From an uncultured archaeon (GTDB lineage: Archaea > Thermoproteota > Bathyarchaeia > Bathyarchaeales > Bathycorpusculaceae), in assembly GCA_963782915.1 (NCBI GenBank), contig CAWALK010000011.1, positions 96,001 through 160,000 on the forward strand: DNA of 64,000 nucleotides. The letters are read 5' to 3'. Each line of letters begins with the position of its first letter. The first letter of the stretch is position 1. The notes below the pieces were generated by a model. The model made no database searches and had not been told where the DNA came from. It was given only the letters and a program-made list of their open reading frames with translations. A program made the position numbers and the translations under genes. Below are positions 1 through 64,000 of this stretch, one piece after another.

Positions 1-386
1 ATCGGGCAACTTTGGCGATGGTGGTGGTTTTTCCTGTACCGTTGATACCCAACAAACATCAGTGAGAAGGGTTCTTTTTTCTTGCGTTTCTCATCTGCCT
101 TCGCCAGCAGATCCACGCGTTCTTTAGTTAACATAACATCCAAGAGGACTTGGCGGAGGTTTTCGTCTACAATTTTTTTGCGGTCGTCCAAGCGTTTAAC
201 TTGGATGCGGTCTAAGCGTTTTGTGAGGTCGTCGCAGATTTTGTCCGCAACGGGATAAGCCACATCGTTTTCTGCTAGACTCATTTTGAATTCGGATAAA
301 ATCGGAGTTAAATTTTCAGCTTTAAGTTCGGTTGTTGTAACTTTACTAACTAAACCTTTGAAACCGGACTTTAGCTTCTCAAACAT
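1..386 (-). CDS. ftsY: SRP receptor FtsY (5' part, runs off window)
   Basis: Manual translation MFEKLKSGFKGLVSK...FVGINGTGKTTTIAKVAR (SRP GTPase G1 motif); canonical position after pfdA. Confidence 0.93.
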   Translation of the reverse strand, partial: MFEKLKSGFKGLVSKVTTTELKAENLTPILSEFKMSLAENDVAYPVADKICDDLTKRLDRIQVKRLDDRKKIVDENLRQVLLDVMLTKERVDLLAKADEKRKKKEPFSLMFVGYQRYRKNHHHRQSCP

Positions 387-395
387 CGCACTACT

Positions 396-878
396 CTACT
401 GTTTTCCTTGTCTTTCAGCCAGCATGGATTCTAGTCTGCCGCGGCCGCTGTTTATGCGTTCGGCGATTTGGTTGAATTGCTGCTGAGCGGAGTTCATGGT
501 TTTTTCCAGTTCGTCGAGGCGTTCTTTGAGGGTTGCTTTGGCGTCCGGTAACGCTTTTTCGATGGAGACTCCTGAGCCCATGCCAACGATGATTTTGGTG
601 GCGTCTGCGAGTTTTACTTTGACGTATGAGCTTCCGCCGATTGGAACTAGCATCTCTGTGTTTTCTTTTTCTTTCTCTATGCCGTCTAAGGTTGCGTTGG
701 CGTATGTGATGTCTGTTATGGCTGCGTTGACCATTTGGATGCGTTGCTGTAGGGCTTCTGCGGTTTGTTCGAGGTAGCGCATTTCCATGCTGAGACGTCG
801 AAGTTCTTCTTCAGCTTGGGCTCTTTGAGTCAAATTACTATTCTCCGGTGAGTATTTTTTTAACGATTGGGTTTTCAA
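396..878 (-). CDS. pfdA: Prefoldin alpha subunit (true start probably ~832)
   Basis: Coiled coils flanking MLVPIGGSSYVKVK...IIVGMGSGVSIEK hairpin; conserved synteny. Confidence 0.93.
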   Translation of the reverse strand: MKTQSLKKYSPENSNLTQRAQAEEELRRLSMEMRYLEQTAEALQQRIQMVNAAITDITYANATLDGIEKEKENTEMLVPIGGSSYVKVKLADATKIIVGMGSGVSIEKALPDAKATLKERLDELEKTMNSAQQQFNQIAERINSGRGRLESMLAERQGKQ

Positions 879-1065
879 CTTCGTCGACTGTTAACTCTTT
901 TGTGCTGATGATTTTTATGTGGAAACGTTTCACGCGGTGTCTGCTGCCTATGTCGGCATAGATTCTTTCGATAGCGTGTTCTTTTTTGTCTGCTAGGACT
1001 TCTCGACTGAATGGAGTTGACAGTTCTGGCTTGTTGATTTGACCGGTTACTTTGAAAGCTTTCAT
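838..1065 (-). CDS. rpl18a: 50S ribosomal protein L18Ae/LX
   Basis: AIERIYADIGSRHRVKRFHIKI motif; between eIF6 and pfdA. Confidence 0.9.
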   Translation of the reverse strand: MKAFKVTGQINKPELSTPFSREVLADKKEHAIERIYADIGSRHRVKRFHIKIISTKELTVDEVENPIVKKILTGE

Positions 1066-1748
1066 GGTATCTTTTCTTCCTGCACAACATCCAGTGCATT
1101 CCCAATTATAAACATCTCGGGTCCAGTTGTCATAGAACCAGCTACAGCCGAGTGACTATTAGCGATTAAGCCTGTGCCGACATAGGGTAAACCGCAGTTC
1201 ACAGTGCCCAGTTCAACGGGAACTTTGAAGACGCTTTCGAGGATTTTGCGTTCTTCGTCTTTTAGCATTGGATGCGCTAAGACGCCTTTGTTGGTTGCGC
1301 TGGCTAATGAACCGACATAGGGTAAGCCTGCGATTTCTGTTGGCACTACTTCTACGCCTAGGGTGTCTGAGATGAGTTTGATGTCTTCCGGTTTGAATCG
1401 TGGGTCAACTACGGCGCCTTTGTCGTTGGCTAAGACGAGGTTGCCGAAAGCGGTTTTTTTGGTTTCCATGATGGTGATGTTGCCTTTGAAAACGGCTTTG
1501 ATGTGTTCAATCTCTTCCATTCGGACTGCCTGTGAAACAACTAGTCCGTTAGAGTTTGCACAAACCAATGAACCAATCAGCACTGAACCGCTGATGGATG
1601 TGTGAATAAGTGGGACCTGAAGCCAATCAGCGTATTCTTTGGCTTTGTCATCTGGAACCATCTGTGGAATCATTACCATATGTTCAGTTGCCAATGAGTA
1701 TACGCCGATGCTTGGGCTTCCAACTATGCTGGATAAGTAAACTGTCAA
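1062..1748 (-). CDS. eif6: Translation initiation factor 6 (aIF6)
   Basis: GNLVLANDKGAVV, GSLASATNKGVLAHP, GTVNCG pentein repeats. Confidence 0.95.
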   Translation of the reverse strand: MTVYLSSIVGSPSIGVYSLATEHMVMIPQMVPDDKAKEYADWLQVPLIHTSISGSVLIGSLVCANSNGLVVSQAVRMEEIEHIKAVFKGNITIMETKKTAFGNLVLANDKGAVVDPRFKPEDIKLISDTLGVEVVPTEIAGLPYVGSLASATNKGVLAHPMLKDEERKILESVFKVPVELGTVNCGLPYVGTGLIANSHSAVAGSMTTGPEMFIIGNALDVVQEEKIP

Positions 1749-1835
1749 GAATTATCGTCTCCTGATGCGATTAGCGAAGAGTGTCATGCATTCTGCCTAT
1801 TTTAGATTGTGGTTTGTTTAAGTTAAAAAAATTGC

Positions 1836-3109
1836 TTAGAAACCACTTTCTTTGGGCCCAACCGGTAAGGTAACGATGAATGCCGTGCCTTGCCCCACTT
1901 GGCTTTCAAAATGAACTGAGCCGTTTAGTGCTTCAGTGAGCCGTTTAACAACAGCTAAGCCCAATCCTTGCCCTTTTGCTTTGGTGGTGAATAAGGGTTG
2001 GAAGATTTGCGACTTCACATGCTCGGGTATACCTAAACCTGTGTCTTTAATGGAAATCGCTACTTTATTCTTGGCGGGGGCATTTGCAGTTATCGTTAGT
2101 TTGCCGCCTTGGGGCATTGCTTGCTGCGCATTAGATATGAGGTTAACTAGAACCCGTTTTAGGTATAGGGGATCAGCGTTGATTTTTGGCAGGTTATCGG
2201 CTACTTGTATGCTAACTGCAACGTTTTCTGGGATAACGGAGCTTGAGAGAGAATCATGAATGGAACCGGCTAGTTCTATAATCTGGGGTTTTGGCGTTAA
2301 GGGTTTTGTGTAATCCTGAAGGTCCGCTACTATTTTGTTGATGTAGAAAGTTTGCTCTTCTATAAGACCCAATGATTCCTTTACTTCGCCCTTGGCGGAA
2401 GAGTCTGGTAATGAATCAAGTTCTTGCTTGGCAAGATACAATTCGCTGACTATGGATTGGAGAGGGTTACGAATATCATGCCCAACCATGCTTGCCGTTT
2501 GACCAATAGCGGCTAAACGCTCTTTGTCTTGAAGCTGTTTGGTGCGTTCACGAATGGTTGATTCTAGGTTTTGAGTGTACTTTTTGAGGTCTTCTTCCAT
2601 GTGCTTGGATAAATCGGTGGTAACTATGAAAGTGGTTGTTGTATCGTCTGCTTTTATGGAGTTTGCAGATACATAAGCAGGAACTACATCGTGTCCTTTA
2701 CTTGGAATGCGATTTCTTTGGCGACTGCACCTTTCCCTGACCTGCATGCTGCCAAGAGTTTCCTAAAATCCTCCAAGTGTTCTTGGGCAACGACGGATTC
2801 GATATTGCTTCCAATCAGTTTATCGAGAGGAACCTGCACCATTTCAGCAAAGCCTCTGTTGCAGTACAGTATGCTGTTATCATCGCAAAGCATGACTGCG
2901 CCTTCACGCATTTCTTCGATAAGCAATCGGTAAGGGGTCTCGGCACCCGTTAAAGTATAGACTTTTGGGCCTTCAGGTGAAGAAACAACTAAGGCATCGA
3001 CTTCGCCCTGATGAATAGCCCGCAATGTTTCGTTAGCTTCTGCTAGTTGTTCACGTAGCGCTTGGTTTTCGGCTTTCAGAGCTTGGTCTTTTGAGTTTTC
3101 AGCTGTCAT
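1836..3109 (-). CDS. PAS-domain sensor histidine kinase (split by a frameshift near 2690)
   Basis: N-part 2684..3109 has ETLRAIHQGEVDALVV plus PAS (ILYCNRGFAEM); C-part has H-box VGHDIRNPL, N-box NLISNA, DTGLGI, FTTKAKGQGLGL. Confidence 0.88.
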
Positions 3110-3113
3110 AAGT

Positions 3114-3467
3114 CTACTTCTTTTTAGCTTCTTTAGGAATGATATCTAACCCTACTAGGATACGATCTTTATTTGACATGTCACCGATGAATTTCCGCAA
3201 AGGTAGGGGAAGTTTTTTGATAAGAGTAGGTGCGGCAATTATCTGTTCGGTTTTAGCGTAATCCGGTTGCTGATAGATATCGATAACTTCGAGTTCACAA
3301 CGCCCCTTTAAGTTTTCTTCACATATTTTCCGTACGTTCTCTATAGCTTTAATTGATTTAGGGGTCATCCCGGTTACATACAAACGCAGAATATACTTTT
3401 CGTTACTCTCTTCTCGTAAGGCTTTCTCGAATTCCTCTGTTACATCAGCGATGTCTTTAGAGCTCAA
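3114..3467 (-). CDS. kaiB: KaiB family protein
   Basis: LRLYVTGMTPKS...LEVIDIYQQP...IIAAPTLIKKLPLPLRKFIGDMS. Confidence 0.92.
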   Translation of the reverse strand: MSSKDIADVTEEFEKALREESNEKYILRLYVTGMTPKSIKAIENVRKICEENLKGRCELEVIDIYQQPDYAKTEQIIAAPTLIKKLPLPLRKFIGDMSNKDRILVGLDIIPKEAKKK

Positions 3468-3487
3468 AGGTAGTTACACTCCAGTAA

Positions 3488-3812
3488 TTATTCGTCGTTA
3501 GTCTCCAATTTATGGGGAAGAATATCAAGCCCCACCAAAACCCGTTCAGTATTCGAAAGGTCCCCTATTATTTTTCTAATAGGCTCAGGCAGCTTACGCA
3601 CGAGTGTTGGAATAGCTAAAATTTGGTCACCCTGTGCTAACTTAGGATTCTTAACCAAATCAATAACTTCTATGCGACATCTGCCGTTCAGGTGTTCTTC
3701 GCAGATTTTTTTGAGGTTTGCGAATGCTGCTTGGGATTTAGGGGTTTGACCTGCAACATAGAGGCGTAAATTCCAAAATTCTTCTTATCTTGCTCTTGAC
3801 TTGGTCAGTCAT
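3488..3812 (-). CDS. kaiB: KaiB family protein (missed by ORF track; frameshift near the 5' end)
   Basis: Manual translation [88 protein letters not shown]; stop at 3488, ATG at 3812 in another frame. Confidence 0.9.
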
Positions 3813-3829
3813 GAAGATATCACCTTTAC

Positions 3830-5573
3830 CTATGTTTTTTCTTCTCTTAAGCTTTTTTCATCCGCTTTTCGTGCCCGTGACATTTCTTGGCGATTTTCCG
3901 TTAGTGTCTTTTCTTTTTGTTTCTCTTGGAGGATTGCTTTCTTTATTTCGTCGGCTTTAGCTTCGAACTCTGCCTGTAGAGCGGCAATTTGGGATTCGGT
4001 TACTTTGCGTTTTCTCTCAAGTTCACGTTGAAGTCGTTCGGTTTCTTCTTTGCGGTTTTCTTCTTCGGCTTTCTCTTTTGATTCTTGGGCAAACCTTGCG
4101 GTACCAGTTAGCACTCCAGCGGGTCCAGTGTAAACGTTGACGATGTCTATGCCTTTACTGGTCAATAGGAACTCGCGGATTTGGTTCGAATGGGGCATAC
4201 CTCTTGATTTGAGGACATAGATGCCTCGGTTGCGTTCCCCTTGAATTTCTATATCGCGTAATAGTATCCATGTGTCCATGATTGAGGATACTTCCGCTTC
4301 AGTGCTTTCCAAGCCATGCAACATGTGTTAAATTGGTAAATACTGCAGTGATTTGTTTGCTCTTCAAATGGTCAATTAATCTTGTCAGCATAGAGCGGAC
4401 ATCGTCTGGTTCACCGATGCTAATCAAATTGCTTATTGGGTCAACGATAACAACGCTTGGCTTAAAATCATCGATATCCCGTTGCATAGTTACCAAATGT
4501 GTTTCAAGACCGTAGAGGCTTGCTCGTGCGGCGCGAATTTTTAGAAGCCCCTTTTCCACCCATTGCTTTAGGTTAATGCCTATGGACTGCATGTTTCTCA
4601 TGATTTGCTCGGGTGACTCTTCAAATGCGAAGATAAGGCAGCGTTCTCCGCGTTGGCATGTGGCGTTTGCAAAGGTAGCGGATATTGTACTCTTTCCTGT
4701 GCCGGCGGTTCCTGAAATCAGTATGCTGCTGCCACGGTAGAATCCTTTGCCGTCAAGCATTGCATCCAACCTTGGAATCCCTGTTGGAACCCTCTCGCTT
4801 GAAACTTGATAATCCAGATTCAGCGAGGTTATGGGCATTATGGAGATGCCTTTTTCGTCGATTATGAAGGGGTACTCATTTGTGCCATGCATTGAACCGC
4901 GGTATTTTACGACACGCAGGCGTCGTGTTGAGATTTGACCTGTTACTCTGTGGTCTAAGAGAATAACGCAGTCTGACACATATTCTTCTAAGCCGTAACG
5001 GGTTAATTCGTTGGTGCCCCGTTCAGCAGTTATTATTGCAGTTACACCTTTGTCTTTGAGCCATCGAAATAGCCTGCGTAACTCCGCACGCAGAATAGCT
5101 TGGTTACTTAATCCAGCGAAAAGTGATTCTATGGTATCCAAAACGACTCTTTTGGCGCCGATAGAATCAATCGCGTAGTTGAGGCGAATGAATAATCCTT
5201 CAAGGTCATATTCGCCTGTTTCCTCAATTTCATTGCGTTCAACACGGACAAAATCAATCAGTAGCTTCTTTTGTTCTATGAGTTGGTTAACATCAAAACC
5301 TAATGAGGCAACGTTTTTGGCTAATTCGTCAGGGGTTTCTTCAAAAGCCATGAAAACGCCTGGCTCGTTAAACATGGTTGCGCCACGTACAAGGAACTCC
5401 ATGGACATCAAGGTTTTGCCGCTTCCAGCGCCACCGGCAATCAAGGTTGGGCGTCCTTTGGGTAATCCCCCGAATGTTATGTCGTCTAATCCGCGGATTC
5501 CAGTGGGGGCTTTCGCCAGTTCTTTTAGAGTATTTCCTTGGCTTTTTGGCAAGTTAACATTCAACTCCATCAA
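3830..5573 (-). CDS. kaiC: Double-domain KaiC ATPase (frameshift near 4310)
   Basis: Two Walker A motifs (GGAGSGKT, GTAGTGKS), FEE catalytic motifs, KYRGS and KSRGM motifs, CII phosphosite region VSSIMDTWILLR, C-terminal coiled coil. Confidence 0.93.
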
Positions 5574-5658
5574 ACGAGCAAGCTATTAAACTTAAGAAAG
5601 CATTCACTAAAAAAGTTTTGTACATTACATAAAAGGCGTCAAAGCTTCTCATGAACAA

Positions 5659-5940
5659 TCACTTCAGACCAAGTTTCAATATAACATTTTGGGTGTTGGA
5701 TAAATCACCTATCAAAACCTTTGCGGGCAACGGATTTCTTCTGATGACAGTGGGAATGGAAACGATTTGGTTTTCTACTGCCAATTTGGGGTTTTTAAGT
5801 AAATCAGTTACTTGTATGGACCATTTATTCCTCAAGTATTTTTCACAAAGAGCCCTCAAGTTTTGGTAGGCAAATTCTGTTTTGGGGGTTCGACCGGCAA
5901 CGTATAGATCGAACTTCCAAACAACTGTTTGGTCTGCCAA
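5659..5940 (-). CDS. kaiB: KaiB family protein
   Basis: FDLYVAGRTPKT...DLLKNPKLA...IVSIPTVIRRNPLPAKVLIGDLS. Confidence 0.88.
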   Translation of the reverse strand: MADQTVVWKFDLYVAGRTPKTEFAYQNLRALCEKYLRNKWSIQVTDLLKNPKLAVENQIVSIPTVIRRNPLPAKVLIGDLSNTQNVILKLGLK

Positions 5941-6047
5941 TCAAAGTCGCCGTTAGAATTATTCGATTGTTTAAGCAGATAAGACTTTGCATAAACCGCA
6001 GAAAGCAAGTGCTAATAGTAGAATAGAGAAATGGTTAACGGGATTTG

Positions 6048-6485
6048 TTATCGCGTTAAAAGTGGGTATAAACTTAAATTAGCCTCAAATTGAGCGGCGG
6101 TGAACTCTCTAAATTTTAAGCTTAAGCCTGTCAATGAGACGCTTTTCGCACCTTTATTAAACCCAGGAATCAGGGGAACGCTTGGAAAATCGAGTCTTGC
6201 AAGGACCACTTCAGTTTTTGAAAGGTCACCGATGACTACTCTTTTGGGAGAAGGCGACGTTTTTATCACCGTCGGGCAAGCAGTAATGTTATCGCTAAGG
6301 GCCAAACTAGGGTTTCTGCCTAAATCCATTACCTCAATACGGTATTGCCCACTTAAGCGTTCATCGCATACTTTCTTTAGATTTGAATAAGCTGTGAGAG
6401 CCCTTTGGCTTTCTCCGCAGACGTACAGCTTAAAAACCCATATACCGGTGATTAAACTGCCAGAAATTTCGGTGTTCTTAATCAT
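6048..6485 (-). CDS. kaiB: KaiB family protein with C-terminal extension
   Basis: FKLYVCGESQRA...IEVMDLGRNPSLA...ITACPTVIKTSPSPKRVVIGDLS. Confidence 0.85.
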   Translation of the reverse strand: MIKNTEISGSLITGIWVFKLYVCGESQRALTAYSNLKKVCDERLSGQYRIEVMDLGRNPSLALSDNITACPTVIKTSPSPKRVVIGDLSKTEVVLARLDFPSVPLIPGFNKGAKSVSLTGLSLKFREFTAAQFEANLSLYPLLTR

Positions 6486-6985
6486 TGTACGCCTTCTTTT
6501 CCTTACCGATAGGAGCTAGCGTCAGTATTTAGCTGATATCAGCATAGGGTATCTTTAGAATAATGCCTAATAAGAATTGTCTTTACAATGGCTAACTCGC
6601 CGCTGTGGGGCAATCGTACGGTTTCGGGCGGTTATTTTCGCGTAACCTAATGGAGGGAGATAGCAGCTGAAATGCCAGGTGGTTTATGGCTCTACTACAG
6701 CACATGAATTGCAGACAAAACTGCTACAAATGCATAGGCAAAACACAGCTACACCCAACAAACGCCCAACAAAAACAACCAACCCCCCACACATACAAAC
6801 AAACCCAACCCAAAAACCCACAAATGCTTTTCTATACATAGAGGAAGAGGGGTCCCTGTGCAGAGCAACAAAATCGCTGCCAAGCCACTCTTTACCGTTT
6901 AAAGCAGGGTTGAGCCGCCAATGACCATATCTCTAGATTACCCATTAATGGATGCTTCTGGCAGGTGAATTCCATAGTAAGCAAT

Positions 6986-7148
6986 CCAACATACACCTAC
7001 AACTACAAACAACCAAACCAACATAGTTGTGGCAAAAAAACCTTGCCGCCCACAACCCAAATACGCAATAAAAAAGCCCCAAACCAAAAAAGCAACCCAA
7101 AACACAACCCAAACTTGTAGAAACCTACGCCACCCACAACCACACAAA
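6986..7148 (-). repeat. Dispersed ~160 bp G/T-rich repeat, copy A
   Basis: Reverse complement aligns to 17807-17967 (tgtggttgtgggtggcgtaggtttct ... ttgccacaa.tatgttggtttggttg). Confidence 0.8.
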
Positions 7149-7369
7149 GAGAAAAAGCATTTCGCCCTTAATAGAAAATCAAAAAATTAAACTGACCTGC
7201 TTGCGGCTTGCCCCACAACCAACAAGCAACCAAAACCAAACGCCAAACCCACAAACCATTGGTTATAGAAACGCAAAAGGGATTCAGGGCAACAACAACT
7301 ATAGAAAAGCAAAACAGCTAAGAATAAAGAATCAAAAAATTAAACTTAAAAAATGAAAAGAAAAGAATC

Positions 7370-7847
7370 TTACTGATTCTCAGCCAGAAAAACGGTAACG
7401 TTACCGTCTTTATCCTTTGTCACACGCGTCTTAATCCGGCGTGGAGGCTTTTCGATACCGCGAGCCCAAACCTTCTCGTTAATCTCTTTGCTGATGACGA
7501 GTTGGGGTAGCTCTTCTTCTTCCTCTTCTTCAGTGACTTTTATCTGAAGTTTCATGTGTTTGGTAACGAAGATTTTGATTAGCTGTATAGCACGTGGGGC
7601 ACGTTTTTTAGGTGGACGAACCAACGCTCGCGACAAGGGTATGGTGTAGAATCTTTCTTCGACGAATTCTTCTTCTTTCTTTTTGCGTTTAGGTTTTGCT
7701 TCTTCAACTTAGTGCTTCTGCTTCGACGGGGGTTTCTGCTGCGGCTGCTTCTGGTTGTTCAGCTATTTCTTGGGGTGCTTCTGCTAATTCTTCCACTTGT
7801 TCTTCTTGTTGTGGAGCTGTTTGTTGTTTAGTTGTTTCTTTGGGCAT
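7370..7847 (-). CDS. rpl31e: 50S ribosomal protein L31e with acidic N-terminal extension (frameshift near 7705)
   Basis: EERFYTIPLSRA...KKRAPRAI...INEKVWARGIEKPPRRI; ATG at 7847 starts MPKETTKQQTAPQQEEQVEEL. Confidence 0.9.
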
Positions 7848-7860
7848 AGTTATTTTTCTC

Positions 7861-8019
7861 CTATGGCTTTATTTTACGTGTGCGCCAGTTGCGTCGCTGC
7901 TTAGGGTTAGCTCTAACTTTTCCGTCAGTTCGGGCAATTACCCAGGTGGGAACAGACTGTGATTCTCTGCCAGCTTTAGCTAACCGAAGCTTTTTCGCGG
8001 TTGGTTTTACTCTTGCCAT
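7861..8019 (-). CDS. rpl39e: 50S ribosomal protein L39e
   Basis: Manual translation MARVKPTAKKLRLAKAGRESQSVPTWVIARTDGKVRANPKQRRNWRTRKIKP. Confidence 0.93.
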   Translation of the reverse strand: MARVKPTAKKLRLAKAGRESQSVPTWVIARTDGKVRANPKQRRNWRTRKIKP

Positions 8020-8023
8020 GTTC

Positions 8024-8353
8024 TTATATCCTTCTTATAGTTGTCTCTTTCTTCCTTGATTGAAGCTGTATTAGGATCGATTTGAGCTGCGCATCTGAAA
8101 GCGGAATAGGCAACTTGCCTGCCTGCGCCATTTCAATGAGCTGCATCTCGATGTTCTCGGTAAAGTCCTTCTTAACCATTTTAAGGTTATTTAGCCTTTG
8201 CCGAGCCTCAGGCGACAATATTTTTGCTAACAGCGCCTGTTTCTGATTTTCATACTGCTGTTCTGCTTGAGCTTGTCTTTGCTCGTCGCTTACGCGACCC
8301 TGCATCGAACGAAGTTTGCGATTGCGAATTTGCTCAAGCTCGTCATCTGACAT
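8024..8353 (-). CDS. PDCD5/TFAR19-family DNA-binding protein
   Basis: DDELEQIR, ILSPEARQRLNNLKMVK, LIEMAQAGKL; synteny with rps19e. Confidence 0.92.
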   Translation of the reverse strand: MSDDELEQIRNRKLRSMQGRVSDEQRQAQAEQQYENQKQALLAKILSPEARQRLNNLKMVKKDFTENIEMQLIEMAQAGKLPIPLSDAQLKSILIQLQSRKKETTIRRI

Positions 8354-8359
8354 GGTTTC

Positions 8360-8824
8360 CTATTCGCCTTGATACTTCTTGAGCTCAGGGAGCGTCTTGT
8401 ACATTTCTTTAGCTAAGTCTCCGGCGACTTCCTGCATTAGTTTGCGGCCTTTTGGAGACATGACTCTGCCTTGTGGGCGCATGGTTTGGATTAAACCGGC
8501 AGTTTCTAGTTGCTGTAGAACTTTGCGTATGCCGCTGCCGCCTGCTTTTGTGGCATGGTTCTTTTTGACGCCGTTGTTTTTGCGTCCGCCGTAGTCGCTG
8601 CGGAGGTTTTCTAGGCCGATTGGGCCGTGAATGTATACTTTGCGCATAATTGATGCGCTTCTTGTGTACCACCAGTTTGGATTCTGGGGTTGCTTCTCGA
8701 CGTGAGTGCCTGTTTTAGCAAATGCGGCCCATGGAAGTGGTTGTACTTCGTCAACGTTTTCCCTAAGGTACTTTGCTAATCGGTCGATGAATTTTGAAGC
8801 TGGAACGTCATGAGGAGTCGTCAA
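8360..8824 (-). CDS. rps19e: 30S ribosomal protein S19e
   Basis: KTGTHVEKQPQNPNWWYTRSASIMRKVY...YGG...IRKVLQQLE. Confidence 0.96.
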   Translation of the reverse strand: MTTPHDVPASKFIDRLAKYLRENVDEVQPLPWAAFAKTGTHVEKQPQNPNWWYTRSASIMRKVYIHGPIGLENLRSDYGGRKNNGVKKNHATKAGGSGIRKVLQQLETAGLIQTMRPQGRVMSPKGRKLMQEVAGDLAKEMYKTLPELKKYQGE

Positions 8825-9316
8825 AGATGCTCTATCCTATTAGTTTTTCCTTGCACTAAAACAATGAAGGGTAATATAAATATGTCTCTGAATGCAAAAG
8901 CAAACTTTAGTGCTCTCGGCGGTCATTAGCTCCCATATTTGCGGTGTCAACGGTTGTGCATTGAGCGGTTGCGGGTGGCTGCATCTGCATATTGAGGCAC
9001 TTATTTTATTGTGAATAGTTGCGGAGGTATTAAATGGTTTTCGTGGCGAGGTGTGACTGTTTTTCTTTATTGGTTGGTGCTGTGGGTCCCTCTTATTTCA
9101 ACAACAACCACGGACTTGTCGTTTTCTGTAATTCGAGTTGTTTGATAATAGTAGCAGCTACTTTGTGTTTACTGTTATTCCGTTTAGAAGTATTGGTAAA
9201 TTTTTGGGTAAGCGCTCTCAAGTTATTTTTTTCTTTTACCCAGATCCTGAACATTTTTTCCTTACCCTGCTTATAGCAACTAAGGTCTGGTGCAGTTACT
9301 TCTTCAACGGCTACAT

Positions 9317-9553
9317 TTATTTCTCCGTAAATTTCCTTATACTGCTCAACCAGTTAGCAAAATGTACGCCTCCACCCACGTATTTCTTAACCCACCGCTC
9401 TCCATTTTCATCTAACTTTTCAATAACCAATTCTTCTGTCGGATTTTCACATGGTTCTGACATAATCTCAAGCCTAAGGTGTCTTAGAATAAGAGATTTA
9501 TCCTCGCGGGATTGTAGTAAGGAACAGTTCAGTACCCATATCAGCAGTCGCAT
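9317..9553 (-). CDS. Small hypothetical protein (probably starts MSEPCEN and continues past a frameshift)
   Basis: ORF track; an alternative frame continues YGEINVAVEEVTAPDLSCYKQGKEKMFRIWVKEK. Confidence 0.4.
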   Translation of the reverse strand: MRLLIWVLNCSLLQSREDKSLILRHLRLEIMSEPCENPTEELVIEKLDENGERWVKKYVGGGVHFANWLSSIRKFTEK

Positions 9554-9588
9554 AACAGTTATTTTTAAGAGACCAAAACTGCATAGGG

Positions 9589-9837
9589 GTGATGCAGGGT
9601 AAAGTTATGGTGTTTGAGGTGGCAGTATCGAAGAAGGGTCAAATAACTATTCCCGCAAGACTTCGCAAGAAATTCAAGATAGAAGAAGGAACACACTTAG
9701 AAGTCATTGAAACAGAGGAAGGAATTCTCTTTAAGCCCAAAAAATCCCTTTGGGACCTGATTGGGTCAGGGGCACCATACGCTACTGTCGAAGAGGTAAA
9801 GAAGGATTTAGATGAGATGCGGGCGGAAGATGTCTAA
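9589..9837 (+). CDS. AbrB/MazE/SpoVT-family antitoxin (orphan)
   Basis: VSKKGQITIPARLRKKFKIEEGTHLEV swapped-hairpin signature. Confidence 0.85.
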   Translation: MMQGKVMVFEVAVSKKGQITIPARLRKKFKIEEGTHLEVIETEEGILFKPKKSLWDLIGSGAPYATVEEVKKDLDEMRAEDV

Positions 9838-10038
9838 AAGAGTCTACGATAAACGCTTTCGTGCTGAGGCAACCAAGAGAGTGCTGGAAAAACTCGATAA
9901 CCCGCCTGATATGGGAACGATCAGAGAAGGGTTCTCAATAGAAGACATTTATTGAGATTACCTGAGTAAGGCTTGATTTTGTCTGGCAGTAATTTGCTTT
10001 TTGGAAAAAATAAAAAATGTGAGGATTTCTGTAAAAGC

Positions 10039-10674
10039 TTAGACTGGCGGTGGTGGAGGCGGCGGAAGCACCATCTGATCAGCACCAACAACAGTATTTG
10101 GGGCTGCGGGAGCAGGCATCACTATTTTTCGGTGATAGAATCTTGCGGCAATGCATAGCGCGGCAACTGCAATTGCAAGGTAGAAAGGCCAGCCTAAATA
10201 TGCAGAAACTGGAACGCTCACGTTTACGTTGACACCCATATTGGCCATCGCTTCGGGGAGTCCCATTGTGCCGGAACCGTTGAGTGGGAAATCCATGCCG
10301 GCTAAGTATCGAACGGAAAAGTACATGCCAAGCAACGCTATAACGAACATTATGACGGCGTAGAGGGGTTTTTTGTAGCCAAAACCGAGCAGTTGCTTCG
10401 AGTATGATTTTGTTGGATAGAGGGAGTAGGCGAGCATGATTATTCCGCCGGCAGCTAAAGTTAACAGCGAAGCGATGTTTAGGGCATAAATCAGGGGGAT
10501 TGTGAGGATGTTGCCGAATAGGGCGAAGTTGAAGTTTACAGGTGAAACGTTAACGCTGGCCATTGCGGGTTCGCCGACACTGAGTTGCCACCAGGGAACA
10601 AAAACTGAAATCGCAATTAACACCAGAGTTAGGATGCCTGCTACTAAGGCTAAGTGGTTGATTTGGCGTTGCAT
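10039..10674 (-). CDS. Hypothetical multi-pass membrane protein with poly-Pro tail
   Basis: About 4 hydrophobic segments, PWW motif, C-terminal PPPPPPP. Confidence 0.7.
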   Translation of the reverse strand: MQRQINHLALVAGILTLVLIAISVFVPWWQLSVGEPAMASVNVSPVNFNFALFGNILTIPLIYALNIASLLTLAAGGIIMLAYSLYPTKSYSKQLLGFGYKKPLYAVIMFVIALLGMYFSVRYLAGMDFPLNGSGTMGLPEAMANMGVNVNVSVPVSAYLGWPFYLAIAVAALCIAARFYHRKIVMPAPAAPNTVVGADQMVLPPPPPPPV

Positions 10675-10677
10675 GAA

Positions 10678-11292
10678 CTATTGCTCCAAAGTGAGGGGGA
10701 TGTCTCCGATGGTTATGGTGTCGGGGTAATCTACGGTTATGCCGTTTACGGCGATTGATGTGTTGATTAATTCGACGCTGATTGAGGTTGCGCCGGAGTA
10801 GTTTTGGATGAAGTAGTCTTCGGCGTTCTGTGTCCAGGAACCCACGATTGTGACTCTGGAGGTTTCGCCTGAAACCAGCGTGACGGGTTGGTTCAGGTTA
10901 ACTGTTACTAGTTGGTAGTGGTCAGAGGTGGTTCTGACTTGGGTTGTTAGGGTGTTTAATGTAAAGTTGTACTTGACGTTGTTTGTTATGTCTGCAACTA
11001 CGGTGAAGGTGTTGGCGTCGTTATCGATGGTGGCGCTTACAAAAGTTGGGACAATCAATTCATTAATGAAGGAGTCGTCGCCGCCATTTATGCTATAGTT
11101 TCCCTCGACACTGTAATCGCCGTTGACTTGGAAATTGCTGGTGTCACCGTTGATTATTTGGTTGATTTCTGGAGGTATGACGAGTTGTGTTAAGTCGTTT
11201 TGGTAGATTACAACTACTGCACCCACGGGTGCTGCAACTAATATGATGCTGAGTAATGTTAAGAGAACGCCAACTATTTGCATGTTAACCAA
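10678..11292 (-). CDS. Hypothetical membrane-anchored beta-rich protein
   Basis: N-terminal TM helix; Asn/Thr-rich exported domain with N-x-S/T sites. Confidence 0.7.
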   Translation of the reverse strand: MVNMQIVGVLLTLLSIILVAAPVGAVVVIYQNDLTQLVIPPEINQIINGDTSNFQVNGDYSVEGNYSINGGDDSFINELIVPTFVSATIDNDANTFTVVADITNNVKYNFTLNTLTTQVRTTSDHYQLVTVNLNQPVTLVSGETSRVTIVGSWTQNAEDYFIQNYSGATSISVELINTSIAVNGITVDYPDTITIGDIPLTLEQ

Positions 11293-11465
11293 TCCTGAAT
11301 AGGTGTATGCGGGTAGTTTGGCTTAAGGTTTACTATTCATTTTCTGAGTGCCAAGTTTGCGCCGCCTTAAACCTAAAAGGGCAACCACTCAAAATACTAT
11401 AAAACATTTTAAAATAAGGAAAAATGGCTATCTACAAAAACCCAAAAGGGAAAACGGTAGAAAAA

Positions 11466-11801
11466 TTATGGCTGAGAAGGTTTTTGCTTCTCTTGCAACT
11501 GCTCAGGCAATGCTTCTGTCTTGCGTTTCCTAAACAGAATAAACACATGACCGCGAACCTCAACCAACGCTGACTCAGTTTCCTTTGCCGCTTTAGCCGC
11601 AATAGCTTCAGCTGTATTCAACTCCACCAGCGCAGCCGGCAATATCCTAACCTTTACCATCTTGTTTTTCTGAAGCTGCTTCTCAATCTCACCTAAAGAT
11701 TGAGTTGTTAAGCCGTCTTTACCAACCCAAATTGTAGGGTTCTCATCTTTCATGACGTGCCTAACGTGGCGCTTCATTCGTGTAGTTATCTTGATACTCA
11801 A
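11466..11801 (-). CDS. YhbY/CRM-domain RNA-binding protein
   Basis: PTIWVGKDGLT...QLQKNKMVKVRIL...VEVRGHVFILFR. Confidence 0.9.
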   Translation of the reverse strand: MSIKITTRMKRHVRHVMKDENPTIWVGKDGLTTQSLGEIEKQLQKNKMVKVRILPAALVELNTAEAIAAKAAKETESALVEVRGHVFILFRKRKTEALPEQLQEKQKPSQP

Positions 11802-12123
11802 TTGTATTTTGCACCTTTTTCTTTAACATATAACGGGTTTGTTTTCCGCAGTTTAAACATGTTACTGTGACGTGAGGCTCCCTTTTCTGTTTTACCCTAA
11901 CACGGCAGTTAACTCCATGCACAAACAGCACATTGCAGTCCTTGCAGGTTTCGCGTCGAAACTCGATGGGCAAACGGATTTTAGCTGCCATAGCAATACG
12001 CCGTGCAGACCCAATATATTCCGCGGCCAACTTGGGATTAGCTTTAACCACCAATTTGGCTTGCTCAAAGAGTATCTCTATGCGTTGCTTAGCAATCTGC
12101 TTAATGCTGGTCTGTTTCATCAT
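11761..12123 (-). CDS. rnp4: RNase P protein component Rpp21
   Basis: IAKQRIEILF, CKDC and CLNCG zinc ribbon. Confidence 0.92.
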   Translation of the reverse strand: MMKQTSIKQIAKQRIEILFEQAKLVVKANPKLAAEYIGSARRIAMAAKIRLPIEFRRETCKDCNVLFVHGVNCRVRVKQKREPHVTVTCLNCGKQTRYMLKKKVQNTIEYQDNYTNEAPR

Positions 12124-12174
12124 TGTTTAAACAATGCAAAAAGATGGGTTCGCTTACATAATACTTGCGCTCAA

Positions 12175-13075
12175 CTACGCCTGTTTTTGCGACAACTCAT
12201 CTTTTAACCGCAGAAGCGCCCTATCTAAGGTGAGCGGTTTGCAGTTTAGAGTTCGCTGAGCCAGTGAAGTATCAAGCGAGGAATCCATCGGGCGCTTAGC
12301 GGGCAAGGTGAACTGGGCAGATGTGACCTTATCAATCAAACTCTTATCTAAGTCAAATGCGTCAGCGATTTTGGTTGCAAACTCAAAACGGCTAACCCGA
12401 GTAGCACCACAAGTATGGTAAACACCAGTTCAAGCGGCGCTCAATAACTTCCAAGGTCATCTCAGCCAAATTAGTATTCAACGTAGGCGTATTCCATTGG
12501 TCCGTAATGATTTTAACGCGTTCGCCCTTGCGCAGGGTTTCGATTAGCCAGAGAGCAAAATTTACTTTCCCAGCCGCAGGAGTCGAACCATAAATCACGC
12601 TGGGCCGACCGATGAAAAAATCCGATTCAGCCATGTTCTGCATAACGACTGTTTCAGCTTCGAGCTTTGTGATTCCATAGTAGTTGATGGGTTCAGGCGA
12701 GTCTGATTCTACATAGCAGCCTTTTTCGCCGCTAAACACGTAATCGGTTGAAATGTAAACAAGAAATGACCCCGCATTTTTTGAGGCTTCAACGATGTTT
12801 TTTGTGCCCTCAACGTTAACTCTCCAAGCAAGCTCTTTGTTCATCTCACATTTATCCACATCTGTGAGAGTCGCCGCATGAACCACAACATCGGGTTTTA
12901 TTGTGCGGAATGCTTCGTCAACCTGTGCTTTACCGGCAATATCCAATTTAACAAAGTTGCCATAAATCGATAAGCCTTGGATGTCGGAAGAGTAAACCTC
13001 GATGCCCCTATCTAACGCATATTTGGCAAGCTTTGACCCATAAAGGCCACTTGCACCCGTGATGAGAAGCTTCAA
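12175..13075 (-). CDS. rfbD: dTDP-4-dehydrorhamnose reductase (frameshift near 12430)
   Basis: ITGASGLYG, YISTDYVFSG, YYGITKLEAE; C-terminus continues SRFEFA...AKRPMDSSLD in another frame. Confidence 0.9.
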
Positions 13076-14076
13076 TGAGTACCCAACTTCCAAGGTGTAG
13101 GATGCAAAATCACGTCAGTCGCAAAGGGCGTCCACCAATGCTCATTATTTAGATACCACTGCACCGTTGACTCCAATGCCTCTTCGAAGCTGGCTTTAGG
13201 AGCCCAACCCAACTCACTACGCAACTTAGTTGAATCTAAACTGTAGCGGGTATCATGCCCCGGCCTGTCCTCAACAAACGTAATCAAATCCTCAGGCTTC
13301 TTCAGTAATCCAATGATTTTTTTAACGATATCTATGTTAGTTTTTTCGTTGCCTGCTGAGACATTATAGATTTCGCCGGGTTTGCCCTTCTCAAGCACGG
13401 TATGTATTGCTTCACAGTGGTCGGCAACGTATATCCAGTCACGGATGTTTGTGCCTTTGCCATAGATGGGAATGGGCAAATCACGCAGGCCACGAATAAC
13501 AGTTTTAGGAATTAGTTTTTCAGGAAGTTGATAGGGCCCAAAATTGTTAGTGCAGCGGGTAATGGAGACGTTTAATCCAAACGTTCTGTGGTAGGATAAC
13601 ACGAACATGTCGGCTGCTGCTTTAGATGCAGAGTAAGGATTAGATGGTCTAGGGGGGGTTTCTTCTGTAAAGGAGCCTTCTATTGCTTCGCCGTAGACTT
13701 CGTCGGTGGAAACCTGCAAGAGGCGGGCTTTGTGGTTGTGTCTGCGTATGGCTTCTAGAATTGTGAAGGTGCCCAAGGTGTTGTTCTGCAGAAACACGTT
13801 AGGGTCGGCGATGCTTCGATCCACATGTGTTTCTGCGGCTATGTTTACGACTGCATCCACTTGATGAATCAGCCTGTTCATCAGTTGGGGGTTGCAGATG
13901 TCGCCTTTGATGAAGGTATAGCGTTTATCATTCTCAATATCATGCAGATTAGCCGGGTTAGCACCAATGCCTACTTTGTCAACGTTAATCAATTCATAGT
14001 CAGGGTGCTTTGCAAGAATAAACCTGCAAAAGTTGCTTCCGATGAAACCTAAACCGCCAGTAACTAACACTTTCAT
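13072..14076 (-). CDS. rfbB: dTDP-glucose 4,6-dehydratase
   Basis: VTGGLGFIGSNF, AAETHVDRSI, STDEVYG, PYSASKA, DRPGHD. Confidence 0.96.
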   Translation of the reverse strand: MKVLVTGGLGFIGSNFCRFILAKHPDYELINVDKVGIGANPANLHDIENDKRYTFIKGDICNPQLMNRLIHQVDAVVNIAAETHVDRSIADPNVFLQNNTLGTFTILEAIRRHNHKARLLQVSTDEVYGEAIEGSFTEETPPRPSNPYSASKAAADMFVLSYHRTFGLNVSITRCTNNFGPYQLPEKLIPKTVIRGLRDLPIPIYGKGTNIRDWIYVADHCEAIHTVLEKGKPGEIYNVSAGNEKTNIDIVKKIIGLLKKPEDLITFVEDRPGHDTRYSLDSTKLRSELGWAPKASFEEALESTVQWYLNNEHWWTPFATDVILHPTPWKLGTH

Positions 14077-14086
14077 ACTTTATCAC

Positions 14087-14594
14087 TCATTTATGGGGTG
14101 GATAATTCCAATCCCAAACTTGATTAATACGCCAATCATTTTTTCTGCCATTAATTATTCGTGGAATGAGTGTTGGATCATCCCATGCACGACGTTCCTC
14201 ATCAGGGTCCTCTGGGTTATAGAGGTTTGTTGTGAAATATAAGCAGCATCGCAGGTTCGTTGCCTACTGCTTTGAATCCATGCCAGTAATGCCCAGGCAT
14301 GCGTACGACCTGCAAATCTGAACCACTAGAAACCACTTCATTTAGTTCAGCGGTTCTATCGTCGAATGCACAGATTTTAATCGTGCCCTTAAGGGCTAAG
14401 AAATAATCCACTTGTCCCCGAAGGTGACGATGCCAAGCGCGGATAACATCAGGATAAGTAAACGAATGATTAGCCTGCGCAATCTTGTCTTCTCCAAAGA
14501 GGTCCATCCAGTCAGTACGCATGACTTCACAGAAGAAGCCTCTATCGTCGACAAAACGTTTTATCGGTTTAACTTTTATTCCATCCAACATCAA
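14087..14594 (-). CDS. rfbC: dTDP-4-dehydrorhamnose 3,5-epimerase (frameshift near 14240)
   Basis: DDRGFFCE, RAWHRH, PGHYWHGFK cupin motifs. Confidence 0.9.
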
Positions 14595-14654
14595 GTTATC
14601 CTGCCTGCTGTCAAATATTATTTAAAATATTTATAATATTCCCCAATTTAGCTC

Positions 14655-15713
14655 TTATACTTCAAGCTCCGAGTAATCGCCAACATGCAACTTTATAGTT
14701 CTGTTGCGTGGGTTACGGGATACCTTAGCGTTTTTGCCGATTAAACTATCCTCAAGCCGCTCAATATCCTTAATTGTAACGCAGTCTTGAACAACGCAGT
14801 ATTCAATGTTGGAGTTGCAGACTTTGGAGCCATTTCCAATGCTTGTATAGGGTCCAACAAAGGAGTTCTCAATCAAGACATTCTTGCCAATCACACATGG
14901 ACCTCTAATGGTGCTGTTTATGATTTGTGCTTCAGCCTCCACTTTAACTCGTCCATCCAATGTGCTGTTAGTAACCGTGCCTTTAACATCATATTGAATG
15001 TATTCGTCAAGGATTCTGGCGTTGGCAGATAGGATGTCGTCTTTTTTGCCTGTATCCAGCCACCAGGAGTTGAGGATTTCAGCTTTAACAGTGAAGCCCA
15101 TGTTAATCATTTCTTGGATTGCATCGGTTATTTCAAGTTCTCCACGCCAGGAGGGCTTAATTCGCTCGATAGCCTCATGAACTTTGTTAGAGAACAAATA
15201 TGTGCCGATTATAGCGAGGTTACCCATGGGTGTCTTTGGCTTCTCTACAAGCCGTATGATGTTGCCTTTTTCATCAAGCTGAGCAATACCAAAGGCGGAT
15301 GGATTATCAACCTCTTTTAGGATAATAAGCGCATCAAGATGCTCATTTTCAAACTTCTTAACAAACGCGTCAAGTCCTTGGCCGACCACGTTGTCGCCTA
15401 AACACATAACAAAAGAATCTTGCCCCAAAAACTTTTTAGCAGTTTTAACTGCATGCGCCAAACCCAATGGTTCCTGGGGAATATAACAAACATTCATGTT
15501 CCAATTTGAACCGTCGCCGACATATTCTTCGACGAAGTGTCCTGTCTCATGAGCGGTTATGATACCTACATTTTTTATGGTTGTTGCTGCGACTTGGTCT
15601 AGAACGTATCCTAGGACGGGTTTGTTTGCTACTGGTATGAGTTGTTTTGCGCAGGTGAAAGTTAAGGGTCTTAGCCGTGTTCCTTTACCGCCGCTGAGTA
15701 CAAGCGCTTTCAT
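14655..15713 (-). CDS. rfbA: Glucose-1-phosphate thymidylyltransferase, long form
   Basis: LSGGKGTRLRPLT, KQLIPVANKP, RGELEITDAIQ, WWLDTGK; C-terminal hexapeptide repeats. Confidence 0.94.
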   Translation of the reverse strand: MKALVLSGGKGTRLRPLTFTCAKQLIPVANKPVLGYVLDQVAATTIKNVGIITAHETGHFVEEYVGDGSNWNMNVCYIPQEPLGLAHAVKTAKKFLGQDSFVMCLGDNVVGQGLDAFVKKFENEHLDALIILKEVDNPSAFGIAQLDEKGNIIRLVEKPKTPMGNLAIIGTYLFSNKVHEAIERIKPSWRGELEITDAIQEMINMGFTVKAEILNSWWLDTGKKDDILSANARILDEYIQYDVKGTVTNSTLDGRVKVEAEAQIINSTIRGPCVIGKNVLIENSFVGPYTSIGNGSKVCNSNIEYCVVQDCVTIKDIERLEDSLIGKNAKVSRNPRNRTIKLHVGDYSELEV

Positions 15714-15844
15714 AGTTATCCCATACTTTAGTGGTAGTGACTTAGTATTATCGTTTATCCCACGCGTAGAATGTTAGTGAATAATTGTTGTAGCGTAACT
15801 ACAGTCACATAATTGTATTAACTCTTCAAACAATAACTTTTGTC

Positions 15845-16060
15845 ATGCGCTCCCCCGCCATTAAAGGTGAGATTATGAAAAAAACCTTTTTTATGCCTAG
15901 TTTAGCAAACAGAAAAGGGAAATGCAAATTCACCCGATCATGCGGTCTATACTCAAACGCAAGTTATACCTGCACGCATACGGGTGGAAGTTACTGCGGT
16001 AAATACAGAAAACTCAGTCGACAAATTGAGACCGAATGCGAAGTCAAACAAGACCTTTGA
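15845..16060 (+). CDS. Small Cys-rich hypothetical protein
   Basis: CKFTRSC...YTCTHTGGSYCGKYR; aggtga upstream of the second ATG. Confidence 0.5.
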   Translation: MRSPAIKGEIMKKTFFMPSLANRKGKCKFTRSCGLYSNASYTCTHTGGSYCGKYRKLSRQIETECEVKQDL

Positions 16061-16109
16061 TAGAAATTCCCATATAACTTATGTTTTAACTTTTTTTCGA
16101 TTCATTTTG

Positions 16110-17688
16110 TTATTTAGATTTAGGCATTAATTTCTCAAGCAAGTTAAGAATAGCAGTTAAGGGTTTACGTAATGGACCTAGGCCGCCTACAATCTCGCGT
16201 ACATTGGCTAAGTCGTTTCTGTTTATGGTTCTTGTAACTATTATTGCAAGCAAGAATATGATTACAAATGCAACTACGCCGATGATTAAGCGTATTGGGC
16301 TGCTAAATGGCACCCAAGATACGACAAGATACGTTAAAACGCCGGCTATTGCTGAGGAGATTAAGATTTTTGCGGATGCAACCCAATCCAGTGATACGCC
16401 ATAGCGTTTCTTTATGAAGGCTATGCTCCATAGTAAACTTGGGACGCCGACAATTATTGTTGTGACGATTAATCCTATGATGCCGAATTGTGAAGTTAGG
16501 ATAAAGCTTAAGGGAAAGCCTATGGCGACAGGTTAGGATGGCGAGTTTTAGGTTGAATTTTGTGTCTCCTTGACTGTTGATTAGGTTGCCAGTGCTGAGG
16601 TTTCCGAGGGCTGAGAATAAGTAAGTAATCGATAGTAAGGCAAGGAATAGTGGTGCTTGGGTGTAATCGGTCTTTGAATATGGTGCTGATTGCTGGTTGA
16701 GCTAGCGCCATGATCATTACTGAGACGGGTACGACTAAGAGCGCTGCGTACTTGACTGAGTATTGGAAAACGCTTTTGAGGACTGGTTGCGTCTTTTCGG
16801 TAATCGAGTTTTGAGAAGGCTGGTAGCAGCATTGTTGTTACGGGTGTGGCGAAGAATGTTATGAGGACTACGAAGTTTGTGGCGACTGAGTAGTTGCCGA
16901 TTATGCTGTTTTCGGTGATAAAGATTGCCATGATGTAGCCGTAGAATTGGGTTAGAAAGCCGGTTATGATGGCGCCGATGGATATGGGTAAGCCGTATTT
17001 TAGCATGGTTTTTATGGTTTTTATTATTGGGAGTTTGCCGTCTGTGGATTTTGGTAGGGATCGGTACATTGTGTATACGAGTAGGATGCCGGTTATGCCT
17101 GCTACTATGAGGGCGATGGAGAATCCGGTTACTGCGCCTAGGGTTCCTAAGCCTAGTAAGTACGAGGCCGATTATTAGGCCTGTTTTTACTATGGATTGG
17201 ATTATGAGCATGATGCTGTTTAGGTGCATTCTTTCTAGGCCTGTGAAGGCGGCGGATGCAGTGTTGACGAGTGCGCCTGTTAGTATGAATAGGGATGTTA
17301 TTTGGATGAGTTGGGCTATTTCTGGGCGTTGGAAGATGTCTGCTAGGAAGCCGGAGATGGCTATGGAGAAGAGGGTTAGGGCGAGTCCGAGGATTAGTTC
17401 GAAGGCTAAGCCGGAGACGAGTATGCTTCTGATTTTTTCTGTGTCGTTTTGGTGGTTGTATTGGGCGCTGTATTTGACCATGGCTGTGGTGATGCCCCAG
17501 TCTCTGAAGGTGGCGATGAGGTTGGGTGCGCCTATGGCGATTGTGTAGAGGCCCATGTTGTCTGCGCCTAGGAATATTGCGATGAGGATGGTGCCGATGG
17601 ATGAGATGACTGTGGATAGGACGAGTCCCCAGAGTAGGTGGAAGCCGCCTTTTGCTGATACTTTGGCCATTTCGGATGCGTTTGCCAT
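16110..17688 (-). CDS. Wzx/MOP-family polysaccharide flippase (several frameshifts)
   Basis: Consecutive hydrophobic fragments 16735..17688, 16581..17069 and 16110..16313; LGADNMGLY, DWGITTAMVKY, LLPAFSKL. Confidence 0.85.
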
Positions 17689-17806
17689 GGTCTTTCTTCT
17701 TTGTTGTTTTATTTGTTGGTGGTGTGGTGGTGTTTATCGGTTGTGGTTTGGGTGTGTTGTTTGGTGGGTGTGGGGGGTCGGTTAGGTTTTGGGGTGTGGT
17801 TTTTGT

Positions 17807-17967
17807 TTTGTGTGGTTGTGGGTGGCGTAGGTTTCTGCAGTTTGGGTTGTGTTTTGGGTTGCTTTTTTGGTTTGGGGCTTTTTTGTTTGGTTATTTGGTT
17901 GTGGGAGGCATTATTTTTTGCCACAAGTATGTTGGTTTGGTTGTGTGTGGTTGTGGGTGTATGTTGG
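17807..17967 (+). repeat. Dispersed G/T-rich repeat, copy B
   Basis: Inverted copy of 6986-7148, embedded in a G/T-only low-complexity tract at 17700-18000. Confidence 0.8.
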
Positions 17968-18062
17968 GTTTGTTATTTTTGGGTGTAGAGTATTTGGCGG
18001 TTGGACTTGGTTTGCTCTAATTGTGGGCTAAATAGTAGTGGGGTAAATGGAAAGTAGGTGAG

Positions 18063-18524
<462 letters not shown>

Positions 18525-19116
18525 GTGACGTAATGATCTGTTTCTACAAAATGACGAATATTGAAGTGCCTAAGTATCATATTAACAAAGTTCCTAGGAA
18601 ACAGCTCAAAGAAAGAATGCTAGACGTTATTAAAGGAAAAAAAAGATTAAAAATATCACCGATAGACCGAAGAAAATATCAATGAAAAGAAAGCCAAGCT
18701 TCAAATGAAATGAAGTATATAAAAAAAGAAAAGAAACTCGAAAAAAAAAAAAAATAAATGAGCAAATAAAAGAAAGCTAAGAAATAAATCAACCTATTAA
18801 CAACTTACCGAGGAAATATACAAATTCGAAACACTTCTCCAAAAAGAAAGCAAAGAATACATCATACTGATAAGCATACGAGAAGACCGGGATAGCAGAT
18901 AAAAAAAGAAGTAATACCATATTCGAAATAAAATCCATCAAGCACATGAGGATTTAGGGCTAATAAAAAAATAGCGCCCGCCATCACCGCTTTAACTCTA
19001 AAAGGCGTTGAATAGTTTGCAAAGGTTTTCGCTTGTTCGATAGTTGCCGTTTGTGAGTGTTTGTCGGAAAAAAAAGCAGTATATTCTGTTTTTATTCCAT
19101 GTTGATATTGCCGTTA

Positions 19117-19597
19117 TCATCTATTCGGGCTACTTCCCAAGTGTATTTGTAAGTAGTCAACTGCTTTTTTGATTTGTTTTCTGATTGGAGAGAGCGTTGC
19201 GCATTGTTCTCTGGCTAAGAGAAGTATCTCGCTGATTTCCTCTTCGTTTGCCATACCGTTGAATGCGATGAAGTCAATTGGATTGAAAATAGGTTTGATG
19301 TCGAAGGGATTGATTTTTAGCTTCTTTAGCGAGGGGCATATTACTTTGTAGAATGCCCTTTCAGCTTCTTTACGGCCTTTTTCTACAGCTTCTTGCCTTA
19401 GTTTCTGTGCTTTTTCTTGAAACTCTTTTTCCTTGGCGGCTAGTTTTTTGTGATTCATTGTCGTATTCGTCGAGCCAAGTTTTTTCGGCTTTAGCTTTTG
19501 ATTTTAAGCGTAAGTCTGAGACTCTTTTTATTTCGCCGCAACAGGGGCAAATTACGAGTACTTTTCTGAAGAGTTGGTATTCTTCAAAGGCGCTCAT
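19117..19597 (-). CDS. Holliday-junction-resolvase-like PD-(D/E)xK endonuclease (frameshifted)
   Basis: CPCCG N-terminus, coiled coil, IFNPIDFIAFNGM motif. Confidence 0.75.
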
Positions 19598-20077
19598 TTA
19601 TTTGAACACTCCATACGATACTTTGTGGTCTTGGATTGCGTCTCGGATGGATTTCTGGTGACCGTTTAGTCGTGCTGCTCCGCTTTTGACTTCAACGAAG
19701 CTTAAGGAATCCACTTTTCCGTTTGATAAGCCGTTGAATATTAGCATGTCTATGGGGTCACCTAATACTTTGGTGTCCGGTACAATCCATTTGAAGTCTT
19801 TTGCTACTGGCAAGACTTTTTCTAAGTTTTTACCAATGTTTACGGCGGTAGCTGTTTTTTGGGCTTTTTCAGTTGCTAACTTAAAGTTTTTTTCTAATTC
19901 TTTAGCTCGGTCAGTAATTGATTGTTTAAGTTCTTCTTGTTTTTTCAAGGCTTCTTTTGGAAAGGGTTTAGTTCCGTCAAAAAGGATAGCGTCGGCTATT
20001 CTGAATTCTTCGCCACAAGGGCATTCAGCAAAAAGTTCAGAAGCTTTTAGATTTTTCATTAATTCACTAGTTTTCAT
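19598..20077 (-). CDS. Holliday-junction-resolvase-like endonuclease (Endonuc_Holl type)
   Basis: ECPCG, LGDPIDMLIFNGL, FVEVKSGAARLNGHQKSIRDAI. Confidence 0.85.
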   Translation of the reverse strand: MKTSELMKNLKASELFAECPCGEEFRIADAILFDGTKPFPKEALKKQEELKQSITDRAKELEKNFKLATEKAQKTATAVNIGKNLEKVLPVAKDFKWIVPDTKVLGDPIDMLIFNGLSNGKVDSLSFVEVKSGAARLNGHQKSIRDAIQDHKVSYGVFK

Positions 20078-20403
20078 TGCTTGCTTCCCTGATTGGAGCT
20101 ATCTTGGTGGGTTTAGTTTTAAAATTATTGGTAATCCGCTTGTATGAACCAGATCGCTCAGAAATTAGATAGCCAACCCCGTAATTGCTTAAGTGTTAAA
20201 TATAACTAGCCGTCGAAGGCGGTTGTTGGGTGAGAAGCGCCTGTGAGGTGCTAAATTCTGTTTTAGGTTGTAGGTAAATTTTAACACTATTCCAGTGTAG
20301 GATTTAGTGCTTTAGAATGAATAGACTCACCCGTAATCCGTTCAGAAATCAAATAGCCGACTCCGCAATCCCTGCTTTAGTGAGCATTGAGTACATTTTA
20401 GAA

Positions 20404-21846
20404 CTATTTTTTTACTACAATTTGCGGATAACGACAAGCCTTCATAAGATATTCATCAATATACCTTGCGGCTTTTCTCCCTGAACCCATAGCGCTAATA
20501 ACAGTAGCTTCACCGGTCGCAATATCGCCGCCTGCATATATCCCCGTGTGACTTGTTTGAGTTGTTTCATCTTCAGTTATTATGATTCCCCCATCTTTAA
20601 CACCAATACCCTTTGTGAAGCCTTGAACTATAGAGTTAGGCTTTCTTCCGATAGCAACTGCTACAAAATCCACGTCAATAATTTTTTCAGAACTTTCAAC
20701 TGGAATCGGTTTTCGCCGCCCAGAACTATCAGGTTCGCCAAGCGTCATTTGGACGTATTCCATATGTTTAACATGCCCCTCTTCATCAGCAATAAATCGT
20801 GTAGGTAGACTCAAAAATTTGAAGTCTATCCCCTCTTCTTCTGCATTTTCAATTTCTTCCTTTCTTGCAGGTAATTCATCACGAGAGCGACGATAAAAAA
20901 TTGAAACTTTTTCAGTTCCTAATCTTAGAGCCATTCTAGCCGCATCAATAGCCACATTGCCTCCACCTATAACCACCGCCTTCTTTCCCACCGCGATTGT
21001 TTTAAATTCTTGACAGTTATAAAAAAGATCAAGATTCACATACATGAGAAAATCATTTGCGGGATAAATACCTCTAAGATTTTCTCCAGGTATTCCCAGA
21101 GTTTGCGGTATTCCTGCACCTGCTCCTATAAAAACTGCGTCAAATCCCTCTTTAATTAGCGTTTCCGCAGCTGAGATTTTTGCTATCTGTAGATTTGTGT
21201 AAATTTTAACGCCTAAATCTTGGATTCTCTTAACTTCTCTTTTTATGATATACTTAGGTAATCTAAATTCAGGTATTCCATAAGCAAGAACGCCACCAGC
21301 GACAGGTAGGGCTTCAAAAATGACTACTTCATGACCAAATTTTGCTAAATTTGCTGCAACTGTTAGTCCAGATGGTCCTGATCCAATTATGGCTACTTTT
21401 TTTCCTGTGGATAGTGCAGGTCTTATCGAATAATTATCTATCTGTTTATCAGCTTCTAAATCGGCTACAAATCTTTCGAGTCTGCCAATCTGAACTGCAC
21501 AGCTTTTTTTTGCCATTAGACAAGACTTTTGTCATTGTTCTTCTTAAGGACAGATACGGCAACTAATAATCGGAAAACTGCTCTTTTCTTTAATTTTTTT
21601 TAGGGCTTGGTCATATTTTTTTTCTTTGACTAACCTGATAAATCCAGGAACGTTGATACCAACAGGGCAGCCTTTTGAACACTGAGGATTAGAACAAAGA
21701 AGACATCTTGAAGCTTCCTTTTGGGCTTGCTGTTCCGAGTAGCCCAAAGCAACTTCTTCAAAATTACAGATTCTTTTCTGAGCCTGCTGTTTTGGCATAT
21801 CGATGCTATGCCAACGGTCTTGAGCTGCTTTATTCTCTATACTCAT
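20404..21846 (-). CDS. GltD/NfnB/SudA-like NADPH-dependent Fe-S flavoprotein (frameshift near 21530)
   Basis: EASRCLLCSNPQCSKGCPVGINVPGFI, IIGSGPSGL, YGIPEFRLPK, VIGGGNVAIDAAR, YAGGDI. Confidence 0.9.
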
Positions 21847-22262
21847 CCCTAATTTTTTACTCCCAGAGTTTTAGGGTATACTAGTGGTTAAGTTATCATT
21901 ACAATAAAGATTTTTCTATTATTAACTTAATTAGCATGCCATTTTTAAATACGGAGTTTCTTAAAAACCTGAAAAGATGTTTTTTCCTAAGGCTGAGACG
22001 GCGACTTTATTTAAAATACTTTGCCAATTATAAAAAGTTGAATTACCGTTTTAAGGGTGTGATAACTGGTAAGGAAACGGTTTAGGTTCCATGTTAGCCG
22101 TCGCATACAGCAAGCGCAATACTCTAAGAACATCGTCAATTGCCTGGAAAAGGTAAACGGTTTACCGCTCTAAATGGCGCTAGTTATTCGGATAAGATAA
22201 GCGATTAATAAAAAAATTAAGGGAAGCCGCCAAAATGTGGCGCTTCTATTGGATTGGTTAAT

Positions 22263-22388
22263 TTAGGAATCGATTAAGTGTGCTGTGCCGTCGGGGCAGA
22301 AGACTTTGTCGCCTAAATTTGCTTTGCCAAAACGTCGCTTGCATTCAGACATCATTTGAGAGCAGCCATCACAATCTCGTGATAACAT
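22263..22388 (-). CDS. Cys/His microprotein, 41 aa
   Basis: Manual translation MLSRDCDGCSQMMSECKRRFGKANLGDKVFCPDGTAHLIDS; gaggtg upstream. Confidence 0.55.
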   Translation of the reverse strand: MLSRDCDGCSQMMSECKRRFGKANLGDKVFCPDGTAHLIDS

Positions 22389-22800
22389 TTTATTTCTAAA
22401 CACCTCTCTATTTATTAAATCTTGCATATGTGAAGGCCAAAGAAATAAAGCTTCTGACTTTTTTCCAAAAAAGTACCCGATGCTTTAGCGTTCACCAGAA
22501 TTATATATTACCTTTAACAATCATCACGGGGGAAAAATATGGGAAGATTGAGAGGCTTATCCATAAGAATAAATGGGTTTTTTTACAAATGCGAATACAC
22601 AAAGAAATGTGATAAAACAACAATACAGTGCTCACATGGCGGCAATAGCTATTGTGGAGAATACCACAGAAAAGTAATAAGCAGTTAATGCTAACGAGAT
22701 GGATGAAAAAACTTCAAACGCTACTATCATGCAATAGCAGCTTCTGTTATAGTGTTGATGAGGAATTACCCACAGCGTTCTAGGTACACATGAAGGCCGT

Positions 22801-23142
22801 TCAGATGCCAGGTCCTTCGAGCAAATCTTTGATTTGAGCGTAAACCTCAAGAAACTGGTATCCTTTTGTTGTTATTATATACTTACCGTTCTTTTTATCA
22901 AGTAAACCCTGTCTTGTTAGGGGCGTCATCATTTTTTTTAGTTGGGAATAATTGAGGTTAGCGTTATACATAATGCTGGTTTGGGTTTTTTGCTCCCTGC
23001 AGAAAAGCAAGATTTCACCCATAACGTCGAGTTGTCCCCTTCTTGCGCCTTTAGAGAAATTCCAGCCTATTTCATGTTTCAGAAGCATATGAGTGAGCGC
23101 GCCTGAATTAAACTCTGAATTTCTCTGTTGAATAATTGTCAA
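22801..23142 (-). CDS. Archaeal winged-helix transcription regulator (HTH_45 type)
   Basis: RRGQLDVMGEILLFC...TSIMYNANLNYSQLKK...YIITTKGYQFL. Confidence 0.85.
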   Translation of the reverse strand: MTIIQQRNSEFNSGALTHMLLKHEIGWNFSKGARRGQLDVMGEILLFCREQKTQTSIMYNANLNYSQLKKMMTPLTRQGLLDKKNGKYIITTKGYQFLEVYAQIKDLLEGPGI

Positions 23143-23359
23143 GTTACCCTTTCCTTAGTTTTAATCTCTAAGGGCGCTCTTATGATTCATAAACAAATGT
23201 GACTGTGCATGAACAATAACAGAGCACTCACTTGATCATATGTCACAACAGAACATAGACAGATTCTATCTTTGTGCGTTTTCGCTTTTGCGGTTGTCTG
23301 GCTACAGTCACATACGCTTAAGAACAGTCTACCGCTCTCTAACTATTCAGGTGAAAATA

Positions 23360-23542
23360 ATGAGCAACAAAGAACCCCATAAACCTCACACATTAGGTGC
23401 ACCGTCATCTCAAGAAGTTCCCATAGGTGGAGTTAAACCCAATCAAGTTCCTTGCCCAGACTGCGGCAAAACTTTCAAGACTAACTCGGAAATGGAGAGG
23501 CATCGAGAAACAACGCATCATGAATTAAAAGGTCACGAGTAA
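23360..23542 (+). CDS. Small C2H2 zinc-finger protein
   Basis: CPDCGKTFKTNSEMERHRETTH; aggtga before ATG 23360. Confidence 0.75.
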   Translation: MSNKEPHKPHTLGAPSSQEVPIGGVKPNQVPCPDCGKTFKTNSEMERHRETTHHELKGHE

Positions 23543-23680
23543 AAACCCTGTGCTGGTTGCTTCCAACATGGCCCTTAACGGATCCTAATTTTTTCGGACG
23601 TTTTTTGTGTTTTTTGCATTTTGGCTATTTGGTAAATTGTTTAATAGGTAAGTTGATTGTCTTCTTATGGGTAACAGTCT

Positions 23681-24538
23681 ATGTCTAAAATAGTGATAAC
23701 AAAGGGAACCCTACTTCTTGTGATATTGGTGTCAGCCTTAATTTCAGGAGTCACCGCTGCAAGTATTTCAACCCTAGTTAAAAATTCCCAAAGCTTGCAG
23801 TCGACAACCGGTGCAACAGGTGTCAATGGCACAACAGGTTTAACAGGATCAAGAGGAGAAATAGGCGCAACCGGCCCAACTGGACCTATTGGACCAACGG
23901 GAGCAACTGGTCCCACAGGCGTAAAAGGAGATACAGGCGCTACAGGAACTAACGGTGCAACTTGGCTCACTGGAACAGGCGCACCGCCACCAAGCTTAGG
24001 CACAAATAACGACTTTTATTTCGATACTGCAAGCAGTGATGTATACAACAAGGCTTCCGATGTCTGGGTAAAAGTGTCAAACTTGAGAGGTGCAACCGGT
24101 CTAACAGGAGTTAAAGGTGATACGGGACAGCAAGGTCGACCAGGAGCGACAGTGACTAATTACACAAACATAGGATATGTTGGTATGCTAAGTTATGCTG
24201 GCAGTAACATTGGTAATGTTGCTATAACGGCACCCGTAAACGGTAGCATTCACATAACGTTAACCGGCTATGTTCAGATGTTTAAGAATAATTCTTGCTT
24301 ATTCGGTATTGGTTCAAACCTTGGGCTCACTGATTTAGATGTAACGTATGCTGGAATATCTACCGCAGGTTCAACATCTGAGCAGACGATGTATAGCCTC
24401 ATGTCACAAGCTGTTGTTCCGGTTACAGAGGGTAATACGTATGTGTTTTATGCGTCTGGATATAAGTGGGATTTTGATGACAGTGCGGCCATGACTCTTA
24501 ATAGCGTAAAATTAACAGCCGTGTTTTCAGAACGATAA
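23681..24538 (+). CDS. Membrane-anchored collagen-like protein
   Basis: N-terminal TM, (G-x-T)n repeats, [16 protein letters not shown] motif, C-terminal beta domain. Confidence 0.85.
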
Positions 24539-24656
24539 TTCAATTCCTATTGTCGAACCCCTTTTTGGGGGATAGTTGAAAATACTCAAAGTCTCCCTTT
24601 ATTATTATGAAAGTTCGCAAAAGCTTTGCTATTAATCAGCAGACTCTTCAAGAGAG

Positions 24657-25587
24657 TTACTACTCAACTGCCTTCTCCTAATAACCGCCGCTATACCTAA
24701 TGTGGTACTCATAATAACGGCTGCTACTATTCCTCCTAGTATACAAATCGTTTTGTGTAATTGTGTTAGTGAAAACTGTTGTTGCCTTAGGTTTTTCTGT
24801 AGAGTTAGGTGTTGATGAGGGCGTTGGTTTTGTTGTGGGATCGATTGTTGGCTGGTTGCTTGGTTTAGGTGTAGGGTTGGCTTGTTGTGGTGTCGAGGTT
24901 GGGTTGAGTGTTGATGGTTGGGTTGGTTGTGCAGTTGGCTGAGTTGGGTGTTGGGTCGGGGTTGGGGGATGGAGTAGTTGTGGGCGTCTAGAGTATCAGT
25001 GAGAGGATGGTTATAGGTGTCGGCGTTGGTGGTAATGCCACGGTATTAATCATAATACTGTGGTTGTCTGTAACATTTGTGAAAGTATAGTTATCCATAA
25101 TTGACACGGGATATCCATCCACAGCAATTTGGCTTATCACATAGCCTGTATTGGCAGAAAAGTTGAAGGTTGTTGAGCTGCCGTAAGCAACCTGTAGGGC
25201 GCCTGATGGATTAATTGTCGAGTGACTATCACAAGAAGATGTGATTGTGTAATTGATGATGCTTGCTTTAACGTCGATAGTGTGATTTGATATGATGTTT
25301 GTGAAAATATAGTTTCCAGTTATTGCTACTGGTTTGCTGTCTACTGATACGCTCGTCATAACGTACCCTGTATTAGCGGAGTATCGGTAAGTTTGAGTGC
25401 TCCCATAATTAACGACGGCTAAACCTATGGGGTCTATTTTTGAGTGGGTATCAGCTGAAGCGGTGATCATGTAAGTATCCGCTGCTTGGACTGCTTGAGT
25501 TTGTGCGATTGATAGCGCGGTTATCGTTAAAAGTAGTATTAAAATAAAATCAATTTGGGAGCGTTTTTTTATTATCATCTTTTCCAT
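24657..25587 (-). CDS. Secreted surface protein with two InlB-like repeat domains, P/T-rich linker and C-terminal TM (frameshifted)
   Basis: Signal peptide; two repeats YxITAS...I.PsG...V.YGS..T....ANTGYV....VD; P/T/Q linker and hydrophobic tail continue to ~24657. Confidence 0.7.
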
Positions 25588-25863
25588 CTTAAAGGCCAGT
25601 TGTTTTCCGAATTAGCGAAAATTTGGGTGTGCTTGCGTTATCTCGGTTTGGATCATATTAAAATGGTTGTGGATACAGGGGTGAGTCAACATACTTTTTA
25701 ATAGTCACCGATTCAGGCTCCATATTAGCCGTCGGTTGTTAGTTTCGAGAGTTATTTTTGATTTTTGGTTTGTTTGTTGGGTGGGTTGTGTTGGTTGTTG
25801 TTTTTTGGTAAAGACATTTAAAAAGGTTAAGAAGCTATGAAAAAGAGTAGTGAAGGGCTGTTT

Positions 25864-27204
25864 TTATCCTAGGCCTATGGCGGCGAACCTCAATTTATCC
25901 GTGAAGTCTTTTGGGTTGTAGATTCTTCTGCCGTCTATGAGGATGGGTTGCTTCATGAGTGAGAGGAAATCTTGTGGTGTGAGGGTTTTGAATTCGGGCC
26001 ACTCTGTTACGATTATGGCGCAGTCGGCGTCTTTGAGGCATTCCTTGGCTGAAGCAGCGTAGTGTATTGTGTCTTTGAAGATGCTTTTGCTGTGGCGGTG
26101 GCGACGGGGTCATATGCTGTTATGTTTGCGCCTTGCGCCTGCAGCGCCTTTACTATCGGGACCACTCGGGCTTCGCGCATATCATCAGTATCGGGCTTAA
26201 ACGCTAAACCGAGAAGCGCTATTTTTTTATTTTTAAGCGACCCGAGCATCTGCACAGCAAAAGCCACGGCTTTGAGCGGTTGATTCCAGTTAACATGCTC
26301 CACCGAATCCAACAATTCAGGCACATAACCCGATGCCCTACTGCATGCGATGAGGGCTTTGACGTCTTTGGGGAAGCAGCTGCCGCCATAGCCAAGTCCG
26401 GCGTCGAGGAAGAGTGGTCCGATGCGTTTATCCAACCCCATGGCTAAGGCGACGTCTTTGACGTCGGCGCCGGGGATTTTTTCGCATATGTTTGCGATGG
26501 TGTTTATGAAGCTGATTTTGGTTGCGAGCATTGCGTTGCTTGCGTATTTGATGAGTTCCGCCGTGGAGAGGCCTGTGCGGATAATCGGGGGTATGTGGCC
26601 GCTGTAGAAGTCTCGGTAAAGCATTTCCAATTTGTCGCCTGCTTGTTGGTCGTAGGAGCCTATGACTACGCGGTCCGCGTTTAGGGTGTCTTGGAATGCG
26701 GAGCCTTGGCGGAGGAATTCGGGGTTCATGCACAACCCGAAAGTCTACTCCGCAGATTTTGCCGGATTCCCGCTCAAGCAGGGGCTTAACAACATCGAGA
26801 GTGGTTCCGGGCACAACAGTGCTCTTGATAATGGTGACGTGGTAGCTGTTTTTGTGTTTAAGCGCTCTTCCGATGTTAACGGCTGCGGATTGGATGTATT
26901 TGAGGTCGATGCTGCCGTCGTCTTTGCTGGGGGTTCCAACAGCCACATAAGTAAAATCGGATTCAGCAACCGCCCGGTCCGTATCGTTAACGTAACCCAC
27001 AAGATTGCCCTTCTGGATGCTCTCGGTAAGTTTTTCTTGCAGCCCCGGCTCAAAAAACGGTGGAATGCCCTGGTTTATTTTTGAGATTTTTTCTGCATCA
27101 ATATCGCAGGCGACTACGCTGTAGCCTTTGCTTGCTAAACCCACTGCGGTGCATAAACCGACGTATCCAACGCCGATGATCGAAATTTTTGGCTGTTCAT
27201 TCAA
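25864..27204 (-). CDS. ugd: UDP-glucose/GDP-mannose dehydrogenase (two frameshifts)
   Basis: IIGVGYVGL, AVGTP, KSTVVPGTT, NPEFLRQG, AELIKYASNA, GYGGSCFPKD, LAFKPDTDDMRE. Confidence 0.92.
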
Positions 27205-27299
27205 ATCGTAGACCCCAAGCTGACGTCTAATTCGAATTTAGTAATCATATTAAATATATATTGGTTAACATTAACGAAGAACAGATAAGAGGGCGCTTA

Positions 27300-28169
27300 A
27301 TGGTTCGCAAGGTCATCATCCCAGCAGCAGGTTTAGGCACACGCCTATTCCCAGCAACAAAAGAACAACCAAAAGAGATGCTGCCAATCTTTTCCAAAAC
27401 CATCCACGGCGACATGATGGTAAAGCCTGTGGTGCAGCTTGTTTTTGAGCAGTTACATGACGCGGGCTTGCGAGAGTTCTGCTACGTCGTAGGCAGAGGC
27501 AAACGTGGCATTGAAGACCATTTTACCCCTGACGCGGAATGCATACGAATGCTCGAAGCAATGGGCAAAAATGGTCAAGCGTCCGATTTAGAGAGTTTCT
27601 ACAAGAAACTTGAAACTTCTACGATTATGTGGGTTAATCAGCCTGAACCAAAAGGCTTTGGCAATGCTGTATTGATGGCACAACCGTTTGTGCAAAACGA
27701 AAGCTGCTTAGTCCATGCAGGAGACAGCAGCATAATATCCAAAAACATGGACTACGCCAAGAGGCTGCTTGAGTGTTTTGAGAGGTTAAACGCGGATGCA
27801 GCGTTTCTCGCCTTAGAAATAGACAATCCCAAGCAATATGGCATTGTTGAAGGGGAAGAAGTTGAACCTGGAATAATCAGGGTACAAAAAGTCGTTGAAA
27901 AACCAGATCAACCAAAAACCCACATAGCAATAATGGCCATGTATGCGTTTCACCCGGTAATCTTCAAAGCCTTAGAGGCCACAAAACCCGGCAAAAACGG
28001 CGAAATCCAACTAACGGATGCCATTCAGAAGCTTGTCGATTGGGGATTGAAAGTTTATGCCATCAAACTTGATAAGAACTATGAACATTTAGATATTGGC
28101 AGTCCTGAAAGGTACTGGCAAGCCTTAGAACTGTCATATAAACAATTCTGCAAGAGCCCACAACAATGA
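27300..28169 (+). CDS. galU: UTP-glucose-1-phosphate uridylyltransferase
   Basis: IPAAGLGTRLFPATKEQPKEMLP, QPEPKGFGNAV, GEIQLTDAI. Confidence 0.9.
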   Translation: MVRKVIIPAAGLGTRLFPATKEQPKEMLPIFSKTIHGDMMVKPVVQLVFEQLHDAGLREFCYVVGRGKRGIEDHFTPDAECIRMLEAMGKNGQASDLESFYKKLETSTIMWVNQPEPKGFGNAVLMAQPFVQNESCLVHAGDSSIISKNMDYAKRLLECFERLNADAAFLALEIDNPKQYGIVEGEEVEPGIIRVQKVVEKPDQPKTHIAIMAMYAFHPVIFKALEATKPGKNGEIQLTDAIQKLVDWGLKVYAIKLDKNYEHLDIGSPERYWQALELSYKQFCKSPQQ

Positions 28170-28211
28170 TAGATAATATAATCCGTGAAGACCTTGAAAA
28201 GATAAAGAGCG

Positions 28212-29183
28212 TTGTCCCGGCAGATTATTTATGCTGGAAAAAAAGCTTTAGTTACCGGGGGCGCCGGTTTTATTGGCAGTTGGCTTTGCGACGTACTAAT
28301 TGGCTTTGGCGCAAACGTAACAGTCGTTGACAATTTCTCTACGGGTCGAATGAAGAACATAGAGCACCTTGTGGGCAACAAGCAATTCCAAATAGTCAAC
28401 GCAGATGTGTGCGATTACAATAGCGACGCAAAATTTGACGTTATTTTTCATATGGCGGCACATGCTTCGCCTGACGAGTACATGGCCCATCCTATAGATA
28501 CCTTAATGACTAGTGCATTGGGTACACAGAAACTTGCGGAGTTAGCTAGGAAAAACGATGCTACACTGTTGTTTGCGTCTACTTCTGAAACCTATGGTGA
28601 CGCAGAGGTGATACCTACGCCTGAGAGTTACTGGGGAAAAGTCAACCCCATAGGCCCCGCTCATGCTATGACGAGGGTAAACGGTTTGCTGAAGCATTAC
28701 TCATGGCATACAATAAGCAGTACGGATTAGATGTTAGGGTTCCGAGAATTTTCAATTCATACGGTCCACGATTAAGAGAAGACGGATTATACGGCAGGGC
28801 ATTATCCCGCTTCGTTCTGCAGGCGTTGACTAATCAGCCTATAACCGTGTATGGGGATGGAAAACAAACCCGTTCATTCTGCTACATAACCGACACTGTA
28901 ACGGGATTGATGCTTTTAGCGGCGAATGCTAAGGCGAACGGGGAAGTAGTAAACATTGGCAATACCCAAGAAACCACGATATTGGAATTGGCGCAGAAAA
29001 TCAAGGAAACAACAAAGTGCCAATCGAACATAGAATTTTAGCCCGTTGCCTAAGGACGACCCAAAGAGGCGCCGCCCAGACACAACTAAGCTTGAAGGGA
29101 TAGTTGGCTGGAAACCCAGCGTCAGTCTCGAGGAAGGGCTCAAGAGAACTATTGAGTGGTTCTCCAACAAAGCCCCTACTTGA
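28212..29183 (+). CDS. UDP-glucuronate decarboxylase-like SDR (frameshift ~28660, in-frame TAG at 29039)
   Basis: VTGGAGFIGSWL, ASTSETYGD, YWGKVNPIG, RIFNSYGPR, GDGKQTRSFCY, DDPKRRRPD. Confidence 0.88.
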
Positions 29184-29221
29184 ATATAACTTTAAATCAA
29201 AATTAACCTTTACACCTAAAG

Positions 29222-30680
29222 GTGACGCTTAGCCCAAAAATAAGAAAAAATCAAAAAGAGGCTTCCAAACATGGAAGTGGCAAACATTTTAGCAAAAAAG
29301 GCAAAGCTCTAATTGGAATCACACTTATTGCGGTTGTTTTGGTTTCCTGTTTCGTATTCTATCTAACGGCGAATACAACTTTGCCGCCAACAAATAATGG
29401 TCCGACTGCTTCAGCAAGTTGCACTCCTGGAGCAACAACAAACAGTAGCCCTACTGCTACGCTAAACAATTCCACTCCCAGACCGTCTACACCTCCCCAA
29501 CCCATTCCGACTCCAATCAATCCTCTTGATGAAAGTTACAAAGTCGTAAAAAATAACAACCTCACCAAAGAAACCTGGAAAAGAATAGGCGATTACGCTT
29601 GGGCCTATTTCCAACCTGGATCAGGAGTTGATCCAAATACAGGACTACCAGGATCAAGCCCAGGGTACCCCTACTTTACGGATTGGGACTTAGGAGTATA
29701 TGTCCAAGCTGTCCTTGATGCACAGGCAATAGATTTGATTGGTACAGGTGGTACATGGGGAGCTAACGACCGCCTGGAAAAAGTAGTAACTTTCCTTGAG
29801 AACCGCGAACTCAATGCAACCACCCACTACCCATTCTGGTTCTATAGAGGTGACGGCACCAACTACAAAGATGAGTCCGACAAAGCCACAACCATAGTCA
29901 ATACAGCTGATACTGGTCGATTATTGGTCGCACTTAACAATACCAGAACCTACGGAGCGAAAAATGACCCTACATTAGTAACCCGTATCAACACTGTAAT
30001 TTACAATGTAAACGGTAACAGATCCGACTATGCGGCTTTAGTGCCGGGCATAAAAATGGAGAGCACCTACTCAACCAACATCTATACTTACTACTTAGCC
30101 GCCGGTTTTGCAGGTTTTTGGCCCAAAGAACTCGCCGATGCTCAAACTTCAATTTTAAATAACATTATGAACTCTGGCACTGTAACCACTCCGGAAAATG
30201 AAACCTTACCAAAGAGCAGACTTACGGGCGACCCATTATTCGGCGCCATATTTGACCTCAATAACAATCCACCACAATTAACAACAATAGCAAAACAAAT
30301 GTATCTCGCCCATGAAGCCTATACCAAAAGTACAGGTGATGTATCGAGCGTTTAGTGAAGGACCAACCGGGTCAACCTATTGGGCTTATGAATGGGTAGT
30401 ATACGATGACAAAACCTGGGTTGTGCGAACAGCATACGGAGACTACAATATAACGCCCATAATTTACACAAAGATAGCATTCAGTTTCTTGGCTGTTTAT
30501 AATACAACCTATGCCAGAAACATGGTAATATTCCTTGAAGATAACCTCGAAAAACCGGACAGGGGATACTACAACGGCATCAACGAAGCCGGAACACCAC
30601 TTGCAGATTCAGGCATACATACTGATGGCTTAATTTTAGGCGCCTGCAAATACGCTATTCAGCATTACCCCAACCCCTAA
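29222..30680 (+). CDS. Membrane-anchored DUF3131-like (alpha/alpha-barrel glycoside hydrolase-like) protein (frameshift ~30340)
   Basis: AWAYFQ...TGLP...FTDWDLGVY...ADTGRLLVAL; N-terminal TM and P/T linker. Confidence 0.7.
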
Positions 30681-31226
30681 TTTTTCGGAGCTCAAATATT
30701 TTGCTGGTACTAATCCAGACAAGATACTCGTTTCGGCAAAAGTTATGCTTGCCGAAGAAAAAATGGATAAACCCATTTGGCGACAGAACCAATGGATTAA
30801 AAATATTGAAAGCAGTAAGTATTTGCAATTGATGTTTACCCAAGCAATCAAGTGCATTTGTAATTACCTTCAAGTTGTTATGCCCTCTAAAGCGACTCCT
30901 TTTTCCTTCCCAATTTTGCAAGTTAGCTAAGAGTACATTAATGAATTGTAGCTAACATGTACCCACATAGTTTTTTATTATTAGTAAAGTCAACAGTGGG
31001 TAGAGCAGTAGCTGATTTGAACCCCTGCCCCTTGCAAGACGCCGATAGCGCCGCCGTATTTTTGGGTAAATCAAACCCTTGCGTGTTCAAGAATTAATTG
31101 CATAAACCTTGATTTGCGTTTTAACATTCAAGGTGACTTTTGTTAATGTAGACGGCGTCCTGTAAAATCGGTTTCTTGTGAGGCAAGCAGCTTCAATCGC
31201 TATTATTTTTTTAAGAGGTTGCTTGC

Positions 31227-32738
31227 GTGAAGAAAAAGGAATCTATTGAAAAAGCCATCGTCGTAGTGCTAATTGCTAGTTTGATTGCAGGCATAGGGTT
31301 CAATGTTCGAGTCGCCGTGGCAGATACGGGTAATTCATCGGATTTCTGGTTAAATCTCGGGAGGGATGCTTGGAATTATTTTCAGCCGGGAGTCGGTGTA
31401 GACGCGGTCACGGGTTTGGCAAAAAATAATGCAGGTTCCAATGAGTTTACTGATTGGGATTTGGCACTCTACATTCAAGCTATCCTTGATGCTGAAAAAC
31501 TGGGCATTTTGGGCAATTCAGGCATTTGGGGCTCGAATGATAGGTTGGATAAGGTTTTGGCGTTTCTTGAGAATCGGCCGCTGATGTGGGATGGATTACC
31601 CTACCTGATGTACTATTCCACTACAGGCAAGAATTCCACTGATATTCAGCAGGTGGCAACGGATGCGGGGTGCTTGTTTGTTTCGCTTAAAAACGTTGAA
31701 GCTGCCAAGCCCGAGTTGAAGCAACGCATCGACAACATAGTGTATAACATAACGAATTATGAGCGGCGTAGGGTATCGGTCGATATTTTACTTGGGCAAC
31801 TGGAGAAGGGGACACGTGAACCTAATGTTTACGATTACTATGTTACATGCGGCTTTGCTGGTTTTTGGCCAGAGCGATTCGCCAAGGAAGCGGACGCCAT
31901 CTTGAACCTAACTGTTTCCGGGTCGAAGGTGAATTGTTATGGGGTTAATTTGCCGGCGGCTAAAATTACGTCTGAGCCATTACTTATGGGCATTTTTAAT
32001 TTTGCCCAGCCCGATGTGCGACTAATTAGAGTTATCGAAGCAGGCGTATTTGGCGCAGGAAGCACGGTTTAACATGACTGGCAAGTATACCGCGTTTAGT
32101 GAAGGCGGCTACGGATAGCGGCGTTTTTGCTTATGAATGGATCGTCATCTAATGATGGGCGAATGTGGGTTGTGCAGACTGGAGACAGCAACGATGTGGA
32201 CACAGATGTTTCGATAACGCCGATTGTTTACTTGAAGGCAGCTGCCGGTTTTTTGGCAGTTTATAACACGTCATACGCTCTGGATATGGTGGAGTTTTTG
32301 CTCAAACAAGTCCCCTGCTCGGGCGGGTTTGGTTTGGGCGTTGATGAGAACGGGCGAGTGATCCAAATGGCGGCGGATGTAAGCAACGGCTTAATCGTTT
32401 CTGCCGCTAGATATGCTGTTTCGAACAATGTAACCGTGCCCATAACTTATCCAGCGGCTAGCGTGTCCGTTCCAACCAACAATGAAAACGCTGCTGTTAC
32501 GGTTAAGGGAGACCAACCATTGAAGAGTAACCCTTCTAGTACGCCAGCTCCGACTTCAACTGCTAATCCGTCGCCTACGCCGTCTCCGTCGGTTATGCCT
32601 GATAGTAGCCAAGGCACAGTCTCCAAAGTAGCAGTCGGTGAAAACGGGTTCTATATAGTTTCTGCCGTGGCGGTTGCTGGGTTGTTAGTTGTGTTGGGTT
32701 ATAGGTTTGCTAAGAAGCCGTTGGTTGTTGGGGTATAG
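31227..32738 (+). CDS. Second DUF3131-like secreted protein with C-terminal TM (frameshifts ~32030-32150)
   Basis: Paralog of 29222: AWNYFQPGVGVD..TGL...FTDWDLALYIQAILDA...NDRLDKVLAFLENR. Confidence 0.7.
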
Positions 32739-32744
32739 TCTTTG

Positions 32745-32805
32745 GTATTTGGGTTGTGGGTTGCCACAAGTATGTTGATTTGGTTGGTTGTAATTGTGGG
32801 GTAGG
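32745..32805 (+). repeat. Dispersed G/T-rich repeat, partial copy C
   Basis: gtatttgggttgtggg-ttgccacaagtatgttgatttggttg matches copies A and B. Confidence 0.7.
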
Positions 32806-32890
32806 TTACCCTTTGGCAATTTAGCTGAATTTTAAATTTCAAGTGTTCTTGGGATTGGTGGCAAGGGAAAAATGTTTTACCACTCTGGAG

Positions 32891-33295
32891 TTAGAACCAT
32901 CGAGTTTTCGTTTCTTTAATCTGTTTTATGTGGTTATCATCAGTCAAAACGCAATCTGAATTGGTTATTATCGCAGTTGCCGCAATAATAGCATCAGCTG
33001 TTGGAAGTTCGCCGTATTTACAACGTAACTTGGCAGCTTCAATAGCTATCGATGAATCAAGATTTATTACCTGTAAATTTGATTTTAGAACGGAGTTTAC
33101 TCTGGTTTCAGCGACATCTTTACCGAGGTCTTCGAGTTGAATCTTGTATAGCTCGAGAATCACTATGGACGGAACCATCCCTAGATTCGCTTTTTGTTCC
33201 AGAGCATCCAAGGTTACCCTTGCCCATTTCTTGAACTGCACATCTTTACTAGATAAACTGGCAATAAAGAAACGAGTATCCAAAACAGCTTTCAT
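32891..33295 (-). CDS. vapC: PIN-domain VapC toxin
   Basis: VLDTRFF, ILELY, LPTADAIIAATA, LTDDNH. Confidence 0.9.
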   Translation of the reverse strand: MKAVLDTRFFIASLSSKDVQFKKWARVTLDALEQKANLGMVPSIVILELYKIQLEDLGKDVAETRVNSVLKSNLQVINLDSSIAIEAAKLRCKYGELPTADAIIAATAIITNSDCVLTDDNHIKQIKETKTRWF

Positions 33296-33522
33296 TAGTA
33301 TCTGTCTTCTGAGCGCATTCTATCCAATTTTTTAATGGTTTCTTGTAAGTTTATTTTTTCTGAATCAACACCAATCAAGTCTTGGAAACGAGGGGTGACT
33401 TTAAGGCAAATGCCTGCTGATGAGTCTTCAAAAACTATTTTCATGCCTTCACGTATTCCATATTTCCGTCGAAGTTCGATTGGGACAGTCACTTGTCCTT
33501 TGCGTGTTACAAGAACTTCCAT
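33295..33522 (-). CDS. vapB: AbrB-family VapB antitoxin
   Basis: VTRKGQVTVPIELRRKYGIREG; overlaps the PIN start. Confidence 0.88.
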   Translation of the reverse strand: MEVLVTRKGQVTVPIELRRKYGIREGMKIVFEDSSAGICLKVTPRFQDLIGVDSEKINLQETIKKLDRMRSEDRY

Positions 33523-33667
33523 GGTTCAACTTTCAACTCCAGTACAACATGATCTGTGTAGTACAACTTGCTTATAAATGATTTTTCACCGACATAGCAA
33601 GAAAAGCAAAATTTCGTACTTGCCACACGTAAGCGTGGTTGTTGGGGGCTGCGAGGAAGAGGTTTTT

Positions 33668-33780
33668 TAGATCCATTCGGCTTCGACTTCGCTGATCTGT
33701 TTGAAATGGGGATCATCTGTATGCAGACTGCACTTAGCGCCGATGAGGTAGCAGCGATCATGCTGTCACCCATCGATAGG
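33668..33780 (-). pseudogene. C-terminal remnant of a PIN toxin
   Basis: LSMGDSMIAATS...DDPHFKQI...WI directly after an AbrB gene; N-terminal two-thirds missing. Confidence 0.65.
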
Positions 33781-34041
33781 TTATACTAAACGTTCATGCC
33801 TGAGATCATCAATTTCTTTTTTTACCTCTTCGACAGTACCAAACTGCGAGTAGGCGCCAATCATGTCCCATATTGACTTTTTAGGCTTCAACAACAAACC
33901 CTCCTCTGTTATCACTACCTCAAATCGTGTTCCTTCCTCTATCTTGAGCTTTTTGCGAATTCCTACAGGAATCGTAGTCTGACCTTTCTTTTTTATGACA
34001 ATCTCAGTTTCCATATTAAAGCCCCTCAGATAGGGATACAA
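33781..34041 (-). CDS. AbrB-family antitoxin
   Basis: IKKKGQTTIPVGIRKKLKIEEG; close paralog of 9589..9837. Confidence 0.85.
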   Translation of the reverse strand: MYPYLRGFNMETEIVIKKKGQTTIPVGIRKKLKIEEGTRFEVVITEEGLLLKPKKSIWDMIGAYSQFGTVEEVKKEIDDLRHERLV

Positions 34042-34543
34042 CTCTGCTTTCTATCAGCTGACCGATGGTTTCCTGTCGCTTTAGGATATCCTCGTCTAAT
34101 GTTACAAAGCGGTCTATTTTTTCTCCATAAATGCGGGCTGCAATTGCTGCGGACGCTAAATGAAGAGTGTCTAGCGTTTTAACTCCTGTCTTTGACCCTA
34201 TTTCTAGAGCCAACGAAAAAAGTGCTGGAATCTCCACATGACTTGTGCCAGCGTCAACTGAGACTTCGCCACCTATTGGAATGAATCTTAACTTTTCAAT
34301 CTTCAAGACTTTCTTAAGAAATGCTCCTGCAATGGCTTCTCGCCCCAAATTTTTTCCTTTGTGGCTGTACCTTTCATAAGCCCTGCTTGTGGTGCAAACA
34401 ACCTCAACTAAAGTTAACACAGAAGTAACCCCTGATAATTGTCCGTTTTCTATTTCGTCCAGTAGCTTTTTTGCCTCTTCATGGTAAGGTTCATCGGGTG
34501 CATATCTGGCAAGGATAATGTTGGTATCTAAATAAACTAACAT
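34016..34543 (-). CDS. vapC: PIN-domain VapC toxin
   Basis: VYLDTNII, TSVLTLVEV, KTLDTLHLASA, FVTLD. Confidence 0.9.
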   Translation of the reverse strand: MLVYLDTNIILARYAPDEPYHEEAKKLLDEIENGQLSGVTSVLTLVEVVCTTSRAYERYSHKGKNLGREAIAGAFLKKVLKIEKLRFIPIGGEVSVDAGTSHVEIPALFSLALEIGSKTGVKTLDTLHLASAAIAARIYGEKIDRFVTLDEDILKRQETIGQLIESRVVSLSEGL

Positions 34544-34815
34544 TACTCACGACCTTCAGCCACAAGTCTTGCTATACTTGCCCCTTTGAAGATCCTTGCG
34601 CCTATTTGCTCCAGCTCATCGTCAGTCAAATCGGGGGCGTTCCCAATCAAATCTTGAACTTTATCGCCTAAGAACAATTCAGGATGCTCTCTTAGGTAGG
34701 CTTCAGTAATTTTCCTTAGGGCTTCGCTTCTGCTCTTAAATAAACCCCTTGAGACTGCTTTGTCAACTTTCTTAACCACTATCTCGGGAAAACGAGACGT
34801 TATTATCTCTTCCAT
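34543..34815 (-). CDS. Ribbon-helix-helix antitoxin
   Basis: IITSRFPEIVVKKVDKAVSRGLFKSRSEALR. Confidence 0.82.
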   Translation of the reverse strand: MEEIITSRFPEIVVKKVDKAVSRGLFKSRSEALRKITEAYLREHPELFLGDKVQDLIGNAPDLTDDELEQIGARIFKGASIARLVAEGRE

Positions 34816-34955
34816 GCCTCTTAAACCTCAGTAGAAATGTATACATTTCAAATACATATAGATTATCAAAGAAAAGTAGGTGCATCGAGCAGAAATAAGT
34901 GATGTCTAACTCAGTACCGTTTGTATTTTTTCTGATTATTGGGCTGGCGATTTTT

Positions 34956-36427
34956 TTACGCTCTCGGGATTACTGCCAAGAATGGTTCTGGCTCCATGTT
35001 AGCGGTAGCATAAACCGCCAGTGCAATACTCCAAAATACGTCGTCGTGTGTACCTTGCGGATGATAGAAGCCAGTATTGCCGTCCCTGCGCAAATCAAAT
35101 CGTTCCACGTTGAGTTCAGTGCAGATATTCGCCTCTGTAAGGTCGTTCCCAGTGGAGCAGGGGATAGAAGAATTGCTTGTTTAGCATACGTTGCTTAAGC
35201 AACCCAGCCATCTCACTTTTGCGGGGCACACTAAAATTTACACCTTCAGCATTATTGATGCCGGCGTTTTCCATGTCGGCGATGAAGCTGGGACCCTCCC
35301 GTGTAAAATCTACCCGTATTTTCTCAAAGTCGCCCCAGCGGTCCTGCAACGCTTTAAGTAGCCTAAAACAGATGCGTATACCGTGGGTTGCTGGAAAATT
35401 TTTAGATGCCGCAAGTAGAGACGGTATCGTTTTGTTTTTCAACGACTGAGAGGACGCAATAGTCTCTGGTTTGCGCCAAATCCAAGCCCCGCAAAGAATT
35501 CACCGCTATGATTCAACCTCGGAGTCGAATAATCGCAGTTCTTCGCCGCAGCTTGTCTGAGTGCCGATGCAGGAAGCAATAAGGCTCTGGTTTAGCCAGA
35601 CATCGTCATCCTCAGCCCATTCGGCATCCATTTCACGGTGCCAACGTGATAGGTCATCGCCCATCTGAGTCTTAATCCGTTCGATAATGTTGGGTTTGAG
35701 TGGTCCGTTGGGGCTTAATGCTTTGGCGACTGGTACATGAGAGGTTTTGAAATCAGAGAAATCCTTATGGTTGAAAATTTTGAAGAACACGCTATCGGTG
35801 TGCCAGGGTGTGCTGCTGCAGACGAATTTGCCATCGGTTGTTCCCAGCGTGTAGAGGATGGCGTCGTAGAGTTCTTGGTCGTTTGCTACAAAGTTGAATT
35901 CGTCAGCATATACTACATGTAAGCGTGGGTCCTCGGATTGTTTCGGGGTTGTTTGGGAAAGCTTCAATGCTGCTTCCGTTAGCGAAGTAGATTTGGGTTC
36001 GTTGCGGCTTGAAAGCTAATCCCGGCGGGTAGATTATGGGTGAAGAATGCGATTATGCGATATGATTCGTTTGGTTTGCCGCCAAGAAGGCCCAACGATG
36101 CCGATTGCACTATTGGGGTGACTGACTGCGTACCAGAGCAGCAGGGCGCAGATTATGTAGGTTTTTCCGCTTTGCCGGCACCATCGGGCTGCGGTAAATT
36201 GGTTGTTTAGAAATAGTTGGGCGAAGTCTATTTGGTACTGGATATGGTTGAAAGCCTAAAATGCGCTCAAAAAAAGCGGAGGGGTCACTGCTGAATCCTA
36301 ATGTCTCCTGCTGAGTGGCTTGTATTAAGTGATTGTTGCTTTGCTGGAGATTATGCCATCGGGGCAGGATTTGGTTGGGTCGTAATGCCCTGGGTTCTTT
36401 CTGCTTTTTCCTTGAGTAGCTTCGCAT
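34956..36427 (-). CDS. terL: Terminase large subunit (several frameshifts; start uncertain)
   Basis: Stitched frames give PYQ, RWCRQSGKT (Walker A), VVYADEF (Walker B), SSTPW, nuclease GLDLAQTRDY, VDFT and HDDVFWSIALA. Confidence 0.88.
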
Positions 36428-36815
36428 TTTGTTCCTCCATTTCTTTTAGTTTGGTTTCGATTTGTCTGTAGTTGATGTAGTCGGTGAGAAGTTCTTTGTA
36501 GGTTTTAGCGATGGTTGCTATGGCTTGTAATCGTTGGACTTCGATTTTGTTTAGTCCTGGTTTAGCAGCGGTTTTTAGGGCGCCTGCAAGCATTTTTAGG
36601 GTTTCCTCGACGCTTGGCAGTTGTTTTGGGAGTGGGATGGAGGAGTCTACGTAGCCTTTTGTTTGGGGTTTTATGTCGAGGCGTTGGCATTTTATGATTA
36701 TGGCGGCGGGTGTTTTTTGGAGTTTGGCGGCTATTTCGTCTAGGCTTGTGTTTGCTTCTACGAGTTGTTTTAGTTCGGTTTCTTGTTGGGGGGTCCATTG
36801 TTTGCCTTTAGTCAT
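36351..36815 (-). CDS. Putative terminase small subunit (N-terminal HTH plus coiled coil)
   Basis: WTPQQETELKQL...LDEIAAKLQKTPAAI HTH; immediately upstream of and overlapping terL. Confidence 0.55.
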   Translation of the reverse strand: MTKGKQWTPQQETELKQLVEANTSLDEIAAKLQKTPAAIIIKCQRLDIKPQTKGYVDSSIPLPKQLPSVEETLKMLAGALKTAAKPGLNKIEVQRLQAIATIAKTYKELLTDYINYRQIETKLKEMEEQNAKLLKEKAERTQGITTQPNPAPMA

Positions 36816-36902
36816 GGGTTAATTGCCTGTAGCAACGCTTATATAACAATTATTGTTAAGTAATTGGCGTAATTAAACAGTGTTTGTTAATGGTGTAACT
36901 GT

Positions 36903-37346
36903 ATGTTGGGCAATTCGATGAGAAAGTATGTTATGAGCGAAAATAAGAACGGTTACAGTAAAGCCGTGCAAGCCGTCTACAACACCCGAATCAAAAGCTA
37001 TGCAAAACAAGCCATCCAAGATTTAGCGCTACTGGCGGAAAAATTACCTGAAGACCAACAAGCCGACATCTTCAACAGCGAAAACATGAAGCCATTATTC
37101 AAAGCCATCCTAAAACCGGCTCCGGAAGAAATTACCCAACTAACTCAAAACAAAGAACTGGCAAAGAAGAAAAGAAACCGTTTACGCCCACTCACCTATG
37201 AAATAATTACTTTACTAAATGACTCAAACTTGTCATGGTTAATTGCACCCATAGGAGCCAGATATATGACAAAAGAAGGCGGATATTTAGCTCATTTAAA
37301 AGCGATTTATTACCGCAGCCTAGACGGCGGAGACGATGAAGAATAG
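36903..37346 (+). CDS. Hypothetical protein
   Basis: Open 147-aa helical ORF; no motif recognised. Confidence 0.55.
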   Translation: MLGNSMRKYVMSENKNGYSKAVQAVYNTRIKSYAKQAIQDLALLAEKLPEDQQADIFNSENMKPLFKAILKPAPEEITQLTQNKELAKKKRNRLRPLTYEIITLLNDSNLSWLIAPIGARYMTKEGGYLAHLKAIYYRSLDGGDDEE

Positions 37347-37390
37347 GCAGGATGGCATCGTTGCAAGTAAGTGGTGGAAGAGAATTGACA

Positions 37391-37406
37391 GTAGGTACGT
37401 ACCTAC
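37391..37406. promoter_or_regulatory. Perfect 16-bp palindrome GTAGGTACGTACCTAC
   Basis: Intergenic dyad between the packaging and head modules; function inferred only. Confidence 0.4.
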
Positions 37407-37484
37407 GTCTGGGTGTAAAAAAAGTAAGCACTCCCTAGACGTTAGAGTGGAGGGTAACTAGGTCTGCGTTCGCAAGAACATCAT

Positions 37485-37889
37485 TTGCCTCTTTTCTTGA
37501 ATGCTAAAATGCGTTTAGCGCTCATTAAACTTCAAGCTGACAAAGAATTGGGACAATCATACGCTGGGCTCTATGCACTCAACGAAGGCTTACATGCCCT
37601 AAAGTACCTAAGTGATGAAGACTACCAAGCTTTCAAAAAACGTTACAGTGATAAACTGGTCAATGATCACCAAAATAATCGAAAATGCGAATTAGACCAT
37701 CAAGCTCAGAAGGAAATCGAGAGTATGACCCGTTACTTTAGCATGGTTATCGACCAATGGCACCTGCATCCAAACAGTGAATGGCGGAGTAAACAACTAA
37801 AAAAAGCCAAGGAATACGCAAACCGCATACCGAATGCTAGGGAGGTTTTGGATTTAGAGGAAAATTCACCGGAGATTCCCCATAACTAA
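37485..37889 (+). CDS. Hypothetical protein
   Basis: Open 134-aa ORF; no motif recognised. Confidence 0.55.
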   Translation: MPLFLNAKMRLALIKLQADKELGQSYAGLYALNEGLHALKYLSDEDYQAFKKRYSDKLVNDHQNNRKCELDHQAQKEIESMTRYFSMVIDQWHLHPNSEWRSKQLKKAKEYANRIPNAREVLDLEENSPEIPHN

Positions 37890-37906
37890 ATATCGGCCTG
37901 TATAAG

Positions 37907-38122
37907 CTACTCGTCATTTGCCCCTTCGAATTCAGTGGGGTCTAAGCCTAAATTGGTTGCCCACTGTACATCTGCCAGGGCATCAACGAGTTTTCTTTGG
38001 GCATTCTTGTGCAGTCGGCTCACGGTTGGCGGATTAATGTTTAGTTTACGGGCTATTTTGTAATCGCTCAACCCTTGATTTGCCAACTCAAGAATCCGCC
38101 GTTCCCGATCAGTTAAAGCCAT
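37907..38122 (-). CDS. LuxR/sigma-region-4-like HTH regulator
   Basis: LTDRERRILELANQGLSDYKIARKLNINPPTVSR; divergent from the head operon. Confidence 0.8.
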   Translation of the reverse strand: MALTDRERRILELANQGLSDYKIARKLNINPPTVSRLHKNAQRKLVDALADVQWATNLGLDPTEFEGANDE

Positions 38123-38948
38123 GGCACCGCTTCCTTTTGGATATAAAGGTTATTACTACTTTTGGGCTAATAACCTATTTCCGCTTTCCCAGACATACCC
38201 ATTCCCGATTAACATGCCAGAGAAAGAAACCCAAAACCAAGCAAACCCATGCAGTCGAGGAGTAGAGCACCTCTTGACTGTTCTGCCCTTTAGTGTTCTG
38301 GAAAAAATGGCTGACAAACCTTTGAGGATTCGGGGCGTAGCCATGACGGCTGGTATGAGCCGCAATCTTAACATCTATACACCTGAAGAGCTGCAAGCTT
38401 TCACCGGCAAGCTGGTAAATGCGCCGGTCTATATTGAGCATGTTTCTGTACCAAACGCCATTGGGAAAGTTACCAAAACCGATTGGGACGGCCATAGTCT
38501 CTGGTATGAAGCGGAAATTTATGATGAGTCAATCGCTGAGAAGATACGTAAGGGTTTAGTCCAGCATGTGAGCGTGGGTGCAGATTATGAAGCCGTCGAT
38601 TTAGTGGATGGCAAGGTTCCTCATGGACTTCATAACGCCGAGTTAAGTTTAGTGGCCGTTCCTGGAATTCCGGAAACTAACGTGCAGGTTTTAGAGAAAC
38701 TCTCCCAAACAGAAGGCAGACTAACCGAGGCACAAAAGACCATTGAGGATTTACGCAAACAAGTCCCAGGAGGCGGTTTGCTAAAGAATCCACCAACGAT
38801 GATAGCGGTTTCTGAAGCTATCAAGATGGTTGAGGCAGTTCTGCCTTCGCCTATGATTCAAAGAAGTTGGAGTCTTGGGCCTCAACGCATGTGCCAAGAA
38901 CTCCGCAGAGTAGTCAAACAGCTAGAGCAGAAAGTAGGAGGCAGATAG
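38121..38948 (+). CDS. Prohead (capsid maturation) protease (start probably 38213)
   Basis: IRGVAMTAGMSRN..IYTPEEL, PVYIEH, IRKGLVQHVSVG, ELSLVAVPG. Confidence 0.85.
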   Translation: MAPLPFGYKGYYYFWANNLFPLSQTYPFPINMPEKETQNQANPCSRGVEHLLTVLPFSVLEKMADKPLRIRGVAMTAGMSRNLNIYTPEELQAFTGKLVNAPVYIEHVSVPNAIGKVTKTDWDGHSLWYEAEIYDESIAEKIRKGLVQHVSVGADYEAVDLVDGKVPHGLHNAELSLVAVPGIPETNVQVLEKLSQTEGRLTEAQKTIEDLRKQVPGGGLLKNPPTMIAVSEAIKMVEAVLPSPMIQRSWSLGPQRMCQELRRVVKQLEQKVGGR

Positions 38949-39032
38949 CTGTGTTTTTGCTCACTTTTGTGGGGAAGAGTACCAAAGGACGAACTTTGGG
39001 AAATTCAAGAAAAGAAATCGAATTGATATTAA

Positions 39033-39461
39033 ATGACTGATAAAACAGGCAAAACTTGGATGGCTGTAGGAGAAACCGACGATCCGCAAGCGCTCATAGA
39101 ATCTTTTGAAGCTGAAGCAGCAATCACCAAAGGCTCACCCGTCTATCTAAGCTCAGATGACAAGGTATCGACTAGCCCAGGCGGAGACGACGCCATAGGC
39201 GTAGCCGCCAAAACCGTTGCCATAGGCGAAATGTGCCCAGTGCTAAAACGTGGAAGAGTCAAAGTCAAAGCAAACGGAGCCATAACACGGGGCAAAGCAG
39301 TCTGCAGTGCTGCAAACGGCAAAGTTGCCCCATTAGTGGACCAACCGGTAGATGAAGGCGGAGCAGCAACCTACACAGTATTTTACAATCGCAAACTTGG
39401 AACCGCACTTGAATCAGCAATCGCAGACGGCGACTTGATCTTCATAGGTGTGGAGAAGTGA
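39033..39461 (+). CDS. Capsid cement/decoration protein (DUF2190-like)
   Basis: FEAEAAITKGSPV, AIGVA, GAITRGKAV, GTALESA..DGDLI; directly before the capsid gene. Confidence 0.7.
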   Translation: MTDKTGKTWMAVGETDDPQALIESFEAEAAITKGSPVYLSSDDKVSTSPGGDDAIGVAAKTVAIGEMCPVLKRGRVKVKANGAITRGKAVCSAANGKVAPLVDQPVDEGGAATYTVFYNRKLGTALESAIADGDLIFIGVEK

Positions 39462-40421
39462 TTGCATTGAAGCCAAGACTTTTTGAAGCATTGATGGAAA
39501 GACCTAACGACCAACGTGAAGTTTACGAGAAGCTAAAGCAGAAAACTGAGCATCCCTTCATGAAGCGCTATGTCGCCATGGGCATAAAAGAAAACCTCTT
39601 TAGCGATATGACAGGTGCGCTTGGCAGGATGCATGATACGCTTGTGCAGGCTGCGTTTCCTGAGTTGATTGGCAGAAACATCATCACAGTCATGCAAACC
39701 TCTGAAGCTACGGAGCGATTCCCACTTGACACTGATACAATTGCTTACCGTTACTCTGAAGGCACTATAACGAGGCTTAGTGGCAAAAAGAACTCAATGG
39801 TAGATATCTACACAAACGTGCTTGCGGATTCATCTGAGGAGTGGACTAGAGAGTTTCTTGAGGATGCAACCTGGAACGTCATGGATAACATGATTCAGAA
39901 GACTGGCAGAGCTTTAGGCATAAAGGAAACCGAAGAGATCATCGCGCTCTATGGTGCAATCCAGGATGCAGATCTGGCTGGCGGTGCTCCTATCGCTGGA
40001 GGAAACGCTGTGCTTAGCTGGACAGGGTTGCTTAGACTGCATGATGCCGTTAGAAGCGAGAACTGGCATCCTACTGTACCTAGCAATCAATGAGACCCAA
40101 CTCCATCAGTTGCTAAACGACGATAAGTTTGTTCACGCTCAGTATTTGCCGAGTAGTGAAACCGATATCCAGCAAGGCAGCATAGGCTCAGTGTTGGGTA
40201 TGCAGGTACAAGCTAGCACTTTGATTCCCAACGGGACAGCGTATGCAATTGACACTCGAGTTGCTTCTGCAATGCTTCTACGTCGTGACATTACAGTTGA
40301 AGACTGGGAAGACATAAAGACCGGCAAATACGGCGTTCGAGCAACCACACGGTTTGGAGCGGGTATTCTACGCGCTACAGCTGTTGCCAAAATGACCAAC
40401 ATCAAGACTACCCTAAGCTAA
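39458..40421 (+). CDS. HK97-fold major capsid protein (frameshift ~40078)
   Basis: WTREFLEDATWNVMD...GRALGIKETEEII, GSVLGMQVQASTLIPNGTAYAID, VRATTRFGAGILRATAVAKM. Confidence 0.85.
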
Positions 40422-40486
40422 AATGATCGTCAACGATCTAACCACTTTCCCTTTTTTTGGGTTAAAAATGTGAGGTTTATCCTGCT

Positions 40487-41722
40487 ATGAGCAAATTCAT
40501 CCGAAAAATCAGCGAAATCCTGTCCTTTACGCCTGCCTCCGGTGTGGCATCCCCTAAGCAGCGGGTGTTCTTTGACACTTCCTGCATACCCTTAGCAGAC
40601 GTCTTGAAACTCTACTACCGTGATCCCACCTGCAAGAGTAGTGTAGACTTGCTGGCAGCTTCAACGGTTGGCATGGGCTTCTACACTACAGCGGATAAAA
40701 AATACGACAAGGCATCCCAAGCTAAAGAGGTTGTCGACCGGTTCTGTGAGGATGTCAATCTCGATAGCTTGCTAAATGACATGGCAAAGCCGCTGATTGG
40801 TTGCGGAAACGATTTCTGGCTAAAACTCAACCCCGACAAACTAACTGACACTCTGCGCATGCCAATTGACGCCGTCCAACGGATAGGGCTAAGCTCTGTT
40901 CCCGACTTAAAGATTCCATATAAAGTCACAGGTTACCAGCTTCTAAGCACATATGGCGGCGATACTAGAGCCGAGCTTAAGCCCGAAGCTGTAATTCATT
41001 GGCGTTTAAACGGCGATGTCCCCTCCGGGTTTGGCGTTGGATTGTTGCAGGTTCTCCTGCATTCGTTAACCATTGACACTGACAAGCGTCCCTCGTATGC
41101 TTGGATGAAGGCCAAGATAGAGAAGATTTTGCCAAACATCTTCACTAAATATGCTGGTCCCGATGTCGTTGTGCAGCTTGAAGGGCAAAAAGAAGATACC
41201 ATCAAAAAATATGAAGCCGCGATTAAGAACCGACCGGAAGAGGGGCAGTGGCTTTTTAGCGGCGCCAAATCTGTCGGCGTCTACCCAGTAACCATTGACC
41301 CAAGGGCACGCTTCGAATATTATATCGACCACATGGTCAACCAATTTTACCTCGGATGCGAAACACCGCTTCCAAGGCTGTTTAGCACTCCAGGCTTCAC
41401 TGAAGCATCGGCAAGGGCAGCGCTCGATTTACAGGACATGCTCATTAAACCAGTCCAGCGGTACATCAAGCGCCAAGTTGAAAAAGAAATCTTCGCTTTC
41501 ATTGTAGCTCAAAATGGGCTCGATCCCACCAAAGCCAAAGTTAGGTTGAATTTTGGCAGTTCAGAAACACCCGAGTTAGTGGCCGCCGACATCATTAAAG
41601 CAGCTGAATTGGGGCTGATTCGTGCGGAGGAGTTCCGTAAGAACGCTGTCAAGTTCGGTTGGGAACTCTGGGATACCCAACCTGAAGCAGCAGTTCAAGG
41701 TAAGGAGGTAAAAAAGGAATGA
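40487..41722 (+). CDS. Portal protein
   Basis: 411 aa; LYYRDPTCKSSVD, LIGCGNDFW, LKPEAVIHWRLN..SGFGVGLL, IKPVQRYIKRQVEKEIF, VRLNF. Confidence 0.75.
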   Translation: MSKFIRKISEILSFTPASGVASPKQRVFFDTSCIPLADVLKLYYRDPTCKSSVDLLAASTVGMGFYTTADKKYDKASQAKEVVDRFCEDVNLDSLLNDMAKPLIGCGNDFWLKLNPDKLTDTLRMPIDAVQRIGLSSVPDLKIPYKVTGYQLLSTYGGDTRAELKPEAVIHWRLNGDVPSGFGVGLLQVLLHSLTIDTDKRPSYAWMKAKIEKILPNIFTKYAGPDVVVQLEGQKEDTIKKYEAAIKNRPEEGQWLFSGAKSVGVYPVTIDPRARFEYYIDHMVNQFYLGCETPLPRLFSTPGFTEASARAALDLQDMLIKPVQRYIKRQVEKEIFAFIVAQNGLDPTKAKVRLNFGSSETPELVAADIIKAAELGLIRAEEFRKNAVKFGWELWDTQPEAAVQGKEVKKE

Positions 41723-42066
41723 AGGTATCAGCGGAAGACGTTAGAGACACCCTCAACCTAAAAGATTCGGATATTTCTGAGGTTAAAGTTCTGAAGATGA
41801 TTAAGCGTGCCGAGGTCACTTTAGAGCTTGAACTCTCCGCTGATATTGACTACCAAAACTGCACCGATTCCCAAAAAGAAGCAATAACGCTCCTGGCTGC
41901 CATTTATGCAGTCTGCTACTTGGCTGGCGGTTCTGCTATCGGTTTGAACTTTAGCGTTGGTGACCTGACCAGTTCCAACTCAGCCTGGCCCAGCTTAACG
42001 GTGTTACAAAGCGAATTCGAGCGGGTCCTTGCCAGTCTCAAAGAAGTCTACGTGGGGAGCGTGTAG
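41719..42066 (+). CDS. Head-tail connector/adaptor (gp6/gp15-like)
   Basis: VSAEDVRDTLNL...MIKRAE, helical, FSVGDL hairpin; position after portal. Confidence 0.6.
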   Translation: MKVSAEDVRDTLNLKDSDISEVKVLKMIKRAEVTLELELSADIDYQNCTDSQKEAITLLAAIYAVCYLAGGSAIGLNFSVGDLTSSNSAWPSLTVLQSEFERVLASLKEVYVGSV

Positions 42067-42068
42067 CC

Positions 42069-43469
42069 ATGGGAACCGTTCCTGAAGCATATTTCCAATT
42101 CGTTATGGACTATGCGCCCTATGTCTATGTGATAGCGCCTAATACACCGGATCCAGCGTTTGGCAAAGGCGTCCTAGCAGCAAGCTTTGCCCTTGATTTT
42201 CTCTGTGAAGCGTATTCAGCCCCGCAGTTCAAAGATAGACAAGCAGACATCTATGAAAAAATCGAGAGCTTAGCCGATTGGGTACTAACCCAACAATGCA
42301 CTGATCCTGCAAAGAAGGCTTATGGCGGGTTCAAAAGCGCCGAGACCAGCACTTACTATTACAGTGTAGATGCTTGCAGAGCCATCCCATCACTTCTAAA
42401 AGCCTACGAACTCACAAAAGACAGTGAATACTTGGAGGCTGCAAAGCTAGCTGGCGGAACTTTCCTCAAAACCATGCAAGATAAGCAAACATACGGCGGC
42501 TTCGCTAGAGCAGTCACAATCCAAGATGCTTGGCTTTTGCAGATGGATATAGAATGCCTCTATGGACTCATTGGCTTAAACAGGCTAGCCAAAGGTTATC
42601 ATGAAGGTGATGAAGGTAAGGAATACGCATACGATCGTATGATGGATAGGGCAGCGTTTTTTCTTTGGCAAGGCTTTGAGAATCTTTGGCTAACTTTTGA
42701 CCCTTCAGATGGCAATTGGCACAGAGTGGGCTTAACTGAAAATGAGGTTTACGATGACCCGTTCGCCTACGCCTTGCTGGGACTGTATGAGTTTGAAGGC
42801 TGGAGTGTCAGCTGCCAAAAAGTCTACAACGCCCTAAACAACATCAGAGCTAGCGGAAAGTATCCAGCTTATGACCCTGCAATTTGCTGGGCTGGTTACA
42901 TAGATGTGCTTAATCGATTCTCAGCTTGCGACTACTACGACGCCGTCACAAGCGGGATCCTTTGGAAAATCCGCCAAAACCACGACAAGCCAAGCTTTAA
43001 ACTCAGTGTAGAAGTCATCGGCAAACATGCAGCTGAATTCATGTATTGGGGCGCCAAACACACAGACTACAGCTATGTTGAAAATAAGCAGGCAATGGCG
43101 ACCGTTTGCTGGTTAGCCGAGCTTTTCCTACATTACGAGGAGCCTGTAACTCAGTTTACAAAGATTCTGATGAGTAAAGGGGAAACGGTGACGCTCTATT
43201 CTGTTCGAGAAGCCGCTGCAACAGTCACTTATGGCGAACCGTTGGATTTGTTAGCCGTTGTTTCCTCACTCAAAGCTGAGCAAGTCATGTTAGAAGCTGG
43301 CTACTACCTGAACGACTACTTGGCGTTCTATACGTTTCTCCCAGTTAGGGTTCATGACAAACTTAGGCGTCAAGGCGAAGACTACGAAATCCAAACAGTA
43401 ACGCCCTTCACGTTTGCGAATCAACGGTTCTACTTCAAAAGCATCGCAAGGAGGCTAATCGCAAGTTGA
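42069..43469 (+). CDS. Alpha/alpha-toroid enzyme-like domain fused to a putative head-closure domain
   Basis: Repeats LADWVLTQQ...YGGF and FLKTMQ...YGGF, LLKAYELTKDSEYLEAAK; C-terminal ~105 aa VTLY...RVHDKLRRQGEDYEIQTV resembles head-closure proteins. Confidence 0.55.
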   Translation: MGTVPEAYFQFVMDYAPYVYVIAPNTPDPAFGKGVLAASFALDFLCEAYSAPQFKDRQADIYEKIESLADWVLTQQCTDPAKKAYGGFKSAETSTYYYSVDACRAIPSLLKAYELTKDSEYLEAAKLAGGTFLKTMQDKQTYGGFARAVTIQDAWLLQMDIECLYGLIGLNRLAKGYHEGDEGKEYAYDRMMDRAAFFLWQGFENLWLTFDPSDGNWHRVGLTENEVYDDPFAYALLGLYEFEGWSVSCQKVYNALNNIRASGKYPAYDPAICWAGYIDVLNRFSACDYYDAVTSGILWKIRQNHDKPSFKLSVEVIGKHAAEFMYWGAKHTDYSYVENKQAMATVCWLAELFLHYEEPVTQFTKILMSKGETVTLYSVREAAATVTYGEPLDLLAVVSSLKAEQVMLEAGYYLNDYLAFYTFLPVRVHDKLRRQGEDYEIQTVTPFTFANQRFYFKSIARRLIAS

Positions 43470-44484
43470 GCGAAGTAGAGAACCCAGTCATAACAATTCT
43501 GCGCCTAATCGAGTCACGGATAAGAGTCGTCAAAGATGACGGCGGCTTAGCCAGTGTCCTTTGTTCTCAAGCGAACTATGACCGGGAACTGCTCAAAGAC
43601 TACGATGCCCAAATAACCGTGTCCAAGACCTCTGAGCCTTGCCAAGCGCAGAAACACACCTTAGACGGCAAACTAAGAAGACGCATCTACTCCCTTCGGG
43701 CAACCATAGTAACCATTGACAAGCCATTTGCAGGTGCAGACGTCGGCAGAGTCATGCGAGACAAAGTGCTTGAGCAGCTACTGTTGATTATTCCCGAAAA
43801 CCGCAACCTACCCTACAGGACATTCTACAACTTTTACCCGATTGACTCAACGTCTGCAACTCACAAAGCCTATAGTGCAGTTGCCGCAACCGAGCCTGAG
43901 CCATCTAACTCAGCTTGGACAGAACTGTCAAATCCTGAGTATGCGAACCTTTGGGGAAGCGATGACCTTAGAACCTCTAAAAGCGCAACTGGCAATGGCG
44001 AGTTTGCGTTTATGCTATTCCGCTTCAAAATAGGCTCTAAAGCTGGAGAGAGCCGAAATGAACCCAGAAAACAGTGCTTAAAGCGCGTAATTTTGGCGTT
44101 TGAAGGTTTTGGGCTTGCACCACAGGGAAACGGCGTTACCCTAAAAGTATGGGATAACTTAGCCAGTGCTTGGAGCAATCCACAAACCGGCGTTTTGCGG
44201 AACAGACGAAACCCTCACTATCACTCTAACGTCAAACCTCACGAACTACGTCAACGATGACGGCTTCCTATACCTGATGGCACGAACAACCAACCCCTCA
44301 GATGGGGTTTCGTCTGCCGTTTTGTACTGCGATTTTGTCCAAGCAACCGTTGACGTATGGGGCATAACATTTTGCGACGTTCACAGTTTCCGAGACGTCG
44401 ATGTAGTTGATGTTAAGCCGTTTCTCTACAAAGAAGAAATCGTCATTGCTGGCTTGGCTCTTCGAGTCAGTTGCCATTTCCTAG
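43466..44484 (+). CDS. Putative tail terminator with inserted beta-sandwich domain (frameshifts ~44195 and ~44450)
   Basis: Position before tail tube; stitched from 43466..44260 and 44166..44612. Confidence 0.5.
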
Positions 44485-44500
44485 TCACAGGTGAAACAAT

Positions 44501-45365
44501 ATGGTGGACACCTATCACTCAGACCAAGAAAAATTCTACTACGTTACCGAAGGCTCTTTCGGCGTGGTTCCAGCTAGCCCGGCAATGCTTGGGCACTCCT
44601 GCAGCAATCTAGAACCTGACATAAACCCAAACAACATCCGAGTACCTGGCACAGGCTCAATTGATGTGGTCGCACTTAAGCGTGGATTAAGACAGCCACT
44701 TCTGAAAGTCAAGTACCCCATCCCATCGGATGCACCTATCAACTTTCTCCAGTACGTCAAACAAGAACTCAACGTCAGCCTTTCCCTGCAAGTGCTCTAC
44801 TACAAAGACCAATTCGCCTTCGCCACCGACATCATAAGCCTACTCTACAAGGGCGCCCGATTCAACAAAGCAACCCTAACATGCGACATAGACGGCCTCT
44901 TGGAGTGCGAAGCCGAGTTTCCAGCCCAAGATATAGAAGTCTACAACAGCCAAAATTACAGGCGCTTCATACTCCGAATATGCCGGCGCTGTTTCAGGCA
45001 GTGAAAGCTATGTCAAAATCGGCGGCGTAACTTGCGAGCGTGTTACTTCTTGGAAGCTGCAGATTGACAACTCCTGCAAAGCTGTCCCGGTCATAAGGTC
45101 TGTTAATGGGCATTTGGCGAAGTATCTCACTTGGGGTAAGCGGCTACTGACTGGAGAACTCAACTTTGAGTTTGAGAGCAAACAAGAAGCCGACGACATC
45201 TTAGCCGACACCGAGCAATCCAGCTTAGAATTCGGGTTAGGCGGCGTCAACAAAGTTAGCGTTGAGCATACCAAATGGGATGACTTTTCATTAAGCGGCA
45301 AATCCGAGGACCTGATCTACGCAAAGGTTCCTTTCACAGCCAGAGGACCGCTCAGCATTTTATAG
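44501..45365 (+). CDS. Major tail tube protein (frameshift ~44940)
   Basis: YVTEGSFGVVPASP N-terminus, beta-rich, VTSWKLQIDNS, GKRLLTGELNFEFES. Confidence 0.75.
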
Positions 45366-45383
45366 TTACGGAGAAATCAAGAG

Positions 45384-45913
45384 TTGAAAACAGAAAAAGT
45401 TGAGATTGATGGCAGATTCGGCGAAGAATACAGGGGCACCTATACCTTTGCTGAGATAACGTGGGCTAAACGAAACCGCATCATCCAAAAACACACCAAA
45501 TACAACAAGCTATCCGGCGACGTTGAAAGCAGCGATTTCATAGCCATACAAGCGGAAACCATTATGGCTAGCATGCATGGCCAACCCCAAAGCCACCCCA
45601 TAACGCTGGAAAAGCTGCTGGGCGAAGAAGACGGTATTCCGATTGAGCTTGGGGAACTTTTCTCTAAAGTAGTCAACAAGCTAAACGGCATGCCACGGGA
45701 GGATTTGCGTTTTTTACTAGAGCAGTTAGACGAGGAAAGCCGCACAGCGCTCTTGTCGAGTTTAGGCTATGTCAAACCTTCGGCTGGACCCCAACCCAAC
45801 TTGCAAAGCAGCCAGCCCGAACAATCCAGGAGTTCTGCCACATCTTGAACGTGATGGACGAAATGGCTGAGGAAGAAAAGCGAAAAGCGGAGCGTGAAGC
45901 AAAACGGCAGTAG
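45384..45913 (+). CDS. Tail assembly chaperone pair G (45384..45848) and GT (to 45913 via -1 frameshift)
   Basis: In-frame slippery T TTT TTA at 45710-45716; -1 frame reads FTRAVRRGKPHSALVEFRLCQTFGWTPTQLAKQP...EAKRQ*. Confidence 0.75.
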
Positions 45914-45957
45914 AAGTAACCTGCGACATCCAAGGCGTAGAAGAATTCAAAGCAGCT

Positions 45958-46272
45958 ATGCAAAGGTTTGATTCAGGCATGCAGCGTGAGGTTCATAGCT
46001 TTTTGGCTAGCTGGGCTGCCGACGTCAAAGCTGAAGCCATGCGCCTTGTTCCAGTCCGCACAGGTTATCTTCGAAGCACAATCTATGCGAAGGTTCAGCA
46101 GTGGGTCGTAGAAGTTGGAGCAGATGCTGCTTATGCACTATTGGTTGAGTTGGGTACTAAATACATGCAGGCGCATCCTTACCTATATCCAGCAATCCAA
46201 GAATACCTGCCCCAACTGGAAACAGTAGTTATAGCAGCCATTGAGCAAGCCAAAGCGGAGGCTGGTCTATGA
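45958..46272 (+). CDS. HK97 gp10-like tail completion protein
   Basis: AMRLVPVRTGYLRSTI, YALLVELGTKYMQAHPYLYPA. Confidence 0.85.
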   Translation: MQRFDSGMQREVHSFLASWAADVKAEAMRLVPVRTGYLRSTIYAKVQQWVVEVGADAAYALLVELGTKYMQAHPYLYPAIQEYLPQLETVVIAAIEQAKAEAGL

Positions 46273-46853
46273 GTTTTCGAGAAATAGCTCTGACCATCCG
46301 TGCGGTTAACCGTGCAAGCACCGAATTTAACAGAATCCAAACCGACGCTGAAGCACTTGCAGCACGGGTCAAAAGTTTAGGCTCAACTCTAGCTGGCTTG
46401 GGCGCTACAGGTACCGCTATTGGTTATGTCGCCAACCAGTTTGGAATACTGAACGATGCCGAAATGAAGGTTTTCAACTCAACCATGATGGTTGTCTCAG
46501 TCATGGGTATGTTCCTGCGCACAAGCACAGGTTTAGCCGTGGCTCAAAAGGTTTATTCTGCAGCTTGTTGGGTAGCAACTGCAGCTCAAAATGCATTAAA
46601 CATCAGCTACGGAACCTTCCTCGCACTAACAGGAGTCGGAATCGCCGTCATTGTCGCGGCTACCGCTGCCATGGTGTATTTTGCCAGCAGCATGAACAAT
46701 GCTACGGCTAGCGTGCAGAACTTTAACTCGACAGCAGCTGAGACGCCTGCACATACGCGAGGTATTCAACGGGCGGGCGAATCAGCAGTGACTTCTGGTT
46801 CTCGTAGCGGTAGTTCATCAGATGCTTCTTTCTATCGCAGAGGAGTGGAATAG
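46269..46853 (+). CDS. Short tape measure protein
   Basis: EIALTIRAVNRASTEF N-terminus typical of tape measures; Ala/Gly-rich amphipathic and hydrophobic helices (AAQNALN, LTGVGIAVIVAA); position before hub. Confidence 0.65.
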   Translation: MSFREIALTIRAVNRASTEFNRIQTDAEALAARVKSLGSTLAGLGATGTAIGYVANQFGILNDAEMKVFNSTMMVVSVMGMFLRTSTGLAVAQKVYSAACWVATAAQNALNISYGTFLALTGVGIAVIVAATAAMVYFASSMNNATASVQNFNSTAAETPAHTRGIQRAGESAVTSGSRSGSSSDASFYRRGVE

Positions 46854-48458
46854 ATGAGCGTTAATCCGCCGGCTATATCGATTGCTTTGGGTTCTGTTGC
46901 GGTTCCCCAATCTGACGTTATAGAAGCCACTGTGCATTTGGGTGCCACTAAAGAGGTTAGCAGCTGGGAGCTTCGACTTCAAAACTGGAATAGTAAATAC
47001 AGCCCAAACGGCACCTATCCGCTCAATGTAGGCCAAGACGGCTACATCTGCATAGGCAGAGACACCAGCGTACCTCAACTCATCACTACAAGAACCGAGA
47101 GTATCAAGTTTCAATCAAGACCTGCAGAGCACTATGTTATTGTGGCTGGGCGATGTTGGGGCGAGAAGCTCTTTCGGCAAACAGTCACTAAAGACTATTC
47201 AGGTTCCAAAGGCGAAGACATAGTCAAGGATATCTTGGATTCTTTTTCAGGACTAAGCCATTTACGTGGCAGCACTGAACTGGTTGAGAACACAGATACA
47301 ACTTTCACCGACTTCAAAGTGCAAGATACTCAAGTTTGGGATATATTGCAAAAAATCGCCCAAGAAAGCGACAAAAATGGCGCCATTGGCTATGACTTTC
47401 GTACAGCACCGGAGGGTAAATTCGAGTTTTTCCCAAGAGCAACCAAAACCAGCCCCGTTACCCTCACAGACAAGATAGAATCCTATGAGTACTGGAAAGA
47501 AATAATTGCCCTCAGAAACAAAGTCACAATCTTCGGAGCCCAAGACAAAAGCGCACCCTTAAACAAAGTTGACTGGACACAAAGCCTAACCCCAACCATA
47601 TGTAGTTGGTCAGCAACCGCAGGCGAAATCAGCATTGAAAACTCAATGGGCAGCCCCAACAGCATAAAACTACACGTAGAAAACAACTACTTCGGCGGCG
47701 CCCTCTTCACTTTAAACCCAACCTATTGGGTTAACACCAACATGTTTCCTGAACTGCACTTTGCCATCCAAAAAGAAACCTACTTCGACGGCCACTCCAT
47801 GGTCATCTTGTTCGATACCTCCAACCGCGCAGCTAGCCGCCTCTATAGTTTTCAATCGCCCGGTAACGGTGGTATAGCTAATCAGTGGACAAGTGAAACA
47901 TTCAAAGTTGGCGCTCTGAATGCTTCAGATTGGTCGGTTGAAGCTGGTTTCGATTGGTCACAGGTAAATCGAGTTGGCTTTTACTGCTATCCAAGTCAGG
48001 TGACAGGTTCAGGTAGCTTTTGGATTGATAAATTCTACTTTGGCGGCTTACGCTACAGCAGTATCCAGCAAGATGCGGCTAGCCAGGCATCTTATGGGCT
48101 TAGGGAGTTTATGGATGTTGATGAAGAGCTTTGGAGTGACATCGAATGCTCACTTAGAGCACGAGCCATTCTAGCCAATATGAAGGATCCGTTTGAATAC
48201 ATCGCACTCAAGAGCACCGTTATCGATTACGGGGTTACACCATTTTTTGCAGCTGATATTGTAGCTATTGCTCTTCCAAATGAGAATGTAAGTGGAAATT
48301 TTCGTATTCTAAGCGCCGAATACCACGTCAAAGCCGAAAGTGGGGAACTAGAAGTTTCATTGGAACTTGGACGTGAGAAGTCGCTTTTGGCAGATTATGT
48401 GTACGCTTTGCGGTCCAAGGTGGATCGTGTTAACAGGTACAAGGTTGCGAGGTTATAG
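46854..48458 (+). CDS. Tail hub/baseplate protein with inserted carbohydrate-binding-like domain
   Basis: WDILQKIAQ..GYDF....GKFEFF, NKVTIFG, SQASYGLRE; insertion ending FDWSQVNRVGF...GSFWIDKFYF. Confidence 0.65.
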   Translation: MSVNPPAISIALGSVAVPQSDVIEATVHLGATKEVSSWELRLQNWNSKYSPNGTYPLNVGQDGYICIGRDTSVPQLITTRTESIKFQSRPAEHYVIVAGRCWGEKLFRQTVTKDYSGSKGEDIVKDILDSFSGLSHLRGSTELVENTDTTFTDFKVQDTQVWDILQKIAQESDKNGAIGYDFRTAPEGKFEFFPRATKTSPVTLTDKIESYEYWKEIIALRNKVTIFGAQDKSAPLNKVDWTQSLTPTICSWSATAGEISIENSMGSPNSIKLHVENNYFGGALFTLNPTYWVNTNMFPELHFAIQKETYFDGHSMVILFDTSNRAASRLYSFQSPGNGGIANQWTSETFKVGALNASDWSVEAGFDWSQVNRVGFYCYPSQVTGSGSFWIDKFYFGGLRYSSIQQDAASQASYGLREFMDVDEELWSDIECSLRARAILANMKDPFEYIALKSTVIDYGVTPFFAADIVAIALPNENVSGNFRILSAEYHVKAESGELEVSLELGREKSLLADYVYALRSKVDRVNRYKVARL

Positions 48459-48462
48459 AACG

Positions 48463-48876
48463 ATGAGTAAACAAATCCTAAAACTATTAGAAAACATAAA
48501 ACCCGGCGATCTAATCGCCATCGACTGGTGCGACGCTTCAGTAGGCAAAAGCAGCGGCTCAGGCATGACCATAGATGTCCCAGTGAAAAGTTGGGGCATA
48601 TTCGTCGGTTTAATCGGCGATAGGGTTAAGCATATTGTGATTGCTCAGAACAGTTTCCGCTATGCCGACGGCATGTTCGATTTAGACTACACCGCCATCC
48701 CTATCGGTTGGGCGTTGGGCGTTACAGTTTTAGTCAAAGAGCATATTCCCACCGAATCAGCTAGCAGACTTGTTAACAGTTTCATGATGGGCGGACATCG
48801 TTCAATGAATCGCTCCAGAACTTTTCGGAGAGCACTTGCACAGCGGAGGTTGAGCATAGATGGCAGACACTATTAA
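48463..48876 (+). CDS. Small virus-type hypothetical protein (possible Sm-like fold)
   Basis: LIAIDWCDAS...SWGIFVG...HIVIAQ...TAIPIGW pattern. Confidence 0.6.
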   Translation: MSKQILKLLENIKPGDLIAIDWCDASVGKSSGSGMTIDVPVKSWGIFVGLIGDRVKHIVIAQNSFRYADGMFDLDYTAIPIGWALGVTVLVKEHIPTESASRLVNSFMMGGHRSMNRSRTFRRALAQRRLSIDGRHY

Positions 48877-49102
48877 GCGCGCTTTGACTAGAAGGCGCTT
48901 TGAGAGGGGCCGTCTCATCGTTGAGGAACCCACTGCTAAGCTTGTGTTGGGTGTAAAATTTGCCATCGGCATGACTGCGTTCATGTCAGCCCTTGAGTTG
49001 GCGCACTTAATCATTTTACATTCGTGGAATGCTGAAATCTTCGCTTCTATCACCGGACTGAGCGGTACAGTCATTGGGTTGTTTGTGGGGCAAAAAACAT
49101 GA
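48860..49102 (+). CDS. Two-TM holin-like membrane protein
   Basis: 80 aa, basic N-terminus, two hydrophobic helices, end of tail operon. Confidence 0.5.
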   Translation: MADTIKRALTRRRFERGRLIVEEPTAKLVLGVKFAIGMTAFMSALELAHLIILHSWNAEIFASITGLSGTVIGLFVGQKT

Positions 49103-49176
49103 TGAAAAGTAATCCATGGCGGGTAGAGGATGAGAAGATGGAGCCTGAATTAGGTCTAAGAGTTATTCCAAGGTGA
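49099..49176 (+). pseudogene. terS::terL deletion-scar mini-ORF
   Basis: MMKSNPWRVEDEK|MEPELGLRVIPR* matches the putative TerS start (MTKGKQWTPQQET) and the TerL end (MEPEPFLAVIPRA*). Confidence 0.65.
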
Positions 49177-50673
49177 CAAAAATGACCAGAAGACGAAATG
49201 AACCCTTCCGCATAACCCAGTTCCGAAGAATCTACAACAGAGAAGAAGGAAAATTTACCTTCAACATAAGCTATGAAACCCACACCAAAATAACGCCTAG
49301 GAGCCTTGTTGTGGCTGAAGCGTTTGGGTTAGGCATCGATGAAGCCCAGCGGTTCAAGGTTTTGGATGCTGAACTAAAGATTGGACCCAAAGACATAACG
49401 TATATCACAGGGGATTCGGGAAGCGGAAAATCCGTTTTGCTGCGGGCAATCAGGGCAGATTTAGGCGATGAAGCCATTGATTTGACAGAGGTTGCAGTGG
49501 ACCCGGACAAGCCTTTAATTGAAACTGTCGGCGCCACCGTCGAGCAAGCCTTAGAACTCCTGAGTAAGGTAGGCTTAAACGATGCTTTCCTGTTTTTACG
49601 CTCTTACAGCCAACTCAGCGACGGACAAAAATACCGCTACAGAATCGCCAAAATGATTGAAAGTAAAGCCAAATTTTTTCTGTGCGATGAATTTTGTGCT
49701 TGCCTTGATCGAGACACTGCCAAAATAATCGCCTACAATCTGCAGAAAATCGCACGGCAGCAGGGCAAAGCAGTCATAGCTGCCACAACCCACAGCGACT
49801 TACAAGAAGACCTTAAACCCAGCGTACTTGTGCGTAAGCGGTTTGGCGAAGAAATCCACATCGACTACTACCCAAACACCCCAGCAGCCGAATGCAGCTT
49901 AACCAAAGAAATGAAAATAGAGCCGGGAACAAAGGAAGACTGGAAAAAACTAAGCCCTTTCCACTATAGAGGCCATGGCATTTCGGTCCCTCGAAAAATA
50001 TTCAAAATGACAAGGGGTGATGAGCTCTGCGGCGTCATCGTCTATACTTACCCGCCTCCAGCATGCTACGGACGACGACTTGTGCTACCAAGAATGACAA
50101 TGCAAGAAATCAACCAAAAACTAAGCACAATAAACCGCATAGTAATTCACCCCAAATACAGAACTATAGGTCTCGGAGAGAAAATAATCCGTGAAACGCT
50201 TCCGCAAGTCGGCACACCAAACGTTGAGTTGATGGCTGTAATGGCAAAATATTCACCTTTTGCCGAGAAAGCAGGGATGCAAAGAGTGGTTGAACAGCAG
50301 TCAGTTGAAAGTGTTAAAACTTTAACGCAGACACTTCTAGCGGCTGGGATTCAATTTGCAGCTTCTTGGCAGTCAGCACTATGTAGAATCAAAACTCCAA
50401 AACCTAACTGAGGAACAAATAATGGAACTCAAGACTGCCTTTATGGCAAACAAGCATCCACGATTCAAAAAAGAGGTAGCCAGCAGACCGACATAACCCA
50501 TATGGAAAAACATCCGATTACCTGACATACGTGCAAAACGGCTGACAACTCGAGAATTGGCAGGTTGATTAAGATTCTTGCAATGCTATCCCAAACAAAA
50601 GTTTACCTGTTTTGGAAAAATGATAACGGATACGAACTGTCAAGAGACGTGAGTAAGGACTAAAAATTAATTG
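49173..50673 (+). CDS. ABC-ATPase / GNAT acetyltransferase fusion (frameshifts in the 3' part)
   Basis: GDSGSGKS, LSDGQ, FLCDEF, TTH; GNAT motif A INRIVIHPKYRTIGLG. Confidence 0.85.
50222..50615 (+). repeat. ~390 bp direct repeat, copy 1 (3' end of the ABC-GNAT gene)
   Basis: Aligns with 52495-52885 with scattered substitutions. Confidence 0.92.
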
Positions 50674-50674
50674 A

Positions 50675-51970
50675 TCACTCTGAGGATTTAAGTAGCCATT
50701 TCCAGAGTGGAAGGAATACAACTGCTTTGTTATTTACTACTGTAGATGCTTCGTAATCCCACGTGATAACGAGCATATTATCACAATTCAATTCTATGGC
50801 AGCAACATTGAAGGATTCAAGCTCTCTTTGGTCTATTTCGTTTTTTGCTGAGGCGTAGGTTACTTGTATAAGCTGTTGGATTGACTCTGCAGTTTTAACG
50901 ATAAAGTCGATTTCTTTTCCGGTGTGATCTTTCCAGTAATAGAGTTCGTATTCTGGATAGAAGTATAGTTTTCTTCTTAATAGCTCTATGAACACTATGT
51001 TTTCCATTAATCTGCCGGGGTCTTTGCTTAGTTTAAACGCTACATTGTTGGCTAAGCCGGTGTCGATGCAGTAAACCTTCTTTGGGGCTTTGAATTGCTC
51101 TTTGAGTTTATAGGAAAATCTTTCTAGCAGAAATATGAGGTAGGCGTCTGAGATGTATGCGGTGTATTTAGCTATTGTATGTGGATCTTTTATTTCTAGG
51201 GTTGTTTTTAGTTTGTTGAAGGTGATTTCTTTTGCGCTGTTTGAGATTAAGTATTTTGCGAGTTCTCTTAGGTTTTGGGTTTTTCTTATTTTGTGGTGCC
51301 CTATAATGTCGTTTTCTATTATGTCCCTATAAATCTCGTTTAGCATTATGCTGCCGAACTTGCCAACTTCTGGGAAGCCTCCTTTCTCAATGAACTCTAA
51401 AAGGGTTTTTTTTACCATGACAACGCTACTTGTGGAGTAAGCCCAGTTTTCGGTTAAGGTTATGTTTTTTGTTCGTAGATATTCTTTGAAGCTGAATGGT
51501 AGAAGCGTTACATCAATGTGTCTGCCTGTTAGGAAAGTAGCGAGGTTTCCCCTCAGGAGGTCTGAGTTACTGCCAGTTATTACTATTTTTTTTGTTGTTC
51601 TAAGTCTGCTAACGAATCTTTCCCAATCGGGGACTTTCTGTATCTCATCAAATACAAAGTATGTTACGTCGTTGCCGTACAATTCGTAAAATGCTTGTAT
51701 AACTTGGTTTAATTCTTCGGCTTTTAAGTCAATTAGTCTTTCATCGAAGAAGTTTATGTAGCCGAATTTTTCTTTGCTGAGTAGTAGCCAGGAAAATATA
51801 GATTTGCCGCATCGTCTAATGCCCAAGATAGCTAACACGTTGGGTTTTGATAGATAATTTTTAACCTGTGTAGTATCTATGTCTCTGTTTATGATTGGTT
51901 CTCTTTCAAAAAGACCTTCTACGTCTTCTTTTTGGGATGTGATTATAGCTTTAAGCTCTTCAATATTCAT
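50675..51970 (-). CDS. AAA+ ATPase with DUF4143 (COG1373 type)
   Basis: GIRRCGKS, FDEIQ, ITGSNS, LTGRH, KKVYCIDTGL, LMENIVF, EIDF. Confidence 0.92.
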   Translation of the reverse strand: MNIEELKAIITSQKEDVEGLFEREPIINRDIDTTQVKNYLSKPNVLAILGIRRCGKSIFSWLLLSKEKFGYINFFDERLIDLKAEELNQVIQAFYELYGNDVTYFVFDEIQKVPDWERFVSRLRTTKKIVITGSNSDLLRGNLATFLTGRHIDVTLLPFSFKEYLRTKNITLTENWAYSTSSVVMVKKTLLEFIEKGGFPEVGKFGSIMLNEIYRDIIENDIIGHHKIRKTQNLRELAKYLISNSAKEITFNKLKTTLEIKDPHTIAKYTAYISDAYLIFLLERFSYKLKEQFKAPKKVYCIDTGLANNVAFKLSKDPGRLMENIVFIELLRRKLYFYPEYELYYWKDHTGKEIDFIVKTAESIQQLIQVTYASAKNEIDQRELESFNVAAIELNCDNMLVITWDYEASTVVNNKAVVFLPLWKWLLKSSE

Positions 51971-52494
51971 GTACTCTAAACTAATCGCATAGTTTTATAA
52001 AAAGTGTGTTGTTAGAGTGATAGAAACTTTAAAGACTGATGTCCTTATCGATTCAGGGGCAACCACTACTTTCATTCCGTTTGATACTTAAATCACTTCC
52101 AAAACGTTTCTTGAGCACAGAGGTAGTAATTTGGAAAAAACAAAGAAGGAATTCACGGCCTACATGAGAGGGGATATTTTTTCAAGGACCAAAATTTGTA
52201 ATCGAAAAAATGGCACCTTGTATAAAGAGCATGGATGAAATACTAAACAAACCTAAGTAGACTTCTTGCTATAGCCCGCTTCAAAAGGCGTGCTCTTTAA
52301 TAATGAACGAGGGCTATTTTGTTGTTTTAGTTAAGCATTCTGCCCTTTGCAAGAATCGTTAGAGCATGAATTGAACCATATTCTAAACAATTACGATAGC
52401 ACCTAGAAAACGCATTCTCTTTGGCAGGTTTCACTGTAATACCAGCAGATGTTAAATTGAAAGACGCTTATAAAAAACATAAAACTCCAGCGCG

Positions 52495-52894
52495 CGTTGA
52501 ATTGATCGCTGTAATGGCAAAATATTCGCCCTTTGCCGAGAAAGCAGGTATGCAAAGAGTTGTTGAACAGCAGTCAGTTGAAAGCGTTAAAACTTTAACG
52601 CAGACACTCCAGCGGCTCGGATTCAATTTACAGCTTCTTGGCAGTCAGCGCTATGTAGAATCAAAACTCCAAAACCTGACTGAGGAACAAATAAAGGAAC
52701 TCAAGACTGCCTTTATGGCAAACAAGCATCCGCGCTTCAAAAAAGAAGTAGCCAGCAACCGACATACCCCATATGGAAAAACATCCGATTACCTGACATA
52801 TGTGCAAAACGCTGACATCTTGAGAATTGGCAGGTTGATTAAGATTCTTTCGATGTTGTCGCAAACAAAGGTTTACCTGTTTTGGCAGCAATAA
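52495..52894 (+). pseudogene. Duplicated 3' fragment of the ABC-GNAT gene (repeat copy 2)
   Basis: VELIAVMAKYSPFAEKAGMQ...LSQTKVYLFWQQ* with intact frame and no 5' part. Confidence 0.88.
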
Positions 52895-52913
52895 ACCGGT
52901 TCGATTAAACAAT

Positions 52914-53012
52914 AAAGTAAGGATTTTCAAAAGATCGATTTTTTGATTTTCCTTACTTTCCCATATTGATCTGTAAGGATTTTCAAAACTTTTATATTTT
53001 GATATTCCTTAC
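52914..53012 (+). promoter_or_regulatory. Two tandem inverted repeats (AbiEi operators) over the promoter
   Basis: gtaaggattttcaaaa-N-ttttgat(t/a)ttccttac twice (52914-52959, 52973-53012); TATA-like tttatatt at 52991 within IR2. Confidence 0.75.
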
Positions 53013-53861
53013 TTGAGAAGCATGGCGTGGAAAGAAAATATACTAAGTAGCATAAAAGAGGCGTTCCACGATAAAGTTTTCAGTACTAAAGATGTCTTGG
53101 CTTTATGTAATAATTACTCAAATGGATCTTTGTACCGGGTTTTGCATGATTTGGTAGAAAGTGAGAAGTTAGAGCGATTAGGTAGGGGTACATATAAAGT
53201 AAAGACCAATCGAATTGCAAGCAAAGAATTCGGAGATAGATTAACAATTTCTGACCACTTGACCGTTAAACTCATTCCAGGGTCACCAACAATAGCGAAA
53301 AAGATCCTAGAAGAAAAAGGAATTGAGTTTATGATAACTGGAATGCCCGTATTTTTTAGTCATATCCATTATTTACCAAGACGTTTGATCATTCTTATTT
53401 ACGTCATAAAAGGATCTGGAGAAAATGCGGTTTTTGCGCTTCGAGAAGCAGGTTGGAAAGCACTATTAGACCCAACTTTTAGTGAGATTAATGTAATTTT
53501 AGAAACCACAACTGATAGGGATCTTTTCGTTATCCGGGAATTCTCTGAGTTAATCGGTAATTGTAACGGCTTTGCGAATGTTGAACGAGCTTTAGTTGAT
53601 TTGTACTTTGAAACAACAAGAGGTAAAATCCCTTCCTCTAAAGAAGAACTTGCTAGAATTTTATTTGATGTTTTCAGAGATGAACCTATAAGTTATAGTA
53701 GGCTAAAGGAATTTGCTTACAGACGTGGAATCGGATCTGAAATCAAAGCGGTAATCAACTTTTTGGACCCTCATGTTGATGGCAGTCATGGACCCTTGCA
53801 CGTACCAGAAAGCAGAGGCATAGAGTTTCTAAACCTTCTAAAAAAGCTAAGTTGGAGATAA
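53013..53861 (+). CDS. Type IV TA antitoxin AbiEi-like (ATG at 53022)
   Basis: N-terminal wHTH LHDLVESEKLERLGRGTY; ANVERALVD. Confidence 0.82.
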   Translation: MRSMAWKENILSSIKEAFHDKVFSTKDVLALCNNYSNGSLYRVLHDLVESEKLERLGRGTYKVKTNRIASKEFGDRLTISDHLTVKLIPGSPTIAKKILEEKGIEFMITGMPVFFSHIHYLPRRLIILIYVIKGSGENAVFALREAGWKALLDPTFSEINVILETTTDRDLFVIREFSELIGNCNGFANVERALVDLYFETTRGKIPSSKEELARILFDVFRDEPISYSRLKEFAYRRGIGSEIKAVINFLDPHVDGSHGPLHVPESRGIEFLNLLKKLSWR

Positions 53862-53862
53862 T

Positions 53863-55008
53863 ATGATTCATAACAAAAAATTCTTTCAAAAAATAGAGAT
53901 TCTTCGAAGAGCAGCAGAATATGAATTTCCAAATCCGATTGCGATTGAATACTTTGCGTGGGACTGCGAACTTACTGCAAGACTCCAAAGTATCTCAGAT
54001 GATCTTATATTAAAAGGCGGAGCCGCGACTCAATTACACCTTCCTTTGCAGAAACAAAGAGGCAGCAAGGATGTGGATATATCAACTTCATTGGAACTAT
54101 CAGACATACAAGCTATTTTAGACAAGTGTGAAGCGAAGTTTAATGATGGCGTTAAGTTTGTACTCTATACACCTAAGAATCCAACCCCCAATATGCCTCT
54201 AAAAACATATTTTGCTCATGTGCCTTCTGAAGTAGACACTAATAGAAATGAGCTTGAAGTGAAAATCGATTTTCTATGCAAATGCCCTGCGCTCAAAAGT
54301 GAAATATTGAACAAAATTCAAACTTATGCAATAGAGACTCAGGCAATAAAATGCTCTACAGCTGGAACCCTTACGGGCGACAAGCTACTTTCTCTAGCGA
54401 AGGGTAGTATTGGATTAGATATTGAGGAGAATTACCCAAAGCAAATCTATGATGTAGATGCTCTAATACACACATGTGAAGTTACAGAACATTTTATTGA
54501 TGATTTTATAAAAGCGATAGCTTGCTTAGTTGATACGGAAGCTAACTACAGGCGAATTAAGGTAGAAACCCAAAACGTTCTAAAGGACATCGTAGCTGCG
54601 ATGCAGAACTATTCGTTAGTCGATATGCCTAATGGAGACAAGGAATTGAAGAAGAATATCGATTCTTTCCAACAATTTTACGTTAATGCAAGTCAAAGAA
54701 CGACTAGAGACGAATGGAGTACAAAAGCCCTTAGAATAAAGTTCCTCGCAGAACTTGCCTTCTCGTTGAGCGAAGAAAAGATTAACAAAAAAGATGCAGT
54801 TCAACTTATTGCTCATTGCAAGACAACTGAAGATGCTTTAAACGGAATTACAGGCGCTAGCGTCAAGGATACAAGAAGCAAGATGTTAGCTCTTCATAAG
54901 GAAAGATTAGAGAACTTTAAAGATTTACGAGGGAAGTCTTTACAACGGGTATTCTGGCAAATATTGACTATTGAAAGATTACGACAACTGGAATCTATCG
55001 TAAAATAG
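53863..55008 (+). CDS. Type IV TA toxin AbiEii-like nucleotidyltransferase
   Basis: LILKGGAA, RGSKDVD, VKIDF, GDKL, KQIYDV. Confidence 0.85.
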   Translation: MIHNKKFFQKIEILRRAAEYEFPNPIAIEYFAWDCELTARLQSISDDLILKGGAATQLHLPLQKQRGSKDVDISTSLELSDIQAILDKCEAKFNDGVKFVLYTPKNPTPNMPLKTYFAHVPSEVDTNRNELEVKIDFLCKCPALKSEILNKIQTYAIETQAIKCSTAGTLTGDKLLSLAKGSIGLDIEENYPKQIYDVDALIHTCEVTEHFIDDFIKAIACLVDTEANYRRIKVETQNVLKDIVAAMQNYSLVDMPNGDKELKKNIDSFQQFYVNASQRTTRDEWSTKALRIKFLAELAFSLSEEKINKKDAVQLIAHCKTTEDALNGITGASVKDTRSKMLALHKERLENFKDLRGKSLQRVFWQILTIERLRQLESIVK

Positions 55009-55185
55009 GAAAAAAATGAATGTGATATCTCCAATTGGTTTGACTTAAAATCCCAGTGGTCAACATATATCCGAAAAAGTACGGCTCCTTTTTTTATTCT
55101 TTTTCCACTCAACGGACCAAAAACTAAAATCAGGATTATACAATATGTTTTAGCGAGGGCTACTTGCCTTTAGGATTGATCGTAT

Positions 55186-55866
55186 ATGCAATGTGAAGAT
55201 AAGCTGGGTGAGGCACGGTTCTTTCTTCGAAAACTTGAGTTCACACCACAAGACGCGGGGCACGATACAGAGTTCATGTACTTACTTAGTGCCTTTCTAA
55301 GTTCATGGCGAAGCGTCACTGACGTTATGCTTTATGACTTTGCTGATAAATTTCACCTCGGTTTTTCAAGAGATGAGCCAATTACAGACCATGATTTGGA
55401 AATTGCCGCCAGAGCGGCCAGCAATGCCCAAGCGTCTCAGTTCGTAGTTTGGTTTAAACAACAATTGGGCACCTTAGGCAATAACCCACTTTCTAGGAAA
55501 AGAAACATCATTGTACATAGGGGGTACCCTGAGATGATGCATGTGCATTCCGTTTATGTAGCTGATTCTATGGCTTTGTCGAGTTCTTTTTACTTGAGTA
55601 ATCCCCAAATCAATGCGCCGGTAACAATGGCGCAAGGGGCTGAAGCAGGAACAGGTGGAGGAGCTATACCCACTGCCGCCGCAGTACCGGGAACTGGTGA
55701 GCCCTTAACTACACCGCAACCAACAACTGCTCAGACAACAACCGTCACCCGAACGGAGTTACGCTTCCAAGATCGCCAGGATATGAGCGCTGTAGCTTAT
55801 TGCCAACAAGCATTCACACAAATGGAAACAGTTGTAAATTCAGCTTTGGCGCAGTTTGGCAGATAG
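55186..55866 (+). CDS. HEPN-like protein
   Basis: KLGEARFFL, LSAFLSSWRSV, RNIIVH (R-x4-H). Confidence 0.6.
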   Translation: MQCEDKLGEARFFLRKLEFTPQDAGHDTEFMYLLSAFLSSWRSVTDVMLYDFADKFHLGFSRDEPITDHDLEIAARAASNAQASQFVVWFKQQLGTLGNNPLSRKRNIIVHRGYPEMMHVHSVYVADSMALSSSFYLSNPQINAPVTMAQGAEAGTGGGAIPTAAAVPGTGEPLTTPQPTTAQTTTVTRTELRFQDRQDMSAVAYCQQAFTQMETVVNSALAQFGR

Positions 55867-55885
55867 AATATTAATTCTAAAAGGT

Positions 55886-56617
55886 TTAGAGCTTTTGATT
55901 TAGTCTTTCGTAGTCTTCTGGCTCTATTGCATGTTTCTTTCTTAGATAATTGAGGTATTGACTGAACTCATCATGCTTTGTGTAAATTACATAGTTATGT
56001 TCATCCACAAGTTTAGGTAATGTTTCGTAACCGCACGAGCCTCGAATAAATGCGCAAGCATTTTCAAAGTTCAATTTTCTGTCATCTATGCAAACAGCTA
56101 AAGCCTCTCGTAACTCTGTCTGCATCAATGGCAAAAACTCGGAAGCGTATATTACCCCAAACTTTTTTTGCTCATTTCCCAAGATTCCTGCCCTTATTCT
56201 CATATCCCACATCACTATTAAGTGAGGGAGAATCGTATGAAGGATTTTGGAGCAGTCAGTCGATTCGTAGGCTTCTTCTGAGCTGGGCGCAAGCTTATCG
56301 AAGATATTGCCGATGTCTTCTCTAAGAGCCGTATCAAGGTTTACACTTTCAAGTTTCAAACCTTTCACCTTGATTAAAACTGGGAGAATTTCTTGGTATA
56401 CACTGAATACCTTCATCGAGTTCTTCATTCTAAAATGCATATCCCATTTTGGGATAAAGCGTAGTAGTTTCTCTATCTCGAAGAGGTCAACTGATTCGGG
56501 CCATTTGGTCCAATCCTTCACCTCCTTCATATAGATGTCGTAATGCTTCGCCCTAGATTCTAAAGCCCAGAATGCTTTGTGTGTGACAAAGAGGTCCCTG
56601 TAATGCAAGTGTTTCAA
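55886..56617 (-). CDS. Hypothetical protein, possible helix-hairpin-helix glycosylase-like
   Basis: TDCSKILHTILPHLIVMWDMRIR and KLVDE motifs. Confidence 0.5.
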   Translation of the reverse strand: MKHLHYRDLFVTHKAFWALESRAKHYDIYMKEVKDWTKWPESVDLFEIEKLLRFIPKWDMHFRMKNSMKVFSVYQEILPVLIKVKGLKLESVNLDTALREDIGNIFDKLAPSSEEAYESTDCSKILHTILPHLIVMWDMRIRAGILGNEQKKFGVIYASEFLPLMQTELREALAVCIDDRKLNFENACAFIRGSCGYETLPKLVDEHNYVIYTKHDEFSQYLNYLRKKHAIEPEDYERLNQKL

Positions 56618-56867
56618 CCCAGATAGAATCTTTTTGGGCAGTTTATGTATTAATAATTTGCTTGTTCACTCTTTTGAGGACAAGAATTGGTAGTTTGGAT
56701 TAATGGCCCTTTTTATCGGTAACCCGCATTTAGTAGCGATTTTTAGTAAAATATGTCTGCTGGTTTTTTCGAGTTTCATTCACTTGCTTGTTTTTTCCCT
56801 TTTTATTTTACAAGTATGGTTGCATATGAGACGAATGTTTTAAAAATCAAGCAAGCATAGTAGAAGC

Positions 56868-58334
56868 ATGTCCTATTATGTCTCCTTCCCAAAACTAAAG
56901 GAAAAGGAAGCACTAATACAGATCGTTCCCTTGGGTCCATTGAACCACATTGTCCCTAACTTGACTTTGTTAACTATTGATCTAGTTTGGGTAAAATTTC
57001 TATTTGCATTTCTTCTGCATAACAACATAAACCTCGAGGATTCCAAACAAGTTAGCGAAGCAATTATGAATCCAAAAAAGGGGGCGTACAACAGAGTTTT
57101 AACTTGGTCATACGAATACGCCATGACTAACTCCGATCCTCCAGCTGGAATTCTGATTGCTACTCGATGGAATTACGGCGGTAAGGCGAGAGAGAAAGGA
57201 AGAGACTTTTTTGACCTAAAAAAATTTGGCCGATATGTTAAAGACATTCTGGATTCGGATGATCCAAGCACTTTTCTAGCCGAGGCAAAAAAGTTCTCCA
57301 AAGGCGATCTATCTGCTGTCTCCAAAAAATTTCTCTTACAAGAAGAAAAACTTAGAAACAATGTAATAGGAATTAACTTAAGTGATTTCCCAACTACACT
57401 CTTCCTGCAACGCGTTTTTGAACAATTGAAACCAGAACATTTTACAACCCATAGAGAAGACTTCCTTTCGCTATTTATAATCACTTTTCTTGAACAATTT
57501 AAGGAAACAACAGAATTGCAGAACAGTGATGTAATAAATGATCACCCAATATTTCACTACACAGCTTTTATAAAGAAAGAATTAGGGATTACAATAAAAA
57601 AAGACCTTGTGGACAAAAGCAATAAATCGACTGCAGATTTGGAAAAGATCTTCCCTGATCCAAAGCAGATAAAACCCTATCTTTCCGAACAAGGCTTTGA
57701 TGCATTCTTAATTTTAGCATTGATTAGGCGAAATGCACCAACGCATTTCCATTCCTTTCTCATATTAACTTTTTTAAAAAGAAGGCAAATTAGCTTTCGA
57801 AGTAACTACCTGGCTCTAGGTCAGACTATATTCTCAGAGGAATTTTACCTTCATCTTAAAAGTCTTGAAAAGTCGCTATCTAAATTTGGCAATGATTTTG
57901 CACAGCTTACCGTTGATCCAAAATTACTGAAGTTCTTAGCTGTTTGGTGGGAGTACTATCAGTTCACACTTATAGGGGAGACTATAACTAAGAACATAAA
58001 ACGGTACCTGTTAGAAGATTTTACAAAGAACCAAATTAAGTCGAAAATACCAAGCGAGCAGTTGAATATAATAAAAGAATTTTTGAAAGACTACAGTAGC
58101 TCTTCAATCAATTATATTCAGGCACTAGAAACTGATGAAAATAGTACTGAAATTCTTTCACAACTCGAAGAAATGGAGCCACTTAGGAGCATTGATCGCA
58201 TTTTTGAGTATCTGTTCGATGAAGCAATAAAGTCAACTTCAAAGGATTTCCCAGGCAATCCTTTCTTTCCTAGCTTCGATTCATTCGAAAGGTGGGTAGA
58301 TGAACTTTCAGAAGTATTGGCATTATTAGACTAG
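56868..58334 (+). CDS. Hypothetical helical protein, 488 aa
   Basis: Long low-GC ORF, 10 bp upstream of the PLD gene. Confidence 0.7.
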   Translation: MSYYVSFPKLKEKEALIQIVPLGPLNHIVPNLTLLTIDLVWVKFLFAFLLHNNINLEDSKQVSEAIMNPKKGAYNRVLTWSYEYAMTNSDPPAGILIATRWNYGGKAREKGRDFFDLKKFGRYVKDILDSDDPSTFLAEAKKFSKGDLSAVSKKFLLQEEKLRNNVIGINLSDFPTTLFLQRVFEQLKPEHFTTHREDFLSLFIITFLEQFKETTELQNSDVINDHPIFHYTAFIKKELGITIKKDLVDKSNKSTADLEKIFPDPKQIKPYLSEQGFDAFLILALIRRNAPTHFHSFLILTFLKRRQISFRSNYLALGQTIFSEEFYLHLKSLEKSLSKFGNDFAQLTVDPKLLKFLAVWWEYYQFTLIGETITKNIKRYLLEDFTKNQIKSKIPSEQLNIIKEFLKDYSSSSINYIQALETDENSTEILSQLEEMEPLRSIDRIFEYLFDEAIKSTSKDFPGNPFFPSFDSFERWVDELSEVLALLD

Positions 58335-58344
58335 TTACGGTCAG

Positions 58345-61300
58345 TTGCAAATGGAAGAAGTAAATGCTTTAGATAAGACATTTGAAATCGCCGAAGAATC
58401 CGATGGCGCTGTAATCTTAGCCTATTCCCTAAGCTCCTTTCCGCTTCAAGGAATAATCTCAAAGCTAAAACACCCCAAAAAAATTAGAATTATCTATTCC
58501 GCAAAAACTGATGCTAATAGAGCCATTTTACAGTTTAAGGGCTTAATAGAAGCCAGCAAACCCATAGAAACAACTAATCTAAAAGAGCGTTTTGTAACTT
58601 CTCACGCTAAACTTTACGTTTTCTTCAAGAAAGAGAAAGAAAACACGCATGTAGTAGCTATAATTGGCTCCTTTAATCTTACAATGCAAACACTTGATGG
58701 GATTGAAATTTTTGGTTTGTATAAGTTCCAAATCAAAAACAGCTTCCTTGCAGATCAAGGTATCAACGATTTTGTCGATCTCTTTGCTTTCCAAACCGAC
58801 CAACCGATTCAACTAGAGAAATTGAAATACGTAATCTTTGGACCAGATTCTGCGATTGGCTATGAAATACTTGTATTATTACTGCAACTTTGGTTTGGGA
58901 ACAAACTGAATATTCCACCTAGCTCGTCAATACATAATCTAAATTATTTTGAATCTGATGACAAGAGAACTTTTGTGAGCACACATGGAAACAATAATCT
59001 TTTGTATCAATTGAGAGAGATGCTAACATCCGCTTTTATTTGCGCCAGTGAGACAGGCCAAAATGTAGAGTTAAAGGTACTTAGCCCTTTTCATAACGAA
59101 AAGTCGATTGAGACCCTTTTATGCCTAAAAGAAGAAATTTCGTCTCATTTAGGTTTACGAAACCTGAATTTTACTTTAAAATTGCTGACGAATAACTATA
59201 CCGTTTGTGGAGATATTTCTAAATCTTCTTTTTCAAACCCCAAATATTTAAAGAATCTAACTTTGAAAGAAGGTAATGATTTTAGGGTTAAATTTTGGGG
59301 TTATACGCCTGGAAATGAGGACTTCATACACGCAAAACTGTTTATAGTGCAAGTCGGCGATCGGCAGGTAACACTTTTAACGTCAGCAAATCTAACTCTT
59401 CCAGGTCTTGGTTTGGGAGACCAAAAGAACCTTGAAGTCGGGGTAATTGAAAATGACCATTTGCATGCTCAACTGCTCAGTTCTTGGTTCGACTCTTATT
59501 GGGATTTAGAAATTGAACCCAAGGATAGCAAATTCTGGATTGAAATGCAAAACTGGTATGAAAGGCTAAAAGAAGACAATGCGGTCGACGAATTTGAAGT
59601 TGAGGGATTAGTTGACAATATTCTTGTTTACCACAGGCAATTCATTAAAGTGAGAGATAAAAAAGTAAGGGACATAGAACTTCTAAAATTAAGCCTAAGC
59701 TTTTCAAAAAAAGAGTCCCCTATTAACAATATAGAAAAAGTGTTAGAGAAAAACGCAGACCATTTCTGCACCGATTTTTTGCTTGAAGAAGAGCATTTGG
59801 GATTAGCCTTTTGTGACATAATAGGCAAATTAAAAGACGGAACCTATATTGTAGTTTTGCAAAAGAGAGTTAAAGTTGTTAAGAAGTTTCCGAGTTTTCG
59901 CATTCAGATTAATCATGCAATCGATGTTCCCAAGGAATTACTGAATGGTACAATACCAATCAAAGTAGAAATAGAAACTGGAAAAGATGTTGTAAAGGTA
60001 GACCTAACAAAAATGTCCTTTAGACTACAGTCAGCAGGCAACAATATTGGTCCACAAATTCTTTTCTTAAAAGAGAAACTGGAAATTAATCGTTTACTTG
60101 AATTCTTGATATGGGTAGAACCGTTTGAAACTAGTGATGAAGTTAGTCTTGTTTTACTCTATGACGATTTAAAGATAACCTCTTGTATTGTTTCGCAATC
60201 CATTTTGCAAAAAACATTTGCAAAGAGTCCCGGTGAAAATATACTAACTTTCTTAAGAAACAGGTCTTTGCTCTTGCTAACAGATAAACGAACATTATGC
60301 CCTAAAGTTCAGACGGAGCTTAAGTTAGTATGTTGCAAAGACCTTGCAGAACTACTTCAAATAGATAAGATAGAGGTCATTAGAGATTTTGTTTTTTCAG
60401 ATCTAATTGGAATGAAAAAAAATACCCGTCAAATGACTGGTGAGCTTAATCTAAAGAAAGAAATTTTGTTAGATAACAATGTAAAGCCATCTCCGCCAAT
60501 CGATGTTAAAGCTTGGGTCTATGGGATGCACAGGGGAAGGGAGGTCATTAGGGTACCTTTTGGTACAATTGAATACCGACTTCTAAAAAATCCGCCAGAA
60601 CTAAAAATAGAGCATTATCCCCCAATTACGTCAAATATAGCTCCAATAGAGATATGGTTTGATTTCATCAATTCAAGCGCCATAAAAGACAATTTAGTGC
60701 TCAATTTGCAACTGGGAAAGTGGCAAAAAGAGGTCACTTTAGAGACTAATTCTATCATTATCGAACTACCTATAACAGTGATTTCCATGACCTTAAAGAA
60801 GGATTAAACCTTGACTATCGTTTTATTTTCAAGTATAATGTAGCTGACCTGGTTGAACATGATCATATCGATTATAGCCTATTTATTTCCACTCCACACA
60901 TATCGAGAGTGGATAAAACAAAAATGCTCATTTTTGATCTGAAAAACCCGCAAGAATTAATCGATTGCGCGGGCAAAGGCATTCCTAATAACTTTAGGCC
61001 TTCAATTACCATATATCCTTGCGCAAGCCCCTATAGAAGTTTCTTGCTTAGAATTAACAACAAAACCCTTGAACAATCGCAGGAGTTTTTAAGTGCTGTC
61101 AACGCAGAAACATTTTCTTTGGATAAGTTCGAAAAGGGTGTTATTGACCAACTAAAAAAAGATAACGTAGCTAATTTTGAAGTGCACGTTTCAACAGCTG
61201 ACTCGAACTTACTGAGTATACCATTTAGCGCCTTTTACTTAGAAGGGATAGAAACGGCCTCGGTAACAATGCGAGAAGGTGGATACGGTAAATCAATAAC

Positions 61301-61652
61301 AGTTTATCATCCTGAATCTTTTTCTTGGCAGTTCAGGGCTGAGATATCAAAGATTTCTCGAATTGCTTATTCTGAACATTTGATAAGATCTCATATAGAC
61401 GCAATAAAAAATGGCCTTTTTTCTTGGATAATTGCTCCACAAGAAGAAGAGTGTGTTATTTCAAACATCGAGAATTTTTGCGCTCTAGTAAAATCAGATG
61501 ACTTTTCGGTCAACTTTCTTCCTAGAAAGCCACTTTTTTGGTGGGAAGAAAATAGCATTTCTTGTCGACGAGTAATAGATTTTATAATAATTAACCGAAC
61601 AAGTAATCATGACCTTAAGATTAAAATCAATAGCTTAAGAAAGCTATCATAA
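58345..61652 (+). CDS. Large protein with two PLD/Nuc-type HxK domains (probable frameshift ~60790)
   Basis: SHAKLYVF...IIGSFNLT and IHAKLFIV...LTSANLT...NLEVG; 60909..61652 likely continues it. Confidence 0.75.
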
Positions 61653-61660
61653 TAACTTGA

Positions 61661-61810
61661 GCGACTAAGATAAGCGTTAGCTACCGTTGTAAAGTATGTT
61701 GCAGAGAAGTCACCGTCGATGAGTATATGGATCATGATGGCATGTGCTGGGAATGCTGGGACTACCAATTGACTGAGGAATCCGACAGCATGTTTGGCGA
61801 CCTAATGTAG
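61661..61810 (+). CDS. Acidic CxxC..CxxC microprotein (start unclear)
   Basis: YRCKVCCREVTVDEYMDHDGMCWECWDYQLTEESDSMFGDLM*. Confidence 0.45.
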   Translation, partial: ATKISVSYRCKVCCREVTVDEYMDHDGMCWECWDYQLTEESDSMFGDLM

Positions 61811-61821
61811 GAGGCATATGC

Positions 61822-61968
61822 TTGTGGCCTTGTCGGTATTGTGGAAATGAAAACGATGAATCTTCAACTATTTGCGAGAAATGCGGTTCCTGGAGAGATG
61901 ATGATATAGGTGATTCAGGCGATAACAGGGATTCGGAAGATTTATTTTTTGATGATGAAGGGATCTGA
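61822..61968 (+). CDS. RanBP2-type zinc-finger microprotein, 48 aa
   Basis: MWPCRYCGNENDESSTICEKCG fits W-x-C-x2-C-x3-N-x6-C-x2-C; GGAGG 7 nt before TTG. Confidence 0.65.
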   Translation: MWPCRYCGNENDESSTICEKCGSWRDDDIGDSGDNRDSEDLFFDDEGI

Positions 61969-62032
61969 TCGATAATTGGTCATGCAGTTTGGCTATAAAG
62001 CTTATAATTAAACTCTGATATCTATACAAAGC

Positions 62033-63064
62033 ATGAAATCAGCTATCTTCATGAATGGTAAAAAGTTCGATGAATCAAATTTTGGCTCAGAAGAGACCTT
62101 CGAGAAGATAGTTAAGCAAAACTTCAAAACACTTTTTGGAGCTAAAACAGTCTATTTTGATATAAAAAGCAAGATAGACTCTAGAGCTTTGGGATCTGCT
62201 ATTCCTGATGCCTTTTTGTTTGATTTTAGGGATGAAGAGAATCCGGATTTCTACTTAGTAGAAGTTGAATTAGAGGAACATGATTTCTATAGACACATAT
62301 TTCCTCAGATAACCAAGTTCTTTGCATTCTTTAACAACTCCGCTAGTAGGAACCAACTTGTTGAGAGATTGTTTATTTATGTAAAATCTAACCAATTGCT
62401 TGAACAAGAATTCAAGAAATACCTTGGAAATCGAGAGATATACAAAGCGCTTAAAGATATAATTGAAAATAGTCAAAATATCTTACTTGTAATAGATGAT
62501 ATTAAACCTGAGATGCAGGAAGTCTTCGAGACTTATACTGATACATGGAAAAAAATGGTCAAGATTGAAGTTCTGAAAGAGTATACTGCTGAAGGAAAGA
62601 CAATTTTCACGATGAATCCCGATTTTGACGAGATCAATTTGCCAGAACCCCCTGATGGAGGAAACTCTGGAGGATCTGAAGAATCGTCGACTAAACCTGA
62701 ATGGACGGAAATCAAACATCTTGAGGGTGTAAATGACAATATTGTTAGCGTTTATAAAAAAATCAAGGCAGCGATGATAGAGACTGACCCAAAAATTATC
62801 GTTAATCCAACAGCTTCATACATATCTCTAAAATCAAATCGCAATTTTGCATATATACGGTTTAGTAAGGCAAAAATGCATATCGTAATTATGCTTCCAT
62901 TTGAAAAAGGAAAAGAACTGATCAATAATCATAAAGTGAAGATCCTATCAGAGCGAGAACAAAGATTCTGGAATGGACCATGTTTTCAAGTAACTCTAAA
63001 CGATGAATCAACTATAGAAGAAATTGTCAACACTCTGGACCAAGCGTACAATCAGCACGTCTGA
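62033..63064 (+). CDS. PD-(D/E)xK-like domain plus DUF5655-like domain protein
   Basis: IPDAFLFD...YLVEVEL...HIFPQITKF; C-terminal YISLKSNRNFAYI. Confidence 0.7.
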   Translation: MKSAIFMNGKKFDESNFGSEETFEKIVKQNFKTLFGAKTVYFDIKSKIDSRALGSAIPDAFLFDFRDEENPDFYLVEVELEEHDFYRHIFPQITKFFAFFNNSASRNQLVERLFIYVKSNQLLEQEFKKYLGNREIYKALKDIIENSQNILLVIDDIKPEMQEVFETYTDTWKKMVKIEVLKEYTAEGKTIFTMNPDFDEINLPEPPDGGNSGGSEESSTKPEWTEIKHLEGVNDNIVSVYKKIKAAMIETDPKIIVNPTASYISLKSNRNFAYIRFSKAKMHIVIMLPFEKGKELINNHKVKILSEREQRFWNGPCFQVTLNDESTIEEIVNTLDQAYNQHV

Positions 63065-63076
63065 ATGTTTTCATCA

Positions 63077-64000
63077 TTAGTCGCATAGGCATTGGTAGTC
63101 GCAGTAGTTGCATTCCCAGCTTCCCTTCTTAGGCTCAAATGATGCAGCCTTAATCTTAGCAGCCATCTCGGCGATTTCTGCTTGCATAGTCTCTATGGCT
63201 TTTTGTTCGGGTTCAAAGAACACTTTCTCATTAGACCGCAAAAACCAGTCCCCAACCTTCAATTTACCACTATCACCATACATTCCTCTAACTGCAAGCG
63301 CATAAACCAGCAGCTGCATGTCTTTTTTAAGCTCATTTAGTGAGGGTGCCTTTTTGCTTGTCTTGTAGTCCACCACAGTATAGTCGGATCCGTCTTTGTC
63401 GATGCGGTCGATTCGTCCTCGCAGTTTTACTTCGCCTATAGAGGTCTCAAACCATCGTTCAATATCAAGTATCTCTGTTTTGCTCTTAGCTTGCTCATCG
63501 AGAAAACCTTTAAGGATAGCCTTGGCTTCGTCGTAATCTCTTTTTTCATCAATCTTTGACTTGTAGCCTTTCGGATCCCAAAACTTTGCCAGAAGGTCAA
63601 AGGCAACGGTTTCATCAGTTGTTTTTCCATCCTTCTGCATCCTGGTTAGTTGTTCTGCAATGCTGTGTAGTGAGGATCCGAAGTCAAAGTAGTATCTTGG
63701 TTTCTCTGGAATCTTCATGACATGACGGAATTGGTAGAGTCGGGGGCATTTTTTGTAGCCGACAAATTGTGACACGCTAAAAACGTGGTTCTCAGGAACT
63801 GTAACTGGTGCTTCTTCTAGTCTTATTTAGGAGAGTAGTCGGGTTCTTTTATTTTGCCAATTAATTCTGCTTTGATATCTAAGGTTTTGTTTGTTGATTT
63901 AGCGAATAAAAGCACGTTTTCTATGGCGTCGCTGAATTTTCCGGTTGTTAGGTTTGATATTATTTGTTTCATAAGTTGAGTTTGTATTTGGTCCTCTTTT
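63077..64000 (-). CDS. RecB/Cas4-like PD-(D/E)xK nuclease with Cys cluster; likely C-terminus of a longer protein running off the window
   Basis: FSVSQFVGYKKCPRLY, FGSSLH, LRGRIDRID, VVDYKT, QLLVYALA, CNYCDYQCLC. Confidence 0.85.

What the first reader, a model, noticed from the sequence alone, without database searches (positions are those of the whole stretch)
49099..49176. 25-codon scar suggests terS-terL was deleted here and is supplied by an inverted copy 12 kb away
Seen: a mini-ORF coupled at both ends (ATGA overlap with the holin-like gene, GTGA overlap with ABC-GNAT) reads MMKSNPWRVEDEK-MEPELGLRVIPR*. The first half aligns with the start of the putative TerS at 36815 (M.K...W....E). 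The second half matches the TerL C-terminus at 34956 (MEPEPFLAVIPRA*, 9 of 12 identical). Inference: the ancestral order was holin-terS-terL-ABC/GNAT, and an in-frame deletion removed the packaging genes while keeping translational coupling. A diverged terS-terL now sits on the opposite strand with separate control. Swapping and decoupling the terminase is the kind of step that could change packaging specificity from self to host DNA.
Basis: partly seen in the sequence, partly recalled or inferred. Interest (0 to 1): 0.75.

Follow-up and report, generated by a model that had tools for sequence, protein, structure and literature searches.

The report
Terminase deletion scar in archaeal provirus
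The 25-codon reading frame is a real leftover of a 1.8-kb deletion that removed the DNA-packaging genes from a decaying tailed provirus of a Bathyarchaeia archaeon, and the nearby inverted packaging genes are a separate, conserved chromosomal module that is itself broken in this genome.

Summary
Observation confirmed. The ORF at 49099-49176 fuses the first 12-13 codons of terS to the last 12-13 codons of terL. In 63 of 82 related loci, and in 32 of the 33 closest, terS-terL lies between the small membrane ("holin-like") gene and the ABC-ATPase gene. Three same-family genomes align to the window in two blocks that are 1786 bp apart in them. This puts the junction at 49135|49136.

A 151-nt contig from another soil metagenome spans the same junction. 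A third sample carries an in-frame variant that is 12 nt longer.

The second half of the reading is only partly supported. The inverted terS-terL at 34956-36815 is not the relocated cassette. It belongs to a three-gene module (terL, terS, divergent 147-aa gene) found in at least 7 other genomes, mostly without head-tail genes beside it. It sits in the same host neighbourhood, is under strong purifying selection, and was not found in IMG/VR. In this genome its terL carries 9 frame-breaking indels.

The element also lacks the integrase and left-end genes, and its ABC gene is frameshifted at the 3' end. The best reading is a decaying provirus. One orthologous locus (G213) combines an intact module terL with a cassette-less head-tail cluster, so functional replacement is not excluded.

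The parts
48860..49102 (+). 80-aa small membrane protein ('holin-like' by position only). Its stop overlaps the scar's ATG.
   Evidence: It has homologues in 84 of 138 related loci. In close relatives its stop overlaps the terS start as ATGA. No Pfam or PHROG hit.
49099..49135 (+). terS-derived half of the scar (codons 1-12 plus the first base of codon 13)
   Evidence: blastn block 1 (hol plus terS start) ends at query 275/276, which is window 49134/49135, in three relatives. It is 7-8/13 identical to canonical TerS N-termini.
49136..49176 (+). terL-derived half of the scar (the last 12 codons plus the stop). It carries GGTGA just upstream of the ABC start.
   Evidence: blastn block 2 starts at query 277, which is window 49136. 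It is 9/12 identical to canonical TerL C-termini, median 9 over 43 loci. DNA comparison.
49182..50411 (+). ABC-ATPase gene (ABC-GNAT in an earlier scan note), truncated here. The last ~70 codons are out of frame.
   Evidence: Pfam ABC_tran, and no GNAT hit at E<=0.01. 81 of 95 relatives' ORFs are 481-496 aa, against 409-412 here. Copy 2 of the 3' end at 52496-52885 keeps the frame.
38121..48876 (+). Head-tail module (protease-like, scaffold/decoration, putative capsid, neck, tail genes). All ORFs are full length against relatives.
   Evidence: Pfam and PHROG hits. Colinear with relatives over the full query lengths.
36351..36815 (-). terS of the chromosomal module, open (154 aa)
   Evidence: It is 67-78% identical to module terS in G213, G228, G274, G283, G311 and G267.
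34956..36430 (-). terL of the chromosomal module, broken by 9 small indels (about 36239, 36054, 36030, 35923, 35514, 35483, 35427, 35358, 35127)
   Evidence: tblastn reads it in alternating frames. DNA alignment with 4 intact orthologues shows eight insertions (seven of 1 nt, one of 2 nt) and one 1-nt deletion. The sites are not in long homopolymers.
36903..37346 (+). 147-aa conserved all-helical gene, divergent from terS. It is the third gene of the module.
   Evidence: 64-89% identical homologues in 10 other genomes of the family. Alignment A2. Divergent terS-terL lies beside it in 7 other loci. No Pfam or PHROG hit. The AlphaFold model has mean pLDDT 60.
50222..50615 (+). First copy of a ~390-nt direct repeat (ABC 3' end plus downstream). 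The second copy is at 52495-52885. The two copies flank the AAA_14/DUF4143 gene 50675-51970 (-).
   Evidence: the repeat finder D1, D2, D3 and D5, 88-96% identical, spacing 2270-2273. Pfam. G213 lacks the insert.

Best explanation
The mini-ORF is a deletion scar.

What happened. A tailed (Caudoviricetes-type) provirus of a Bathyarchaeia archaeon once carried the operon: small membrane gene, terS, terL, ABC-ATPase. An illegitimate deletion of about 1786 bp, with 2-3 nt of shared bases at the junction, removed everything from terS codon 13/14 to 13 codons before the terL stop. Both retained ends are the tightly packed gene boundaries: ATGA between the membrane gene and terS, and the terL stop with GGTGA just before the ABC start. 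The remnant therefore still looks translationally coupled. That the fusion is in frame is probably luck (one chance in three).

State of the element. It is a decaying remnant. It has no integrase, and none of the two conserved left-end genes of its relatives. Its ABC gene is frameshifted near the 3' end and followed by an inserted cargo gene.

The inverted terS-terL. The copy 12 kb away is not the relocated cassette. It is part of a separate three-gene chromosomal module (terL, terS, divergent 147-aa gene) that other species keep at the same host locus. In this genome its terL is a pseudogene.

Shown versus inferred. Shown: the scar, the ancestral order, the module's distribution, and the breaks as assembled. 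Inferred: the order of events, and that the peptide has no function of its own.
For: Scar and ancestral order:
- 63 of 82 colinear related loci, and 32 of the 33 closest, carry terS-terL in this slot.
- Three same-family genomes align to 48860-49400 in two blocks of 75-84% identity that are 1786 bp apart in them. The junction is at 49135|49136.
- The scar halves match canonical TerS starts (up to 8/13) and TerL ends (9/12).

Not a misassembly:
- A 151-nt contig of run X4 covers 49018-49168 without a gap (5 mismatches).
- A contig of run X3 covers 49059-49194 with a 12-nt insertion behind 49135.

Decay of the element:
- The ABC ORF is 409-412 aa, against 481-496 aa in 81 of 95 relatives.
- The integrase and the 319-aa and 183-aa left-end genes of canonical contigs have no match on this contig.
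- The genome holds a second, frameshifted head-tail copy on C18 and scattered terS, terL and ABC fragments.

The module:
- terL(-) terS(-) | 147-aa gene(+) is found in G213 (two contigs), G283, G228, G274, G222, G311 and G267.
- In G274 it sits between a GT2 glycosyltransferase and UDP-glucose dehydrogenase.
- G228 and G274 share the window's host neighbourhood: prefoldin, eIF6, S19e, rmlABCD, flippase.
- No head-tail genes were found in the fetched right flanks (6-29 kb) of five module loci: G213:C6, G228, G274, G311 and G267.
- The window's terL fragment nests with module terLs (90% identical to G274) inside a 20-row clade (support 99) that has no IMG/VR row.
- terL has 9 frame-breaking indels.
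Against: - All head-tail ORFs (about 10.8 kb) are open and full length. This is unexpected for long neutral decay.
- The scar occurs in two other samples at roughly 3-6% divergence over 136-151 nt, so the terminase-less form has persisted.
- The orthologous locus in G213 pairs an intact module terL (484-490 aa) with a head-tail cluster whose membrane gene is fused directly onto the ABC start. This is what redundancy-driven loss would predict.
- Module terLs are under strong purifying selection (dN/dS 0.02-0.11 in the 6 of 15 pairs where dS was finite).
- The terL breaks are mostly 1-nt insertions outside homopolymers. Several host sugar genes in the window are also frameshifted against G274 and G228. 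Assembly error therefore cannot be excluded, and no run holding the source reads was found.
Confidence: 0.78

Rival explanations
1. Functional replacement. The head-tail cluster uses the neighbouring inverted terS-terL module as its terminase. Its own cassette became redundant and was lost. The system is a split packaging unit under separate control.
For: - G213:C2 has the same layout with an intact module terL and a different, clean hol-ABC junction.
- The window's flanks are closer to cassette-bearing loci (membrane gene 95-97.5%, ABC 91%) than to G213 (91% and 81%). This hints at two separate deletions.
- Module terL dN/dS is 0.02-0.11.
- Head-tail ORFs are intact.
- An IMG/VR contig (L136) carries the lysis-terminase block inverted upstream of the tail genes. 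Five more loci go straight from the tail gene to ABC.
- No canonical contig with a left flank carries the module (0 of 54).
Against: - terL has 9 frameshifting indels here.
- The module stands without head-tail genes in the fetched flanks of five loci. G274, G228 and G311 have head-tail clusters elsewhere with 13-25 kb between the capsid and ABC genes, which leaves room for their own cassette.
- The G000 and G213 loci are orthologous, and G213:C6 is a 95.6% identical variant of the C2 locus. The pairing has therefore effectively been seen once.
- The element lacks an integrase, and its ABC gene is truncated.
Confidence: 0.15
2. Recombination product rather than a simple deletion. The terL end is a 'displaced 3' end' of the kind left when related viruses exchange modules at conserved gene boundaries. 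The scar then marks a cassette-exchange event that went wrong.
For: - terL C-terminal relics are common. The window has two more (9504-9578 and 22075-22137, minus strand).
- The genus search lists many hits confined to the C-terminal part of TerL.
- Two unrelated cassette types (TerL 481 aa and 529 aa) occupy the same slot between the same conserved ends.
- A displaced ABC 3' end lies behind inserted cargo.
- Earlier scan note e1-5233930.
Against: - Both flanks are colinear with single relatives, with only the 1786 bp missing.
- The terS start is retained as well.
- No cargo lies between the two halves.
- The junction shares only 2-3 bases.
Confidence: 0.05
3. Assembly artefact, or a genuine conserved small gene.
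For: The assembly contains many single-base frame breaks.
Against: - Independent contigs from two other samples span the junction.
- 0 of 200 other family genomes has the stretch contiguous.
- 0 hits for junction patterns in IMG/VR and JGI metagenome contigs, so it is not a conserved gene.
Confidence: 0.02

Closest known systems
Cryptic or defective prophages that have lost packaging genes by deletion (recalled examples: E. coli K-12 cryptic prophages, Bacillus subtilis PBSX and skin)
   Same: An integrated tailed virus with partial gene loss. Structural genes are still open and other modules are deleted or frameshifted. There is no integrase.
   Different: Here the deletion endpoints can be read to the base. 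They leave an in-frame fusion of the terS start and the terL end that keeps both operon boundaries. The host is an uncultured archaeon.
Illegitimate-recombination and moron-accretion model of tailed-phage mosaicism (Hendrix and co-workers; recalled, and named in earlier scan note e1-5233931)
   Same: Junctions at gene boundaries with a few bases of microhomology. Alternative cassettes sit in one slot. Leftover gene ends lie behind inserted cargo.
   Different: This junction removes an essential module rather than adding or swapping one.
Gene transfer agents with dispersed loci (RcGTA type; recalled)
   Same: A head-tail cluster without its own replication or integration genes. Terminase genes are kept in the host chromosome under purifying selection.
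   Different: No evidence of particles or of host-DNA packaging. The terminase next to this cluster is broken. The module occurs without a terminase-less head-tail cluster in other genomes.
Head-tailed Bathyarchaeia viruses ('Fuxiviridae', 'Kunpengviridae'; PMC10848311, passages read)
   Same: Caudoviricetes-type viruses of the same host class, with an HK97-like capsid, portal, large terminase and tail genes. One of them encodes an integrase.
   Different: The passages read mention no ABC gene or acetyltransferase (0 occurrences of either term) and no chromosomal terminase module. Relatedness to those families was not tested here.

Membership tests
Deletion scar (remnant of terS-terL) | Relatives carry the full genes between the same two flanking genes | tested here: met
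   63 of 82 colinear loci, and 32 of 33 close ones.
Deletion scar (remnant of terS-terL) | Both flanks align continuously up to one junction, with only the intervening DNA missing | tested here: met
   Two blastn blocks meet at 49135|49136. They are 1786 bp apart in G176:C9, G176:C1 and G152:C11.
Deletion scar (remnant of terS-terL) | The junction is real in DNA and not an assembly join | tested here: inconclusive
   Contigs of two other samples span it. The source reads were not available.
Large terminase subunit (Terminase_6N / Terminase_6C type) | N-terminal ATPase and C-terminal RNase H-like nuclease in one open frame | tested here: not met
   The window's minus-strand copy gives only a weak Terminase_6N hit on one fragment (E 9e-4, below the cut-off) and is split by 9 indels. 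Intact relatives reach the Terminase_6N cut-off, and one of them also gives a sub-threshold Terminase_6C hit. PHROG phrog_2.
Complete integrated provirus | Integrase, attachment repeats, replication or regulation genes, and packaging genes present | tested here: not met
   No match on this contig to the integrase or to the 319-aa and 183-aa left-end genes of canonical contigs. No tRNA in the window. terS-terL deleted.
Gene transfer agent | Terminase-competent head-tail cluster maintained by the host that packages host DNA | not testable with these tools
   Indirect only. Module terL is under purifying selection in other species, but it is broken here. There are no particle or packaging data.
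Phage satellite (PICI-like) | Small island with its own integrase and regulators that redirects a helper's packaging | tested here: not met
   In G274 the module is three genes between host sugar genes, with no integrase.
ABC-ATPase + GNAT predicted DNA-acylation system (Iyer, Aravind and co-workers; recalled, via note e1-5233929) | ABC ATPase domain fused to a GNAT acetyltransferase domain | tested here: inconclusive
   ABC_tran found. No GNAT family at E<=0.01 in Pfam. The C-terminal end is frameshifted.

The most novel reading that the evidence does not exclude
The terL-terS-147-aa-gene unit is a host-retained DNA-packaging module. It is kept at one chromosomal locus across Bathyarchaeia species and genera, is under strong purifying selection, and was not found in viral catalogues. 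Head-tail proviruses that come to lie beside it lose their own terminase: with a scar in this genome and a clean junction in G213. Together they would form a split, helper-dependent or GTA-like packaging system in an archaeal lineage where none is known.
Probability: 0.12. Interest if true: 0.8.

Novelty: new member of a known kind. Interest (0 to 1): 0.4.

Why it matters
The scar gives a base-resolved example of how an archaeal provirus loses its packaging genes. This is useful as a calibration point, but biologically it is ordinary provirus decay.

The less ordinary by-product is the free-standing terS-terL module, plus a second orphan terS-terL next to UbiD. Both are conserved at fixed chromosomal sites in several Bathyarchaeia species with intact, constrained terminase genes. 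If these serve the host or a dependent element, they would be the first hint of domesticated packaging machinery in this abundant, uncultured archaeal class.

Tried and rejected
- Junction searches. An exact pattern in IMG/VR, a hol-end to terL-end gapped pattern in JGI metagenome contigs and in IMG/VR, and a degenerate EDEKMEPE pattern in JGI contigs all gave 0 hits.
- Sequencing runs. 7 runs from 3 studies each hold only 0.05-0.11 of the sampled words. No RNA holder is listed. The source reads were not found, so the junction and the terL indels could not be checked in raw reads.
- Homopolymer test of the terL frameshifts. The sites are not in long runs, and run density equals that of the head-tail module. 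This does not settle error versus decay.
- ORF-coverage proxy for assembly quality: 0.69-0.77 per contig, uninformative.
- The IQ-TREE run of the terL tree did not finish in 288 s. The FastTree result was used instead, so support values are SH-like only.
- The 147-aa gene. No Pfam or PHROG hit, no usable ESM Atlas hit, and an AlphaFold model of mean pLDDT 60 that was too weak for a fold search, so none was run.
- Rejected: that the C12 or C13 orphan cassettes are the excised DNA. Both keep complete terS starts and terL ends.
- Rejected: that the distant clade without terL between the membrane gene and ABC (18 of 49 loci) carries similar scars. Their intergenic DNA shows no terL end.

Full report
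THE OBSERVATION

Window 49099-49176 (+) is a 25-codon ORF, MMKSNPWRVEDEKMEPELGLRVIPR*. Its ATG overlaps the stop of the 80-aa ORF 48860-49102 (ATGA). Its stop overlaps a GTG at 49173.

A six-frame scan of the whole window (127,930 positions) finds one non-self match of 8 or more to the last 12 residues. That match is 9/12, at the end of the minus-strand terL (34962-34997). The next best is 7/12.

The first 13 residues match the minus-strand terS start at only 4/13. 217 window positions score that well or better, so that part is not significant by itself.

WHAT RELATIVES SHOW

The ABC-ATPase protein downstream of the scar has 78 related loci in genomes, almost all Bathyarchaeia MAGs and often several per genome, and 60 in IMG/VR.

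Mapping the window's genes onto these 138 loci gives 82 loci (78 distinct stretches) where the small membrane gene and the ABC gene are colinear.
- 63 of the 82 have terS-terL between the two genes, about 1.72-2.1 kb in most.
- Among the 33 whose membrane gene is at least 80% identical to the window's, 32 have it. The exception is L008.
- In the close relatives the membrane gene's stop overlaps the terS start (ATGA).
- In the two cassettes read in full the terL start overlaps the end of terS.
- In the close relatives terL ends ...MEPEPFL(T/A)VIPR* on AGGTGA, and the ABC gene starts at an ATG 5-10 nt later.

The ABC gene of the window therefore most likely starts at ATG 49182, not at the GTG.

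Two unrelated cassette types occupy the same slot between the same conserved ends. One has TerS of 152 aa and TerL of 481 aa. The other has TerS of 111 aa and TerL of 529 aa.

THE JUNCTION

blastn of window 48860-49400 against three genomes of the same family (G176:C9, G176:C1, G152:C11) gives two blocks each time.
- Block 1: query 1-275/276, the membrane gene plus the first 12-13 terS codons, 80-81% identity.
- Block 2: query 277-538, the last 13 terL codons plus ABC, 75-84% identity.
- The two blocks lie 1786 bp apart in the relatives.

The junction is at 49135|49136, and at most 2-3 bases are shared between the two sides.

The scar's N-half is 7-8/13 identical to canonical TerS starts. Its C-half is 9/12 identical to canonical TerL ends (43 loci scored). 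The 78 nt are up to 61/78 identical to the joined termini, about as diverged as the flanking gene.

IS IT AN ARTEFACT, AND IS IT SHARED?

None of 200 other genomes of the family has the stretch contiguous. Junction patterns found nothing in IMG/VR or JGI metagenome contigs. The source reads were not found.

Logan contigs of other samples do cross the junction.
- A 151-nt contig of run X4 (soil) covers 49018-49168 without a gap, with 5 mismatches.
- A 151-nt contig of run X3 covers 49059-49194 with a 12-nt insertion directly behind 49135 and two 1-nt insertions in the spacer before the ABC start.

The 12-nt variant keeps the frame. By my reading of the inserted letters, it retains about two more terS codons and one more terL codon. 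It is either an independent deletion or the precursor of the window's scar. Both contigs are single, low-depth and short.

THE REST OF THE ELEMENT

From 38121 to 48876 the window has a head-tail module: protease-like, scaffold/decoration, putative capsid, neck, and tail genes. Its ORFs are all full length against relatives.

The element is nevertheless incomplete.
- Canonical IMG/VR contigs carry, left of the head genes, a conserved pair of 319-aa and 183-aa genes, variable cargo, and in one case an integrase. None of these has a match on the window's contig.
- The ABC ORF is 409-412 aa, against 481-496 aa in 81 of 95 relatives. Its last ~70 codons are out of frame. A second copy of the ABC 3' end (52496-52885, behind an inserted AAA_14/DUF4143 gene) keeps the frame.
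- The genome also holds a second head-tail copy with frameshifts (C18), a lone terS (C19), and terL and ABC fragments on several contigs.

THE INVERTED terS-terL

terS (36351-36815, minus strand) is open.

terL (34956-36430, minus strand) is read by tblastn in alternating frames. A DNA alignment with four intact orthologues shows nine frame-breaking indels: eight insertions (seven of 1 nt, one of 2 nt) and one 1-nt deletion. It also shows an in-frame 9-nt insertion. The sites are not long homopolymers.

Several host sugar genes in the window (rmlD, rmlC, a flippase, UDP-glucose dehydrogenase, an epimerase) are also frameshifted against G274 and G228. The head-tail module has no such breaks. 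I put about 0.7 on the terL breaks being real. Only reads can decide.

This terS-terL is not a moved copy of the deleted cassette. It sits divergently from a conserved 147-aa gene (36903-37346).
- The same three-gene unit occurs in G213 (two contigs, which are 95.6% identical variants of one locus), G283, G228, G274, G222, G311 (another genus) and G267. A truncated form occurs in G270.
- In G274 the unit lies between a GT2 glycosyltransferase and UDP-glucose dehydrogenase.
- G228 and G274 share the window's host neighbourhood: prefoldin, eIF6, L31e, S19e, Rpr2, rmlABCD, flippase. G213 shares part of it.
- In five module loci whose fetched right flank reached 6-29 kb, no head-tail gene follows.
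- In a FastTree of 105 distinct TerLs plus one 137-aa in-frame fragment of the window's copy, that fragment groups with module TerLs (90% identical to G274). It lies inside a 20-row clade (support 99) made only of genome rows, most from this genus. Canonical cassettes, including all IMG/VR rows but one sister, lie elsewhere.
- Module terLs have dN/dS of 0.02-0.11 in the 6 of 15 pairs where dS was finite. dS is saturated in the rest.
- The 147-aa gene has no close relative in IMG/VR and only one weak hit with a profile.
- In more distant genomes a 38-43% identical homologue precedes terS on the same strand. The gene is therefore linked to packaging genes in two orientations.

G213:C2, the contig of L008, is the orthologous locus. 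Its layout is: module with intact terL (484-490 aa), the 147-aa gene (89% identical), 9.7 kb of other DNA, then the head-tail genes. The membrane gene's ATGA is fused directly onto the ABC start, with no scar.

The window's flanks are closer to cassette-bearing loci than to G213, and the two ABC 5' ends are different alleles. This suggests two separate deletions beside the same module.

None of the 54 loci that hold the left end of canonical elements has the module.

An IMG/VR contig (L136) has the whole lysis-terminase block inverted upstream of the tail genes. Five further loci go from the tail gene straight to ABC. Inverted or displaced terminase blocks are therefore tolerated in this virus group.

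Against this, G213's head-tail genes are themselves split in six places. The pairing has effectively been seen at one locus. G274, G228 and G311 have head-tail clusters elsewhere with room for their own cassette.

VERDICT

The scar and the ancestral order are established. The most economical reading is a decaying provirus in which loss of terS-terL is one lesion among several. It lies next to a conserved chromosomal terminase module that is broken in this genome.

Functional replacement by the module remains possible (about 0.15). A switch to packaging host DNA has no support.

LITERATURE

For PMC10848311 (Bathyarchaeia viruses) I saw the search listing, the start of the abstract and the passages returned for five terms. 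They describe head-tailed 'Fuxiviridae' and 'Kunpengviridae'. They contain no occurrence of 'ABC' or 'acetyltransferase' and only one occurrence of 'terminase'. The other papers were seen as listings only.

The ABC-GNAT DNA-acylation prediction (Iyer, Aravind and co-workers), the GTA, PBSX and PICI comparisons and the Hendrix model are recalled or taken from earlier scan notes, not read here. I ran no search aimed at chromosomal orphan terminase modules in archaea, so I make no claim that they are not in print.

Noticed in passing
G000:C12:230332-232444 (locus L238/L242): An intact orphan terS-terL (TerL 492 aa) plus a short ABC fragment sits between host UbiD/AcnX genes and a GHMP kinase. terS-terL next to UbiD is also found in G212 and G219 (UbiD 81-89% identical, TerL 73-74%, dN/dS 0.07 for one pair).
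   Followed up: partly
G000:C13:4339-6401 (locus L239): A second intact orphan terS-terL (TerL 486 aa) lies between an MNT/HepT toxin-antitoxin pair and a predicted pPIWI-associated nuclease. G210 has a near-identical copy (terS 96%).
   Followed up: partly
window 9504-9578 (-) and 22075-22137 (-): Two more relics of the TerL C-terminus (13/25 and 11/22 identical to a canonical TerL end) lie among host genes. The genus-wide search also lists many hits confined to the C-terminal part of TerL.
   Followed up: partly
window 50222-50615 and 52495-52885: A ~390-nt direct repeat (88-96% identical) of the ABC 3' end and downstream DNA flanks an inserted AAA_14/DUF4143 ATPase gene (50675-51970, minus strand). 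The second copy keeps the ABC reading frame and the first does not. G213 lacks the insert.
   Followed up: partly
window 12184-13135, 14090-14591, 16125-17688, 25867-27198, 28194-29180: The host polysaccharide genes rmlD, rmlC, a flippase, UDP-glucose dehydrogenase and an epimerase are each split by one to three frameshifts relative to G274 and G228. rmlA and rmlB are intact. This is either a decaying sugar island or local consensus errors.
   Followed up: partly
L136:276-2610 (IMG/VR contig): The whole block (169-aa gene, membrane gene, terS, terL) is inverted and placed upstream of the tail genes, and the tail gene runs straight into ABC. L032, L108, L116, L117 and L135 also go from the tail gene directly to ABC.
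   Followed up: no
L115 and L200 (IMG/VR contigs): The head genes are followed directly by the 169-aa gene, the membrane gene and terL (then ABC in L115; L200's contig ends inside terL). The tail block is absent between them.
   Followed up: no
G222:C105:7789-9648 (locus L274): The module terL is one 624-aa open frame with about 140 extra residues inserted after TerL residue ~178. This may be an intein or an inserted domain.
   Followed up: no
L289, L290, L291 (G197, G257, G324): Distant homologues (38-43% identical) of the 147-aa module gene lie directly upstream of terS on the same strand. The gene family is thus linked to packaging genes in both orientations.
   Followed up: no
window 32891-34815 (-): Two PIN-domain genes with small upstream partners (VapBC-like pairs) lie directly downstream of the broken terL. 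They are absent from the module loci of G274 and G228.
   Followed up: no
L027, L028, L033, L035, L060, L088, L101 and others: A more distant clade (membrane gene about 60% identical) has only 97-823 bp, with no terL trace, between the membrane gene and ABC. A conserved basic leader (..LTRVRKKLAERKVNGECRIARR..) precedes the ABC body in several of these loci (for example L027, L028, L030, L033, L088).
   Followed up: partly
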